Shown here piece by piece: positions 1 through 64,000 of a stretch of DNA of 64,000 nucleotides. Below the pieces are notes generated by a model. That model did no database searches, was not told where the DNA came from, and saw nothing but the letters and a program-made list of their open reading frames with translations. Within the stretch, counting starts at the first letter, position 1, and the number at the start of each line of letters is the position of its first letter. The DNA lies in contig NC_134029.1 in NCBI RefSeq assembly GCF_964204645.1, positions 13,480,850-13,544,849 of the forward strand, written 5' to 3'. The stretch comes from Tubulanus polymorphus (Eukaryota > Animalia > Nemertea). The position numbers were made by a program, and so were the translations under genes.

Positions 1-289
1 TTATGCATAGGCTACTGTGTGTGCACGCTTATCTTTATGCTTATTCAATTAGAATACCCATGTAGCTACCAAATAAGCACCGCTTCAGAGGATTTTAGAA
101 ATTTTCACTTCAATAACACTGTGTTCTATTTTTGGGCACTAGCTACTATTATGCACAATCAATCTATCACATTGATATACATATATGTGTCACTTCTTTT
201 GCATATAGTAGGGTCTTACAGTAACCAGTGTGCTCTCTCACACCTCCCTGTGATATTGGCCTGAGACTGACAAATAATCTTTTTTGTAG

Positions 290-2085
290 CGTATTGTTCT
301 CGTAGCAGACAGCATTTTAAAGTATGCTGGGCTAGATGGTGTAGGCTTATTTGAATGGACAAGGATCGTGTGCCCCGGAGGAACCATTGAAACATTGATG
401 GAAGGTAATTTCTCGGTTCAGTACTGATTTATATTGTTCATTTTCATTGGGTAACTGATTAGTTGTATATTACAGAATTGAAAAAGGTGAAGATGCTGAA
501 TGTGGAACAACTAATCGTCCATGTTGGAACAAATAATATGACGCGTGATGTCCCGCTTGAGATTGTTCTGCGAAGACACGTTGAATTAATTCGATTGTTG
601 CTCTATAAATGTACTGGGACCATCATTGTACCAGCTCTTTTTCCTCGATGTGATGAGTAAGTATCAAGAATAGATTTTTCTTGAAGTACTATATTTATGA
701 TCGATGTAATGATTTTTAAATTTCTTTCTTTTTTAAAGTTTCGATGCTGACACAAAGATATTTCATTACAATGAAATGCTGCACCGCGAATGCTTTACAC
801 TTGGTGTAAAGTTCGTTGATTTTCACTTCTCAAGAGATCTCCTTTCACCATAAGTAATCGTTTAATTTTAATAAGCCCAGTAGGTTATGTGCATTTTTTC
901 GCGATTTAAACTAACTTGTTTTTTTCTAAATTTTGTGATCTAGGACTGACTTATTACACCCCAGCCGTAAGGGAAATCAGTTCATAAATAACAGGATAAT
1001 GGAACTACTGCTATTGAAAAATGAAGATGAAATGTACGTAGAATTGCATTATTTTATCCAATTACCAGGTATGCAAACTACATAAATTTTATGATTGTAC
1101 TGGAAATAATGAATGATTCTTAATCAGGTGCCCTCAATACTTTCCATATGAGATTGAAAAGATGCAAAGAAGTAGAGCAGTCCATCGACGAAAGGTAATC
1201 ATTTAGCATTGATACCCTAGAAAATGAATGATTTGCAATTAGTTTTTATAACTTGAATACGAAACCACTTTATTCAAAATCCTTGCATTGAATTAATGAA
1301 TCATATTGATAGCTGATAGCAAAAAACAAATTGAAGGATGATCAAGCAAGAGCATGGGATGATTCAACAATAGTGGTAAAGTTGTTTTCCTAAGTGATTT
1401 GTACGTGATTTATCTTTATAAAGTTAGATATATTTTAACAGTTTTTTGTATCCTTCAATCCAGTATAGCAGTTTTGACGTTGCGCATCATACAAGGAAAC
1501 AATTCTGTTGTGTAGATCAAAGAGCCTTTTTCACATTCGACCAGGTACATATCATCTCAAGAACTTATGATTTAATATTAGTTTGGTCACTTTTATTTCA
1601 CAATTACCTAAAGGCTGTGCATGCACAAATCTGTCTTTTTTTTCCAGTACATGACTAAAATTGATGTGGCTGGTGTTGCTATTTGTTTAAAGCCTAAATT
1701 ATTTACTCCTTTTTATCAGACTAAGAACGTGAGTAATATGTTTCTCGAAATGAAATTATAGAAATTCATTGGTATTGGTATGATTTATGCTGTAAAGCTT
1801 TGTTTTCATATTCAGGGATGCTACAATAGAAGTTGTCACAATACTAAAAGATTTAACAGAAAAAGGAAGTCAGTGGAACATGTAAGTTTGATGCCCTTTC
1901 TGCGAGACGCGGGTTCATTTTTGTTATTTTTGCTTAGATGTTGAAGCAAAAACAGATTAATGTGCTCTCCCACATTAGGTTATTCATCCACAGACGGATC
2001 CTGCTGACTCGACATGTTTTTGCGGAGTTGAATTCACCAATTGGAAAGATCTTCTAGACCATGTTAGTTTAAACCATACTGAAAT
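290..2085 (+). pseudogene. 5' spliced part of a giant transposon gene: SGNH/GDSL hydrolase domain followed by a C2H2-type zinc finger (10 small exons)
   Basis: Phase-consistent exons 290-404, 476-656, 739-849, 944-1033, 1128-1194, 1313-1375, 1464-1544, 1648-1728, 1816-1881 and 1979-2085. They encode IVLVADSILKY, CPGG, VHVGTNN and DLLHP (SGNH blocks I/II/III/V), then CFCGVEFTNWKDLLDHVSLNH. The donor at 850 reads AT instead of GT. The start codon is not identified. Confidence 0.75.
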
Positions 2086-2246
2086 GTAAGTACAACATAA
2101 TTCAATTAATTTAGTACCTACAAATCTAAATGACTTAATGCAAATGACTCAGAGATACCCATGTTTTATGTTAGGCCTATATGGGTAATTTCATACTCTA
2201 TCTATTGATATGTCTAAAAAAAGTGAGTTGATAATGTGTATTTCAG

Positions 2247-3436
2247 GCGGACAATGGAGGAAGAAGGAAAGGACGCGGCTTGTGACAATTTCTCGGAAGG
2301 AACGATAGAGGAAGCAGAAAAGATGCAGGAAGATAGTTCGAAAGAAAGGATAGAAAGATTAAAGATGCAGGAAGATAGCTGGATGGAAAACAAAAAACAG
2401 CTAAGTATCACAGGTGGTGGAGGTATCGAACCAATCATAATTGATGATAGTGATGAGAATGATTCTGATGATGAACATGTATGTAGAAGAAATTTTAGTT
2501 ACAATCCAACAGAAATGTGCCTCAATGACTATCAGTTTTTGAAAATTCCACCTGTTATGCCATCAAAGGTCACGTCATTCAGAATTTGTGACATGTCTAA
2601 TTCATGTCATTTGGCTGATGATGCCCCCACTATGCCCCACAAAAATCAGTTGGAGGACATAAAAGCACAGATGCAGTCAAGGATTGTCCGTGACCCTTCC
2701 ATTAATATCCATGTGAGACTCGATACAGGCTGCTATTCTATTGATCAGATTAATAGGTTTCTTTTCTTACATTATGCTAAAACCAAACAACAAGATCTTT
2801 TTGCCATGAATCTTTGGGTAAATAGTAAGCCTTTAAGCCCCACTGATTCAGTCGATTGGGAACAGATTCAAGCATTTTCAAATATGCTCTTTTCCTTAAA
2901 ACCCTCTCAACAATTTCCAGTTGGTAATAATAATAGCGTATCTGTATCAGAACTTCAGACGATGACTAATCAAAAATGGTTTGAAGGATCTGTGTTAAAT
3001 GCTTTTGCATCTATGATAAATGAACAGTACTGTAATATTCATGCATTTATGATGCCACTTACATTTGATGCTAAGAAATATGTTTCAAATTTATATAAAA
3101 GATTCGGTCCTAATCCACTCATAAGTTGTGATAAACTAATTTTTTTCCTGCATGTTGGCACCCAAAACGATTTCGTATTTCTAAATTCTTATGGACATGT
3201 TGTTGCCAATCATTATGCACTAGCAGTTTTTTACCCAAAAAGTAACAAACTGTGTTATGCTGGTACACTAGCATGGGATTGTCCAAGGGAATTTAAAAAT
3301 CATTTAAGATCTGTTTTGAAAGGTTTGAATTGCCCTGATCCTGTTTATATCCACCTCCATGATCCTCATTTTGTTACTGAAAATTCAGTGCATGTATGTA
3401 GTAATAATTGTACTAGTTATTACCCACTCCAATCAT
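2247..3436 (+). pseudogene. Large exon encoding the N-terminal part of a Ulp1/SENP-like cysteine protease (interrupted by hAT)
   Basis: Acceptor ttcag at 2242-2246 is in phase with the previous exon. Motifs WFEGSVLNAF, NHYALAV, YAGTL (D>G) and YPLQS, which continues after the insertion as CSSVCG. Confidence 0.75.
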
Positions 3437-3984
3437 CAGGGCTTCTAGTGGTCCTATTTTCCTATTTTTTCCTATTTTTTAGTGCTTGTCCTATTTTGTC
3501 CTATTTTTATATGAAAAAGTCCTATTTGTCCTATTTTCTCTCATTTTCCAGCTCGTCGACGACTTTTTATCGACAAAAATGTTCTTTATATCTTTTCATA
3601 TGATGTGAAACACCATTTTGAGTGTTTGGTAGAACCTGCAGCATTCATGTTCGGTAAGTTCTGGCTATACAACTTCTTTTCTAATCTTTATATCCTAACA
3701 TGCCCAATGATTTTGTTCCAAATGTCACATGTTGCAGTGCAACTGGGCTTTGGCTATATGAGGGTTACAAACCAGAGGTGGTCGAGAAGTCAATATCTTT
3801 TCATCCAAACATTTCTTGATTATAATGCTAATTCTTTTGGGTCCGCCTCAGGTATACATTGCCAAGTATCACCACAGGGATGCTCTGTTGTGATCTAGCT
3901 GTGTGCAGTGACAATACTGAAAGCAATTATGGATTGCTTTGATTGTTGCCACTGCTTTAAATATTGTAACCTTAGACAGGAACA

Positions 3985-6411
3985 ATGCCGAACCGGACCA
4001 AGTTCTCGGATTCATGGTTGATTGAAGATGATAAACAAGGACACAAAATAAATGAATGGTGCCAACCAGTGAAAGGCGATATTTATAAGGCATATTGCTT
4101 TATATGTGAAAAAAAACTATCTATTGATAACCAGGGTTTAGGCCAACTAATACAACATGCCTCAAAAATGATGCATCAAAATAATAGCAAGATAAAACTG
4201 AACAAAAATCAGAAAAAACTTTTCCCGGTTGATAACACTTTAGAATGTGAAAGCTTAAGTGATAAGGTACTCAAGGCAGAAATAATATGGGCCATGTATG
4301 TGGCTGTAAATGACTACAGCTTCTTGTCATGCAACGATGTGTGTGAAACTTTCAGATGCATCTTCAAAGATCCAGCTGTTATAAATGAAATGACGTTGTC
4401 AAATGGGAAAGTGTCTTATACGATAAGCGATGGAATAAGAATACAGTTGACAAATGAGTTGATGAATGATATTCAGGATTGTACTACTGGATATTGTGTT
4501 TCATACGATGAAACACCAAACAAGCAGAAACTGAACCAGTTGGATATATATGTGGGGTATTTTTCACCTATATCCAAGAAAATTGAAACTCGATTCATTA
4601 AGACGATAATGATGGGTCACAAAACAGCTGAAATGGTACTCGGGGAGCTTCTCGGTGCCATGAATGACTTCAACATTGACTTATCGAAAATCATAGCTTT
4701 GTGTAGTGATGGCCCAAATGTAAATATATCAACTTGGCGTAAGATGTCAGCAAAAGTAATAGAAAAGGGCGGAAAGATGATAGATGTTGGATCATGCAGC
4801 CTCCATATGGTTCATAATGCGTTTAGAAAAGGCTTAGCATCTTTTGGCGCTGACATAGAAGAGTTTGCAGGAGATATACACACATTCTTCAAGTATGCCA
4901 CAAGGCGACAAGATTATGCAGTGTTCCAGCGAAAGGTTGGTGTAAAGGAAAATACATTCCTCAAACATGTTGATTCGCGTTGGTTGACACTAATTCCAGC
5001 ACTCTGTAGAATCAGCGAACAGTTTCCAGCTTTGAAGGCATATTTTGGTGATCTCAAAAAGAATACTAAGAATGATGATTCTCAATCTGCATGTTGTAAA
5101 CGAATACAGAAGGTACTACTCGACGTAACTGTTCCTGTGAAGATACAATTTATCCTAGATATCGGTAATATGTTTCAACGGTATGAAACTCTTTTCCAAA
5201 AGCGTGAACCGATGATTCACATTTTGTATACAGAAATGTGCGAGTTAATGCATAAAATATTGTTACGCTTTATTAAGCCTGATTCTCTCCCAGAAAAGAC
5301 TGGAGCAAAGTTGCTGGCTGCTGATATTGAAAAATGTGAGCAGCTCTCTGATGCTTGTTTAGTGGTTTGTAAGCTCACCAAGGATAAACTTGCTGTTCTA
5401 GATTCTTCGAAACAAAAACTGATAATAAAAGGCATTCGGGCATTCTATGTTAAAATAGCATCATATCTCCAACAGAAACTTCCCCTTGGAAATAATTTCC
5501 TACGAAACGTGAGGTGTTTACAACCGGAACGTCGGTCTGTTCATCGATTTGGGTTGTCAATTAAGGCTCTGGCGGTTGATCTGCCGACTATCATACCTGC
5601 ATCACAAGTCTCCACAGTTGTAGACGAATGGAAGATATATAGCAATGACTTGCTTGAAGATGATTGGTATAAAGACTCAGATGGAATAAGGTTACGAATT
5701 GATAAAGCATGGGAGAAAATATTTGTTCGCCAGACTGCTTCTGGTGATAGCAAATATACTGTCCTGCCCAAATTGGTAATGGCATGCCTTACTATATCTC
5801 ATGGTAGTGCTGAGGTTGAAAGAGGGTTCTCTGCCAATTCACGCACCATTACTGGTTCAAGGGCAAGTCTTGGAGTTGAAGCAATTACAGGTTTGAGAAT
5901 GATCAAGGACAAATTAAAGACCACTGGACAGAAGCCATGTGAAATGACATTATCACCTGAGCTACTATCATGCTGTAGACGGTCTTATAAAAACTATACA
6001 GAGAGACTTAAGAAAGAGAAAGAGATGGCTGAAAAGGCAAATAAGAAAGCTCTAGAAGATAGAAAAAGAGCCGAGGAGGCAAAGCAGGTAGAGACAGAAT
6101 ATGAAAATACAAGAAAAATCCTTGAAACTAGAAAATTAGAGTTGTTGGAAGTTGATCATTCATCCATGGAATCAATGACGACAAATAAACAACTACTCAT
6201 GGAAGGCAATGAAAAATTGGCCAAAGCTATCAAGGAAAAGGACCTTACACAAATCAAAGTTGCACAGTGCATGATTGAGGTGGCACACAATAAATTTGAT
6301 AAACTTGAGAAGGAAATGAAAGACAATCGACAGAGAATAGGTGAAATTGAGAAAAGGAAGAGAAAATTAAATGATGACCATGCTGAAACCATGAAAAAGC
6401 TAAAATGTTAA
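3985..6411 (+). CDS. hAT transposase, 808 aa, intact
   Basis: BED-like finger (AYCFICEK...H...H), SYDET, CSDG, CSLH (CxxH), SRW and SAEVERGFS dimerisation motif, plus a C-terminal coiled coil. Confidence 0.9.
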   Translation: MPNRTKFSDSWLIEDDKQGHKINEWCQPVKGDIYKAYCFICEKKLSIDNQGLGQLIQHASKMMHQNNSKIKLNKNQKKLFPVDNTLECESLSDKVLKAEIIWAMYVAVNDYSFLSCNDVCETFRCIFKDPAVINEMTLSNGKVSYTISDGIRIQLTNELMNDIQDCTTGYCVSYDETPNKQKLNQLDIYVGYFSPISKKIETRFIKTIMMGHKTAEMVLGELLGAMNDFNIDLSKIIALCSDGPNVNISTWRKMSAKVIEKGGKMIDVGSCSLHMVHNAFRKGLASFGADIEEFAGDIHTFFKYATRRQDYAVFQRKVGVKENTFLKHVDSRWLTLIPALCRISEQFPALKAYFGDLKKNTKNDDSQSACCKRIQKVLLDVTVPVKIQFILDIGNMFQRYETLFQKREPMIHILYTEMCELMHKILLRFIKPDSLPEKTGAKLLAADIEKCEQLSDACLVVCKLTKDKLAVLDSSKQKLIIKGIRAFYVKIASYLQQKLPLGNNFLRNVRCLQPERRSVHRFGLSIKALAVDLPTIIPASQVSTVVDEWKIYSNDLLEDDWYKDSDGIRLRIDKAWEKIFVRQTASGDSKYTVLPKLVMACLTISHGSAEVERGFSANSRTITGSRASLGVEAITGLRMIKDKLKTTGQKPCEMTLSPELLSCCRRSYKNYTERLKKEKEMAEKANKKALEDRKRAEEAKQVETEYENTRKILETRKLELLEVDHSSMESMTTNKQLLMEGNEKLAKAIKEKDLTQIKVAQCMIEVAHNKFDKLEKEMKDNRQRIGEIEKRKRKLNDDHAETMKKLKC

Positions 6412-6686
6412 GATATGAACGGTGTGTAGACACATTCATCGTTGTACTGTATAAGCCCTTGGTCATTGTTCTTTTATTAAAGTGTAATTTTGTCTTATAG
6501 TTAAGTGAAATTAATCATTTTGTACTATTTACCAGTTTCATGGTGTTTTAAAACAGTTTTGAAAAAACATAATGCACCATCAGTGTTTAGTTTGTTATGA
6601 TATAGTTTGTAGTGTTGCGAGTTAATAATGTTTATATAATGTTTATAAGTTCATGAAAAGTTTAGCATTATGTTTGTAAGTTTATA

Positions 6687-6917
6687 CAGTGTAACCTCGA
6701 TATAACGAACTCCATGGGACCTACGAGCAATCATATGATTGCTCGTAGATGGAGCAATCATATGATTGCTCGTAGATGGGACTGAAATCTATGTTCGCTA
6801 TTTAACCGATAGTTCGTTATATCAGGTGATAATTGTAATAAATCCACCAATCGGGACAAAATATATAGTTAACTGATAAATCGTTATATCAGGGTTCGTT
6901 ATAACGAGGTTCCACTG
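6687..6917. mobile_element. Tc1/mariner-pogo (Tigger-like) MITE inside the hAT 3' region
   Basis: 24-bp TIRs cagtgtaacctcgatataacgaac / gttcgttataacgaggttccactg (2 mismatches), with TA on both sides. Confidence 0.85.
6721..6775. repeat. Palindromic micro-insertion with 7-bp direct flanks
   Basis: Perfect 28-bp palindrome ctacgagcaatcatatgattgctcgtag plus a partial second copy. atgggac at 6714-6720 and 6776-6782. Confidence 0.75.
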
Positions 6918-7257
6918 TAGTTAAGATTTTAAATAGTAATACTCTGATACCTTTTGTATCTACCGGGTACCTCACTGCAATTTATTATGAGTTGCTGCTG
7001 TCATTCAGTTTATTGTAAAATGTTTTTTCGAAAAAAAGAAATGAAAAAATGTAATAAATAAACTTTATTTTCTAGTTTCAGATTACTGAAGTTCATTCAA
7101 AGACATCTGTGAATATGATGCTGCAGGTTGTATCCTCTCTTGATATATTAAAGTCCTATTTTCTGATGGATATCCTATATATTCTATGAAATTTTCCTAT
7201 TTCTGGACACTCTTCCTATTTTTTTTATGGACCAGATCACTGGAACCCCTGAATCAT

Positions 7258-10200
7258 GTTCATCTGTCTGTGGCCCTGCTACATTAATTGGTGCTTGCAT
7301 TGCAACCTATTATGAAAAGGATATTTCAAGTGTATTTTCATCTCCCAATGAATTATCTTATCTTAAGAACATTTCTAACTATTCTGATTTTGTTAGATTG
7401 ATATTGATTAATTGGCTTATGAAACATCTAATTGATATTACTCAACTCTTCTCAAAGTCATCTCAACCTACTGCTAATAGTACTACTTTCTCTAAGATAT
7501 CACGATTATCTCGCAGACAGAGACATAAACGATCAACTGAGTCAAATAATACACTAGCTAGTTCTGAATTAAAGATGTCAGACTCTTATATTGCCCCTAA
7601 AAAAAGCAAATCAGTCTTAACTACAGCCAAATCTAAATCTACACCAATTTTGAATAATGAATCAACACTTGAATCTACACCAATTTCGAATTATGAATCT
7701 GCAGCAATTTTGACTAATGAATCAACACCAATTTCGAATAGTGAATCTGCACCAATTTTGACTAATGAATCAACACCTGAATCAACACCAATTTCGAATA
7801 GTGAATCTGCACCAATTTTGACTAATGAATCTACACCAATTTCGAATAGTGAATCTGCACCAATTTTGACTATTAAATCTACACCTGAATCTACACCAAT
7901 TTCGAATAATGAATCTACACCTGAATCTACATCCTCAATTTTGAATCCTCAATCCTCATTAACTATAAATTCAGCTGAACCATTAACTTCCCATATTAAT
8001 GGTTCTAAAACTACTATCTCCCATCGCATCAGGAGAGGAAAGCATTATCTTGAAGTTGCTTTTCATTCAACTGGCAGTAAGACGAAGTATAAAAGTTTTC
8101 ATTGTACAGACCAAGGTACAAATGACCAGGTAGCCATTGACACTATCAAGAAATACCTCAACAACCAGAATCCACTTAGTGATGAATGGGTTGAAAATGG
8201 GGAAGTAATGACTGGTGCTGACACAAAATATTATTTCGATAGATTCACTTTTGATTTTACAAAAACAGTTCGTCTGCATAAGAATGTGCGGCCTTCATTT
8301 GTTGGTAACCAGACAACGATGAAAGCTTCCTTAACATTAAAAAAGAATTGGCAAACCCATAGATTAGATAATAAATTTGAATTTATTGAGCCAATTGTTG
8401 AGGATACTTCTCAATTTGTGGCTGCAGAAATGCTCATAAAATGTTCGTCAAAGTCTTCAGTTTGTAAATCATCATGTGGATATTATCTTTCAAAGATGAA
8501 TATGTCCAGTAACATCACTAATTGTCCCTCATGTCAAATTGACGTTGTTTTAAATGATAAACAATGTATTCATTGCTCCATTACCATGTCTAACTAATGG
8601 AGGAAAAATGCTGATGGTGAAACACTTTGTTCCAACTGTTACAACTATAAGCTGAAGAATAAACGTGATCGTCCTGTGAAGTTAAGGCAGCAGTTTGAGC
8701 CAAAAAAATTAATTCACCCTCATTTTATGTGTTATTGGGCAACGAAACTTGTATTATTTAGTACTGATTTATCCAAGTGGAGAATCTTCAGCAAACCACT
8801 TAATGGTCAATATCATGACAATATTCCTTTACAAATTAAAAAGCGACCTAATTTATCTACTAGAGATAGATGGGATGAAAATAGAGTCATGATGAAAGCC
8901 ACAGCAATGAAGGTTCTTTCTGCCACCAATGCTCACAATAACCTTCATGTATCAAATGTAAATGATGGCGCCGGTCATGACCATACCCTAGATCAAATTT
9001 CAAATAGATTGAAATATATTGATAAATCTTCGATAAAATTACATATGAAATCTCAAGACGAAATACCTATTCTAAGTTCTGATTGGAGAAATACTGAAAA
9101 ATTATTAGAGGGTAACTATGAATATGTCCTTTTATTTCAACGAGGGGATGCCACACTCAAACGTAATTATCACATTATTCTCTCTGATCCTCGTTCTCTG
9201 GAACATTTATCCAACTTTGGACAATCTGTCATTGGTATTGACGTGAAACATGATTTCAATTCGTGGAAATTCAAAACTTCATTTGTAACTTTTGCAGACA
9301 ACAAAAATGAAGGACGTATTGCTGCTGCATCAATTAGTAGTGATGAAGGGGGGCTACTCATGCAACTACCATCCAGTTAGTTCTAGCCAATACACCATGT
9401 AAAGACGAAAAATGTAATCATCCATCTGAATTCTATATATTTAATGATGGCAATGGTTTTTTCAGAATCAAGCCATGTTCATCAACATCTAGATTATGTC
9501 CTTTTGTACAACATGATAAAGATGCAAGTCTAAAGCAAGGAGCATCTGACAATAATCTTAAATCAGTACTATGTAATTTTCATGACCTGCAGTGTATTCG
9601 TCGCTTCATGAATGAAAATCAAGAACTTCGCTTATTTTGCAAGCCTCTAGAAACTGGTTTCAAATGCATTATGAGATCATGGGATGCTTCCTCTAGAACT
9701 GATATAGCCAATTCATTTATTAGTTTTATTGAGAATGATATTTCTTTAGACCTTATGTCGCAAGATACAAAACATTATTTATTGATTACCTAAAGAAGAA
9801 TTGGTTTAATTCCCAAATTTGGTCTGATGCATTCAATGCTGAATCAATTTATCAGTCAGACCAATCTAACAGAAATAACCCTTTGCTATTAACTGATAAT
9901 ATTACTGAGCGCAAATTCAAACAAATAGATGATGTCTACTTAAGTGGACACCTAAATAAACTGATATCATCTTTTGTACGATTACTGTTTGAAAATGTTT
10001 TTAATGATGAGATCAAAGCGACAAATATGAACAATCTCCAATTTAAGCAAATTGACCAACGAGTTAAGAATATACGTCACCTTGAAAAGATAGAAAAGTG
10101 TTGCAAAAGAGCCTTTGATTTATTACAGAATAATGAGATTTTAGAATATGATGAAGAAACTAATTGGTTTGTTGTGAAGAGTTCTTCACGAAAGAACTTA

Positions 10201-11802
10201 AATAGGTTAGAAGATAATGATAATTTTTTCAATGGTGATACTCACTATACATTCAATCAGCTTGATGTTTTAGAAGAAAGATTCCCCGATAAAGTATCAA
10301 TATCCGAGGAACATTCATATGACATTTCAAAAAAATGCCGAAGGTACATAGGAAATTTAGATTCAATATCCAGTCGTATCTTATTCAATTACGTTATTAC
10401 AATCGTTCCTGAAAATTGTCTTTCATACGTAGATGGTAATTGCCATTTAATCAATTTGAAACTAGGTATATGTACTTGTGAAGCTTTTATAATGATTGGA
10501 CAACCATATTTTTGCAAACATCTTTTTGCCTGTTTTGCCCAAAAAAACAATATAACCACAACGAAGGCTTTAATTGATGCATATAAATTCCACATTGTGG
10601 AGCCTCTGCCAACTTACAATTTTACTCGACAAAATAGTTCTGTTTCATCTACCCTCATTGATAAGTTAAAAGATCATTCCCACATTGCTAGCTCGAATGA
10701 TATCAATGCTGCTCGGAAAGGGCACATTCTAAGTATTTTACATAATGAAAGCCACTGTGGAATTAAGTTAATAAGCGGACGACCTGCCAAACGACAACCT
10801 CACAATATGGCTCATAGGCGTGCTGAGGGTCCAATCAAGGACAATCAGGTTGCCATAAACCTTCCTGAACTTGAAGTGATAGACCCTTACTGCCCTAAGG
10901 TTACAATGCCTAAAGATGCTGAGAATGCAAGACACGGAGGGCGAAAGATAATTAGACCTGCTAACAGAGGTGTATCCTTTTCTGCTATGGTTGAAAATGC
11001 TGCTATCAAACTAGGTAAAAAAGCTAAAATATCAGAAATTGAAACCATAGACTCCACTGATCCAGATCCTGGCAATGATATCGAATTTTCAGCAGATATT
11101 TTAAGTCAGAATAAATCATCCTTACCGAAAAAATCAAAAGATACCAAACCAAAAGATATTAAGTCAATACCAGTTGTTAAAAATGACTCGAAGTCTGTTT
11201 TATTTGAAAAAAGTATTGTCTGTTCCTTTTGTATTAAAGACAAAATAAATCCTCCATATCTTTGTTCATGTCGCAGGGAACTAGATAGGCACATATCCAC
11301 TTCTCATTCATCTTTGAAACCTATCTCATGTGCTATTTGTTGGGCAGATGGGGTTATTAATTCATATGCAAGTGAAACATTCCTTCAAAAGCACATTCGT
11401 ATTGAACATAATCATCATAAGAAAAAATCTATTGTAATCGATTATAATAATAGAGATGATTATCTCAACAGTTCTCCTATTACAGAAATCAATAATTCCA
11501 ATTCTGAAAAAGAATTAGAAATTCTTATAGATCAACCTGGAAATGCAGGCCTCCAAAACCTAGCAAAATTGAAACTAGATAATCTTTTGTCATCAAAAGT
11601 TGAAAAAACCCCTTCTCAGTTAGTTGCTGAAACCTGCCCTGTCTGCCACAAAAACTGCAATGCTAATCCTAAGAAAAAGTCCACATTCTCAATTGAATGT
11701 GATAATTGCCATAGATGGTATCATTGGAAATGTGCTCCAATCAATGAGGCTCCTCCTGAACATATCAGGTGGTTTTGTTTTCATTGTGACCCGATTTCCT
11801 AA
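7258..11802 (+). pseudogene. Continuation of the giant gene: Ulp1 catalytic Cys, S/T/P repeats, GATA zinc finger, MULE/Mutator DDE transposase, SWIM, 2 C2H2 fingers, PHD finger
   Basis: CIHC-x17-CSNC..YKLKNKRDRP (GATA; in-frame TAA at 8595), IGIDVKHDFN, HDKD, LCNFH, DYLKKNW, TDNITERKF (MULE D/D/CxxH/E), CTC..CKH (SWIM), CPVC..IECDNCHRWYHWKC..WFCFHC (PHD). Frameshifts near 9350 and 9785. Confidence 0.8.
7642..7945 (+). repeat. Coding tandem repeat (ESTPISNSESAPILTN units)
   Basis: Imperfect 36/48-bp units gaatc(a/t)acaccaatttcgaat..gaatctgcaccaattttgact. Confidence 0.85.
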
Positions 11803-12229
11803 ATAGTTTGTATTGAATATTATTGATCGGGTTTCGAATCAATCCCTGACGTTAGAAATATTTTTATTTCCCATGGTGACCGTAGAAGCCTATAATGACC
11901 GTCACTTAGTCACCTATATATTTACTCGATTATATATAAGGTTAAGAAGCGATGTATATGCACTGGTGTTTATAGTGCTCTATTTCAGGTTTATAGTGCT
12001 CTATTTCAGTGCTCTATTTCAGGAATTTTGGTGGCCTATCTCAGATGAAAGCCTTGACTATTTACTACAAAATAACACGAACTTGTAATGCATGGAAACA
12101 AACGGCAAATGAGCTATTCCGTTATATCTATCGCGATGCCCCGATGCCGATGGCCGCCCGAAGATTGATGTCTTGTTGGTTGGATTTTACTAGGGCTCAG
12201 TATTGTCCCTTGCGGTAAATGAGCGGTTA

Positions 12230-12438
12230 ATTGGTCGGTAATTAGATGGTAATTAAGTGGTAAATTGTCTATTTGATATCGTCGGTTGTTTAGCGGTTAA
12301 ATAACCGCTAAACAACCTACGATATCAAACAATATCCGGCTAATTACCGACGTATAGGATTAACGACGATTTTCCGACGACGAACTTCCGACAGAAATGA
12401 GATAGGGGCAAAATCGTCGGATTTTATTACCATGGTAG
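12230..12438. repeat. Putative transposon terminal region: 28-bp-arm hairpin and ccgacg subterminal repeats
   Basis: Arms 12272-12299 and 12302-12329 (1 mismatch). Several ccgac/gtcgg motifs ending in attttattaccatggtag. Confidence 0.5.
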
Positions 12439-13580
12439 CAACAATACACGTAGTTTATATAATGACGTTCAAATTCCATTTCTAATCACGATTTTCGACT
12501 ACCTCCACATTTCTTAACCCCGAGATATTTCAAATTAAAAAATTCCACATGTTCAGATATTTTTTATATAAGGTTTATGAATGATTGATATTTTGAAATG
12601 TTAGTATTATAGCATTTTTATTTTATAGCAAGTGTGCATTGATTCATTGCATATTTCATTGCGATAATATCTCAAACAACAATTGTCCAGTACATCGTTA
12701 CCTCAGGCTAGTAGCATATTCACACAATACAGATGTCGGATTGTGGTTTTTGAGTATAACAGATTCCATTGAAATTGGTTTAAGGTGTATGTGTAACTGG
12801 GGTAGCTCGTTTGCGCTGTGATTTTCATTACACACAGTCAATGGAGTTGATACCCTGGGGAAAACGAAATCGACAAGAAAGAATATGGTCTTGCTGACAT
12901 GGTTCTACCAGGGTAGTGTGATGACACATCACACTTCCCTGGTTCTACTAAGTACTTTTGTGCCTATGTTTCGTAGAATAATTGGAACACTGAACTTATT
13001 ACTTTTGCTAGAGCAAATAACATGTTTTGCCGACTGTGACGAACTGCTGCAGACATCAACAAAACAAATCAGAATTATAATTCGACAGAGACGTGTTCAC
13101 ATTTAGGTTGTTAAATAAATGGAGCTGACGGTGATGGGTCACAGTTGTATTTCCCACAAATGGCAATACATTTCAAACCGACCAATAACGTTTCATGCGG
13201 TCCTCGTTGAGAGCTATGCAAACCACTCTTAGTACGGTATACAAAGTTTGTTTGAAATCAAAAGAGAATAAATTTTTAAAAGATAAAGAATTGCCTTCAT
13301 CTTATGTTCAGCTTTACAGTATGTTCCCTGCATACAAAAATACTAACCCTACATTCAAATGATTAATCCAAGATTCTACTACATATTTACTACAGTTGCA
13401 TTGAGATCTCACTGACATCACACATAGTGGTTGCTAAGACGTCTCAATTGTCTAGCTCGGTTAAGGTCGAGGTTACAGCTAACAAACACAGTTACGCAAT
13501 GGTGACGGACGTCTGGATTCGATACGTAATTAAACTGATATGCTAATCAGCCACGTTCAGTGGCCCCACTGAAGTTCATT

Positions 13581-13781
13581 ACTTGTTTGTTCCTTGTTCC
13601 TTATTCAGATTTCGTCTTTACCGGTTCAATTTTCGTTACTTATTGAGAATTCGTCTCCCAATAAGGAACAAGTAACATGTTACATGTTCCTTCTTCCTTC
13701 TTCCTTATTCAGATTTTCGTCTTTACCGGTTCAGATTTTCTTGTTACTTATTGAGAATTCATCTCCCAATAAGGAACAAGT
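13581..13781. repeat. Duplicated ~80-bp unit with aataaggaacaag / ttgttccttatt inverted ends (non-autonomous element-like)
   Basis: ttccttattcagattt..ttaccggttca..ttacttattgagaattc.tctcccaataaggaacaagt occurs twice. Confidence 0.55.
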
Positions 13782-15659
13782 CAGATTTTCTCGCTGTTAC
13801 TTATTCGCCAGGTGGCGCTGGTATACACTATGCCGTAGTCCAGACATTTTACGTAACTATGTCTACTCTGCTGATAAACAAACTCGACCTCGACCTTGAC
13901 AACAAATCGCCAGGTGATGGCGCGAGCCAATCCAGACGTCTAAACACGATTGCGTATGCGACCGCGAGAGCGGTCAGCCGTAGCTTCACTTCAGGATAGA
14001 ACGATAACCACACTCAAACGTGGTGAACGGATAATAAAAATTTTTTAGATTCAATAAATAAATTCTTGTTTTTACGTATATATATATATATATATATATA
14101 AGCTTCAGTTACACACATGTTTTAATACTATTCGATCAGATTGCTCTCAATACTTTTAATACGAATACGAATATTCATTACACTCCAATCACTTCTATGG
14201 TATATGGAGGAGGGAAAACAGCATTCATTTAGGAGGTAAATGAAAACGTATCTTAAAACATAACAAACATTATTTACGGAACATACTATTTACATATTAC
14301 CCATTGGATTCATATACATCTAAAGGTGTCCCCCTTTCGAGTTTAGAACATTTATATTCCGTGGTATTATACTGGTACCTTCTGAAACATGGCCATGGCC
14401 GCGACTGCACATCAATACCCGGCATTGCGATTTTCCGTGTTACACTTATATATAAAACATGTACAACATAAGGTAAACGGAGATCGGGAAAACACGAACA
14501 ATGAACGCTTTTACGGTTCGCAGCGCTTTTACGGCCGCAAAATGTGATCTACCGATCTCAGAAAAATTATGTGACCCAAGCCTCAATAACCCTCATCCCC
14601 CCTAAATCTCTACATATTTCCACTGCTCTCTGGAATGATGAGATAAAAGAATAGAAATCGACATCAGTAGCACCAAAGCTAACCGTACCATTTTTTCTCA
14701 CTACTTGAAATAAACTATGCGCAAAGCCAGAGAAAAATTTGCGATTTAGAGAGAGATAAATACAATGCAACACACATCATCGATTCGATACAGCAGTTGC
14801 AGGCCTATTTGAATACTTGTAGTAAAGCGCGGTCGATTGATGCGCGCGGGCAGTATCTTATCTTCAAGCACAAAACTATCGTATTATTTCCAATAATTAA
14901 TTGTTACATGTTTACACTCTTTGCGTAAAAGTAACGACACATCTGAATTTCTTCCGGAAAGCAAAGTAAAATTAGGTGACAATTGGAACTATTTAATTTC
15001 GCGCATTGAAACATACATACGCTTTAAGCGGCGTGATCAGTACGCACAATAGGGAGCATTTATTGATTGCTAGAAAAGCGATAAACTTGTCGTCTTGTAT
15101 TGCTATAATACTTAACACTGCATTTTCACATTTGTGATCATACGTACTAATTTCCCCTGGAGCGGTGCCCCGGCAACAGTGCGTCAGCAACAGGTGGGAT
15201 TCTCACGCGTATCTCATTGAGCGGTGATGAGTGATAACAGATATCAATTTCTTCACACGGTCAGCTTTTCCGATATCAAAATAGTAGGTCAGCATCATTG
15301 CTTGGTGACGTAGCTACGATAGTCCCAGTTGATCGTGTCATCACGTCTGGCGCAACCTCGGAAATCCTCTCGATGACAGACACTGTCCAATAACCATCGG
15401 ATCGCCTCTCTGGCGCCATACTTGCGTGGGTTTGATTGCAGCCCACCGAAACTCTTGCTTCAGCGTCTCAAACGTTTTTTCTTTTGGCCACATGGCCAAT
15501 GAATTGTACTTTTCGTGATTGATAAACGCAATGCTTATTTCGCAAAGGAATGATTTCTTATAAATGCGTCGTTCATTTACTGTTCACTTTGTTTACACAG
15601 TTCACCAAACTCACTGTTGCTTTTTTCACGGTATGTCGGTGATAAACCTAAGCAGACAT

Positions 15660-16108
15660 TAATATTAAAACCAAATTCTGACATATCATTGAAAGATAGA
15701 ATAAAATTATTATTTAAGTTTGAAGGAATAACAATTCTTTCAATTGTAACAGCTGTAACTATGTTATTTACAACAATTGGTTTAGCAATATCAAATGCTT
15801 TAAAATCTACTCCTACTCCCACTCCCAATAAACCAGATAAACCTCCAAGCAATAATTCTATACAAGATAAAGTTAAAGATGGTTTAAAGAAATTAGCAAA
15901 ATATTTATGGGAACTATCAAAGAAATCTGCTGCAGCATTGCCAGGAGTTATTGCATCAATTGTTGGTTTTATATTGAAATCTGCAGGAAACATTATTAAC
16001 TTTGCTGCTGAACATATTATTTTATTTTTAATTACAGTTGTAAGTGCTATTTGGTTTAGTAAATATGATATCAAAAAATATCAAGTAAACCATGATATCA
16101 AAAAATAA
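15660..16108 (+). pseudogene. 3' part of Polinton coiled-coil/membrane protein (5' truncated)
   Basis: Hydrophobic helices plus amphipathic LKKLAKYLWELSKKSAAALPG. Homologs at 41350-42700 (-) and 47951-48352 (+). The 5' end of the tracked ORF is unrelated DNA. Confidence 0.7.
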
Positions 16109-16132
16109 ATAATTAATTTTTTTGTTAAATAA

Positions 16133-17380
16133 ATGAGTGGGAGTTATATCAATCCTTCGAAGAATCATAGAATATCTAATGCTATTAAAGCAGAAAGATC
16201 ACATCATATAATTACTCATAACCCTTCAAATATTAGTCCCGATGAAACTTTATACGTTAGAATTCCTCGATTAACACAAAATACTTTTTATGTTCCAAAC
16301 AGTATTTATTTATCAGCCGATATAAAAGTAATCGGTAATAATAATAATTATGTCGTTGATAATGTTGGAAGATATTTGATTAAAAAGTTAACAATAAAGA
16401 TTGGTCCAGAAACAGTTTTTTCATTAGATGATTATAATTTATTTATGCATTATAAAGATTTATGGTTAACTAAAGAAAATAGAAATAATATGATATTTCA
16501 AGGAATTCAATCAGAAAACCAAAATAAATTAAGATCAGAAGCTAATAGCGCAATATTAACTAATGATGTAGATAAATTGATAAAAAGTATATATGGAAAC
16601 AAATATAAAATTCCATTAGACTTTGAATTGATAAATAATAATGCACCTTTATATAAATACGCAATTCAAGAAGATATTATATTTGAGATAACATTTGCTC
16701 CTGTAAATGAAATTGTATTATCTAGCGTTAATAAAGATATGAGTTATAAATTATCGAATATATGTTTAGAATATGATACAGTAACTGATGAAAATATTTC
16801 AAGTATAATTCAAACTCAATACAATCAAGGATTTTCATTATTATATGATTATATTGATAAATTTAAAACTGTAACTATTAATGCAAATGATGAAATAATT
16901 AATGAGAATATTAACTTTCCTAGAAGATCTATTAAAGGTATATTAATATTTTTTACCATTGGAACGTATACTAATGGCGCAATAAATGTTGACAATTATT
17001 ATAATCCTGAAATAACAAAAGTAGAAATAACTATCGAAGGAATAGCGAATAAAATATTTTGTCAAGGAATGAGAATGATTGATCAATGGGTAGAAATTAA
17101 AAAACATTTTATGAATGAAAAAATAAAATCATCTGAAAATTGTAATATTAATCAAATTGATTATTATACCGGTAATAAATTTGCTTTATGGTTAGATTTT
17201 AGAACAACTGAAGATAATTCATTACACGGTTCTGGAAAAAAACTACAAAATACAAAAGATGGAATACAATTATTCATGACAAAGAAAAAGGGAATCAAAA
17301 ATTTCAAAATGCACATTTATATTATATCTGACGCGCAATTAAATATTATAAATTCACAATTAGATAGTGTTATGTATTAA
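16133..17380 (+). CDS. Polinton major capsid protein (double jelly-roll/hexon-like), 415 aa, intact
   Basis: ITHNPSNI..ETLYVRIP, ICLEYDTV, ALWLDFRTTEDNSLHGSG and DAQLNI motifs of invertebrate Polinton MCPs; adjacent to ATPase and integrase. Confidence 0.85.
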   Translation: MSGSYINPSKNHRISNAIKAERSHHIITHNPSNISPDETLYVRIPRLTQNTFYVPNSIYLSADIKVIGNNNNYVVDNVGRYLIKKLTIKIGPETVFSLDDYNLFMHYKDLWLTKENRNNMIFQGIQSENQNKLRSEANSAILTNDVDKLIKSIYGNKYKIPLDFELINNNAPLYKYAIQEDIIFEITFAPVNEIVLSSVNKDMSYKLSNICLEYDTVTDENISSIIQTQYNQGFSLLYDYIDKFKTVTINANDEIINENINFPRRSIKGILIFFTIGTYTNGAINVDNYYNPEITKVEITIEGIANKIFCQGMRMIDQWVEIKKHFMNEKIKSSENCNINQIDYYTGNKFALWLDFRTTEDNSLHGSGKKLQNTKDGIQLFMTKKKGIKNFKMHIYIISDAQLNIINSQLDSVMY

Positions 17381-17412
17381 AATTTTAACTTTAATAAAAA
17401 ATCTTATATTAA

Positions 17413-18603
17413 ATGGAAGGTGGAATATATGAAATACAATCTCCAAGTGAAATGATATCAGATATATATTATATATTACCTTATGATGAATACAGTAAGT
17501 ATTTTGGAGATTACTTTAATCAATTCAAATATAGAATAAGTAAAATAGATAAGAATATTGAAACAAAAATAGAAGATAATATTGAACCTAAAATAGAAGA
17601 TAAGAATGATATTGAATATAAAATAGAAGATAATATTGAAACTAAAATAGAAGATAGTAATAATATTGAATATAAAATAGAAGATGTAACAGGATATATA
17701 TCTTATAATATACCCTCTACATATGATATTGAATCAAAAAAGACAAATGAAAAATATTGTGACGTATGTAAACAGTATAAAAGTTATAAGAATTGGGCAA
17801 CTCATCTTAATTCACTCAAGCATAAGAAAAATAAGAATAAGATTTTAAATGAATTGGATAATGATAGTGAAATTGATAATGATAATGTTAAAGAAGATAA
17901 ATATTGTGAAGAATGTGATAAATATATAAGTCGTAGTAATTTTTCAAAGCATAAATTAACACAGATACATTTGGATAATATAGAAAGAAATATATGTGAA
18001 AAGTGTAATGTTGTTGTATTACCTAAAGATAGAATTAAACATGATAATTCTTTTGAACATACAATAAAAGCTGCTGATTTAAATATCCTTTATAGAGTAC
18101 CAAGTGTATTTTTTGATATCGAAAATAATGATCATAGGAAATTATATAGATCAATTTTTATCGATTATGTAAGAAATAATCCAAAACTAGTATTATCAGA
18201 TATTAAAATTGGTCGGACGCGTATAAAAATTGAATCTTCAAATAAAACTTATTGGGGTATACATTATTTCATAAAATTTAAAAGGAGAGATTTTTTAACA
18301 GAATTGAAAAAAGTTGCTGCTAATGATAATATAAATGATAACTTTGATGAAATAATTCAATACTATAGTTATGAAGATTTTTCACAGGATGTTATAAATA
18401 AAATAAGAAATGAAGCAAAAAATGAATATAAAAATATAAGTGAAGACAAATTAAACCAATATATTTATTTAACTTATGAATTCTTTGCTAAGGGTTTGAA
18501 TGTGGTTGATGGTTATCATTTTAAACTATTAGGTGAAAGAAGATCGCAAGAATTAAGAGATGCATGGAGCAAATTGTTTTCAGAATTAGAATCAGAAAAG
18601 TAA
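17413..18603 (+). CDS. Polinton cargo protein with KIED repeats and three U1/matrin-like C2H2 fingers
   Basis: YCDVC..HLNSLKH, YCEEC..HKLTQIH, CEKC..HDNSFEH. Confidence 0.75.
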   Translation: MEGGIYEIQSPSEMISDIYYILPYDEYSKYFGDYFNQFKYRISKIDKNIETKIEDNIEPKIEDKNDIEYKIEDNIETKIEDSNNIEYKIEDVTGYISYNIPSTYDIESKKTNEKYCDVCKQYKSYKNWATHLNSLKHKKNKNKILNELDNDSEIDNDNVKEDKYCEECDKYISRSNFSKHKLTQIHLDNIERNICEKCNVVVLPKDRIKHDNSFEHTIKAADLNILYRVPSVFFDIENNDHRKLYRSIFIDYVRNNPKLVLSDIKIGRTRIKIESSNKTYWGIHYFIKFKRRDFLTELKKVAANDNINDNFDEIIQYYSYEDFSQDVINKIRNEAKNEYKNISEDKLNQYIYLTYEFFAKGLNVVDGYHFKLLGERRSQELRDAWSKLFSELESEK

Positions 18604-18630
18604 TTTAAAATATGAATATAATACCCTTTG

Positions 18631-19191
18631 TGTCTTTATTGTCTTTAGTAGTTTAGTACTTTTAGTACATAAAGAATAAATCTTTATTTTATTAGTAGTG
18701 AATAAAATTATTTTTAAAACTACTTAACTACTAAAGACAATAAAGACATAAATATATATATAACACTGTTTCAATAATTATATTTATTCATCTGATGGAT
18801 TTTATATATTACTGTTTCAATAATTAAATCTATTTATCACACATATTTATTATATATATCATAGATTTATAATTTATAAAAATTATTTATATATTTATTT
18901 TTCTAAGTACTAATTAAATAAAGATTTATTCTTTATGTACTAAAAGTACTAAACCTACTAAAGATAATAAAGACATAACAAACACATATAGATGTAATAA
19001 ATATCATAAATTTATTTATCTTACAGATTTATTATATATATTTGATTCAGTAATGATAAATCTATGGTGTTTGTTATGTCTTAATTATCTTTAGTAGTTT
19101 AGTAGTTCTATTTTATTTTTAAAGTATTAATAAAATAAAGATTTATTCTTTATGTACTAAAAGTACTAAAGTACTAAAGATAATAAAGACA
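18631..19191. repeat. AT-rich alternating inverted-repeat array between convergent genes
   Basis: The ~59-bp unit at 18631-18689 is the near-perfect reverse complement of 18916-18975 and 19134-19191. Partial copies near 18729 and 19077. Confidence 0.8.
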
Positions 19192-19255
19192 TTAGGGGGA
19201 GGTATATAATACATATCTAATACATATCTAATACATAGGTATACAAATATTATTA

Positions 19256-19870
19256 TTATTTTATAAATTTATATTCATATGGAAATTGTAATCTCATAAG
19301 TAATTTGGAACCTTTATTATTCTTTAATTTATTCATATATTCATCATGTAATTCAGGAGGTATAATTTGATTTTCTTCCAATGATTGTTGCATAGATTTT
19401 CTATCTTTGTTGTAGAATAAAACTAGAAATCTTATATTCTCTCTAAAATCTTTCACAATTGAATTATATTTCTGATTTAAAACCCAAGTTGTTATCCCAA
19501 AATGTCTACCAGAGAAAGCTAAATAACATAACTCACTTTCTCTAATTTTAGAATCATTTAAATTTGCGCAATCATCAATAATAAATAATGTATTTGATCC
19601 TTTATAAATATCTAATGCAATTTTTATACAATTATCTAAATTATCTTTCACTGTTTTAGAATTTAATATAATAAACTTTTTATCTTTAAAAACTATATCT
19701 CTATTATACGTTTCATTCATTTCATAAGTTGGGCAGAATAATATTATATTATCAAAATGATTCTTATAAATAGTTTCTAATAAATATAATATGAAGTGTG
19801 TTTTACCACAATTTGTAACTCCAGTAACTAACATATTATGAGGTTCAAATATAAATAAATCTTTATTCAT
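19256..19870 (-). CDS. A32/FtsK-HerA-like DNA packaging ATPase, intact
   Basis: Walker A GVTNCGKT, Walker B IIDD, GRH and NQ motifs. Confidence 0.9.
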   Translation of the reverse strand: MNKDLFIFEPHNMLVTGVTNCGKTHFILYLLETIYKNHFDNIILFCPTYEMNETYNRDIVFKDKKFIILNSKTVKDNLDNCIKIALDIYKGSNTLFIIDDCANLNDSKIRESELCYLAFSGRHFGITTWVLNQKYNSIVKDFRENIRFLVLFYNKDRKSMQQSLEENQIIPPELHDEYMNKLKNNKGSKLLMRLQFPYEYKFIK

Positions 19871-20947
19871 TTATTCTTTTAATTTTACTAGATAAAATCC
19901 ATTCATTAAATTTATCATCATATCCTTTATATTTCACCAAAGAATACTTTTTTCCTTTAAGAGTTTTTGTTTTCAATACCTTTTCTATTTTGTATTCTAT
20001 TTCATCTGGATTTGGTACTAATGATAATTCTTGTTCATAAAAATAACCTAATATTTCTTCATCTTTTAAATCAAACAATTTATAAACAAATGGTTTAGTT
20101 AATATTATCTTTTTAATTTTAAATATTTCTTCTGTAAAATTAGGGGTATAACCTTTATAAAATGTTTTTCGATATTTAGAAATTCTAACATGTTGTCCTA
20201 TTATAAATTTAGGTTCTCCAAATCATGTGTAACAAATGCACCATATAAATTATTCCAAACTATTTCTGAATTTTCTTCTTTTCTAGCTTGTATAGGTTTC
20301 ATATTTATAGAACTATGTTTAGAATTATTATAATCTTTAACTAAATCATCTGATACATTGATATATTTATATGTTTCATTAGCGGTGAAATATTTCCACA
20401 TTCTAGTTTTCAATGTTTTATTAAATCTTTCTATAACAGATGCTTTTTTATCTGAATGTGTTGAAAAATATTCTACATCGTTATCAGTTAATAGTTTTTT
20501 AAAATGTTTGTTATAAAATTCTTTACCTTCATCAAATTGTATTTTATCTGGGATAGCTTCTTTAAATATTAATTTGAAAGAATTTGTAACTTCTATACCA
20601 GTTTTATTTTTAATCGGGATACTCCATGCGTATCTACTGAATATATCTATAACATTTAGTATCCAAAAATATCCTTTGTTATATTCTTCTAAGTTTTTCA
20701 TATCAATTAAATCAGCTTGCCATTGTTGATCGATATATGAAACCATTACTTTTCTTGTTAAATATTTTTTATCCATCTTTTTATGAATTTGATATGTGGG
20801 TTGATTTTGTAACCATGATTTTAATTCACTATATTTTATTTTTTCTTTATCAGATTTAATTTTATCCCATAATTCCGAAACATTTGAATATGAAACTTCA
20901 CTTTCTGGGTTGTAATATAACGCTCTTAAATATTGTTCTTTTTTCAT
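19863..20947 (-). pseudogene. Retroviral-type (rve) integrase with C-terminal chromodomain; 1-nt frameshift near 20221
   Basis: WQADL, IDIFSRYAW, QFDEGKEF, IERFNKTLK; VKYKGYDDKFNEWI chromodomain. Comparison with 51317-52435 shows a lost T. Confidence 0.9.
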
Positions 20948-20953
20948 CTTATC

Positions 20954-21349
20954 TTATTCCATTAATAATAATCTTGGTTTATTTTCAATGACTTTATGAT
21001 TTGACTTATTTTCTGGTATAATAGGTTTATCATCATTGGAATCATATTTATCATCAGATTTGAATTTTGATTTATATATTACACCGGATAATATAATAAC
21101 TGTTACTAATCCAATTGTAATATATAAATAATTATTTCTTCCACTATTAGAAGAATTAGATGGATTATTATTTGAATCAATACTACCGTGTGGGTGCTGT
21201 ACGGCACCATCAGATAATTTCTGTGATTCATTTATATCAGTTAATTTCTTTTTCTTAGCTTTTTTTAATTCTGAAGATCTTTTACCTAATTCTCTTGCCC
21301 ATTTAATTTGTTTCTCTGATCTAGCCTTTTTCTTAACTCCATCACTCAT
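20954..21349 (-). CDS. Small basic Polinton protein with one TM helix
   Basis: Lys-rich N-terminus, LYITIGLVTVIILSGVIY; homolog at 52442-52801. Confidence 0.75.
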   Translation of the reverse strand: MSDGVKKKARSEKQIKWARELGKRSSELKKAKKKKLTDINESQKLSDGAVQHPHGSIDSNNNPSNSSNSGRNNYLYITIGLVTVIILSGVIYKSKFKSDDKYDSNDDKPIIPENKSNHKVIENKPRLLLME

Positions 21350-21947
21350 TTATTTTAGTTAATTTTTGTTCTGATTCATTTTCTGTTTCACTGTTTTGTT
21401 GTAGTACATCTGTTTCGTTCTTACCTGATTTATATTCCATAGGTTTGATGTTCGAAAATGTTATAACTCCAGTAGAAATTAATGTCATAACCGATCCTAA
21501 TTGGAATGAAGCATAACCGACCCATTTTTGTAATTCAGTCATAACTAAGTAGTCATTTTTCAAATCACTATATAATTTATTTTCATCATCAATTGGTATT
21601 AACTGGTTACATAACTTACAATAACATTTGACAATACCATCTGAAATAGAATCATTTATTCTAGCTAATCGAGCTTCTTCATAAATCTTAAAATATTTTA
21701 TTACTTTTTCTTTATTCATATTATCTAATTCTTGAAAAGTTATTGTTTTACCAATAAACTCTTTAGTTTTTCCACTCGCAATCAATAGTTCTAGATGATG
21801 CTTACAATATAAATAGTATTCATAATCAATATTACTATCAATTTTATTATCACATTTAGTTGCCACATTATCATTATCATCTGTTAGACCTAAATCTTCC
21901 AAAGTTTTTTCAACTTTAATATTATTCTTATTCGATTTCTTAGACAT
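21342..21947 (-). CDS. Conserved Polinton hypothetical protein (201 aa)
   Basis: Intact homolog at 52794-53396 and a decayed homolog near 37835-38290. Confidence 0.75.
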   Translation of the reverse strand: MSKKSNKNNIKVEKTLEDLGLTDDNDNVATKCDNKIDSNIDYEYYLYCKHHLELLIASGKTKEFIGKTITFQELDNMNKEKVIKYFKIYEEARLARINDSISDGIVKCYCKLCNQLIPIDDENKLYSDLKNDYLVMTELQKWVGYASFQLGSVMTLISTGVITFSNIKPMEYKSGKNETDVLQQNSETENESEQKLTKINE

Positions 21948-22173
21948 TTATATTAGAGAAATTTAATAAGAATAGTATTATAAGTATTCTTCAAATGATA
22001 CTAGCTAGTTAAAGTTAAAGAATTCTAGTATTAGTTATTGTTTTTTTTAGTATTTTTTATTTGTTATATAAAGTATTCTTTTTTGAAAAGAAAATATTAA
22101 AAATTAAAATAGAAATAATAGATAGTTGAAGGTATGTAATTTTTATTATATTTTATTTAAAATCTATTATTCT

Positions 22174-22839
22174 TTAACCACTCATTAAAGACTCAACGTA
22201 TTGTTCATTATTTGGATTATTATTCCATTGATCAATAAATTTCTTTGCTTTTGTTAACTGTTCTAAATATAACTGTAAATCTAGTTTATTAGATTTGATT
22301 TGATTTTCTTTCTTTTCTAAAGGTCTTAAATTTTTCCAACCCCAAATAAGTTTTTTATTGTATTCATCATTCATGTTAAATTTAGATATTGGTAACACGT
22401 GATCAATATGGTAATGATCCCCATAATTATCTATATTCATTTTATCATCGAATTGAAATATAATCCATGATTTGAGAAATTCATCTGAACAACCCAATAT
22501 ATCAGATAGTGTTTCTGAATGTGTTTCTTTGTTGAATAATTGTGTTAATCTAGACCTTAAGCATTGTTTCAATCTAAAATTAAGATCTGTTTGATATCTT
22601 TCTTTCATATATTTTGTCATATAATAATTATAATGTTCTATATTATCTTCTCGATATTGTTTGGTATATAGTTTAATGCAAGTTTTACAGTAATATTGAA
22701 AACCATCTTTGCTAGTCTTACGCTTACTAAATTCTGTTAATGATTTATCTAATTCACATTTAGAACACTTCTTGTAATATATGTTTATAACGCCAGTGTT
22801 ATTTGTAATATTGATAATTTGTGGTTGTTCTGGTTCCAT
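22174..22839 (-). CDS. HNH endonuclease-like protein with N-terminal Zn ribbon (large-DNA-virus style)
   Basis: CSKC..KSLTEF..KDG..CKTC; HIDHVLP...NLRPL..EN..KSNK. Confidence 0.75.
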   Translation of the reverse strand: MEPEQPQIINITNNTGVINIYYKKCSKCELDKSLTEFSKRKTSKDGFQYYCKTCIKLYTKQYREDNIEHYNYYMTKYMKERYQTDLNFRLKQCLRSRLTQLFNKETHSETLSDILGCSDEFLKSWIIFQFDDKMNIDNYGDHYHIDHVLPISKFNMNDEYNKKLIWGWKNLRPLEKKENQIKSNKLDLQLYLEQLTKAKKFIDQWNNNPNNEQYVESLMSG

Positions 22840-23004
22840 TTATTATACGTATTTTTTTACTAAATTGGTTAATAATTTATAATCCTCTTCCATTTCTTCG
22901 ACCAACGTCATCCTTTTTCATTCCTCGCTGCTTTTGATAAGTTTCAATTCCTTGATATCTAAATAATACCACTGGGCAAAAACGCTCGGGTGAGAGCGAG
23001 TTGG

Positions 23005-23320
23005 CTTCTGCGCATGCGTTAATCCTAATTATATATTCATTCTATAAATTCTGTAAAATAGAAACGACCGACATAAAATATCAAAACGTGTTCGCACTAG
23101 GCAAAACCGCTCTATTAGGAGCGTTTTTGCTTAATGCGCATGCGCTAATTATAATTATATATTCATTCTGTAAATTCTGTAAAATAGAAACAACTGAACA
23201 TAGAAAATTCAAACGCATGCGCACTAGGTAAAACCGCTTTTATAGGATCGTTTTTGATTAATGCGCATGCGCTAATTATAATTATATATTTATTATTGAA
23301 ACGACTGAACATAAAAATTC
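23005..23320. repeat. ~126-bp direct repeats (2.5 copies), each with a GCGCATGCG core
   Basis: Cores at 23010, 23136 and 23263. Confidence 0.8.
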
Positions 23321-23971
23321 ACAAATCAGATTTACACAATACATTATACAAGTTGTTCAGTCATTTCTTCTAATACATCATTTGATTTCTATAAATACAA
23401 TTTATAATTACAAACATTTTTTCAATTGCTGGTAAATATTTAACTACATCAACAAATGTTAAACTTAATCATTGGAGTCTTAATGTTTTTGAAATTATTA
23501 TATTTCTTCTTCGATCTTTTGGTGATTCTATTGGTTCGATATCCATTGCTGTTGATTCCTCAGTCAGAAAGAGTATCTTGAGTTTCTCTATCACTTCTTG
23601 ATGCGTATGACGTTTTATTAATCTAAAAGATATTAGCGGTAACTCTAGCTATCTAAAAGATATACTAAATACACTTAAATATATCTAAAGGTTTCATATT
23701 TAATAGTCTTAATAACTACAACAAACAGTACTTACATTTAGATTTATAATTGTATACTATAAACTCCTAATTTCGTTTCTAAAGATAGAATATCCTGAGC
23801 ACAATATTACAGCGTATGTCCATTTCCGGGGTGATTTCTAGAATGAACACGTCGTTGATTATGCCACGTCATCTAGTTCCGGTTCTAGAATATTCTACAC
23901 GTTTCTGATTATGACGTGTCATAATGTCTCGTCGTTATAGTAACAACTGTAACAGCTGTGAATTTATAGAT

Positions 23972-24244
23972 TTATTCTATAGCTCTGTACATTGAATGTA
24001 TATAGGCTAAAATAGAATCATTTTCTAGTATAAACATCGTATCCTCAACGTATTGTTCATTATTTGGATCAGTGTTCCATAATTCAATAAATTTCTTTCC
24101 TTTTGTTAACTGTTCTGAATATAACTGTAAATATTCTAGTTTCAATTTATTCTCTAAATGTGTTCTAGTTTTATTGTGTCTTGCTTTTTGGGATTTATCT
24201 ATATCGATATTACATGTTGGGCAGTAGTACTTATTTGCTTCCAT
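23972..24244 (-). CDS. Small C2H2 zinc-finger protein sharing a C-terminal module with the HNH protein
   Basis: YCPTC..HNKTRTH; LQLYSEQLTKGKKFIELWNTDPNNEQYVE. Confidence 0.6.
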   Translation of the reverse strand: MEANKYYCPTCNIDIDKSQKARHNKTRTHLENKLKLEYLQLYSEQLTKGKKFIELWNTDPNNEQYVEDTMFILENDSILAYIHSMYRAIE

Positions 24245-24310
24245 TTTAATACTATATTTTTTATTAAAATTGATTTTAGAAGTTCAATGATTTAAATGTT
24301 ATTCATATAT

Positions 24311-24470
24311 ATGAATATTTTAAGAGTAATAGGGATAATAGGCTTTCAAGCTAAAGGTTGAACGGGCGGGTGAGTAAAAATGAAAAACATAAAAATAATT
24401 ACAATTTCTACTTGAATTAGGAGTGAAACTCATAAAAATGAAAAATAAATTCGAGCGTGTGAGAATATTT
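24311..24470 (+). repeat. Interspersed repeat end; inverted homolog at 47375-47476
   Basis: atgaatattttaagagtaatagggataatagg...aaaggttgaa...gtgagtaaaaa...ataaattcgagc is shared by both copies. Confidence 0.65.
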
Positions 24471-25463
24471 GAGGACTTATGAACTAAAAATTAGTTAAAT
24501 TTTTGATACATTTTGAGAAAGTCACAAAACATTTGATACTGCGTTAGAGTTCTGTATACAAAGCATACGGGGTTTAACAGTACCTTTGACCCTGTCACGT
24601 ATCACAGCAAATCTTAAACAGATGTGGCTATTTTGAACAGGAAATTACTGTGCCATCTCAAAATGGTCAATTTTTCGCTAGTTGACTTTTAGAATTTTAA
24701 TTGAAAGGTAGAGACTATTTCGGCGTCATTTATTTGTCATTTGTGATTACATCCAGCAGTCAAATGATTTCATTTCAATCGCTGCCTCAACTTACAATCG
24801 TCACGATTTTTTGTATATTTTTCTGTCATATCTGAAACTCGGGTCCCCAGGGCGAGTCACTATTAAAGCCATGAGACTACATCGAAGTACCGATCATCAT
24901 GACGTAAGCCGAAAGCCGTTACCGCTCTCCGCAAAATACATTCGTTACCGTAATCCAACTGAATTTTTATAGAATATATGTAATGAAATTTATCAATGAA
25001 TCGGTCAAATGAAACATTTTCTTTAGAATATGTAAAATGTGCGAGGATTCAGCGTAAATTCAAATCAGCGAAATTAATATAATAATCAACGATTCAGTGA
25101 TTCAGCGAAGTTCGGAACACCCCCAAAACGAAGCACATCTGACTCCAATTCTATATAAATTGTCATCCGATTCTAGAAACGTTTTCGTATCGCAATCATG
25201 GCAATTGCGCAATATAAGTATAAGGCTCGCACTTAAACTTCTTTTAAACCCATAATTTGGAATGCGTACGATGTACATTCCTAACTGTTCAAGTCATTCC
25301 TCAATGATAGGAGACGTTTGACTGAAACACTTTTGGATTCCTCGTCAGTCAAAACTACAAATCAACCGACTGATATCGGACCAGCAATAACTTCAAAAAC
25401 TGATCAAGTTAACTGACTGATCTTAATCTTGGATTAGTGAATACTGCAAATATAATGCAGTAA

Positions 25464-25687
25464 ACCGACCTAGGTTACAATATTGTAGCCTCGGTCAGTG
25501 TATGCAGATAAATCCGCGCAAGTCAACCGACCTAGGTTACAATATTGTAGCCTCGGTCAGTGTATGCAGATAAATCCGCGCAAGTCAACCGACCTAGGTT
25601 ACAATATTGTAGCCTCGGTCGGTGTATGCAGATAAATCCGCGCAAGTCAACCGACCTAGGTTACAATATTGTAGCCTCGGTCAGTGT
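25464..25687. repeat. 62-bp tandem repeat, 3.6 copies, with an internal palindrome
   Basis: Units start at 25464, 25526, 25588 and 25650; gacctaggttacaat/attgtagcctcggtc. Confidence 0.9.
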
Positions 25688-25984
25688 TCCACTGATGAAT
25701 CATACATTTGCCTCAACCTAGTCTGCCAGGTTACTTATTGTTTTGTCTTTATCCTGACCCAATCATAACCGTATTTCTTTTTTCAGCTTTACAACTGATT
25801 CCACGAATTTAATAATTCCATTTTCGAATAATAATGTGTTTCTTGCTAAATTAGAATTATATGCTGCTTCATTATCGTTACTAAACTCGTTTCAGGTTGT
25901 TGTTCATCGGTTAAACTGGGTTCATCAAAAGTACCCATTTAATAATCTTCTCCACCATCTACTTCCATTTATATAATACAAAAA

Positions 25985-27057
25985 TTAAAATTTTAAATAT
26001 AATATTCCTCGTGTTACAATTCCTATACAAGTTATAGCTGATTTAGTATTTTCATGTGATTTATTATCACTATTACTTTTAATTATTTAATGTTGAATAT
26101 TATTAGTTTTTATATCTTCCGATGTATTGTAATCTTTGATTTTAGAATCATTATTTTATTTAATATTCTTAGTTTTAGTTTCAGTTGAGTGTCTATTCTT
26201 TTTTAATTTTTTCACCTTCCATTAGTTTTGAAGCAGTGACAATTAGTTTATTTATATCATTTTATCCAAACTTTTTATTTATTGCTGCAGTTTTAATTAG
26301 GTTATTATAACCAATTATATTTCCCATTTTTAATATTAAATCATCAGATATAATTAATAAATTAGGACCTATACAGTAATTTAATCTTACATGAGATTTA
26401 TCTAAATAATTTTGATATCTTACTATATTGTCTGGGATCGATCTATTTTATCATTATGAATAGAACTTTGAAATAATAATTTGAATGGTTTTTGTGTATC
26501 AAATGGTGTATTCAAATTTCCAATTATTGGGAATCTTGTTTCAATTTGTGATCCTAATATACAAATCAAATATATTCTTATAGATTGATTTATTCTCTGT
26601 ATACCTGATTTTGTAAATCCTTCACTTTTTTTTAAAATAAAATAAATCCAACCATTATTGTTTTCTTGTTTTGAAATTATCATGAAATTTCGGTAATTTA
26701 TTGAAATTTAATATTCTTAAATCCATGTTTTCCATTTTGCCGTAACCTAATTTATTATTATAGATATTGTTATTATTAGATTATATTATTGGTTCTGCCA
26801 ATACATCATATTCGATTTTAATAACCATTGTTTTTCTTCATTCAATTTTTTAAAATAGATTAAGTATACATGAAATATATTTTCCATCTTTACATTAAAA
26901 TTATAAGTTTCAGTAACATAAATATCTGAATTAATTAATGAATTTAAAACTTCATTTTTGTATGTAATATATAATATTAAAATCTATTGCTGGAATATTA
27001 TATTTAATTGATTTATTATATTGAAAAGCTTTTTTATATTGAAAAACTATCTACCAT
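25985..27057 (-). pseudogene. Conserved Polinton hypothetical gene with C-terminal TM (decayed)
   Basis: GW..FIL..SEGFTKSGIQRINQSIRIYLICILGSQIETR..FDTQK; copies at 42740-43905 and 54570-55632. Confidence 0.7.
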
Positions 27058-27073
27058 TTATATAATAAAAAAA

Positions 27074-27505
27074 TTAATAATTTATTAATTCTTTTAATAA
27101 TTTATCTTGTTCTTCAATTGTTATATTACCATTTAAACTAATAATATAATCGAGTGTATTGTTCAATTTATTAATTTCTTTTATATTAGATTTTATTTTT
27201 TCTTGATTACTTTTTATATTTAATTTTGAACTTATTCCGGTTAAAACACTTGAACTTAAACCTAAAACGCCAATTGATATAGCTAAAGGTGTTAATGGAC
27301 TGAATATTGCTAAAAATGTTATCACCGAACTAAATGTAACTGAACCACTAATAATAAAATAATACATAATTTTACTTGTTAAAAATGTTTTCTTTTTAAT
27401 TTTTAATTTTTCGAATTCTTATATTTGTTTTTCTAAATAAATTTTTAATTTTGTTTTATTCAAATATTGAGGAATAACATCAACACCATCAATGTTATCT
27501 TCCAT
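27074..27505 (-). pseudogene. Small two-TM Polinton protein
   Basis: Hydrophobic hairpin ITFLAIFSPLTPLAISIGVLGL; copies at 43923-44347 and 55649-56079. Confidence 0.65.
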
Positions 27506-27511
27506 TTATAT

Positions 27512-27965
27512 TATGAAAAAATTACTAATTAGTAAATTTGTATGCTATAAATATAACAATAACTGTCCCACCTAAAATCCATATTATTTCATATTTCTTC
27601 TGTTCATTACTTGGGGTATAATAATCCGATATTGTAGGTTTATATAGATGTATTTCTTTTCTTTATTTGTTACTGCGTTATATAAACTCATTGCATCACC
27701 GACTGATTTAAAATCTCGATGTAAAATATTTTGATTATATAATTCATAATATAATATTTTCATAATTAATATAATCCATACAATTTTGTCTCTTTTCTCT
27801 ATATTCTTCAGCTGCTTTATTATATTTTTCTAACGCTAAGTTATGTCTTTTTTGTTCTGATAATGAGCCATTTTTATCAATATCCTTAAATAAATATCCA
27901 CCACAAGTAAATGCTAAAGCGTTAACAATTGCCGATCCTATAATAGTTATAATTGCAGATGCCAT
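27512..27965 (-). pseudogene. Polinton protein with N-terminal hydrophobic/amphipathic helix, coiled coil and C-terminal TM (frameshifted)
   Basis: MASAIITIIGSAIVNALAF..EQKRHNLALEKY; copies at 44353-44780 and 56086-56539. Confidence 0.7.
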
Positions 27966-29234
27966 TTATATAACAAAAAAATTAAACTTCAATAGGAGGA
28001 ATATATTTTTGTTTTTCTCAATAATCAATTGTTAAATTAGATAAAGTAACTGCTAATGTTAATTTTGAAATATCATTGATATCAAATCTATCAACATTGA
28101 TATTATTATTATTATTATTATTATTATCCACTTCTGAAAAAACCTACGGTATTATTAGCGAAAAAAATTGAGACCCACTAGTTTTTAAATACTCGTAAAT
28201 ACATTGTGGGTACTTTTTTTCTATCATATCTTGGCAATTGTTGTTCATTAAGTCTGGTTGATTCTAAAAAAGTTGACCCATTTAGTTTAACATTTCGTTT
28301 AAAAGTTGTTAGTAGTCAAATCTAACAGAAGATGATTTTTATGTGACGAAACTCAGTGGAAAATATGTTAGAATAATGATCAGCAGGAACCCTTATAATA
28401 ATAATCAGCAGGAATACAATAGGGTTTCTGCGAAGGCAGCAGAAACCCTAATAAAAGACATAAATTTTTCAGATGGAACGTATAGTTTCTTATTTTTGTT
28501 CAAGGGGCTGGAGATTATTAAGTCTCTTATTGGTTCGGTAGGCCTAATCTATAAGCGTGATTGTGAACCGTTTTGGAGGATAATTAGGGTTTTCTAATTC
28601 TTCACAGAAATTGAGATTCGCGTGATTATTATTATTTTTTCCCCTTTTCCACTCAGTTTTTGTTAAAAGTGCAAAGGCTTCCTTACCTTACCGCTGTTGC
28701 CGATACAATCACTGTCGAGCCGTAAACATCGAAAATTTGGCCTCGTTCAATTAGTAGCCATGTTGTGTTTTCTTCCGACATTTCTCTCTTCTTTTTGTGG
28801 AAGAGATATCGAATTATTCCCTCTCTTCTCCACAATCAATTTCTAAATAAACGCCCCAACCCCGGCAAGTAAGTTCAAACTGTGCTGTGCGGAGGCAATC
28901 TAACAAAACTCGACCCCTGTGGACTCTTTCTAATATTCTATTGTAATTTTAATCATTTTGCTAAGGTTTTTTGAAAGAATAATCGAATTCTCTGAAATTT
29001 CGATGCGTGACTCCCTGTTCCCTTAGGGGGAGTTAGATTTGACCACCCAGTTCGTTGTGTCGGGACTCTAACCGCCTCAGTGCGGTGTATGAATCGGTGA
29101 AGCATTTTACTAGTACCCCACACTGTGGTGTATTGATGATCATATAATTATACTATATTCTTTTCAACCATTATTTATTACACAAAAAAGATTACCTCGA
29201 ACCCCACAAAAATAATTTTAATAACATTTTTCCA

Positions 29235-29850
29235 TTGGACGAGAAGATACAATGTGAAATTTGTGGTGAATACACAGAAAACGTAATATGGCTCGACATA
29301 TGAAAAAACATGATGAAAATTATAAACCCCCTAAAATAAAACTGTCCAAATTGTAATAAAACATTCTCTAGAAATTATTTTAAAAAACATTCAGAGAAAT
29401 GTAAAATTAAAGACTTAATAATTAATGTTGGTAGTAACGAAAGTAATAATAATTCTGTTGAAGTTGAACCTATTTGGAAAAGACCTTTTTTATTTTATGA
29501 CAAGAATAATGTAAAGAATAATTTATGTGAGCATTGTCGAATAAGATTTTGTCCTGAAAATACAGAAGATTGGGAGAATCATCAATTTAATGAAGAACAT
29601 TTAAATAAAATTTCTAATCATTTGAAACAGAATTCAATGAAAGAAAAATTAATATATTAGAAAAAATAAAATATGAGAAAACGTTACCAGATAATTAAAA
29701 AAAACACTTGAAAAGTTAGAAAAATATTATAATGAATTAGTAAGAAAAACATATTATTGTAAATATTGTACACTGATTATTACAACAAGTAATTCAAATC
29801 TACATAATAAAACAATAAAACATAAAGAAAACGTAAGTAAATACTAAGGA
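29235..29850 (+). pseudogene. Multi-zinc-finger Polinton gene (decayed)
   Basis: Homolog of ORF 46243-46692 (CEIC..H, CPNC, CEHC); start ATG>TTG and frameshifts. Confidence 0.65.
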
Positions 29851-29854
29851 CTTA

Positions 29855-30484
29855 ATGAACAACTATTGCCAAGATATGATAGAAAAAAAGTACCCACAAT
29901 GTATTTACGAGTATTTAAAACAAGAAGATTCTATGATATTTTGTAATGAATGTGGATGGCAAAGAAATTTATGGGGTGATGAAAGCACTAGAGATTTTCT
30001 TATAGAAAAATTAAAATATCTAGATGAAACAATTAAAATATTTTCTATAAAAGATCATACACCAGAATATATGCGATGGCTTGAAAAAATGAAAATGATA
30101 GAAAATAAGAATGGTGAAATAACTAAGATAGGTATAATAAAAACAATTATTCCATCAACATTTAACACAAAACAAAAGAAAATGTATTTATATTTATTAT
30201 TTAACGATCATTACAAAAAACCTAAATTAACAAAAGAAGATATGAAAAATATAAAAGAAACATTCATAAAAATATTAAAATATTGTGCGGATAATAAAAT
30301 AACAGATTCAATTAATTATGAATTCTTTTTAAATAAGATTGTAAATTTTTTAAGCATCGATATTAAAATTCCATTTGATGAAATAACAAATAAAAAGAAA
30401 CGAAAAGAGCGAGATGAAATGTGGAATAATATTGGATTTTATTTAAATGAGAAAAATGAAATGGAAGAACATATAGAAACCTAA
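29855..30484 (+). CDS. Poxvirus/NCLDV late transcription factor VLTF3-like protein
   Basis: N-terminal FCNECG and C-terminal INYEFFLNKIVNFL..KKRKERDEMWNNI; partial copy at 46895-47290. Confidence 0.6.
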   Translation: MNNYCQDMIEKKYPQCIYEYLKQEDSMIFCNECGWQRNLWGDESTRDFLIEKLKYLDETIKIFSIKDHTPEYMRWLEKMKMIENKNGEITKIGIIKTIIPSTFNTKQKKMYLYLLFNDHYKKPKLTKEDMKNIKETFIKILKYCADNKITDSINYEFFLNKIVNFLSIDIKIPFDEITNKKKRKERDEMWNNIGFYLNEKNEMEEHIET

Positions 30485-30567
30485 GAACCTAAAGAAATTA
30501 TAGAAAAACAATTAGATGAAAATAGAGAAGCCAATAGTGATTTTGAGTATAATGATATTGATACATT

Positions 30568-31022
30568 TTAATAACCATAAGGTAATGTTTTTATTCCATC
30601 ATCCAGAATATACCTTTTATCGTCGAATGGATTTGAGCTAGTTTGTTTAACTTCATTAATGTACATCTCGTGATCTTCTGATCTTTAACAATTAATTTTA
30701 TGTTTCATTACTATTGAGTTATATAAACACTTTATATAATCTTGAAATTCTATATGTTTATCAACCACATGCTTTGTTATTCCTTTTAACGTTTTAGCTT
30801 CATGATCTTTTGTTCTATAACTATACATTTTACTTCTTATCCCAACAAATTCAATCATTTCATCACCCCCTAATTCATCTTTAAACTTTCCAGGAATTTT
30901 TTATTATCATCGCTAAATAATTCATGATCTTTTGGATAATTGCTAAAGTCAAAATGATGTTTTAATGTTTTTAAGTCTTTTGTTATGTTATTTGTCTTGA
31001 TTTTTAGTATGTAAGCATCCAT
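30568..31022 (-). pseudogene. Protein-primed family B DNA polymerase, C-terminal extein
   Basis: (T>M)DAYILKIKT, FDFSNYP, PGKFKDELGG, EFVGIRSKMYSY, LKGI, FDDKRYILDDGIKTLPYGY*. One frameshift and one stop. Confidence 0.9.
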
Positions 31023-31990
31023 ATTTAAGCAAATTAAAGGAAATCCACAATTAAATGTACCATCTTCAGTAGTTAAATCGTAAACATCATCTGTTGGGTT
31101 ATATATTTCAAATGAATCTCTAACTTCCTCAGTTAATTCTTTTTCAACATGCCTTAATTTAAATATATTCGGTTTAGATTTAATTAATCCAATATTCATA
31201 TTTAAACCTAATGAATTACATAATAGATACAATCCTGATATAGCAACTTTAACTTTTTGAGCAAATGAAATAGTTTTTGTTTTTGTATATTCTTTTAAAC
31301 CATCTGCTGCGTAGAATCCAATGAAGAACCATTTTCTTAAATTATATTTTGCATTTAATACATAATCTGGGACTACCTTTTCTTTTGTTGAAGTATTACT
31401 ATTGAACTATTGCGTGAATATAGAATTCATCATTATATTTAATTGCTAAATCTTTAGGATTATTTACATATATTCTATAAACTACTGATGATTTCATAAT
31501 ATCTATGATTTTAAAAACTTTGTGCGAATAAACTTCTTCACAGTATTCTTGATTTCTTTCTAATAATTTCAAATCTTGACTACATAAATACCTACAATAT
31601 TTTGTACAATTAACATATTTATAAACACCTGCTGAACCATCTCCCATAAAAAATCCTTTGACAAAATTTTCTTTGTCTTCTAATGTTTCTGGTTCTATGT
31701 TATAGTATTATGAATCATTTCATCAAATGACATATGATTCATTCTTGGAAAAAATCTTTCATCTCCAATTTTTATATTAGTTGGTTTTATTTCATCACCA
31801 TTTCGTCTGTTTAAACTATAATCTTCAGTAACATCTACAAACCCTAGTTTAGTTCTAACTCTATAGATTTTCTTATAAATGATATAATATTCTTTAATTT
31901 TTTCCATCCATTTCTTGTCCAAACATCCATTAATCCATTTATTTGTATTAATTCTTTTTCACCATACGAAATATAAAGTCCATCTTGTTT
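31023..31990 (-). mobile_element. LAGLIDADG-endonuclease intein remnant in the pPolB catalytic motif (N-terminus lost)
   Basis: VWTRNGW, KKIYRVRTKLGFVDVTEDYSL (block B), FVKGFFMGDG (C), KVVPDYVLN (D), FFIGFYAADG (E), GLYLLCNSLG (H), VYDLTTEDGTF (F) and terminal Asn at 31025-31023. Confidence 0.85.
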
Positions 31991-33829
31991 AGCGAATCAC
32001 ATCAGATGCGTTGTTTTTCGCTGGCAGGTTCGCTCTATCAATACTAAACATCCGATTCACCAGATATTGGCTATAGTGGCATCCTGTCCAGTCAGGAAAT
32101 CTTAGACCGGAGTAATACAGCAATATGGTCTGCGGCAGGGTTTGTTTTGGTGTGAGCTTCGGCAGGAGGCGATTAAACCCCTGCAAGCGAGCATGCTTTA
32201 AGTTAGGGAACAGTGCTCAAGTTAGCGAAGAAATGTAACAATGACAGCATAATTTGGCTATCGTATTTGAATCTACGTGTATTTTGATAGTCTAATATGA
32301 GTGAGAACAGAATTCCGGGTGGGGTAGGCGTTCAAAAGCAGTTAAGGCGGTGTTGGGAATCGACAGACTCAGAATGGCATCTCCATGAAATAACCAATCC
32401 GAACTAATAGCGTTAACTATGCAGGAGGGAAGAAGACCAATGAGTGACAAGTTGGTCCAGCGAGTCACGAAGTGGAAACTTTATTTCAAATCAATGAACT
32501 TGACGTCCAATAACTATCATAAAAACAAAATCACGAAGGGCACCATAACTTACTATCACTGCTGCTGCTGCAATCAGTCTTTATCGGTGCAGTGGGTAGG
32601 TTTTTTTCCACTGACTTTAGGCCTGTTAATATAGGCGACGACAAGGTGACACGTCGCTGACATTTTCTGACGCTAATTAGTAAGACCGCAAATGCGGAAC
32701 ATAAGCGGAACATCAATGGCCTAATGGACCGGACCAATTCAATTCAATATAAAAATGCGTACAATAAATAGATAAAACCTCTTGAATATTTGTAATATTT
32801 ATATCTGCGAACAAAACAACGAACTGAAGCTATTGAAATGCATGTATCCAGTGCTTTTCACAGTCGCATGCGTGCGTACGTACCATTCTTAATAACTGGC
32901 ATTCCGTATTTAGTCCGAATACGTTTTTTCGTGAATCAATTGCTAGTCCAGATACGTTTTTTTCTCGGTTGTGCGGGAATGCCGATTGCCGATCGCCTAT
33001 CGTGGAGTGTAGCCTGACAGTAAGCAATTTTAAGTTTAAAATACAGTACAGTTTACATACAGTACAGATGTACAGTTTACATACATAGAATCCGAGTGCA
33101 GAGTGGAAACGTAATATTTCTATCAGAATTCCACATTCCGTTTAGTAGCTGTTAGTTGACGAATCCGAGAGAAGATGAATTATATGTGATGAATAAAGTG
33201 GAAAATATGTAAATAATGATAATAATCAACAGAATCACAAGAGGGTTTTCGACGAAAGTCAGAAAACCCTAAAAATGTATTTTCTCAAATTATGAATGGA
33301 AACGCATACCTATCTTTGTCATGAAGTTTTTGGCAGAATTTCAGAGAATCCGTGCACCAATTAGTCAAAATACGTAGCCTATCGTGTACATTTTATTCTT
33401 TTGAATGAATATATAGATATGAATAGACAATGTATGAAATAATTATGAGTTTTCCTAATTTGAATATAGTTATGAGTTATTCTTATCATATTAAGAATGA
33501 ATTTGATGCATTGCAGTTATTTATGGTCTTCGATTCCTACTCATGGACCCCAAAAAGAGAGGAAATCATAAATGAATTATAGTAAGACAACATTGTGTAA
33601 AAAAGGTATACAAATGAACCAGAGATGCGGGCCTTTCCTTCATGACGCAGCAGAAGAAGAATGATTCAGTATTCAAAGTTTTACAGAATGATTTACATTG
33701 TAACGATCTAACAAGTTTTAAAATAGTTAAGAGGTACAGGCTATGTGGCGATAATCTTCATTTTCTGTTAATATATCCTTACATGAAAAGACAAGCCCAT
33801 TTTAGCTGCACCAAAGATCACACTACATG

Positions 33830-34260
33830 AAAAAATGCATCAAGAATTGGTGTAGGCATCGTGCTGAAAAGAAATCCAAGATGGATGGCAACCCTGGTGG
33901 CCATACTTGAACTCCATTTTCAATAAGGGTAGACATTTCACCTACCAAAATTCTTACACCTAGTATCCTGAAAATGCACCAAGAATTGCAGGCCGTTTCA
34001 TGCTAGAAATTCAAGATAGCTGACCTTGGCGGCCATATTTGAAGGCCGATGACCTCCATATATAAAAGGCATGGACAGCTTGACCGTGATCCTCACACCA
34101 AATTTTGTGGAAATCCATCAAGAATTGTGGGTTGCATCGTGCAAACAAGAAATTAAAGATGGCCACCCAATGGCAGCCATATTTGATCACCATTGACATT
34201 TTTTTACAATAGGGGTGGACATCTCGCCAGACCCAATCTTCATGCTAATTTTCAAAAAGA
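33830..34260. repeat. Degenerate ~140-150-bp tandem repeats of a non-autonomous element
   Basis: Recurrent caagaattg..catcgtgc..aagatggc..gccatatttga. Confidence 0.5.
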
Positions 34261-34823
34261 TTCATCGCAAATTACCGGCGAATTACTGTGTCGAATTCAA
34301 TTCAATTCCAGTGGTCCTGATTTAGGCCTATGTATTAGGATGTCAATTAAAATTCAACTTTTTGAAAAACCAGCACAGATGCCTATTCAAATCACGTGTA
34401 ATTAAACAATTCAGTGCTTCTTAGTTTGGTGTCCCTGTTTATATCGCGCACGTGGTTAAAATTATAGTTTACATCGAACATCTTCAACAGCTGATACGAC
34501 CACACCCGCGTCTGTCAATCATCTTAATTGATTCATATACTAAAATGCTCACTATGAAAAAAACTATGCGGTGGATCAATCCGAAATTTTTCAGTAGAAT
34601 GTCAGACACTAGGTACCTTTCTTTAAATTTTATTTGTTGTATGTCATTAACATTCAGTTATACAGTACTTTATTCATAACTTTGAAGCGGCGCTCAACGC
34701 TCAAGCAAGGTCAGTCACGTAGGCCAATGATAACACGAAACAGACCACGGTTTTGCCGGTTAAGAGCGTCTCTCCACATAAATTAGAGGGACTGTAATGG
34801 ACCATTTGTTGACACTAACCTTT

Positions 34824-36228
34824 AACAAGGCAATTCGTACTACGTATCTATGTCCCCCGCGATAGCCACTAGGGAATGAATGACCCCTGAAGTCACTGAT
34901 CTTTGGAATAGAAAAATGATGAGTGTATCCAGGGATAACCATACTATGAAATATCATTTTCCTGTTATGAATGGTTATTTAAGAATGAGTTTACACGGTT
35001 TTAGGCAAAAGACGTCTACCAACCTTGACCTTTGACCCTAGAACTCCAAAATCACTAATGCACATCCTCTCCCCAGGGGTAATCATACTATGAAATAGCA
35101 TTGTTCTGTTATCAATGGTTTTTCTTGAATCGTGTTTACAAGGTTTCATATGAATGATATCTAGTGACCTTGCCCTTTTTCCCCAAAATCAATTGGGCAC
35201 ATCCTCTCCCTAGGGGTAATCATGCGATGTAACATCATTATATTGCTATCAACAGTTCTTTCTGAATCACATTCACGACACAGGGTTTCACATCAATGAC
35301 CTGAAGTGACCTTGACCTTTGATCCTTGGAGCCCAGAATCAATAGGGCACATCCTCTCCATAAGGTAATCATAATACGTAATATCATGGTCCTGCTATCA
35401 ACGGTTCTTCTTGAATGACGTTCACAAGGTTTCACATGAATGACTTGTAGTGACCCTGACCTTTGGTCCTTGGACCCCAAAATCAATAGTGCACAGCATC
35501 TCACTAGGGGTAATGATACTACGTAATATCATGGTCCTGCTATCGACGGTTCTTCTTGAATCACGTTCACAAGGTTTTACATGAATGACCTGTAGTGACC
35601 TTGACCTTTGATCCTTGGACCCCAGAATCAATAGGGCACATCCTTTCCCTAGGGGTAATCATACTACGTAATATCATGGTCCTGCTATCAACGGTTCTTC
35701 TTGAATGACGTTCACAAGGTTTCACATAAATGACCTGTAGTGACCTTGACCTTTGATCCTTGGACCCCAAAATCAATAGGGCACATCCTCTCCCTAGGGG
35801 TAATCATACTACGTAATAACATCGTCCTGCTATAGACGGTTCTTCTTGAATCACGTTCACAAGGTTTTACATGAATGACCTGTAGTGACCTTGACCTTTG
35901 GTCCTTGGACCCCAAAATCAATAGGGCACATCCTCTCCCTAGGGGTAATCATACTACGTAATATCATGGTCCTGCTAACAACGGTTCTTCTTGAATGACG
36001 TTCACAAGGTTTTACATGAATGACCAATAGTGACGTTGACCTTTGGTCCTTGGACCCCAAAATCAATAGGGCTCATCCTCTCCCTAGGGGTAATTATACT
36101 GTGTTATATCATAGTCCTGCAATCTACGGTTCTTCTTGAATCGCGTTCACAAGCTCATGCGGACGGACGGCCAGACCGGTGGATACCAAGTCCCCAGCTC
36201 GCGGCCTACGTCGCGCGGGGGACAATAA
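34824..36228. mobile_element. Helentron-associated non-autonomous element (HINE/DINE-like) with an internal 145-bp satellite
   Basis: Subterminal IR tgtcccccgcg (34851) / cgcgggggaca (36214), about 8 units of 145 bp with tgaccttgacctttg, a ggacggacgg microsatellite and a 3' hairpin. Confidence 0.75.
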
Positions 36229-36319
36229 GCTTCGAATAATTGGAAAATGACGTTTTCAGGCCAGAGGACAAGAGGACGACACATCACTCATCACCACAAG
36301 TAATTTTCCCCCCTGATAA

Positions 36320-36613
36320 ATGGGAGATAGAAAAGCATTCTTAGCGACAATAAATAACAGAATAAAACCAGCAAAAAAACAATTTGAAATAAAAAAGTTA
36401 GTCGATGTTACAAAAGAAATTGAACATAAAATATTAAAATTAGAAAAGATAAGAACTAAATATGGAGATAAAATATCAGCAAATTTAAGTTACTGTTACG
36501 TTAGTACAACGCGAGAATTTAAAATATTTTTACCTGATAAATGGGTTTCATTGAGTAATGAGGAATTAAAAGATTTAGAAGGATTTAAAATAATCTATCA
36601 TGGAAAAAAATGA
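36320..36613 (+). CDS. Small Polinton-like protein, possible OB-fold ssDNA-binding protein
   Basis: AT-rich, TAAATG start, IRTKYGDKI...FKIFLP motif. Confidence 0.4.
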   Translation: MGDRKAFLATINNRIKPAKKQFEIKKLVDVTKEIEHKILKLEKIRTKYGDKISANLSYCYVSTTREFKIFLPDKWVSLSNEELKDLEGFKIIYHGKK

Positions 36614-38308
36614 AGACGGTCATCATGATTTAGAAATTGTTGACTTAATAAAAAAACAAAAATAAATTAAACTAGAAAATTAATTTTAATAAATTAATTG
36701 ACGCCTGCGAAAAAAATGTAGAATTTCTGGGATAAGCTAATGTAAAATTGCAAATTTGAAATCGAAGTTTTAAGAAATTTGGGGAGTTATGAGTTTTGGC
36801 GATTGGGTAGATGATACAGGTCTTCGACTGGTCTAATCAAAAAAAAAAAATTGTCAACTTGTGGCCGACTTCGATTCACTTTTGCCGCAAAGCTGGCTTG
36901 CAACTTCATTGCAACTTCATGCTTGAAGAAAGAGCTCTTCTGAGGTCTGCTTCATCATGACTTCGAGCGTATCGTGTAGCCAGCCGGCCCGGTCCACGGG
37001 GCCCGGTTTGGTTGTCACTCGATATCCTAGTCTTGAGTCTGGGTCGAAGTAGACATTGTCATTTGAATTACTTATTCATGTTAATCTGTATGAATTACCC
37101 ATGTGTCTTGTATTTCCTTATTCTAAAATGTGTAACTTTATTGAATTTGGGAATTTTATCCCGGAATTCCATTGTATTAAGGATCAATAAAGAATCGAAT
37201 TGAAGTCACCTAATACACATGCCATCAGTGGATGTGGAGCCGTATATGACAGCTATGCTATAATAAATTGCTAATCTCATGAAACCTGCATACCCCTAAT
37301 ATCGAAAATATTTTCTAAAACATTTGAATATTGAAATTATATGTTTACACGTATCTATATTGACCGCTTGTAGCCGCCGATGAAATTCACGCCGGCCCAA
37401 CATAGATCGTAGATAGCTTCGTCATTCCACCAGCATCCCCATGTAAGGGTCTGACTTTTATATCAGACTTCCAAATCGTGTATACATCCGCCATTTAACC
37501 GAATAATCCGATTTACTTATCATTTCTATATATGCCTGCCGCTTCTGATATAATCATACATCCTTTACTATAACAATACGTCTTCTCATGATATGCTATG
37601 CAATATAACATTTTGACGTTCAAATAGAGGTCATTATATAATCACAGGAAGCCATTCTACGTCGTTGTCAATAATATTTTGCCAAAATAGCTTGTATGTG
37701 TACACATATACTTGTGACGTTTTGCACATCGATTTACGGTTGTCGTTTGAAAAATGACGCTGAATGGTTAAAATTGTTTAGGTTTCATAATGGTAACGTT
37801 TTATAAGGCGTCAAAAAAATAAATTAATGAAATGATAAATATCCAATCCATTTATTTAATTCAGTCATAACTAAATAATCATTTTTTAAATCGGAATATA
37901 ATCTATTTTCATCTTCAATTGGTAGCATATAATTACATAATTTACTATAACCATTTATAATACATTTTCTGATATCGCATCATTAATTCTAGCTATTCTC
38001 GCAGTTTCATAAATCTTAAATAATTTCGTCTGATTTCATTGTATCTAATTCATTATAAGTTAAATTTTTACTAATGAAACTTTTACATTTTCCGGATGCT
38101 ATTATTATTTCTAAGTGATGTTTGCAATAAAGATAATATTCATAATTATTATTTGTAGTAATATCATTTAAAGCACCAATATTATCTGGTGTTAATTTTG
38201 TTTCTGTTAATTTTGTTTCTGTTATAGCTAAATCATCCAAAGTTTTTTCGATTGGAACATCACTATTTTTAGATTTCATTTTCTTTTCACCTCCAATTTT
38301 TATAAAAA

Positions 38309-39210
38309 AACAAGAGCCCCAAGGGGCACTATGGCCAGCCTGTCAGATTTTCATAAAATGGCAACTGATGATGCATTCTGTGGGTAAAATTTGCCAAAAT
38401 ACACTCCCAGCTCAGAGTCAATATCTAATAATTTACACCATACAATCGTAGAATACAAAAGTAGCACAGACAGCGACTGGATCTGGCAGGAAAAAATACC
38501 TCAGATAAATCTTTTCCCTTGGTCTTATTGATTTTAATGCGGAATAAAATTGAATATTCAATAAAACAAAATTGAATTGGATTTGATGTTTTTATTTCTT
38601 TAATAAAGTAAAATTGAATTGGATTTGATATTTTTGTGCAGAATAAAATTTGATTTTAAATTTGAATTTGAATTTGAATTTGTAGTTTGAGCACTTGGCT
38701 AATTTGCATATCAAGGTCATCTATCCGATTTGAGAAAAAGCAATTTTTCCCGGACTTTGTACAATGGTCAATGATATTTTCTGTAGTGCTAATAAAGATA
38801 TTCCTCCCAAAAACCAAATTATCTAAAAGCTTTCACAGAAATCGATCTTGAAATACAATTTTAGATCTTAAGATAAAACCCGGAAGTAAAACGGTAGACG
38901 ATACCGCGGGTTCACGTGAACACCTGCTGATTTCTAAGCCAATCATAGAGGAGTCTTTGCTTTCTGATTGGCTTTTCAAAACCAATATTTTTGCGATCAG
39001 ATATTCGCGAAAAAGCCCATATAAATTTTAACGAGGCCCTCTTTCAAAATTCAGCTACGTAGAGTTTGGAAAATTGATAATGCTTTAATGAATGATCTGT
39101 ATGAATATATGCCCAGTTGCACATTCAAAGAGCCTTTGCTCTGGAAACCATGTCATTTAAATTCGCTCTATTTGTATAGTAATAGGCTCAGCCTACGGCT
39201 GGCCTAAAAA
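38309..39210. mobile_element. Helentron-associated non-autonomous element inserted in Polinton C
   Basis: Starts aacaagagccccaaggggc..tggccagcc and ends with hairpin aggctcagcctacggctggcctaaaaa; sits in an A-run. Confidence 0.6.
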
Positions 39211-39329
39211 TTACTTGTGTTGTTGCAACTAGAATTCAACTAGAATTTAACTTAAAATAAACGAGATTAACAAGCTAGTTGAAATTAAATAAATTCATAT
39301 TTAACTGGGAGTTGTAATCGAAATAGTAA

Positions 39330-39887
39330 TTTTGATCTTTTATTATTTTTCAATTTATCCATATATTCAATATCTAAATCATGTGAAATAATATCATTTT
39401 CCTCAAGCGCATTTTTCATTGATTTCCTATCTTTATTGTAGAATAATACTAAAAATCTAATGTTTTCTCTAAAATCTTTAACAATTGAATTGTATTTTTG
39501 ATTTAAAACCCACGTTGTTATCCCAAAATGTCTACCAGAAAAAGCTAAATAACATAATTCACTTTCTCTAACTTTTGAATCATGTAAATTAGCACAATCA
39601 TGTATAATGAATAATGTTTTTGTTCCTTTATAAATATCAATTGCTATTTTTATACAATTATCTAAATTTTCTTTAACTGTTTTAGGATCTAATACAATAA
39701 ATTTATAATATTTCTATCATAAGTTTGATTAAATTCATACGTTGGGCAGAATAATACTATATTATCAAAATAGTTTTTATAAACAGTTTCTAATAAATTG
39801 AATATTTAATAAGTTTTTCCACAATTTGTTACACCAGAAATTAACATATTATGAGGTTCAAATATCAATAATTACTTATTTATTCAT
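39330..39887 (-). pseudogene. Packaging ATPase, decayed copy
   Basis: Nucleotide homology to 19256-19870 with multiple indels. Confidence 0.8.
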
Positions 39888-40024
39888 ATATATTTAATTT
39901 TACTTGATAATATCCATTGGCGCGATATATATTTTGCAAAAGAATAAGCAACCGAACTCTCAGGGTTATAATATAAATATCTTAAATATTGTTCTTTAGT
40001 ATTATGAGTTTTTTTATCCCCCAT
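39884..40024 (-). pseudogene. Integrase remnant: N-terminus fused to the chromodomain tail
   Basis: MGDKKTHNTKEQYLRYLYYNPESSVAYS...QWILSSKIKYI*. Confidence 0.7.
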
Positions 40025-40054
40025 TTATATAACTTTAATTTTAACTTTATTTTC

Positions 40055-41302
40055 CTAATATTGAATACTATCTAATTGAGAATTTATAATATTTAATTGC
40101 GCGTCAGATAAAACATAAATATGCATTTTATGATTTAAACCTCCTTTTTTCTTTTTCAAGAATAATTGCATTCCATCTTTTGTATTTTGAAATTTTTTTC
40201 TCCCAGAACCATGTAATGAGTTATCTTCACTTGTTCTAAAATCTAACCATAATGCATATTTATTGCCGATATAATAATCAATTTGATTAATATTACAATC
40301 TTCAGATGATTTTTCATTTATAAAATGTTTTTTTAATATCTACCCATTGATTTATCATTCTCATTCCCTGACAAAAAATTGTATTTGCTATACCTTCAAT
40401 TGTTATTTATATTTTTGATATTTCAGGATTATAATAATTATCTACTTTTAGTGCACCATTAGAATATGTTGCAATGGTAAAAAATATTAATATACCTTTA
40501 ATAGATCTTCTTGGGAAGTTAATATTCTCATTAATTATTTCATCATTTGCATTAATAGTTACAGTTTTAATTTTATCAATATAATCATATAATAATGAAA
40601 ATCCTTGATTACATTGAGTTTGAATTGTGTTAGCAATATTTTCATCAGTTACTGTGTCATATTCTAAACATTTATTTGATTATTTATATATAACCCATAT
40701 CTTTAACAACGCTAGATAATACAATTTCATTAACAGGAGCAAATGTTACTTCGAATATAGTATTTTCTTGAATTGCATATTTATATAAAGGTGCATTATT
40801 ATTTATCAATTCAAAGTCTAATGGAATTAAATATTTGCATCCATAAACCTTTTTTATTAAATTATCTACGTCATTAGTTACTACTGCATTATGCGCTTCA
40901 GATCTTAATTTATTTTGGTTTTCTGATTGGATGCCTTGAAATATCATATTTCTATTATCTTTTGTTAACCATAAATCTTTATAATGCGTAAATAAATTAT
41001 AATCATCTAATGAAAAAACTGATTCTGGTCCAATCTTTATAATTATTTTTTAATTAAATATCTTCCAACATTATCTACATTATCTCGACATAATTATTAT
41101 TATTACCAGTTACTTTTATATCAGCTGATAAATAAATACTATTTGGAACATAAAAAGTATTTTGTGTAAATTGAGGAATTCTAACATATAAAGTTTCATC
41201 AGGATTTATATTAGATGGATTATGAGTATGCTGGGATCTTTCTGCTTTAATTGCATTAGATATTCAAGAATTCTTAGAATGATTTATATAACTCCCACTC
41301 AT
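40055..41302 (-). pseudogene. Major capsid protein, decayed copy
   Basis: Full-length homology to 16133-17380 with several indels. Confidence 0.85.
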
Positions 41303-41349
41303 TTATTTAAAAAAACAATTACTTGTTTATTTTTCATCATATTCACTTA

Positions 41350-42720
41350 TTCAAAAATAACAACTGTAATTAAAAATAAAATAATATGTTCAGCAGCAAA
41401 ACTAATGTGATTTCCAGCAGACTTTAAAACAAATTTAACAATTAACGCAATAATTCCAGGTTAAGCTGCAGCAGATTTTTTAGATAGTTCCCATAAATAT
41501 TTTACTAATTTTTTCAAACCATCTTTAACTTTATCTTGTATAGAATTATTATCATTTGGTGGTTTAGGACTTGGTGTAGATTTTAAAGAATTCGATATTG
41601 CTAAACCTATTGTTGTAAAAACCATAGTTACAGCTGTTAGAATTGAAAGAATTGTTATACCTTCTAGTTTAAATAATAATTCTATTCTTTCTTGCAATGA
41701 TATTTCAGAATCTGGTTTTATCAACGAATTTTTAAAAATAACTTTTAATCTATTAATATTATTAGCATATTTTTTCATTAATTCATTTTTTTTCTTTTTC
41801 CTGTACTTCTAAATTATTTTTTACATTATCAATTTCTTTTTCTAAATATGCATTTCTTTTTTTAAATTCATTTTCTTCAATATTTTTATTATTTCTATCT
41901 AACTTTAATTGTTCTAATTCTTCATTTGCTTTAGATAATTTATCTTCTAAAGATTTAATTTTTGATTTCTTATCATTCTATCGTATGCAATTTTATCAGA
42001 TGGAAGTTTTACACCTTTAATATATCTAATTTCTTCATCAGAAAATATATTTAAATCTTCTATTCTTGATCTTTTGCATCAAGTAACCCATTTTGTAAAA
42101 GTTTTTTTTCAGTTTGAACTTCGGTTGATTAAAGTTTACTAGTTTTGGAAGTTATATTCTGTTCAGAAGTTGTTTCTGTTTCTGAATTACTATTGATTAT
42201 CTTTTTAAATTCATCATTTCTTCGATTAAATTCTCTTTTATTTAGAATTACCTCTTGTTCTGTAATATAAGTTATAACATCATAATTGATTTTATTAATT
42301 CTAGGTAATTCTATTTTAGGATTTGTTATTATTTTATCATAACTTTTATTAGAAGATAACTTAAAATAATAGTCATCTTTCAAATGCCAATAAAAATCTC
42401 CATTTGGTTCTTTCAAATCTTTTACTAGATAATTCATACCTTTATCAGTTATATTGAGCCCAGAATTTTTTAATATTGGTTTAAACTTTTCAATTAATTC
42501 TTCATATTCTAATTCTTTTTTATTAAATCTGGATTTTCATTTTCAATATCCAATCTTGAACCTGCTTTACTACCATATTCATTAGTATCAGGTCTTGCTG
42601 AATTAGAATTATATGCTGTTTCATTATCGTTACTAAAACTTGTTTCACTAAATTTGGGTTGTGGTTCATCGGTTATTCGAGATTCATCGAAAGTACCCAT
42701 ATCATAATCTTCTACACCTT
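41350..42720 (-). pseudogene. Large coiled-coil/membrane protein gene upstream of MCP (decayed)
   Basis: ORF pieces 42509-42766, 42129-42437 and 41461-41778; C-terminus homologous to 15660-16108. Confidence 0.65.
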
Positions 42721-45039
42721 CGATTAATATAATAAAAAAATTAAAATTTGAAATATAATATTCCACCTATTACAATTCCTATACAAGTTATAGCTAATTT
42801 AGTATTTTCATGTGATTTATTATCATTATTAGTTTTAATTATATCATGCTGGATATTATCAGTTTTTATATTTTCTGATGTATTGTAATCACCTTCCACC
42901 TTCACCTTAGTTTTGAAGCAGAAATAATTCTTTTACTTATATCATTTAATCCAAACTTATTATTTATTGTTGCACTTTTAATTAAATTATTGTAACCAAT
43001 AATATTTCCCCTTTTGTAATATTTAATCATCAGAAATAATTATTATCTAGGGCCTATACAATTAAATCTAATATGTGATTCATCTAAATAATTTTGACAT
43101 CTTACTATATTTTCTGGAATCGATAATTATTTTTACCATAATGAATAGAATCTTCAAATAAAACTTTAAATTGTTTCTGTGCATCAAATTAAGTATTATC
43201 ATTTCCTATTGGTGATCTTGTTTCAACCTGTGATCCTAATATACAAATCAAATATATTCTAATGGATGATTTATTCTTTGTATTCCAGACTTGGTAAATC
43301 CTTTACTATCTTCTAAAATTTTCCCAACCATTATTATTTTGTTGTTGTGTATTATTATAATATTTTGGTAATTCATTCCAATTTAGTGTTCTTACATCTG
43401 AATTTGTTATTATTTTACCAAATTCTTTAGTATATAAAATTCCTAATCCACCCATTGTACCAATTTTTTGCTCTAAAATCATTATTTTGAATTATTATTA
43501 AATTCATTACATATTTTATAAAACTTAGAAAAATTAATATTAATTTAAGAAGTCTAAAAAGTGATAGTATTAATGGTAAACTTGGTTTATTTAAATGATC
43601 ATTCCAACTTATACCACACCCTTGTTGCGCAATAAACTGCAAAATTAAATTGGTCCTGCCAATACTTCATGTAAGATTTTAATAACCATTGTTTTGCCTC
43701 ATTTAAATTTTCAAAATTAATTGTATATACATTAAATATATTTTCCATTTTAACAATCAAATTATTAGTTTCAGTAACATTAAATATCTCAATTAATTAA
43801 TGAATTTAAAACTAAATTTTTATATGAAATATTTTTATAAAAATAAATTGCTGGCATATTATATTTAATTGATTTATTATATTGGAAAGCTTTTGGAAAC
43901 CCCATTTATATAATAAAAAGAATTAATAATTTATTAATTCTTTTAATAATTTATTTTGTTTTTCAATTGTTATATTACCATTTAAACTAATAATATAATC
44001 TTGTGTATTTTTCAATTTATTAATTTCTTTTATATAAGATTTAATTTTTTCTTTATTACTTTTTATATTTAATTTTGAACTTATTCCGGTTAATACACTT
44101 GAACTTAAACCTAAAACGCCAATTGATATAGCTAAAGGTGTTAATGGACTGAATATTGCTAAAAATGTTATCACCGAACTAATTGTAACTGAACCACTAA
44201 TAATAAAATATATATTTTATATATTATAAAATATTTTTTCTTTTTAATTTTTAAATCATTTTCAAATTCTAATATTTGTTTTTCTAAATATATTTTTAAT
44301 TTAGTTTTATTTATATCATGAGGAATAATATTAACACCATCTTCCATTTATATTATGAAAAATTAGTAAATTTATATGCTACAAATATAAAAATAATTGT
44401 TCCACCTAAAATCCAAATTATTTCATATTGTAGTTGTTCTTTACTTGGGGTATAATAATCTGATAATTTCGGTTTATATAGATGTAATTTTTCACGATTT
44501 GTTACTGCGTTATATAAACTCATAGCATCATCAACTGACTTAAAATCTCTATGAGAAATATTTTGGTTATATAATTCTTTATTAATATAATCCATATAAT
44601 TATGTCTCTTTTCTCTATATTCTTCTGCAGCTTTATTATATTTCTCTAATGCTAAGAAATGTCTTTTTTGTTCTGATAATGAACCATTTTTATGAATATG
44701 TTTAAATAAATAACCACCACCTGGAAATGCTAAAGCGTTAACAATTGCCGATCCTATAATGGTTATAACTTCAGATGCAATTTATTTAATAAAAGAATTA
44801 CGCATTAATAAGAGGAATATATTTTTGTTTTTTCCAAATAATCAATTGTTAAATTAGATAGAGTAACTGCTAACGTTAATTTTAAAATATCATTGATATC
44901 GAATTTATCAACATTAATACTTCCCATTTTAAATACTTTTTTATATCATTGTATAACCAACAGTTCCAACTGATAGTAATGCTCCATTATATTAACCAGT
45001 TATCATCCACTTCTAATCCGCCATTTATTTAGAAAAAAA

Positions 45040-45378
45040 TTAATCTTCAAAATATTTAGTTATCTTATCTATAATTATTTCAACATTTATAATATTATTA
45101 GTTTCATTTTCATATATTTCAGTTATTATTTTTCTGATATCATCAATAATAAAATCTTCATCTACTTCATAAAATCTTGAAGAATTTCTAATTAAATCAG
45201 TAATCTTTTCTACATCATAAATTCCTTTATCTATTGTTGTTTCATAATAAAATGTTGTTTCATTGAAAAATGCAATATTTTTGATATGAGTTATAACATC
45301 ATTAATGTTACATTTCATTTCTTTCTCACGTTTAAAATCAAATCCCAAACATATACTCGGTCTTCTGTTATATTCATA
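45040..45378 (-). CDS. Small Polinton hypothetical protein
   Basis: Homolog at 56721-57071. Confidence 0.6.
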   Translation of the reverse strand, partial: YEYNRRPSICLGFDFKREKEMKCNINDVITHIKNIAFFNETTFYYETTIDKGIYDVEKITDLIRNSSRFYEVDEDFIIDDIRKIITEIYENETNNIINVEIIIDKITKYFED

Positions 45379-45380
45379 TT

Positions 45381-45409
<29 letters not shown>

Positions 45410-45411
<2 letters not shown>

Positions 45412-46176
45412 TACTGTTTACATCTTATAACTAATTCTTAAATTACAGGAAAATTATTTAAATCATTTAAAAGTAAAAATTATGATTTCTTAATTCTAAT
45501 TTAAAATTATTAAATCGTGGAATACAAGGCTTGAAATCACATTCAGCTAAATTATAATTCATTGTTTCATGCGTTCCAAACTGTTTCCAAACATTTTTTA
45601 ATGGTAAAATATTTAATATACTAGAATTACAAATTGTATCTTTAGTTGCTTCAAATGTTTTTATAGGATCAATTAAATTACAATAAATATAGAATTGTGT
45701 GTAAGGTATTAAGTTTGACCTACCTTCTACGCTTGCAGTAACAATATTTGTTTTAATTCCTAACATTTTAGCCATTGGTTTGTTTACCATATATTTATTT
45801 TGTTCATTAGCTAATTTTATTCTTATTTTATCAGAACTATCAATTTTAACAAATTTAATTTCAAACTTACTTGATGGGCCTATTTTTAAACGAGCTATTT
45901 TATTAATTTCTTGCGCTAATGATTCTAAATTATATAATCCTGGTTTAAGAACTAGATGAAACCATTTACTTTTATTTCTAATATAAATTGCAATACCTCT
46001 ATGTTCAATAGTTTTATCCGATATATTGTATGAGTTACATAAACTAATATTTACTAAATTGAAATCAACATTAATTCTTAAATTCTCTATCTAATTGTAC
46101 TAGTAAATTATGTGATTTGGAATTTATAAGTTTTCTAGAATCAACAAATATTCTATATTCTTTTAATTCAACCATT
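45410..46176 (-). pseudogene. Putative minor capsid protein (penton), decayed
   Basis: N-terminal IFVDSRKL; C-terminal FYIYCNLID..SSILNILPL..FKLELRN, typical of Polinton mCP. Confidence 0.55.
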
Positions 46177-46242
46177 ATTTCTAACGCAAAAAATTACTTC
46201 GAACCACTAAAAATTAATTTCTATAAAATTTTCCCTAAATAA

Positions 46243-47290
46243 ATGGACGAGAAGTTAGAATGTGAAATTTGTGGTGAACTTCATAGAAAAAGTAATATGG
46301 CTCGACGTATGAAAAAACATGATAAAAATTATAAACCCTCCAAAATAAACTGCCCAAATTGTATTAAATTATTCTCAAGAAATTATGTTAAAAAACATTC
46401 AGAGAAATTTAAAATTAATAACTTAATGGTTAATGTTGATAGTTACGAAAGTAATAATAATTCTGTTGAAACTGAACCTGAAATGATTTGGAAAAGACCT
46501 TTTTTATTTTATGACAAGAATAATATAAAGAATCATTTTTGTGAGCATTGTCGAATGAAATCTAGCCCTGAAAATATAGAAGATTGGGAGAATCATCAAT
46601 TTAAAAAAGCACATTTAGAAAAAAATTCTAATAAATTTGAAACAGAATTTAATGAAAGAAAAATTAATATATTAGAAAAAAATAAAATATAAGAAAACGT
46701 TACGAGATAATAAAAAAACACTTGAAAAGTAAGAAAAACCATTTAATGAATTAATAAGAAAAACATATTATTGTAAATATTGTACATTGATTATTACAAC
46801 AATTAATTCAAATCTACCTAATAAAACATAAAGAAAACGTAAGAAAATACCAAGAAATTAATGTAGATCTATTACCAAGATATGATAGAAAAAAATGCCA
46901 CAATGTATCTATGAGGACTTAAGACAAGAAGATTCTGTGATATTTTGTAAAGAATGTGGATGGCAAAGAAATTTATGGGGTGATGAAAAAACTAGAGATT
47001 TTCTTATAGAACCAAAATTAAAATATCTAGATGAAATATTTAAAATATTTTCTATGGAAGATCATACACCGGAATATAAGCAATGGCTTGAAAAAATGAA
47101 AATAATAGAAAATAAAAGTGGTGAAATAACTAAGAAAGATATAATAAAAACAATCATTCCGTCAACATGTAACACAAAAGAAAAGAAAATGTATTTATAT
47201 TTATTATTAAACGATTATTATAAAAAACCTTAATTCACAAAAGAAGATATGGAAAATATAAAAGAAACATTCACAAAAACATTAAAATAT
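46243..47290 (+). pseudogene. Zinc-finger gene plus VLTF3-like gene, fragment C copies
   Basis: Homologous to 29235-30484; premature stops and a 3' truncation. Confidence 0.7.
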
Positions 47291-48396
47291 TGGATTCAAA
47301 TCCAATGAAGAAGCATTTTCTTAGATTATAAGTAAAAATCTTAGATTATTATTATCTTAAACTTAGATTATAAATAAATCCTCGCAAGCTCGAATTTATT
47401 TTAATTTTTTACTCACTCGCCCCTTCAACCTTTGATATGAACCCCTATTATCCCTATTACTCTTAAAATATTCATGTTTTAAAAGTGAGAGTAAAATTGT
47501 AACAGAATAATCTAGAAAATAAGATCAAATAGAGATTTCGAATGATAAAATATAATTTTTAACATAAAAAGTAACGAGTAGTAACGAGTAAAATAATTCA
47601 CATTTAAAACATTAAATATTTATATTTATATGCGTTAGATTCTTATTTTTAAACATAAAAAGTGTGAGTAATTAACGATTGAAATAATTCATATTTAAAA
47701 CAGCGAATATTTATTTTAAAATTAGAACTTTAGAAAAAGATAGAACTGATAAAAAAAAAGAAATAGAACAATTGAAATTAGATAGAGATAATTAAGTTAT
47801 TGAAGAAATTGATTTTTAAAAAAGAAATGCATATTTAGAAATGAAAAAGATGATTTAGAATAAAACATAGAATTTCAGAAAGAAGAAATTAAATTATTCT
47901 TAAAATCATATGATTATAATATTAATAGATTAAAAGTTATTTTCAAAGATTTGTTGATAAAACCAAATTCTGAAATATCATTAAAAGATAGAATAAGATT
48001 ATTATTTAAGTTAGAAGGTAAAACAATTCTTTCAATTCTAACAGCGGTAACTATGATATTTACAACAATTGGTTTAGCCATATCAAATTCACTGAAATCC
48101 ATACCAAATCCTAATAAACCGGATAAACCCCCAAATGATAATAATTCATTACAAGATAAAGAGAAAGATGGATTTAAAAAATTAGCAAAATATCTATGGG
48201 AACTATCTAAAAAATCTGCAGCAGCTTTACCCGGAGTTATAGCATCAATTGTTGGTTTTATATTGAAATCTGCAGGAAATATTCTTAACTTTGCTGCTGA
48301 ACATATTATTTTATTTTTAATTACAGTTGAAAGTGCAATTATTTTTGGTTAAGTGAATATGATAAAAAATAAATAATTAATTTTTTTGTTTAATAA

Positions 48397-49643
48397 ATGA
48401 GTGGGAGTTACATAAATCCTTCTAAGAATCCAAGAATATCTAATGCTATTAAAGCAGAAAGATCTCATCATATAATTACTCATAATCCTTCTAATATCAA
48501 CCCTGAAGAAACTTTATATGTTAGAATTCCGAGGTTAACACAAAATACTTTTAATGTTCCAAATAGTATTTATTTATCAGCTGATATAAATGTAACTGGT
48601 AATAATAATAATTATGTTGTTGATAATGTTGGAAGATATTTGATTAAAAAATTAACTATAAAGATTGGACCAGAAACAGTTTTCTCATTAGATGATTATA
48701 ATTTATTTATGCATTATAAAGATTTATGGTTAACAAAAGAAAATAGAAATAATATGATATTTCAAGGTATCCAATCAGAAAACCATAATAAATTAAGATC
48801 AGGAGCTAATGACACAATAGTAACTCGTACCGCAGATAATTTGATAAAAAAGATTTATGGCAGTAAATATAAAATTCCATTAGACTTTGAATTGATAAAT
48901 AATAATGCGCCTTTATATAAATATGCTATACAAGAAGATATTATATTCGAAATAACATTTGCTCCTGTTAATGAAATTGTATTATCTAGCGTTGTTAAAG
49001 ATATGGGTTATAAATTATCGAATGTATGTTTAGAATATGACACAGTCACTGATGAAAATATTTCAAGCATAATTCAAACTCAATACAATCAAGGATTTTC
49101 ATTATCATATGATTATATTGATAAATTTAAAACTGTAACTATTAATGCACATGATGAAATAATTAATGAGAATATTAACTTCCCAAGAAAATCTATTAAA
49201 GGTATATTAATATTTTTTAACAATTGCAACATATTCTAATGGCGCAATACAGGTTGAAGTATTATAATCCTGAAATAACAAAAGTAGAAATAACTATCGA
49301 AGGTATAGCAAATAAAATATTTTGCCAAGGAATGAGAATGATAGATCAGTGGCCAGAAATTAGAAAAGATTTTATGAATGAAAAAAATAAATCATCTGAA
49401 AATTGTAATATTAATCAAATTGATTATTATACCGGTAATAGATACGCATTATGGTTATATTTTAGAACAACAGAGGATAATTCATTACATGGTTCTGGGA
49501 AGAAATTACAGAACACTAAAGATGGAATACAATTATTCATGAAAAAGAAAAAAGGGAGCTTAAATTTCAAAATGCATATTTATATTATATCTGACGCGCA
49601 ATTAAATATTGTTAATTCTCAATTTAATAGTGTTATGTATTAA
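48397..49643 (+). pseudogene. Major capsid protein with a frameshift near 49215-49255
   Basis: Two ORFs jointly covering the 415-aa MCP. Confidence 0.85.
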
Positions 49644-49675
49644 AATTTTAGTTTTAATAATAATTTATATAATAA

Positions 49676-50485
49676 ATGGAGGCAGGTAAAGTATATAAAC
49701 ATATTCCATACATTGATAAACATGAAAATAATGATGGCTTATATTATGTAATACCTTGTAATATAGCTTTGATATCTGATCCTATTTTCAAAAAAGATAA
49801 AACTAAACTAATAGAAATCAATAATAATAAAAGTGAAGTTGTTGATAATTTAAGTAATGAAATTGATAATAATTTTTTACCTTCTACATCTGATAATGTT
49901 TTACCTACTAAATATAATAATGAAATAATATTAGATTATATTGAAAATAGAAATTATTGTGGTTATTGTAAAGGTGAATTTTAAAACAGCCCATCAAATT
50001 GGATTAATCATATGAATACATTGTACATATTACTAATGTTATAAAACGCGTTGGTTTAAGAGAATTTATAGAACACCCATTTAGATATGTAGCAAAGTTT
50101 ATTTCAAATAAAAAAGTAAATGGTAAAGATTTATATAAAGATTTATTAGGTGAATCTTTATATAAGGAACCTGAACACAGTAAACATGAATTAGATTTAA
50201 CTGATGCTAATAAAATATTAGGATCAAACATTGTAAAAAAAATATTAAGGCCAAACACTAAGAAAGAGGATATAGTTACAGATAATGAAGATTATTTAGA
50301 TACAGATTGGACAAAACATGAAGTAGTAACTATTGATGATGCGGTAGATAGGTTGAAAAAGGATTATAATGAAGAAACTTATGATGATCCGGTAGAAAGG
50401 TTTAATAGATTGTTAGAGTCTGATGATGAATTGGAGGATGATGATGAAAATGATGTCACATCTCACATTCACATAAAATAATAGT
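49676..50485 (+). pseudogene. Cargo gene in the post-MCP slot (one Zn finger, acidic tail), with an internal stop
   Basis: YCGYCKGEF* then H..EYIVH; largely non-homologous to 17413-18603. Confidence 0.55.
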
Positions 50486-50716
50486 TGAAAATGGTATAAA
50501 ATAATAGTTAATAAAAAAGGGGTTTTAAGTATTTAGGTATCTAATATGTATTAATTTATATAACCTCTACTATTTTCAAACTTAGTAGAAAAAATAAAAA
50601 TATATTAGTTGAAAAATTAAAATAAATGATATATATTTCAAAAAGGGGGTTTTAAGCATTTATGTATCTAATACGTATCTAACACGTATCTAATACATAA
50701 TTGCTTTAAATGCCTT

Positions 50717-51324
50717 ATTTTATAAATTTATATTCATGGGAAATTGAAGCCTCAGTAATAATTTTGAACATTTATTACTTTTTAATTTATTCATATATTC
50801 ATCATGTAAGTCAGTAGGTATAATTTGATTTTCTTCCAGAGATTGCTGCATTGATTTTCTATCTTTATTATAGAATAATACTAAAAATCTAATGTTTTCT
50901 CTAAAGTCTTTAACAATTGAATTATATTTTTGATTTAAAACCCATGTTGTTATCCCAAAATGTCTCCCAGAGAAAGCTAGATAGCATAACTCACTTTCTC
51001 TAATTTTTGAATCATGTAAATTAGCACAATCATCTATAATGAATAATGTATTTGATCCTTTATAATTATCAATTGCTGTTTTTATACAATTATCTAAATT
51101 TTCTTTCACTGCTTTAGGATTTAATATAATAAACTTTTTATCTTAACTATATCTCTATTATATGTTTTATTCATTTCATAAGTGGGGCAGAATAATATTA
51201 TATTATCAAAATGATTCTTATAAATAGTTTCTAACAAATCTAATATGAAATGTGTTTTACCACAGTTGGTTACACCAGTAACTAACATATTATGTGGTTC
51301 AAATATAAATAAATCTTTATTCAT
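50717..51324 (-). pseudogene. Packaging ATPase, frameshifted
   Basis: GVTNCGKT and IIDD lie in separate ORFs. Confidence 0.85.
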
Positions 51325-52435
51325 TTATTCTTTTAATTTTACTAGATAAACCCCATTCATTAAATTTATCATCATACCCTTTATATTTCACCAAAGAATA
51401 CTTTTTTCCTTTTAGAGTTTTTGTTTTCAATACTTTTTCTATTTTGTATTCTATATCATCTTGATTTGGTACAAGTGATAATTCTTGTTCATAGAAATAA
51501 CCTAATATTTCTTCATCTTTTAGATCTTCTCATTTATAAACAAAAGGTTTAGTTAATATTATCTTTTTAATCTTGAATATTTCTTCAGTAAAATTTGGAG
51601 TATAACCTTTATAAAATGTTTTTCTATATTTAGATATTCTTACGTGTTGTCTTATTTTAAATTTAGGTTCTCCGAAATCATGTGTAACAAATGCTCCATA
51701 TAAATTATTCCAAACTATTTCTGAATTATCTTCTTTTCTAGCTTGTATAGGTTCCATATTTATAGAACTATGTTTAGAATTATTATAACCTTTCACTAAA
51801 TCATCTAACACATCGATATATTTATACGTTTCATTAGCAGTAAAATATTTCCACATTCTAGTTTTCAATGTTTTATTAAATCTTTCTATAATAGATGCTT
51901 TTTTATCTGAGTGTGTTGAAAAATAATCTACATCGTTATCAGATAATAGTTTTTTGAAATGTTTGTTATAGAATTCCTTACCTTCATCAAATTGTATCTT
52001 ATCTGGAATAGCTTCTTTAAATATAGATTTAAAAGCATTTGTTACTTCTATTCCAGTTTTATTTTTGATTGGAATTGACCATGCGTATCTACTGAATATG
52101 TCTATAACATTCAATATCCAGAAATATCCTTTGTTGTATTCTTCTAAGTTCTTCATGTCAATTAAATCTGCTTGCCATTGTTGATCGACATATGAAACCA
52201 TAACTTTTCTTGTTAAATAAGTTTTATTCATTTTCTTGAGAATTTGATATGTTGGTTGATTTTGTAACCATGATTTTAACTCACTATATTTTATATCACC
52301 GTGTGGGTGCCATACGGCACCATTACCATTTTCATTATCGGATTTAATTTTATTCCATAATTCTGAAACGTTAGAATATGATACTTCACTTTCTGGGTTA
52401 TAATATAAATCTCTTAAATATTGTTCTTTTTTCAT
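51317..52435 (-). pseudogene. rve integrase plus chromodomain; single in-frame TGA at ~51530
   Basis: DDE core intact; the frame continues past the stop into the chromodomain. Confidence 0.9.
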
Positions 52436-52441
52436 CTTATT

Positions 52442-52801
52442 TTAATCCATTAATAATAATTTAGATTTAGTTTCAATGACTTTATGATTTGACTTATTTT
52501 CTGGTATGATAGGTTTATTGTCATTGGAATCATCTTTATCATCAGATTTGAATTTTGATTTATATATTACACCGGATAATATAATAACTGTTACTAATCC
52601 AATTGTAATATATAATTTATAATTACTTCCAGCATTAGAAGAATTAGATGGATTATTATTTGAATCAATATCAGGTGATTCATTTATATCAGTTAATTTC
52701 TTTTTCTTAGCTTTTTTTAATTCTGAAGATCTTTTACCTAATTCTCTTGCCCATTTAATTTGTTTTTCAGATCTAGCCTTTTTCTTAACGCTATCACTCA
52801 T
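52442..52801 (-). CDS. Small basic TM protein (copy D)
   Basis: Homolog of 20954-21349. Confidence 0.75.
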   Translation of the reverse strand: MSDSVKKKARSEKQIKWARELGKRSSELKKAKKKKLTDINESPDIDSNNNPSNSSNAGSNYKLYITIGLVTVIILSGVIYKSKFKSDDKDDSNDNKPIIPENKSNHKVIETKSKLLLMD

Positions 52802-53396
52802 TTATTTTAGTTAATTTTTGTTCTGATTCATTTTCTGTTTCACGGTTTGGTTGTAGTACATCTGTTTCGTTCTTACCTGATTTATATTCCATAGGCTTGA
52901 TGTTCGAAAATGTTATGACGCCGGTAGAAATTAATGTCATAACCGATCCTAATTGGAATGAAGCATAACCAACCCATTTTTGTAATTCAGTCATAGCTAA
53001 ATAGTCATTTTTCAAATCACTATGTAATTTATTTTCATCATTAATTGGTATTAACTGGTTACATAACTTAGAATAACATTTGACAATACCATCTGAAATA
53101 GAATCATTTATTCGGGCTAATCTTGCCTCTTCATAAATCTTAAAATATTTTATTACTTTATCGGGTTTCATAGCATCTAGTTCTTGATAAGTTAAAATTC
53201 TTCCCAAGAAATCCTTAGATTTCCCGCCAGCAATTACTAATTGAAGATGATGCTTACAATATAAATAGTATTCATAATCAATATTGTTATTAACTTGAAT
53301 AGAATTAGAAACAACTGTATCTTTATTATCACTTATGCCCAAATCATCTAATGTTTTTTCAATATCAATACTATTCTTACTCGATTTCTTTGACAT
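52794..53396 (-). CDS. Conserved Polinton hypothetical protein (200 aa, copy D)
   Basis: Homolog of 21342-21947. Confidence 0.75.
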   Translation of the reverse strand: MSKKSSKNSIDIEKTLDDLGISDNKDTVVSNSIQVNNNIDYEYYLYCKHHLQLVIAGGKSKDFLGRILTYQELDAMKPDKVIKYFKIYEEARLARINDSISDGIVKCYSKLCNQLIPINDENKLHSDLKNDYLAMTELQKWVGYASFQLGSVMTLISTGVITFSNIKPMEYKSGKNETDVLQPNRETENESEQKLTKINE

Positions 53397-53939
53397 TTAT
53401 ATTAGAGAAATTTAATAAGAAAAATATTATAAGTATTCTGATACTAGATAGTTAAAGTTAAAGAACTCTAGTATTGACTACTGATACTAGCTATTTGAAT
53501 CTAAAGAATTTCTATTTGAATCTAGTCAAAATATAAAGTATTCTCTTTTGAAAAGAAAGTATTAAAGATATAATAGAATTCACTAGCTAGTTGAAGTTAT
53601 TGTTTTTTAAATACTTTTTATTTAAATTAGGATTTAGATTATCTCACTACTATTGTTTATCTATAGGAGCAGTAATTATAACTGTGCAGATAAGTCATTT
53701 CGGATTCTTGATAATAAATCCTAAAACTGAAAATAAATTCAAAGAAACGACTGGTGGAAATACTATTTCATAAACACACGTATATTTTATTCTACAATCA
53801 TTATCGATTTCCACATTCCAAGCCGCTCCTGAGAGGAGCGGTAAGGTATGCGTGGAATGCAGGAATCAATAAAATACAATACAACATCTGTCACTGTGTG
53901 TCATTAACAACAGCTTAATGACGCAATTTCAAGCAATCT

Positions 53940-54125
53940 AATCGACGTAATGTACGTGCTGCCCGCGCCCGGTCGGGAAACGCCTCACGTATCGATAGCG
54001 ACACCCAGGCTTACAGCCATTTATTCGATCGAGCAGTGGGTGAGGGCATTCGAAATCTATTCTACTGTCCATTTGCGCCGTCATCTTCATGACGCCATAG
54101 CTCTGATCAAGTACGGTCGAAGCGC
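53940..54125 (+). pseudogene. Fragment resembling the gag of DIRS/Ngaro tyrosine-recombinase retroelements
   Basis: GC-richer island; IYSIEQWVRAFEIYSTVHLRRH..AIALIKY fits the W..AF..Y..P..A..L..Y pattern. Confidence 0.45.
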
Positions 54126-57100
54126 TAAAGTGATAAAAGTTTTTCAGTTTGAACTCTTCTTGATTTAAGCTTACTGGTTTTGGAATTATCAACTTCTTTA
54201 CAAATTGTTTCTGGTTCTAAATTTTCATTAATTATCATCAAAGAATCATCATTTCTTCGATTAAATTATCTTTTATTTAGAGTTATCTCTTGTTCTGTAA
54301 ATTCAGTTATAAATAACATCATTATTGATTTTCTTAATTCTAGATTGTTCTGATTTAATTAAAGTTGGTTTTGATATTATTTTATCTTGAACGTGCTTTA
54401 TTAACGTATTCATTAGTATCAGGTCTTGCTAAATTAGAATTATATGCTGCTTCATTATCGTTACTAAACTCGTTTCAGGTTGTTGTTCATCGGTTAAACT
54501 GGGTTCATCAAAAGTACCCATTTAATAATCTTCTCCACCATCTACTTCCATTTATATAATACAAAAATTTAAATTTTAAATATAATATTCCTCGTATTAC
54601 AATTCCTATACAAGTTATAGCTAATTTAGTATTTTCATGTGATTTATTATCACTATTACTTTTAATTATTCAATGTTGAATATTATTAGTTTTTATATCT
54701 TCCGATGTATTGTTATCTTTGATTTTAGAATCATTATTTTATTTAATATTCTTAGTTTTAGTTTCAGTTGAGTGTCTATTCTTTTTTAATTTTTTCACCT
54801 TCCATTAGTTTTGAAGCAGTGATAATTAGTTTATTTATATCATTTTATCCAAACTTTTTATTTATTGCTGCAGTTTTAATTAGGTTATTATCACCAATTA
54901 TATTTCCCATTTTTAATATTAAATCATCAGAAATAATTAATAAATTAGGACCTATACAGTAATTTAATCTTACATGAGATTTATCTAAATAATTTTGATA
55001 TCTTACTATATTGTCTGGGATCGATCTATTTTATCATTATGAATAGAACTTTGAAATAATACTTTGAATGGTTTTTGTGTATCAAATGGTGTATTCAAAT
55101 TTCCAATTATTGGGAATCTTGTTTCAATTTGTGATCCTAATATACAAATCAAATATATTCTTATAGATTGATTTATTCTCTGTATACCTGATTTTGTAAA
55201 TCCTTCACTTTTTTTTAAATTAAATAAATCCAACCATTATTGTTTTCTTGTTTTGAAATTATCATGAAATTTCGGTAATTTATTGAAATTTAATGTTCTT
55301 AAATCCATGTTTTCCATTTTGCCGTAACCTAATTTATTATTATAGATATTGTTATTATTAGATTATATTATTGGTTCTGCCAATACATCATATTCGATTT
55401 TAATAACCATTATTTTTCTTCATTCAACTTTTTAAAATAAATTAAGTATACATGAAATATATTTTCCATCTTTACATTAAAATTATAAGTTTCAGTAACA
55501 TAAATATCTAAATTAATTAATGAATTTAAAACTTCATTTTTGTTTGTAATATATAATATTAAAATCTATTGCTGGAATATTATATTTAATTGATTTATTA
55601 TATTGAACAGCTTTTGGAAAACTATCTACCATTTATATAATAAAAAAATTAATAATTTATTAATTCTTTTAATAATTTATCTTGTTCTTCAATTGTTATA
55701 TTACCATTTAAACTAATAATATAATCGAGTGTATTGTTCAATTTATTAATTTCTTTTATATTAGATTTTATTTTTTCTTGATTACTTTTTATATTTAATT
55801 TTGAACTTATTGCGGTTAAAACATTTGAACTTAAACCTAAAACGCCAATTGATATAGCTAAAGGTGTTAATGGACTGAATATTGCTAAAAATGTTATCAC
55901 CGAACTAAATGTAACTGAACCACTAATAATAAAATAATATATAATTTTACTTGTTAAAAATGTTTTCTTTTTAATTTTTAATTTTTCGAATTCTTATATT
56001 TGTTTTTCTAAATAAATTTTTATTTTGTTTTATTCAAATATTGAGGAATAACATCAACACCATCAATGTTATCTTCCATTTATATTATGAAAAAATTACT
56101 AATTAGTAAATTTGTATGCTATAAATATAACAATAACTGTTCCACCTAAAATCCATATTATTTCATATTTCTTCTGTTCATTACTTGGGGTATAATAATC
56201 CGATATTGTAGGTTTATATAGATGTATTTCTTTTCTTTATTTGTTACTGCGTTATATAAACTCATTGCATCACCGACTGATTTAAAATCTCGATGTAAAA
56301 TATTTTGATTATATAATTCATAATATAATATTTTCATAATTAATATAATCCATACAATTTTGTCTCTTTTCTCTATATTCTTCAGCTGCTTTATTATATT
56401 TTTCTAACGCTAAGTTATGTCTTTTTTGTTCTGATAATGAGCCATTTTTATCAATATCCTTAAATAAATATCCACCACAAGTAAATGCTAAAGCGTTAAC
56501 AATTGCCGATCCTATAATAGTTATAATTGCAGATGCCATTTATATAACAAAAAAAATTAAACTTCAATAGGAGGAATATATTTTTGTTTTTCTCAATAAT
56601 CAATTGTTAAATTAGATAAAGTAACTGCTAATGTTAATTTTAAAATATCATTGATATCAAATCTATCAACATTGATATTATTATTATTATTATTATTATC
56701 CACTTCTGATCCGCCATTTATTAAGAAAAAAAATTACCATCTTCAAAATGTTTTTTTATTTTTGTTATTGTTATTTCGATATCTATGATATTGTTAGTTT
56801 CATTTTCATATATTTTAGTAATTTTTTTTATATCATCAATGATAAAATCTTCATCTAATTCGTAAAATCTTAAAGATTTTCTAATTAACTCAGTTATCCT
56901 TTCTACATTATGAGTTTCTTTATTTATTGTTGTTTCATAATCAAATGTCATTGCATTAAAAAATGCAATATTTTTGATATGAGTTATGACATCATTAATA
57001 CCAAATTTCATTTTTGTCTCACGTTTAAAATCAAATCCAAAACATATACTCGGTCCTTCTGTTATATTCATATTTATATATAAAAAAGATTACACTTTAC

Positions 57101-57403
57101 ATCTTATAACTAATTCATAAATTACAGAAAAATTATTTAAATCAATTAAGTATCCATTATGATTTCTAAGTTCTAATTTAAATTATTAAATCGTGAAATA
57201 CAAGGTATAAAATCACATTCAGCTAAATTATAATTTATTTGTGTATCGAATTTTTTAACATTTTTTAATGGTAAAATATTTAATATACTAGAATTACAAG
57301 TTATATGTTTAGTTTCCTCGAATGTTTTCGTTTGGTCAATTAATTTGCAATAAATATAAAATTGTGTAAAAGGCATTATATTTGATCTACCTTCTACGTT
57401 TCC

Positions 57404-57576
57404 TGTTACAGACTCTTGATCTAGTTTGTTATATTTCTGTAATTAGTACGCCGGAGAGAGGGTGTCGTATCGCCGCCATTTTTGACACGGTTGAAAAATA
57501 AAGTAAAAAACGTAAAATTAATCGTAATTCAACGTCGCGCTTTTTTGTTGATTGTTTCGCCGTGGAATCCGTAACA
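57404..57576 (+). repeat. 5' LTR (173 bp)
   Basis: tgttacag...ccgtaaca. Confidence 0.92.
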
Positions 57577-60201
57577 GCTTTTTCAACCGAATGTCAGTGA
57601 GTAAACATATTCCGTAATTTATCGATCGCGTAACTATGTCGACGTCTAACGATAATCCGAGTGCGAGTGCTGTTACTAGTACTACTACGTACTTGCCGGA
57701 CTCTTTTGCCGATACAAAGACGGCTCGTTCTACCGCCAAACGTAAGGTTTCTTGTCTCGTAAAAGATGGAAGAGCTCTTTTAGATAACGGTGACGGCATT
57801 CTGCACACTGAATTTAAATCGCACGCAGAGAAAATCAGACAAATCTGAAATGCAGACGATGCTATCGAAAAGGCCGAACAAACGATAGGCAATGAAAATG
57901 AAACGTACTACGATGAGGTCAGGGACAAAATCCTACCGACTATGTTTGAGTTAATACGCCAAGGTGAAAAGCAGACCTATTCCTAAACCGCCTCTTGCTC
58001 AAAGATTGACAACGCCCAACCCCCATAGCGAACCAACTTTAATGACTCGAATGCCCAAACTGAGGTTCCCTACATTCTCCGGAGACAAACGAGATTACAG
58101 AAGATTTAAGAAACAGTTTCTTCACTTCTCCCAACATTTAGATGAAACGGAGATTTTCTATCATCTCATAGAGTCCATGGAGAGGTCTAAAGAAAAAAAC
58201 AAAGTTAAAGTCTGTGTAAACTCAACCAAGGCATGGGAGATCTTAGATTAGGCATTTGACGACGAGACGTGTTACATTGAGACGTTGATATCTGACATCG
58301 AGAATTTGGAGTCCTATGAAATTAGAGGGAGAGTGAATTTGCGGAACATGGAGAAATTTGTCGAACGTCTTCAGAACTTCTCGACCCAAATCGGGTCCCT
58401 TGATGTTGAGGGAGGACTCAATAGCAAAGTGATTCTGGCCCAAGTCCGACGTAAGCTACCTGAATAGCACAGAATCGCTTATCTGAAACACATCCGTGAC
58501 TATGAAGCACAAGAGTCGATTTCGGGGTTGGTAGATTGGTTGAACTCTCATCTCATCTTATTGCAGAAAGCTCAAAGCTTGACTGTCAACTCTACAGAAA
58601 GTCACTCAAGGGTCCCTAAATTTCATAAATCATCGAAATACTCGACGATGTCCCCTGGTGGTAGCTGGAGAAATCCAGACAATCATAAAAGAGAAATTCA
58701 CACTGTACACAAAGAAAGTAGAGACCAGTTTCCTTTAAAGTGTCCCTTACACCCGCGAAGCTCCAACCACTTCAATAAAGGCCTGTCATAAATTCCGAAC
58801 TCTCACGCAAGGGGAGAAACTCGACATCTCGAAGGCAAATAATATTTGTCAACGTTGTCGACACAACAACTGTGTAGCAGGGAAACTTCCATACAGTTAT
58901 GAAGACTACCAGTTTATATCACCCTTGTAGTGACTGTGAACTACAAGGACGAACAGCGAACAGCAAACAGCGACGAGACATACGACCCAATCCGAATCCA
59001 ACGAATACATACAGCGAACGAAACCAGCGACGAACTCAAGAGACAACAAGGCAGTGTCTACAGTTACAAGGTTTGGTACCGTCTAACATTTATTGTGTTC
59101 AAAGATTACAGGAAAACGATCGGAGTATTGCATTTCTATGATTGGTCGAGAGACGTCAGTACTTCATGGTTCATGGCATGGTTCATGGCGAGTACACTTC
59201 AATGACTTTGTATTCCAGATAATCTGCTCGTCGTGACAACCCTGTCAAATACCTACGTGTGGAGTTGACACCCACTATGCTTCAATTTGCCCTCGGGTTT
59301 ACGAAACTGATGGTTATCGACATTTCGAAAAAGGTTCACAACAATATACTTGGATCAACAAAAAACTTGACGTTTCAGCTGGTGAATTTAAACCAAAAGA
59401 GAAGAATTCTTATCAGATCTGTGGTGCATCTCCGGCCACATCAGACGAGACTCGCATAATAGCTGCATTACCTACCGTCATGGCGTATGTTTGCTGCGGA
59501 AGAAAGAAAACTCTCGTTCGAGTTCTCCTAGACACGGGAAGCCAAGTGTCACTCATACGAGAAGGAATCCTGCCAAAATCAAACGATGATCAAATGCAAA
59601 ACTTCGATCTCACCACTGTTGGAGGGAATGTTACTACCCGTCGGCTTCGTGTAGCGGAGTGTGTGCTCCAAAGCTTAGATGGTACCTTCTCTCGTCCGAT
59701 TCACCGAAATGAAGAAGCCATGTGGAGACCTTCCAGTCATTACTAACACTCAAATTCAACCTTACCCTCATCTTTCTGATATTGAAGTAATCGAACCTTC
59801 CTTTGAAACCATCGACGTTCTCCTAGGAGTCGAAAACAGTGACTTACTAGTTCCTCACGAGCACATTGTTGGTCCTTAAGAAGATGATCCAGTCGCCTCA
59901 CGGTCTATTCTTGGCTGGTATGTACAGGGCGGTCGCTGCAGAGATGAACTTCACACAACTGTTACCGTAAACGCTGTTCAAGTGTCTGTTAACAGTGACC
60001 TAGAAGACTTCCTGGGTATCGAACGTATGGGTATTGAGCCAAAATAATGTAAATGCAAAGCTAACGAATCTGGCAAGATGGCCAGTGAGTGCATGCGTCA
60101 AAGTATTACTAAGTTAAAAGACGGTACCTACCAAATCAGTCTACCTTGGATGAAATCGCCGGATGGTCTACCGAATAATTACGATTACGCAGCTAAAAGA
60201 T

Positions 60202-61334
60202 CGGTGTTGTCATATCGCGGAAAGACGGAATCGCGGAATTTTCCAAAAACGCGGAATTTCTTCATTTTTACTATAAATAGTAAACGGGTTTTCCCACGGG
60301 GATACCCACTGTCGGACAGGGCACCGGACCCAGGTTTTCAACACCGGGAATTAGTATTTGATAATTTATTATATCGCCAGTCAACAACTTAACGATACTG
60401 TTCCAAATAATGGAGAACCTAGGCAATACGCGCTTTGCGAATTCAGTGATACAGAGTATCGCTTCATTAACTGAAGGAATACAAATCGATGGTGCGTAAA
60501 CGTAGGATTTGTGATGACACCATGAGCCATTCTCAAGGACTCACTTCCGAGTTAAGATTTGACTCTGGTCTCTGGATTTAAAACATTGGAAATGAATTGA
60601 TTCTAAGTAACTCAGAGTTAACTCACAACTGTGGAACTGGATCGATGTCAGACGAAAATAAATAGACATTATGTATATTTCATTCTGGCTTAGGATTGTT
60701 CATGCGTGTTGTGTGTCTACATTGTTGTTATAAGCGAAGAATGTGGTTTATCTTTTAGAATTAAATGATATGAAAGATTATAAAATGGTTTCGTTTTTTT
60801 TAATGTTTACTTTGTGACTGCTATAACATATATGTTCCTATGCTGATTATTTGGATCAAAAGAATCTTATTGGTACCGGTACTGGACGGCCGTAAAATTG
60901 TAATAATTTCAAAGGAATTTGAACCGGTACTTGTTTGGTCGTAGGATTTCATGTTTGCAACCATCTACAACTACGGTCCGACACCGCGAACGTGCTCAAT
61001 ATTTATCTGATAATATTCGTTCCTGAAGTTCTCAAAAAGTCGATGAACTTCGATAATCGAAGTTTGCCTAGTAGAAATAGACATTAGGTGCCTGGTCTCT
61101 TTCACCTCACTTGATTCTGACTTCTTCTACAGGTGGCAGCCAGTCAACGGTATCGTAATATAATAATTCCATATAAAATTGCCTGAAAATAATGGGATTC
61201 GAACCTAAGTCGTTGCATCGATCAGTCCGGTGCCCTGTCCGACAGTGGGTATCCCCGTGGGAAAACCCGTTTACTATTTAAAGTAAAAATGAAGAAATTC
61301 CGCGTTTTTGGAAAATTCCGCGATTCCGTCTTTC
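60202..61334. mobile_element. Non-autonomous TIR DNA element inside BEL pol
   Basis: 110-bp inverted repeats 60220-60329 and 61225-61334 (1 mismatch). The outermost right tip and TSD are missing. Confidence 0.8.
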
Positions 61335-62919
61335 GTCGACGGACCATTATGTCGGAAAGACCCCCTTGTACTTGGCCTGTTACCCCTGACAACATATGAG
61401 CAGACAAAGAGGATTTAGAACGGAAGAAATTTCATGTTAGAAACACAAAGGTCCTTGCGGCAACTTTGTCGACTGACGAGCCGATTGTTGACCCAACTAG
61501 GTTTTCAAGTTGGACGAGACTTATAATGGTTACAGCGCGCATCCTCGCATTGAAAGATTTGCCTAAACGTCTCTGGTTAAAAGAGTTACTGACAAATCTG
61601 AGCGAACGTCCACCACGTGGTGGTCGCTTGCGGAATGCGCCGTTGTCTTATGAGCTCAGACATCCGTACTTGATTCCGAAACATAGTTACATTGGCTTAC
61701 TTATTGTCCGTGAACGTCATCGTTATGCATTACATTGTGGATACCTTCGTACCGCGTTTGAAGTAAGGAAGAAGTATAAGATAGTGGGTGACACCGGTCT
61801 GTGCCGTCGAGTTGTCCGAGAATGTACTGTATGCAGACGATACAAGGGAAAGCCGATACATCAACAGAGGGCTGACCACCGTTCTATACTACCGCGGTTG
61901 ACTATCTAGGACCTGTTAACGTTAAGGTCAACCGAAATACTGTGTCGAAGGGATATTGCGCGGTCTTTGCATGTGCTGTTACTCGCGCAGTGCATGTTAC
62001 GTGCGTTCAAGATTTGACCACTTCAGCCTTCATACAGGCCCTCGAACGATTTGTTAGTATTCGTGGCGCCCCGAGTCTCATGATCAGTGATAACGCGACT
62101 TGTTTCCGTGGGGCTGATAACGTGATCAGAGACTTGCAACTTCGCCTCGATCAGGGCAGACTGCGTTAAGTTTAATACGGAATGGAAGTTTGGACCTCCG
62201 GGAGGACCCCACCATCAAGGAATCGTTGAAAGAATGGTCCAGGAGGTTAAAAAGTCCATGCGTCATATGGTTCGTGCCGATAAACTGTCATTTATTGAGT
62301 GGGAAACGATTTTCACTCAAATTTCTGGATTACTCAATAGCCGTCCGCTTACTGTGCTGTCGTCTACCTCGCTCGAAGATCCGCCGCTTACGCCGAATCA
62401 TTTTCTTATAGGACAAGCAGATTTACCGTGCCCGCAGATACCCTGTAAAGACTATATCGGGAATACTCGCAAGCGTCGCGAGTTGTGTAACTCTCTCGTT
62501 GATGGGTTTTGGAAACATTGGATGACCAATATACATAAACTGTCGCCGCGCCTTAAATAGTCGACAGCTGCTGAAAACCTAACCGTGGGAGACGTTGTTC
62601 TTGCCATCAATGAAAACGCTAAGCGCGGCCAATGGAAGTTGGCTGAGGTGATGGAAGTGTCCCCAGGACAGGACAATCTCGTCAGAATCGTTAGTGTGAA
62701 ATTACCTGATAAACAAGTGTTAAAGCGTCCCGTTACTAAGCTGATCTTACTTATGAAGAAAAACGAACGATTTGATTAATAAGTTCGGAGCCTTTAATGT
62801 GTATGAAAACGTTACATACTTCATAGACTGTTGAGTTGAAAATTCTCGAATTTAATTGATATCGACAAATTGTGTTGTAATTAATTATCACCATCCCTGG
62901 TGAGAGATATCCCCTGGGA

Positions 62920-63101
62920 TGTTACAGACTCTTGATCTAGTTTGTTATATTTCTGTAATTAGTACGCCGGATAGAGGGCGTCATTGTCGTTGTATCGCCG
63001 CCATTTTCGACACGGTTGAAAAATAAAGTAAAAAACGTAAAATTAACCGTAATTCAACGTCGCGCTTTTTTGCTGATTGTTTCGCCGTGGAATCCGTAAC
63101 A
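62920..63101 (+). repeat. 3' LTR (182 bp)
   Basis: Differs from the 5' LTR by about 5 substitutions and one 9-bp indel. Confidence 0.92.
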
Positions 63102-64000
63102 TTTCCCGTTACAATATCTGGTTTAATTCCTAACAATTTAGCTTTTGGTTATTTTATAATGAAAGAATGTTCATTTTCATCATCAAACTTTATTTCTATT
63201 CTATTAGTCCTATCACTTTTCATAAATCTAATTAAAAATTTATCATCACTTCTAATCTTCAACCGTGCTCTTCTATTAATTTTCTGCTCTAATGATACTA
63301 AATTATATAATCCTGGTCTTAGATATAAAGTAACCCATTGGTTTTTATTTCTAATACAAATTTAAAAAGAATTATCTTCAATAGTTTTATTTGAAATATT
63401 ATAAAAAGAATTACATGAACTTATATTTACTAATTTTAAATCTACACAATTCTTAAATTCTCTATCTAATTGTACTAGTACATTATGAGATTTATTATTT
63501 GTAAGTTTTCTAGAATCAACATATATACTATATTCTTTTAATTTATCCATTAATTATTACACAAAAAAATTACCTCGAACCCCACAAAAATAATTTTAAT
63601 AACATTTTTCCATTGGACGAGAAGATACAATGTGAAATTTGTGGTGAATACACAGAAAACGTATTATTTTAAAAAACATTCAGAGAAATGTAAAATTAAT
63701 GACTTAATAATTAATGTTGGTAGTAACGAAAGTAATAATAATTCTGTGTAAGTTGAACCTATTTGGAAAAGACCTTTTTTATTTTATGACAAGAATAATG
63801 TAAAGAATAATTTATGTGAGCATTGTCGAATAAAATTTTGTCCTGAAAATATAGAAGATTGGGAGAATCATCAATTTAATGAAGAACATTTAAATAAAAT
63901 TTCTAATCATTTGAAACAGAATTCAATGAAAGAATAATTAATATATTAGAAAATATAAAATATGAGAAAACGTTACCAGATAATTAAAAAAAACACTTGA

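Follow-up and report, generated by a model that had tools for sequence, protein, structure and literature searches.

The first part of a 64,000-nucleotide stretch of the genome of the ribbon worm Tubulanus polymorphus (hereafter the window) holds a long, interrupted reading frame in which the parts of an SGNH esterase, a SUMO-type protease, a GATA finger, and a transposase follow one another. This raises the question of whether they form one gene, whether that gene is mobile, and which of its parts belong to it by descent. A preliminary description made from the window sequence had regarded the combination of SGNH and GATA on a cut-and-paste transposase as unfamiliar. Our analysis shows that the feature is a damaged member of a young gene present in multiple copies in the ribbon worm, the gene itself being likely a cut-and-paste jumping gene. 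We give a probability of roughly 0.8 to the fuller reading: a disabled copy of a gene that is transcribed, spliced, and present in multiple copies, and that likely constitutes an autonomous Mutator-like transposon with a built-in SUMO-type protease. The features are listed in Table 1.

Table 1. Features of the element within the window, in nucleotide positions, with the basis or content of each.
Feature	Position	Strand	Content or basis
MULE-like element, visible part	1..11992	+	X5 read depth and contig overhangs at both sides
Exon 1, coding frame	290-404	+	Ser codon of SGNH block I at 311-313; block II; first in-frame ATG 398
Exons 2-4	476-656, 739-849, 944-1033	+	SGNH block III Asn (532), D-x-x-H (948, 957)
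Exons 5-10	1128-1194, 1313-1375, 1464-1544, 1648-1728, 1816-1881, 1979-2085	+	linker and atypical C2H2 finger
Atypical C2H2 finger, N-terminal part	2015-2077	+	within the region of exons 5-10
Large exon 11, start	2247..3436	+	acidic linker plus the larger part of the Ulp1/SENP domain
Ulp1/SENP residues in the start of exon 11	His 3211, Asp>Gly 3262, Gln 3430	+	sequence alignment
hAT-like DNA transposon insertion	3437..7251	+	811-aa ORF 3976-6411; TIR and TSD
Ulp1 domain end with catalytic Cys 7269	7258..7448	+	alignment, past the hAT
Ser/Thr/Pro-rich minisatellite linker, 12/24-nt units	7636..7959	+	repeat analysis
AP2-like three-strand-one-helix domain, 1 copy	8001..8189	+	repeat alignment; weak fold match
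WRKY-GCM1-like domain	8420..8830	+	Cys 8442, His 8721, Cys 8730, His 8814
GATA finger and Cys-pair module inserted in the WRKY-GCM1-like domain	GATA 8565-8639	+	stop 8595 in the window copy
MULE-type catalytic core	9110..9950	+	Asp 9240, Asp 9515, CxxH 9572-9583, Glu 9907
Cys/His insert interrupting the catalytic core	9398-9478	+	alignment
SWIM finger	10471..10521	+	CxC...CxH invariant in 7/7 aligned proteins
C2H2-like finger pair	11221..11409	+	alignment
PHD finger and stop codon	11635..11802	+	Pfam PHD E 6e-5

Results

Locus, copies, and splicing

The element had been placed at 290..11802, a span that proved too short at both ends. On the left, contigs extend 53-367 nt past base 1, which puts the 5' end outside the window. 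On the right, the X1 and X3 contigs diverge from the window around 11992, where its copy is cut off, and their continuation is absent from it. With one end outside the window and the other missing in this copy, an inverted-repeat search of positions 1-16000 found no pair of termini belonging to the element; a palindrome at 12272-12329 was rejected as an element end, as it lies beyond the cut. The depth of X5 reads over positions 1-3348 is 30-101, relative to 5-6x expected for a single copy (genome estimate of 313-358 Mb), hence there should be about 5-17 copies. RefSeq models of the species include intact proteins of 2,196 aa at three loci, 99% identical to the window copy and differing from one another at only 3 residues. 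Partial models at seven further loci bring the total to 10, with 97-100% identity and spread over at least seven contigs. The copies are dispersed and nearly identical, as are those of mobile elements, and the sister copies keep intact catalytic residues. A metagenome scan returned two loci in 260 stretches, fragmented and at 26% identity, and a search of NCBIfam gave no match.

As initially proposed, ten small exons have open frames whose phase agrees with that of the large exon at 2247, and a rough shuffle estimate gives a chance of about 4e-11 that all ten would be open. The RNA evidence consists of the contigs of one run (X3), treated as RNA solely since they skip introns, and no single full-length mRNA is found among them. 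The predicted junctions are borne out by these contigs, which skip all ten introns, 2085^2247 included; an alternative donor of exon 4 at 1069 was rejected, as reads use 1033. Once the hAT is removed and one stop and two frameshifts are repaired, the expected single frame of about 2,200 aa is recovered, and it matches the RefSeq protein P0006 (2,196 aa). When the window frame is read by coordinates from the ATG at 398 and across the hAT, its first 1,380 residues hold 7 differences from P0006, the following 141 hold 2, and the final 677 hold 5.

The lesions private to the window copy are the hAT insertion, the stop, both frameshifts, an inactivated donor at exon 3, and the loss of the protease Asp. 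The stop (8595) and the frameshifts (about 9350 and 9770) had been correctly recognised. The exon-3 donor reads AT at 850, where G is found in 59/59 X5 reads as well as in the contigs of X1 and X2. Hence, the window copy itself cannot splice in the way described. The catalytic Asp of the protease has become Gly (3262-3264). The terminal bases of the hAT-like insertion are inverted at 12/14 positions, it is flanked by a 6-bp duplication (AATCAT), and a 235-bp MITE is nested in it at 6685-6919. Its site is empty in the X1, X2, and X3 contigs and in 21 X5 reads.

Catalytic core and DNA-binding region

The attribution of the core to the MULE type holds by motif order and by Atlas, which assigns it to MULE clusters at 0.93-0.95, and is less supported by direct profile search, in which Pfam MULE gave no match to P0003 at E<=5. 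The order is that of MULE transposases: an Asp after strand 1, a Glu after strand 3, an Asp after strand 4, the His of CxxH after strand 5, and a Glu on the helix that follows the helical insert. The corresponding D1343, E1378, D1435, C1454/H1457, and E1566 are invariant in 7/7 aligned proteins. Among 25 aligned cores, the D-D-CxxH-E set is intact in 16, substituted in 5, and incomplete in 4. Pfam MULE is found at E<=0.05 in 5 of the 39 long relatives (above cut-off in one), and the family profile extends to P0110, a protein in which Pfam MULE is above cut-off. The structural model of the core is poor (pLDDT 46), its Foldseek matches to Hermes (E 0.07) and ISCth4 (E 0.24) are non-significant, and the best matches in a wide VIA search (Z 6.9) are unrelated helical pairs. 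A Cys/His insert that had escaped the preliminary description interrupts the core.

The SWIM finger lies C-terminal to the core, as described, and Pfam SWIM matches the relative P0033 (E 0.004). The PHD finger was also correctly named: its best solved match is the PHD of TAF3 (profile E 1e-7). It keeps only part of the methyl-lysine cage, namely the Trp before the His ligand, and the other aromatic-cage positions of TAF3 are occupied by Glu and Ser in Tubulanus. Zisupton is also a DNA transposase bearing Ulp1, and the Zisupton/KDZ hallmarks are a KDZ core, SAP, F-box, and an N-terminal SWIM. Membership of that group was rejected, as neither P0003 nor any of six relatives matched such a Pfam family at E<=5 and the SWIM is C-terminal to the core.

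The GATA finger, read earlier as C-x2-C-x17-C-x2-C, has the Trp, the basic tail, and the fold of this class. Profiles match GATA1 (E 8e-12) and GATA3 (E 5e-17), the model aligns with GATA4 (VIA Z 7.9, rmsd 1.8, 48 aligned), and Pfam GATA is above cut-off in the relatives P0043 and P0046. Models further suggest, through weak fold matches, that the finger sits nested in a WRKY-GCM1-like domain with AP2-like repeats before it, an arrangement previously missed. The Cys...His-x2-Cys...Trp...His pattern of the WRKY-GCM1-like domain is conserved, and its four-strand model matches AFT2 weakly (Z 4.7, rmsd 3.7, 94 aligned, the aligned parts lying on both sides of the insert). The AP2-like unit, present once in the window and detected 1-7 times in relatives, is predicted to form three strands and a helix (pLDDT 70-85). 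A limpet model of it weakly matches the AP2 tandem of Plasmodium SIP2 (Foldseek E 0.015; VIA Z 5.0 with an rmsd of 9.3 across two repeats). The Atlas score of the DNA-binding part is below 0.8.

Distribution of the architecture

The core architecture of protease, GATA, and transposase is found again in proteins of limpets and crustaceans, with its domain order conserved. Ulp1 is upstream in 20 of the 22 non-Tubulanus proteins that hold both the DNA-binding domain and the core, and a GATA-type motif is present in 41/47 proteins. GATA with Ulp1 is a conserved family trait rather than a peculiarity of one copy. SGNH was found in none of 172 relatives outside Tubulanus, a weak test. The limpet copies are 99.6-99.9% identical in 4 of the 5 pairs compared. 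Crab relatives from two genera are 94% identical and have lost their catalytic residues, and decapod relatives lack the core altogether. The crab versions look domesticated, and such conservation of catalytically dead copies, together with the core-less decapod proteins, makes domestication likely in the family. A tree of 42 cores (12 near-duplicates dropped, known MULE groups not in the tree) has a supported clade of 18 rows, among them proteins of Tubulanus, limpets, and crustaceans. Since its inner order is unsettled and it lacks the known groups, we make no claim on horizontal transfer or on a group name.

The SGNH exons

Blocks I, II, III, and V, with Ser, Gly, Asn, and His, all lie in one open frame, in agreement with the four-block domain of the preliminary description, but the catalytic Ser and block II are upstream of the ATG at 398. 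Pfam Lipase_GDSL_2 matches P0005 above cut-off (E 1.4e-9), and the region matches the OSK domain of Oskar (E 0.002) and the ZfL2-1 ORF1 esterase (E 0.013) in the PDB. The SGNH exons are within the models at 10/10 RefSeq loci, so they travel with the element. They probably represent an esterase of the LINE ORF1 kind that was captured in this lineage alone. A weak search for longer proteins with a Tubulanus-type SGNH found none among 323 candidates. The N-termini of P0015 and P0016, taken by eye for a decayed second half of SGNH, found no support in pairwise shuffles (469/500 and 262/500 reached the score), hhalign (0.2%), or a PDB profile search. As a trait of the wider family, SGNH thus appears less supported, and the same holds for its being an active enzyme.

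If the esterase were active and integral, a minor 5' splice form would supply the Ser, and the enzyme would deacylate or bind membranes, aiding access to chromatin or to other cells. Consistent with this, all four residues are in an open frame behind ten introns, two partial-copy models (P0005 and P0011) include the Ser via other 5' exons, and a half-domain lacking strand 1 would presumably fold badly. The His typical of transposon esterases (PMC3905857) is also kept in the alignment. However, 7/7 full-length accessions begin at Met 398 and leave the Ser out, and three more begin in exon 8, where the Met at 1651 starts an SGNH-less RefSeq isoform of 1,995 aa. Furthermore, the spliced upstream exon in X3 joins at 290 and places an in-frame TAG directly before it, Tubulanus has a Pro at the other position typical of transposon esterases (Ser228 of ZfL2-1), and none of the 172 relatives matches the domain. 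An active esterase is thus possible but unlikely. The product of the main isoforms likely lacks the catalytic serine or the whole domain, and SGNH is therefore probably accessory or decaying.

The Ulp1/SENP protease

The protease identified in the preliminary description has the Ulp1/SENP fold and the His-Asp-Gln-Cys residues, which are present in the intact Tubulanus copies as H607, D624, Q680, and C686 and complete in 13/20 aligned proteins. A model of the limpet relative P0018 aligns with SENP1 (Z 18.3, rmsd 3.2, 213 aligned) and with Ulp1 (Foldseek E 3.7e-7), and a profile search likewise supports the fold (E 2e-7). The fold of a NEDD8 protease also matches (Z 14.9), and Pfam Peptidase_C48 gave no match on P0003. 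We put at about even odds that the enzyme strips SUMO off either the transposase or proteins involved in silencing or repair. It could instead cut the polyprotein of the element, rather than host SUMO conjugates: there are low-complexity linkers between the modules, the idea was proposed for OTU-MULEs (in the part of PMC1702500 compared), and viral CE-clan proteases that process polyproteins have the same fold (Z 8-10). We find this improbable, as the best matches, SENP1, Ulp1, SENP3, and SENP5 (Z 16-18), score well above the viral enzymes, and the protease with its catalytic Cys is kept in some relatives that have no transposase core (P0074, P0079, and P0080).

Discussion

In the reading that we favour, the element would depend on one protein to bind its ends, to cut and paste by means of the D-D-E core, and to loosen host control with the SUMO-type protease. 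From what is known of these families, the WRKY-GCM1/GATA, AP2-like, and helical modules would bind the element ends or target DNA, the D-D-CxxH-E core would excise and insert, and SWIM and PHD may contact chromatin. The protein might read chromatin and counteract silencing.

Instead of being a free MULE, the gene could be carried along within a larger mobile element or within segmental duplications, or it could be a host gene that arose from a MULE by domestication. The element ends out of view, the ten introns, and the crab and decapod proteins described above would fit such an origin. Yet in Tubulanus and in limpets the copies lie scattered, are almost identical and in many cases truncated, and retain every catalytic residue, and introns are known in Ginger1 transposases (in the part of PMC2836005 consulted), which makes it quite improbable. 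That the SGNH exons belong to a neighbouring gene of their own, with the fusion produced by the gene modelling, is very improbable and largely refuted, as the SGNH-less isoform, short SGNH-only models, and contigs not joined end to end stand against ten in-phase junctions, models at all ten loci, and one X3 contig running from exon 10 through the protease exon to beyond the empty hAT site.

In the sections compared, the MULE transposases of Babu et al. (PMC1702500) have in common with the transposon proposed here a WRKY-GCM1-like domain (putative in Tubulanus) with an insert between cysteines, C-terminal SWIM and PHD, the Asp/Glu/Asp/His/Glu core pattern, and core-less stand-alone derivatives; all the features given there for such transposases are present by motif position. 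The Tubulanus insert is a GATA finger, whereas those sections give a Zn ribbon in GCM1 and a basic insert in FAR1/AFT types, and no counterpart of the AP2-like repeats, N-terminal Ulp1, core Cys/His insert, or SGNH. Bao et al. (2010, PMC2836005, in part) describe Ulp1 on Ginger1 and on Mutator elements from hydra, lancelet, and plants, which share Ulp1 and sometimes PHD on a DDE transposase, as well as transposase introns. However, Ginger1 has a C-terminal protease and a Gypsy-integrase-like core, whereas in Tubulanus the protease is N-terminal to a MULE-type core. With Rehavkus and the 50 MULE groups described by Dupeyron et al. (2019, PMC6446971), the Tubulanus element shares one ORF, SWIM, PHD (Rehavkus), and invertebrate hosts. 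Table 1 of that study is without GATA, Ulp1, AP2, or esterase, and the words GATA, protease, and intron are absent from its main text. The SGNH class is shared with the ORF1p of ZfL2-1, CR1, and RTEX (PMC3905857), with texim (PMC4021074), and with Terminons (PMC6431247), and the Helitron-captured texim is likewise intron-rich and carried by a DNA transposon. Unlike the mobile-element esterases compared in these sources, the Tubulanus domain is joined by in-frame splicing to a cut-and-paste transposase, with its catalytic Ser outside the main annotated frame. Our title and abstract searches of the literature found no fusion of SGNH or GATA to a MULE-type DNA transposase.

A bolder proposal, which we hold to be rather unlikely, is that of an undescribed marine-invertebrate Mutator lineage whose anti-silencing transposase combines three DNA-binding folds of the transcription-factor type (AP2-like, WRKY-GCM1, and the GATA finger nested in the latter), a working SUMO protease, and, in the ribbon worm, an active esterase, and which gave rise to domesticated DNA-binding proteins in crabs, shrimps, and lobsters. 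The family escapes Pfam and is thus probably unannotated in many genomes. The GATA finger nested in a WRKY-GCM1-like domain would tie one more fold known from transcription factors to transposases, and the derivatives in crustaceans provide an example in which domestication can be traced. Ulp1 on transposases has been known since at least 2010 (PMC2836005), and we found no tested role for it in the parts of the literature examined. The intact, transcribed, and nearly identical copies provide a concrete element and enzyme with which to ask whether a transposon de-SUMOylates host proteins.

Gene structure and copies in the genome

The gene of the window copy comprises eleven exons and is broken by a 3.8-kb hAT-like insertion. 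The preliminary description had proposed that ten small exons are spliced to the large exon at 2247, and singled out the junction 2085^2247. Contigs of the sequencing run X3 bear this out, as all 10 predicted introns, including that at 2085^2247, are absent from them. X3 carries no RNA label and is treated as RNA because its contigs skip introns. A single contig passes from exon 10 into the protease exon and beyond the empty hAT site, and the splicing evidence consists of such contigs, which fall short of proving a single full-length molecule. The C-terminal ORF is 99% identical to a RefSeq protein of Tubulanus polymorphus, whose cluster comprises 11 members encoded at 10 loci. Intact models of 2,196 aa come from three loci (7 accessions), and 3 accessions represent a 1,995-aa isoform whose start lies in exon 8. 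The SGNH exons open every one of the seven partial models.

The window copy is dead. Compared with the intact model P0006, its frame shows 14 differences in about 2,196 positions, and it has the hAT insertion, a protease Asp to Gly change, and the one stop and two frameshifts counted, the latter approximately, from the sequence alone (Table). It has also lost the exon-3 donor, which is AT here and GT in 59 of 59 reads of the run X5. Neither end of the element lies within the window, because other copies diverge from it at 11992 and reads extend left beyond base 1. Summed contig overhangs give a length of at least 9.2 kb without the hAT. The X5 depth over the element is 30-101, for 5-6x expected from 1,934 Mb read and a genome of 313-358 Mb, the size given in PMC8468679. 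Hence, the depth suggests 5-17 copies, the expectation being calculated from genome size.

Features of the window copy and of other elements in the window
Feature	Position	Details
Window copy	290-11802	
hAT insertion	3437-7251	6-bp target duplication, not 8-bp; intact-looking, 811-aa ORF; weak BED and dimerisation matches; further copies in reads
MITE within hAT	6685-6919	235 bp; 26-bp inverted ends; inner 24-bp palindrome
Stop	8595	
Frameshift	near 9350	common to model P0010
Frameshift	near 9770	
Protease catalytic Asp		Gly in window copy
Element cut-off region	11968-12360	tandem duplications, then high-copy repeat
Palindrome in cut-off region	12272-12329	near-perfect; 28-bp arms
Very high-copy short repeat (beginning)	13996-14037	hundreds of differing flanks in reads
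Polinton/adintovirus-like copies	15554-57100	three or more; decayed and rich in A+T, in part inverted; carry a capsid-like ORF, an A32-type ATPase, an rve integrase and a homing-endonuclease-like piece
Tandem array	34929-36243	145-bp unit, about nine copies
LTR retrotransposon remnants	59237-62560	aspartic protease and integrase pieces
Inverted pair within LTR remnants	60215-61339	115 bp

Relatives and domain architecture

A word-based search found 7 related proteins, and a profile search against 1.84 billion representatives found 42 with E<=1e-30 and 138 with E<=1e-10. Among the 10 of 150 listed relatives that were looked up, those with a name belong to the limpet Patella caerulea (13 members in two clusters), a mantis shrimp, two crabs, two shrimps, a lobster, and a sea spider (a fragment). 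Local profiles applied to all 183 collected proteins revealed a common order, in which Ulp1 comes first and is followed by one to seven short repeats, a DNA-binding domain with a GATA finger, the catalytic core, SWIM, two C2H2-like fingers, and PHD. Ulp1 lies upstream in 20 of the 22 non-Tubulanus proteins holding both DNA-binding domain and core, a set that includes near-duplicates (9 limpet, 5 crab-cluster).

The protease matches yeast Ulp1 (profile E 2e-7), and a model of its counterpart in the limpet protein P0018, made from 46 sequences (pLDDT 73), matches SENP1 with Z 18.3. Its His-Asp-Gln-Cys is intact in 13 of 20 chosen rows. P0035 has two Ulp1-like domains in tandem. The GATA finger, whose type of motif is present in 41 of 47 proteins, matches GATA1 by profile, basic tail included (E 8e-12), and GATA4 by structure (Z 7.9, rmsd 1.8). 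It sits within a four-stranded domain, between the first Cys and the His-x2-Cys. This domain resembles AFT2 weakly (Z 4.7), and the arrangement agrees with the WRKY-GCM1 class with an insert that is described for MULE transposases in PMC1702500. The short repeats, with a predicted fold of three strands plus one helix, weakly match a tandem of AP2 domains from Plasmodium (E 0.015, Z 5.0), and a helical stretch C-terminal to the DNA-binding domain matches the Tc3 HTH (Z 5.0).

In the core, D1343, E1378, D1435, CxxH, and E1566 are invariant in 7/7 proteins and intact in 16 of 25 chosen rows, and a Cys-x4-Cys-x-His...Cys insert between strands 3 and 4 occurs in 25/25. MULE clusters rank top for the core in the Atlas (0.95). 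The Pfam MULE profile gave no match on the Tubulanus protein P0003 and weak matches in 5 of 39 long relatives; the predicted core model is too poor for judging the fold. The PHD is closest to TAF3, with its cage kept in part only.

Ulp1, SWIM, and PHD are already known in print from DDE transposases, as are transposase genes with introns; SGNH esterases have been described in LINEs, in Terminons, and beside Helitrons (PMC2836005, PMC1702500, PMC6446971, PMC3905857, PMC6431247, PMC4021074, PMC13343379). A literature search that covered passages and single sections of main texts returned no GATA insert, AP2-like repeats, N-terminal Ulp1, or in-frame SGNH, and supplements may bear on this result.

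The SGNH esterase

The esterase might be active and integral to the transposase, which we regard as unlikely. The SGNH domain of the partial-copy model P0005 matches Pfam above the cut-off, and among solved structures it comes closest to Oskar OSK and to the esterase of ZfL2-1 ORF1. Two residues, His and Ser, typify transposon esterases according to PMC3905857; here, with numbering inferred from spacing, His is kept and Ser is not. The block I Ser and block II Gly are encoded at 290-397, 5' of the first in-frame ATG, and the annotated main forms are without the catalytic portion. Among the loose contig ends displayed for X3, with 13 more beyond them, one spliced upstream exon is seen, and it closes with a TAG directly in frame. 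The partial model P0011 starts in this same exon and has the Ser in its frame, apparently by use of a later acceptor, and in P0005 a different 5' sequence leads to the Ser; judging from these two models, a form with the catalytic residues may be made as a minor isoform. SGNH was found in none of 172 relatives with a single-sequence profile, a result that does not establish its absence, many of the relatives being single-exon or partial predictions. The role of the esterase is probably that of a passenger or accessory specific to this lineage. To the eye, residues 1-90 of P0015 and P0016 look like the second half of an SGNH domain in decay, an impression that tests did not support.

Derivatives and proposed mechanism

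The proteins of Scylla and Portunus share 94% identity; in both, Glu replaces the second Asp, Tyr replaces the protease Cys, and the CxxH is missing. Ten collected proteins (4 being lobster isoforms) lack the core yet keep the protease, repeats, DNA-binding domain, and C2H2 pair. Judged by sequence, all of these appear to be host genes that arose from the family. In crustacean and unnamed derivatives with a dead or missing core (P0032, P0175-P0178, P0048, P0074, P0096, P0080), up to seven AP2-like repeats were detected, and these derivatives are candidate domesticated DNA-binding proteins.

Silencing of animal transposons depends on SUMO. We consider the element to be an autonomous MULE-type transposon (probability about 0.8), whose transposase, from what is known of the family, would carry out end binding, excision, and insertion. 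Its Ulp1 would, with about even odds, remove SUMO from the transposase or from silencing or repair factors, a repair role having been proposed by Bao et al. (PMC2836005).

What the first reader, a model, noticed from the sequence alone, without database searches (positions are those of the whole stretch)
30568..31990. Homing-endonuclease intein in the protein-primed DNA polymerase of an animal Polinton
Seen across four broken minus-strand frames: intein block B (VDVTEDYSL), two LAGLIDADG motifs (FVKGFFMGDG, FFIGFYAADG), blocks D and H, block F (VYDLTTEDGTF) and a terminal Asn. This is followed at once by (T>M)DAYILKIKT..FDFSNYP..GKFKDE..FDDKRY, so the insertion is at the YxD^TDS catalytic motif. 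Known: this site carries inteins in archaeal and giant-virus (Mimivirus-type) RNA-primed PolBs, and self-splicing inteins are essentially absent from animal nuclear genes. Inference: the intein crossed between a giant virus and a Polinton-type virus during co-infection and was then endogenised in an animal germline. This copy is dead: block A is lost, block B has His>Tyr, and the +1 nucleophile reads ATG, plausibly from ACG.
Basis: partly seen in the sequence, partly recalled or inferred. Interest (0 to 1): 0.88.

Follow-up and report, generated by a model that had tools for sequence, protein, structure and literature searches.

The report
Homing intein in Polinton DNA polymerase
A broken copy of an intein (a protein insert predicted to splice itself out and to spread with its own nuclease) sits in the catalytic motif of the DNA polymerase of a virus-like Polinton element in what is likely an animal genome; intact relatives and empty alleles exist in other such polymerases, and the insert likely came from giant viruses.

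Summary
Confirmed and extended. Window 31987-31023 (-) is a decayed LAGLIDADG intein, followed directly by the C-terminal part of a Polinton protein-primed PolB (pPolB). Block A and the N-extein are missing; an unrelated repeat starts near 32000. The junction is not chance: intact pPolB precursors (P0001, P0006, P0037, P0050, P0051) carry the same intein at xxD|TDS with all class-1 catalytic residues and both nuclease motifs. P0001 aligns across the junction at 62%, and its intein model folds like solved homing inteins. Empty alleles are the window extein's nearest kin. One family holds 7 filled and 6 empty alleles, 94-99% identical except around the site, a homing signature. Reads of organism A hold many intein-bearing copies, mostly lacking this copy's lesions. 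All pPolB inteins form one clade (100/100) nested among giant-virus PolB inteins, but an AU test does not reject an outside position (p=0.097). The window copy most likely got its intein from other Polintons, not straight from a giant virus. Ten paper searches found no Hint-domain intein in Polintons; this scan had not noted it. Splicing and cutting are untested.

The parts
31023..31987 (-). Decayed LAGLIDADG intein remnant in four frame pieces (31987-31883, 31874-31707, 31704-31402, 31400-31023); block A missing
   Evidence: tblastn of P0001; HMM columns 30-348 of 354; alignment A1
31812..31838 (-). Splicing block B (VDVTEDYSL); the catalytic His is absent in this copy
   Evidence: His present in 12 of 12 intact pPolB inteins; 236 of 240 reads of other copies differ from the window in this codon
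31636..31665 (-). First LAGLIDADG motif (block C), acidic residue kept
31299..31328 (-). Second LAGLIDADG motif (block E), acidic residue kept
31023..31085 (-). Splicing blocks F and G with terminal Asn; ends in the GFPLI-type motif shared with one group of giant-virus inteins
30568..31022 (-). C-extein: tail of a protein-primed PolB from the catalytic motif to the stop; +1 residue is not a nucleophile; frame break near 30897 and an internal stop near 30686
   Evidence: 80% identity to the empty allele P0027 over 148 columns
31988..32010 (.). Truncation point: an unrelated multicopy repeat begins near 32000 and replaces block A and the N-extein
   Evidence: 243 reads join the window at 32001 from other sequence, depth rises from about 77 to about 354; three contigs of other copies leave the window at 31992
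29837..30484 (+). 215-aa Polinton ORF, tail to tail with the polymerase; the same order occurs in another copy
   Evidence: X1 record 2 covers 30203-30523 and 30568-30833
16133..17380 (+). Putative major capsid protein of the surrounding Polinton (further copies near 40021-41720 and 47958-49699)
   Evidence: Capsid_N E 0.013, below cut-off; copies; fold attempt uninformative
19256..19870 (-). A32-type packaging ATPase
   Evidence: Pox_A32 E 3.9e-12
20201..20953 (-). Retroviral-type integrase
   Evidence: rve E 4.7e-9

Best explanation
The window holds a dead, 5'-truncated copy of a LAGLIDADG intein that sits at the catalytic YxD|TDS motif of a Polinton protein-primed DNA polymerase, and it belongs to an intein family that is predicted to splice and that likely spreads among Polintons by homing after a likely single, old entry from a giant virus. 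Mechanism for intact members: the 337-354 aa insert is translated within the polymerase and is predicted to excise by the class-1 route (Ser1 acyl shift helped by the block-B His, attack by Thr+1, cyclisation of the terminal Asn), which restores the motif needed for replication. The two-motif endonuclease is predicted to cut the empty site in another Polinton copy, and repair from the filled copy would move the intein together with some flanking sequence. Because Polintons are multicopy in one nucleus and may co-infect as particles, empty targets would be on hand. Shown: anatomy, site, catalytic residues, fold, filled and empty alleles, patchy distribution, one clade. Inferred: splicing, cutting, homing, donor and host group.
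For: Intact precursors with DNA_pol_B_2, Intein_splicing and LAGLIDADG_3 hits; intein_Nterm above cut-off for P0037. 12 of 12 intact pPolB inteins have Ser1, block-B His, both acidic LAGLIDADG motifs, block-F Asp, terminal Asn and Thr+1. The P0001 intein model (pLDDT 78) matches endonuclease-bearing inteins 7QSU, 7QST, 7QSS, 2CW7, 1DQ3 at E 2e-15 to 1e-10. Of 15 listed members of the 136-member P0037 cluster, 7 are filled, 6 empty and 2 do not cover the site. Within 10 residues of the site filled and empty alleles differ at 40.8% (343/840) against 1.5% far upstream, filled alleles differ at 0/420, and all 9 fixed differences among 900 positions lie between -7 and +44. On the extein tree 7 filled rows among 38 need 6 changes, all forced by well-supported branches. 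P0001 and P0006 inteins are 46% identical (E 2e-99) while their exteins barely align (best E 0.004). pPolB inteins are one clade at 100/100, inside giant-virus-type clades at 98/97 and 97/92 under a mixture model. A C-terminal motif shared with them occurs in 13 viral contigs, 12 labelled GVMAG; the 7 of those found in a published taxonomy table are marine Imitervirales. In organism A the intein has read depth 124-240 from 1,934 Mb read, so it is multicopy, and 158 reads leave the window at the insertion site, as empty alleles would.
Against: No splicing or cleavage assay. The AU test does not reject pPolB inteins lying outside all other same-site inteins (p=0.097), nor P0006 lying outside the other pPolB inteins (p=0.37). 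The exact giant-virus sister group was supported in one quick tree (95) but unresolved in the careful trees. Intein and extein trees agree inside the L081/P0037/P0003-P0011 clade, so inheritance with repeated loss explains part of the pattern. Excess variation at the empty target site is clear only in the P0037 kin; it is zero in the window's own kin (4 proteins) and unremarkable in three other groups. Hosts and gene neighbourhoods of the intact precursors are unknown. Only 66 of 7,045 laid reads are 99% or more like the window, so organism A's copies are relatives of this copy, and it may not be the same species.
Confidence: 0.72

Rival explanations
1. The intein entered an ancestral pPolB once and has since been inherited vertically and lost many times by precise conversion from empty alleles, with little present-day homing.
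For: pPolB inteins are monophyletic; intein and extein groupings agree for L081/P0037/P0003-P0011 and place the window near P0001 in both trees; intein and N-extein identities between P0001 and P0037 are similar (47% and 44%).
Against: P0006 has a 46%-identical intein in a polymerase that barely aligns with the others; nuclease motifs are intact in 12 of 12; flanks of filled alleles are uniform and differ sharply from near-identical empty alleles; 0 of 120 nearby pPolBs scanned carry it, so many losses are needed.
Confidence: 0.17
2. The transfer went the other way or through a third party: Polinton-type viruses, or an unsampled virus, gave the intein to one group of Imitervirales.
For: AU p=0.097 for an outside position; long stem to the pPolB clade; only the best-scoring hits were sampled, and the representative-library search never ran.
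Against: Same-site inteins are far more diverse in RNA-primed PolBs (114 of the best 120 hits) and also occur in archaeal MAGs; three nested well-supported nodes put the pPolB clade inside them.
Confidence: 0.08
3. Chance fusion or assembly chimera of a giant-virus intein fragment with a Polinton polymerase tail.
For: The locus is decayed and rearranged, and the 5' end is cut by an unrelated repeat.
Against: One open frame runs across the junction and aligns to P0001 on both sides; five independent full-length precursors have the same junction; reads cover the junction region and show many related intein copies.
Confidence: 0.01
4. The insert in intact copies no longer splices, or is a Hedgehog/BIL-type Hint domain, so filled polymerases are inactive passengers replicated in trans.
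For: No assay; penultimate His is replaced in P0001 and P0006; Intein_splicing scores are below the Pfam cut-off for most members.
Against: All other class-1 residues are kept; filled genes are full open frames, 98-99% identical across copies; many giant-virus members of the family also lack the penultimate His; an unspliced insert would split the catalytic motif.
Confidence: 0.03

Closest known systems
pol-c allele inteins of Mimivirus and other NCLDV PolB (Ogata et al. 2005, PMC549080; first third of the text and passages read)
   Same: Same site (YGD|TDS there), similar length (351 aa there, 337-354 aa here), Ser1/Asn/Thr+1 class-1 chemistry, two LAGLIDADG motifs; unnamed NCLDV-type members are the nearest non-Polinton relatives (30-42% identity).
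   Different: Host is a protein-primed PolB with no significant similarity to those polymerases, in an integrating element of a probable animal nucleus; the site tolerates YMD, YLD, ASD and SSD before the junction. The named Mimivirus intein itself was not in my alignments.
HNH and VSR nuclease insertions in Polinton pPolB (Jeong et al. 2023, PMC10748475, passages; Krupovic et al. 2024, PMC11161782, one passage)
   Same: Nuclease domains inside Polinton polymerases; Krupovic et al. suggest that such insertions result from intein invasions.
   Different: Those are nuclease domains with no splicing domain reported (0 occurrences of intein, Hint or LAGLIDADG in the main text of PMC10748475). This insert has Hint blocks, interrupts the catalytic motif and has empty alleles. 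Several hosts here also carry the Endonuclease VII domain elsewhere in the protein.
Fungal nuclear inteins (VMA1/PI-SceI, Prp8; Green et al. 2018, PMC5784728, passages)
   Same: Bifunctional Hint plus LAGLIDADG inteins in eukaryotic nuclear DNA; fold match to PI-SceI at E 2e-9.
   Different: That survey lists nuclear inteins mostly in fungi, plastid inteins in algae and viral inteins in NCLDV, with no mention of Polinton, Maverick or animal. Here the carrier is a multicopy endogenous virus-like element.
Polinton/Maverick (adintovirus-type) elements
   Same: pPolB, rve integrase, A32 ATPase and a probable capsid gene in AT-rich DNA.
   Different: No intein has been described in them in the papers I could search; terminal inverted repeats and a protease gene were not identified in this decayed cluster.

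Membership tests
Class-1 LAGLIDADG intein (pol-c allele) | In-frame insertion with empty alleles at a conserved site | tested here: met
   xxD|S...N|TDS in P0001, P0006, P0037, P0050, P0051; empty YFD|TDS in P0008, P0027, P0170, P0171
Class-1 LAGLIDADG intein (pol-c allele) | Block A with Ser/Cys1 | tested here: met
   Met for the family (12 of 12); missing from the window copy by truncation
Class-1 LAGLIDADG intein (pol-c allele) | Block-B His, block-F Asp, terminal Asn, +1 nucleophile | tested here: met
   12 of 12 intact members. The window copy keeps Asp and Asn but lacks the His and the nucleophile, so it is a dead member
Class-1 LAGLIDADG intein (pol-c allele) | Hint fold with inserted LAGLIDADG domain | tested here: met
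   Model of the P0001 intein matches 7QSU, 7QST, 2CW7, 1DQ3, 1VDE
Class-1 LAGLIDADG intein (pol-c allele) | Protein splicing activity | not testable with these tools
   Needs a reporter assay
Class-1 LAGLIDADG intein (pol-c allele) | Site-specific cleavage and homing | tested here: inconclusive
   Indirect only: flank divergence and patchy distribution; no excess site variation in the window's kin
Polinton/Maverick | Protein-primed PolB | tested here: met
   C-extein groups with Endonuclease-VII-type pPolBs; P0001 DNA_pol_B_2 E 5e-17
Polinton/Maverick | Retroviral-type integrase and packaging ATPase | tested here: met
   rve E 4.7e-9, Pox_A32 E 3.9e-12
Polinton/Maverick | Double jelly-roll major capsid protein | tested here: inconclusive
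   Capsid_N E 0.013; no PDB sequence hit; single-sequence model pLDDT 32
Polinton/Maverick | Terminal inverted repeats and target-site duplication | tested here: inconclusive
   The 25 longest of 35 inverted repeats are mostly inverted element copies; no clean ends assigned
Hedgehog or BIL Hint domain | Hint domain not inserted in a conserved host site and without a homing nuclease | tested here: not met
   Insert lies in the catalytic motif, has empty alleles and two LAGLIDADG motifs

The most novel reading that the evidence does not exclude
An actively splicing and homing intein lineage, taken once from marine Imitervirales, lives in Polintons integrated in animal nuclear genomes. It jumps between deeply diverged polymerase groups and drives empty alleles to alter the sequence around and even within the catalytic motif (TDS to TDA or CDS) to escape cutting: a natural gene drive running among the copies of an endogenous virus in animal germlines.
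Probability: 0.4. Interest if true: 0.9.

Novelty: new variant of a known kind. Interest (0 to 1): 0.78.

Why it matters
Reviews describe inteins as limited to archaea, bacteria, unicellular eukaryotes, fungi, plastids and large DNA viruses (PMC7765530, PMC5784728; passages). A full splicing-plus-homing intein in Polinton polymerases would put this class of selfish element into animal nuclear DNA and into protein-primed polymerases. It is also a marker of gene flow between giant viruses and Polintons, which supports the idea that Polintons meet giant viruses and each other as infecting viruses. The family with near-identical filled and empty alleles makes homing, co-conversion and target-site escape directly testable, and supplies new inteins and LAGLIDADG nucleases.

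Tried and rejected
No whole genome is held for this window, so sister copies were seen only through reads. The search of 50%-identity representatives never ran, so family sampling rests on three word-indexed searches that list only the best 9-120 hits. The window's intein ORF and capsid ORF found no relatives in viral contigs; 22 pPolB loci there had no intein hit. PDB sequence searches were uninformative. The single-sequence capsid model was too poor to search. No RNA holder was listed, and contig depths in X1-X3 were not used as expression. The idea that target-site escape is general was tested and held only for the P0037 kin. A direct sister relation to the GFPLI-motif giant-virus clade was seen in quick trees and not kept in careful ones. 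The 66-row careful tree did not finish; a hand-thinned 37-row set was used. The ESM Atlas gave only leads under 0.9 (Endonuclease-VII pPolB clusters of eukaryotes; none of the rows shown combined pPolB with an intein). Kapitonov and Jurka 2006 was not held. Repbase, InBase, subscription papers and most supplements were not searchable and could mention this insert.

Full report
Observation. The minus strand from 31987 to 30568 carries, in order, part of an intein N-terminal splicing region, block B, two LAGLIDADG motifs, blocks F and G with a terminal Asn at 31025-31023, and then, in the same open frame, the tail of a family B polymerase. The best database relative, P0001 (1,693 aa), tiles the region in register with 53-65% identity and aligns straight across the junction (62% over 168 aa). 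Frame breaks lie near 31880, 31705, 31401 and 30897, with a stop near 30686. An HMM from 7 intact relatives covers columns 30-348 of 354, with up to 156 bits against at most 2.8 bits in 20 shuffles. Block A and the N-extein are absent from the whole window; a different multicopy repeat begins near 32000. This copy also lacks the block-B His and a +1 nucleophile, so it can neither splice nor encode a polymerase.

Context. The window is a cluster of at least three decayed, partly inverted copies of an AT-rich element with an rve integrase, an A32-type ATPase and a probable capsid gene (the capsid call is weak). With the pPolB tail these are Polinton hallmarks (established knowledge). A retroelement with aspartyl protease, H2C2, rve and DUF5641 domains lies at about 57600-62780. 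I read it as BEL/Pao-type (recalled domain order); that group is described as metazoan (PMC3118150, PMC8742986; search listing and start of abstract only). The animal host is therefore likely, not shown.

Intact relatives. The window ORF found 9 longer proteins among 874 candidates: 7 with intein or LAGLIDADG domains and 2 without. A search with the P0001 intein returned 3,085 hits; of the best 120, 5 are pPolBs (P0001, P0006, P0037, P0050, P0051), 114 are RNA-primed PolBs and 1 is a topoisomerase II. All five pPolBs have the insert between xxD and TDS, the site that Ogata et al. give as YGD|TDS for the Mimivirus pol-c intein (PMC549080). All 12 complete pPolB inteins examined, several of them near-copies, keep Ser1, the block-B His, both acidic LAGLIDADG motifs, the block-F Asp, the terminal Asn and Thr+1; the penultimate residue is His in 10, Ser in 1 and Lys in 1. 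The P0001 intein model (pLDDT 77.7, pTM 0.82) matches solved endonuclease-bearing inteins at E 2e-15 to 1e-10. L081, a metagenome contig, holds a further pPolB intein split in two frames.

Empty alleles and signs of homing. The window's C-extein is nearest to empty polymerases (80% to P0027 over 148 columns; clade of 5 at SH-aLRT 100). None of 120 nearby pPolBs scanned has the intein (the set was P0008, P0009, P0027 and P0170-P0286; P0001 was not in it). On an extein tree of 38 rows (105 further proteins thinned to 17; P0006 left out as unalignable; P0009, P0179, P0182, P0270 and three near-copies left out), 7 filled rows need 6 changes, no fewer than shuffled labels (206 of 500 as low). In the P0037 cluster (136 members, 40 read, 15 listed) 7 are filled, 6 empty and 2 uninformative, with exteins 94-99% identical. 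Within 10 residues of the site, filled versus empty differ at 40.8%, empty versus empty at 17.3% and filled versus filled at 0%, against 1.5%, 2.4% and 0.6% far upstream; all 9 fixed differences among 900 covered positions fall between -7 and +44. This fits co-conversion of flanks with the intein, escape mutations in empty alleles, or both. Against generality: the site is among the top 1% of variable windows only in this family; relative variation of the six core residues was 8.5 times background there, 0.93, 0.81 and 0.58 in three other intein-bearing groups, 0 in the window's kin and 0.15 in a 57-protein group where no intein was seen. P0001 and P0006 share a 46%-identical intein in polymerases that barely align, which is hard to explain without transfer between pPolB groups.

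Copies in organism A. From 1,934 Mb of genomic reads (about 12% of run X5), 7,045 were laid at 80% or more, only 66 of them at 99% or more. Depth is 124-240 over the intein and 283-639 over the C-extein; 158 reads follow the C-extein to 31014 and then leave, as empty alleles would. A single-copy locus at that depth would need a genome near 10 Mb, so the intein is multicopy (inference). Most reads do not share this copy's lesions: 135 of 159 carry an indel relative to the window at the break near 31883, 77 of 154 near 31401, and 236 of 240 differ in the block-B codon; only 72 of 451 differ at the C-extein break, where more distant copies also map; no row was shown for the break near 31705 or the +1 codon (most table rows were not displayed). 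Three contigs match up to 31992 and run on in sequence unlike the window. Reads cannot show that any one copy is whole.

Origin. Of 266 same-site non-pPolB inteins, 50 were kept after thinning; a 37-row subset was used for careful trees. pPolB inteins form one clade at 100/100 under LG+G4 and under a C20 mixture; the window groups with P0001 (98/96) and then P0006 (96/93). Rooted on three other-site inteins, the clade lies within a 19-row group (98/97) and a 22-row group (97/92) of RNA-primed PolB inteins, with two archaeal MAG inteins outside. Members of these groups with GVMAG names that I could look up are Imitervirales, and the shared C-terminal motif was found in 13 viral contigs, 12 named GVMAG, of which the 7 found in the table are IM_01, IM_07 or IM_08. 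Most other rows are unnamed and taken as giant-virus type from domain content and tree position. The AU test did not reject an outside position (p=0.097) or exclusion of P0006 (p=0.37). GTDB gave only 5 relatives, all in MAGs: two look archaeal, three group with or resemble the viral sequences. So a giant-virus donor is favoured, about 70% in my judgement, and the entry was old and single for the sampled set.

Literature. Ten searches of open-access full text (six of them paired intein with Polinton, Maverick, adintovirus, protein-primed, metazoa or LAGLIDADG) found no description of a Hint-domain intein in a Polinton. I read passages of PMC12220804, PMC11161782, PMC3671162, PMC10748475, PMC5718144, PMC7765530 and PMC5784728, the first third plus passages of PMC549080, and table rows from one supplement of PMC8575486; other hits were seen as listings only. 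The nearest statement is the suggestion in PMC11161782 that nuclease insertions in pPolB come from intein invasions, citing work on HNH and VSR domains. Repbase, InBase and closed papers were not searched. Three look-ups in this scan's earlier findings showed no report of this intein.

Verdict. The element works like a pol-c homing intein and meets every membership feature that can be tested by sequence and fold; activity is untested. What is new is the host: protein-primed polymerases of Polintons, in a probable animal nucleus, with filled and empty alleles side by side. New variant of a known kind; interest 0.78.

Noticed in passing
window 15554-30484, 37828-45743, 46146-57410: At least three decayed, partly inverted copies of the same Polinton family, 82-98% identical in shared blocks; only one keeps any polymerase sequence.
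   Followed up: partly
window 57600-62780 (+): Decayed LTR retroelement with protease, H2C2, rve and DUF5641 domains, probably BEL/Pao type.
   Followed up: partly
window 2227-11802 (+): Long ORFs: an 811-aa hAT-like transposase (weak Dimer_Tnp_hAT), a 687-aa ORF ending in a PHD finger, and a 458-aa ORF with no Pfam hit that by eye resembles a Ulp1-type protease (recalled).
   Followed up: no
window 35022-36153: 145-bp tandem repeat, 7.8 copies, inside the non-Polinton DNA upstream of the intein.
   Followed up: no
L184:4439-10003: An 1,854-aa pPolB with a C-terminal extension ending in a PriCT_2-like domain (E 9e-4, below cut-off), possibly a pPolB-primase fusion.
   Followed up: partly
L160, L161, L164: Same-site inteins of this family in archaeal MAG polymerases, one labelled Promethearchaeota; they form their own clade.
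   Followed up: partly
L162, L163, L165: Contigs in bacterial MAGs carry PolB inteins like the giant-virus ones; probably misbinned viral contigs.
   Followed up: no
P0043: A type II topoisomerase carries an intein of this family at DQD|TDG.
   Followed up: partly
P0050, P0051 and kin: A pPolB lineage whose catalytic motif reads ASD, SSD, GFD or FGD before TDS, lacking the usual Tyr, in both filled and empty alleles.
   Followed up: partly
P0182: A protein labelled Sulfurimonas in UniRef is a close relative of these Polinton polymerases; probably contamination.
   Followed up: no
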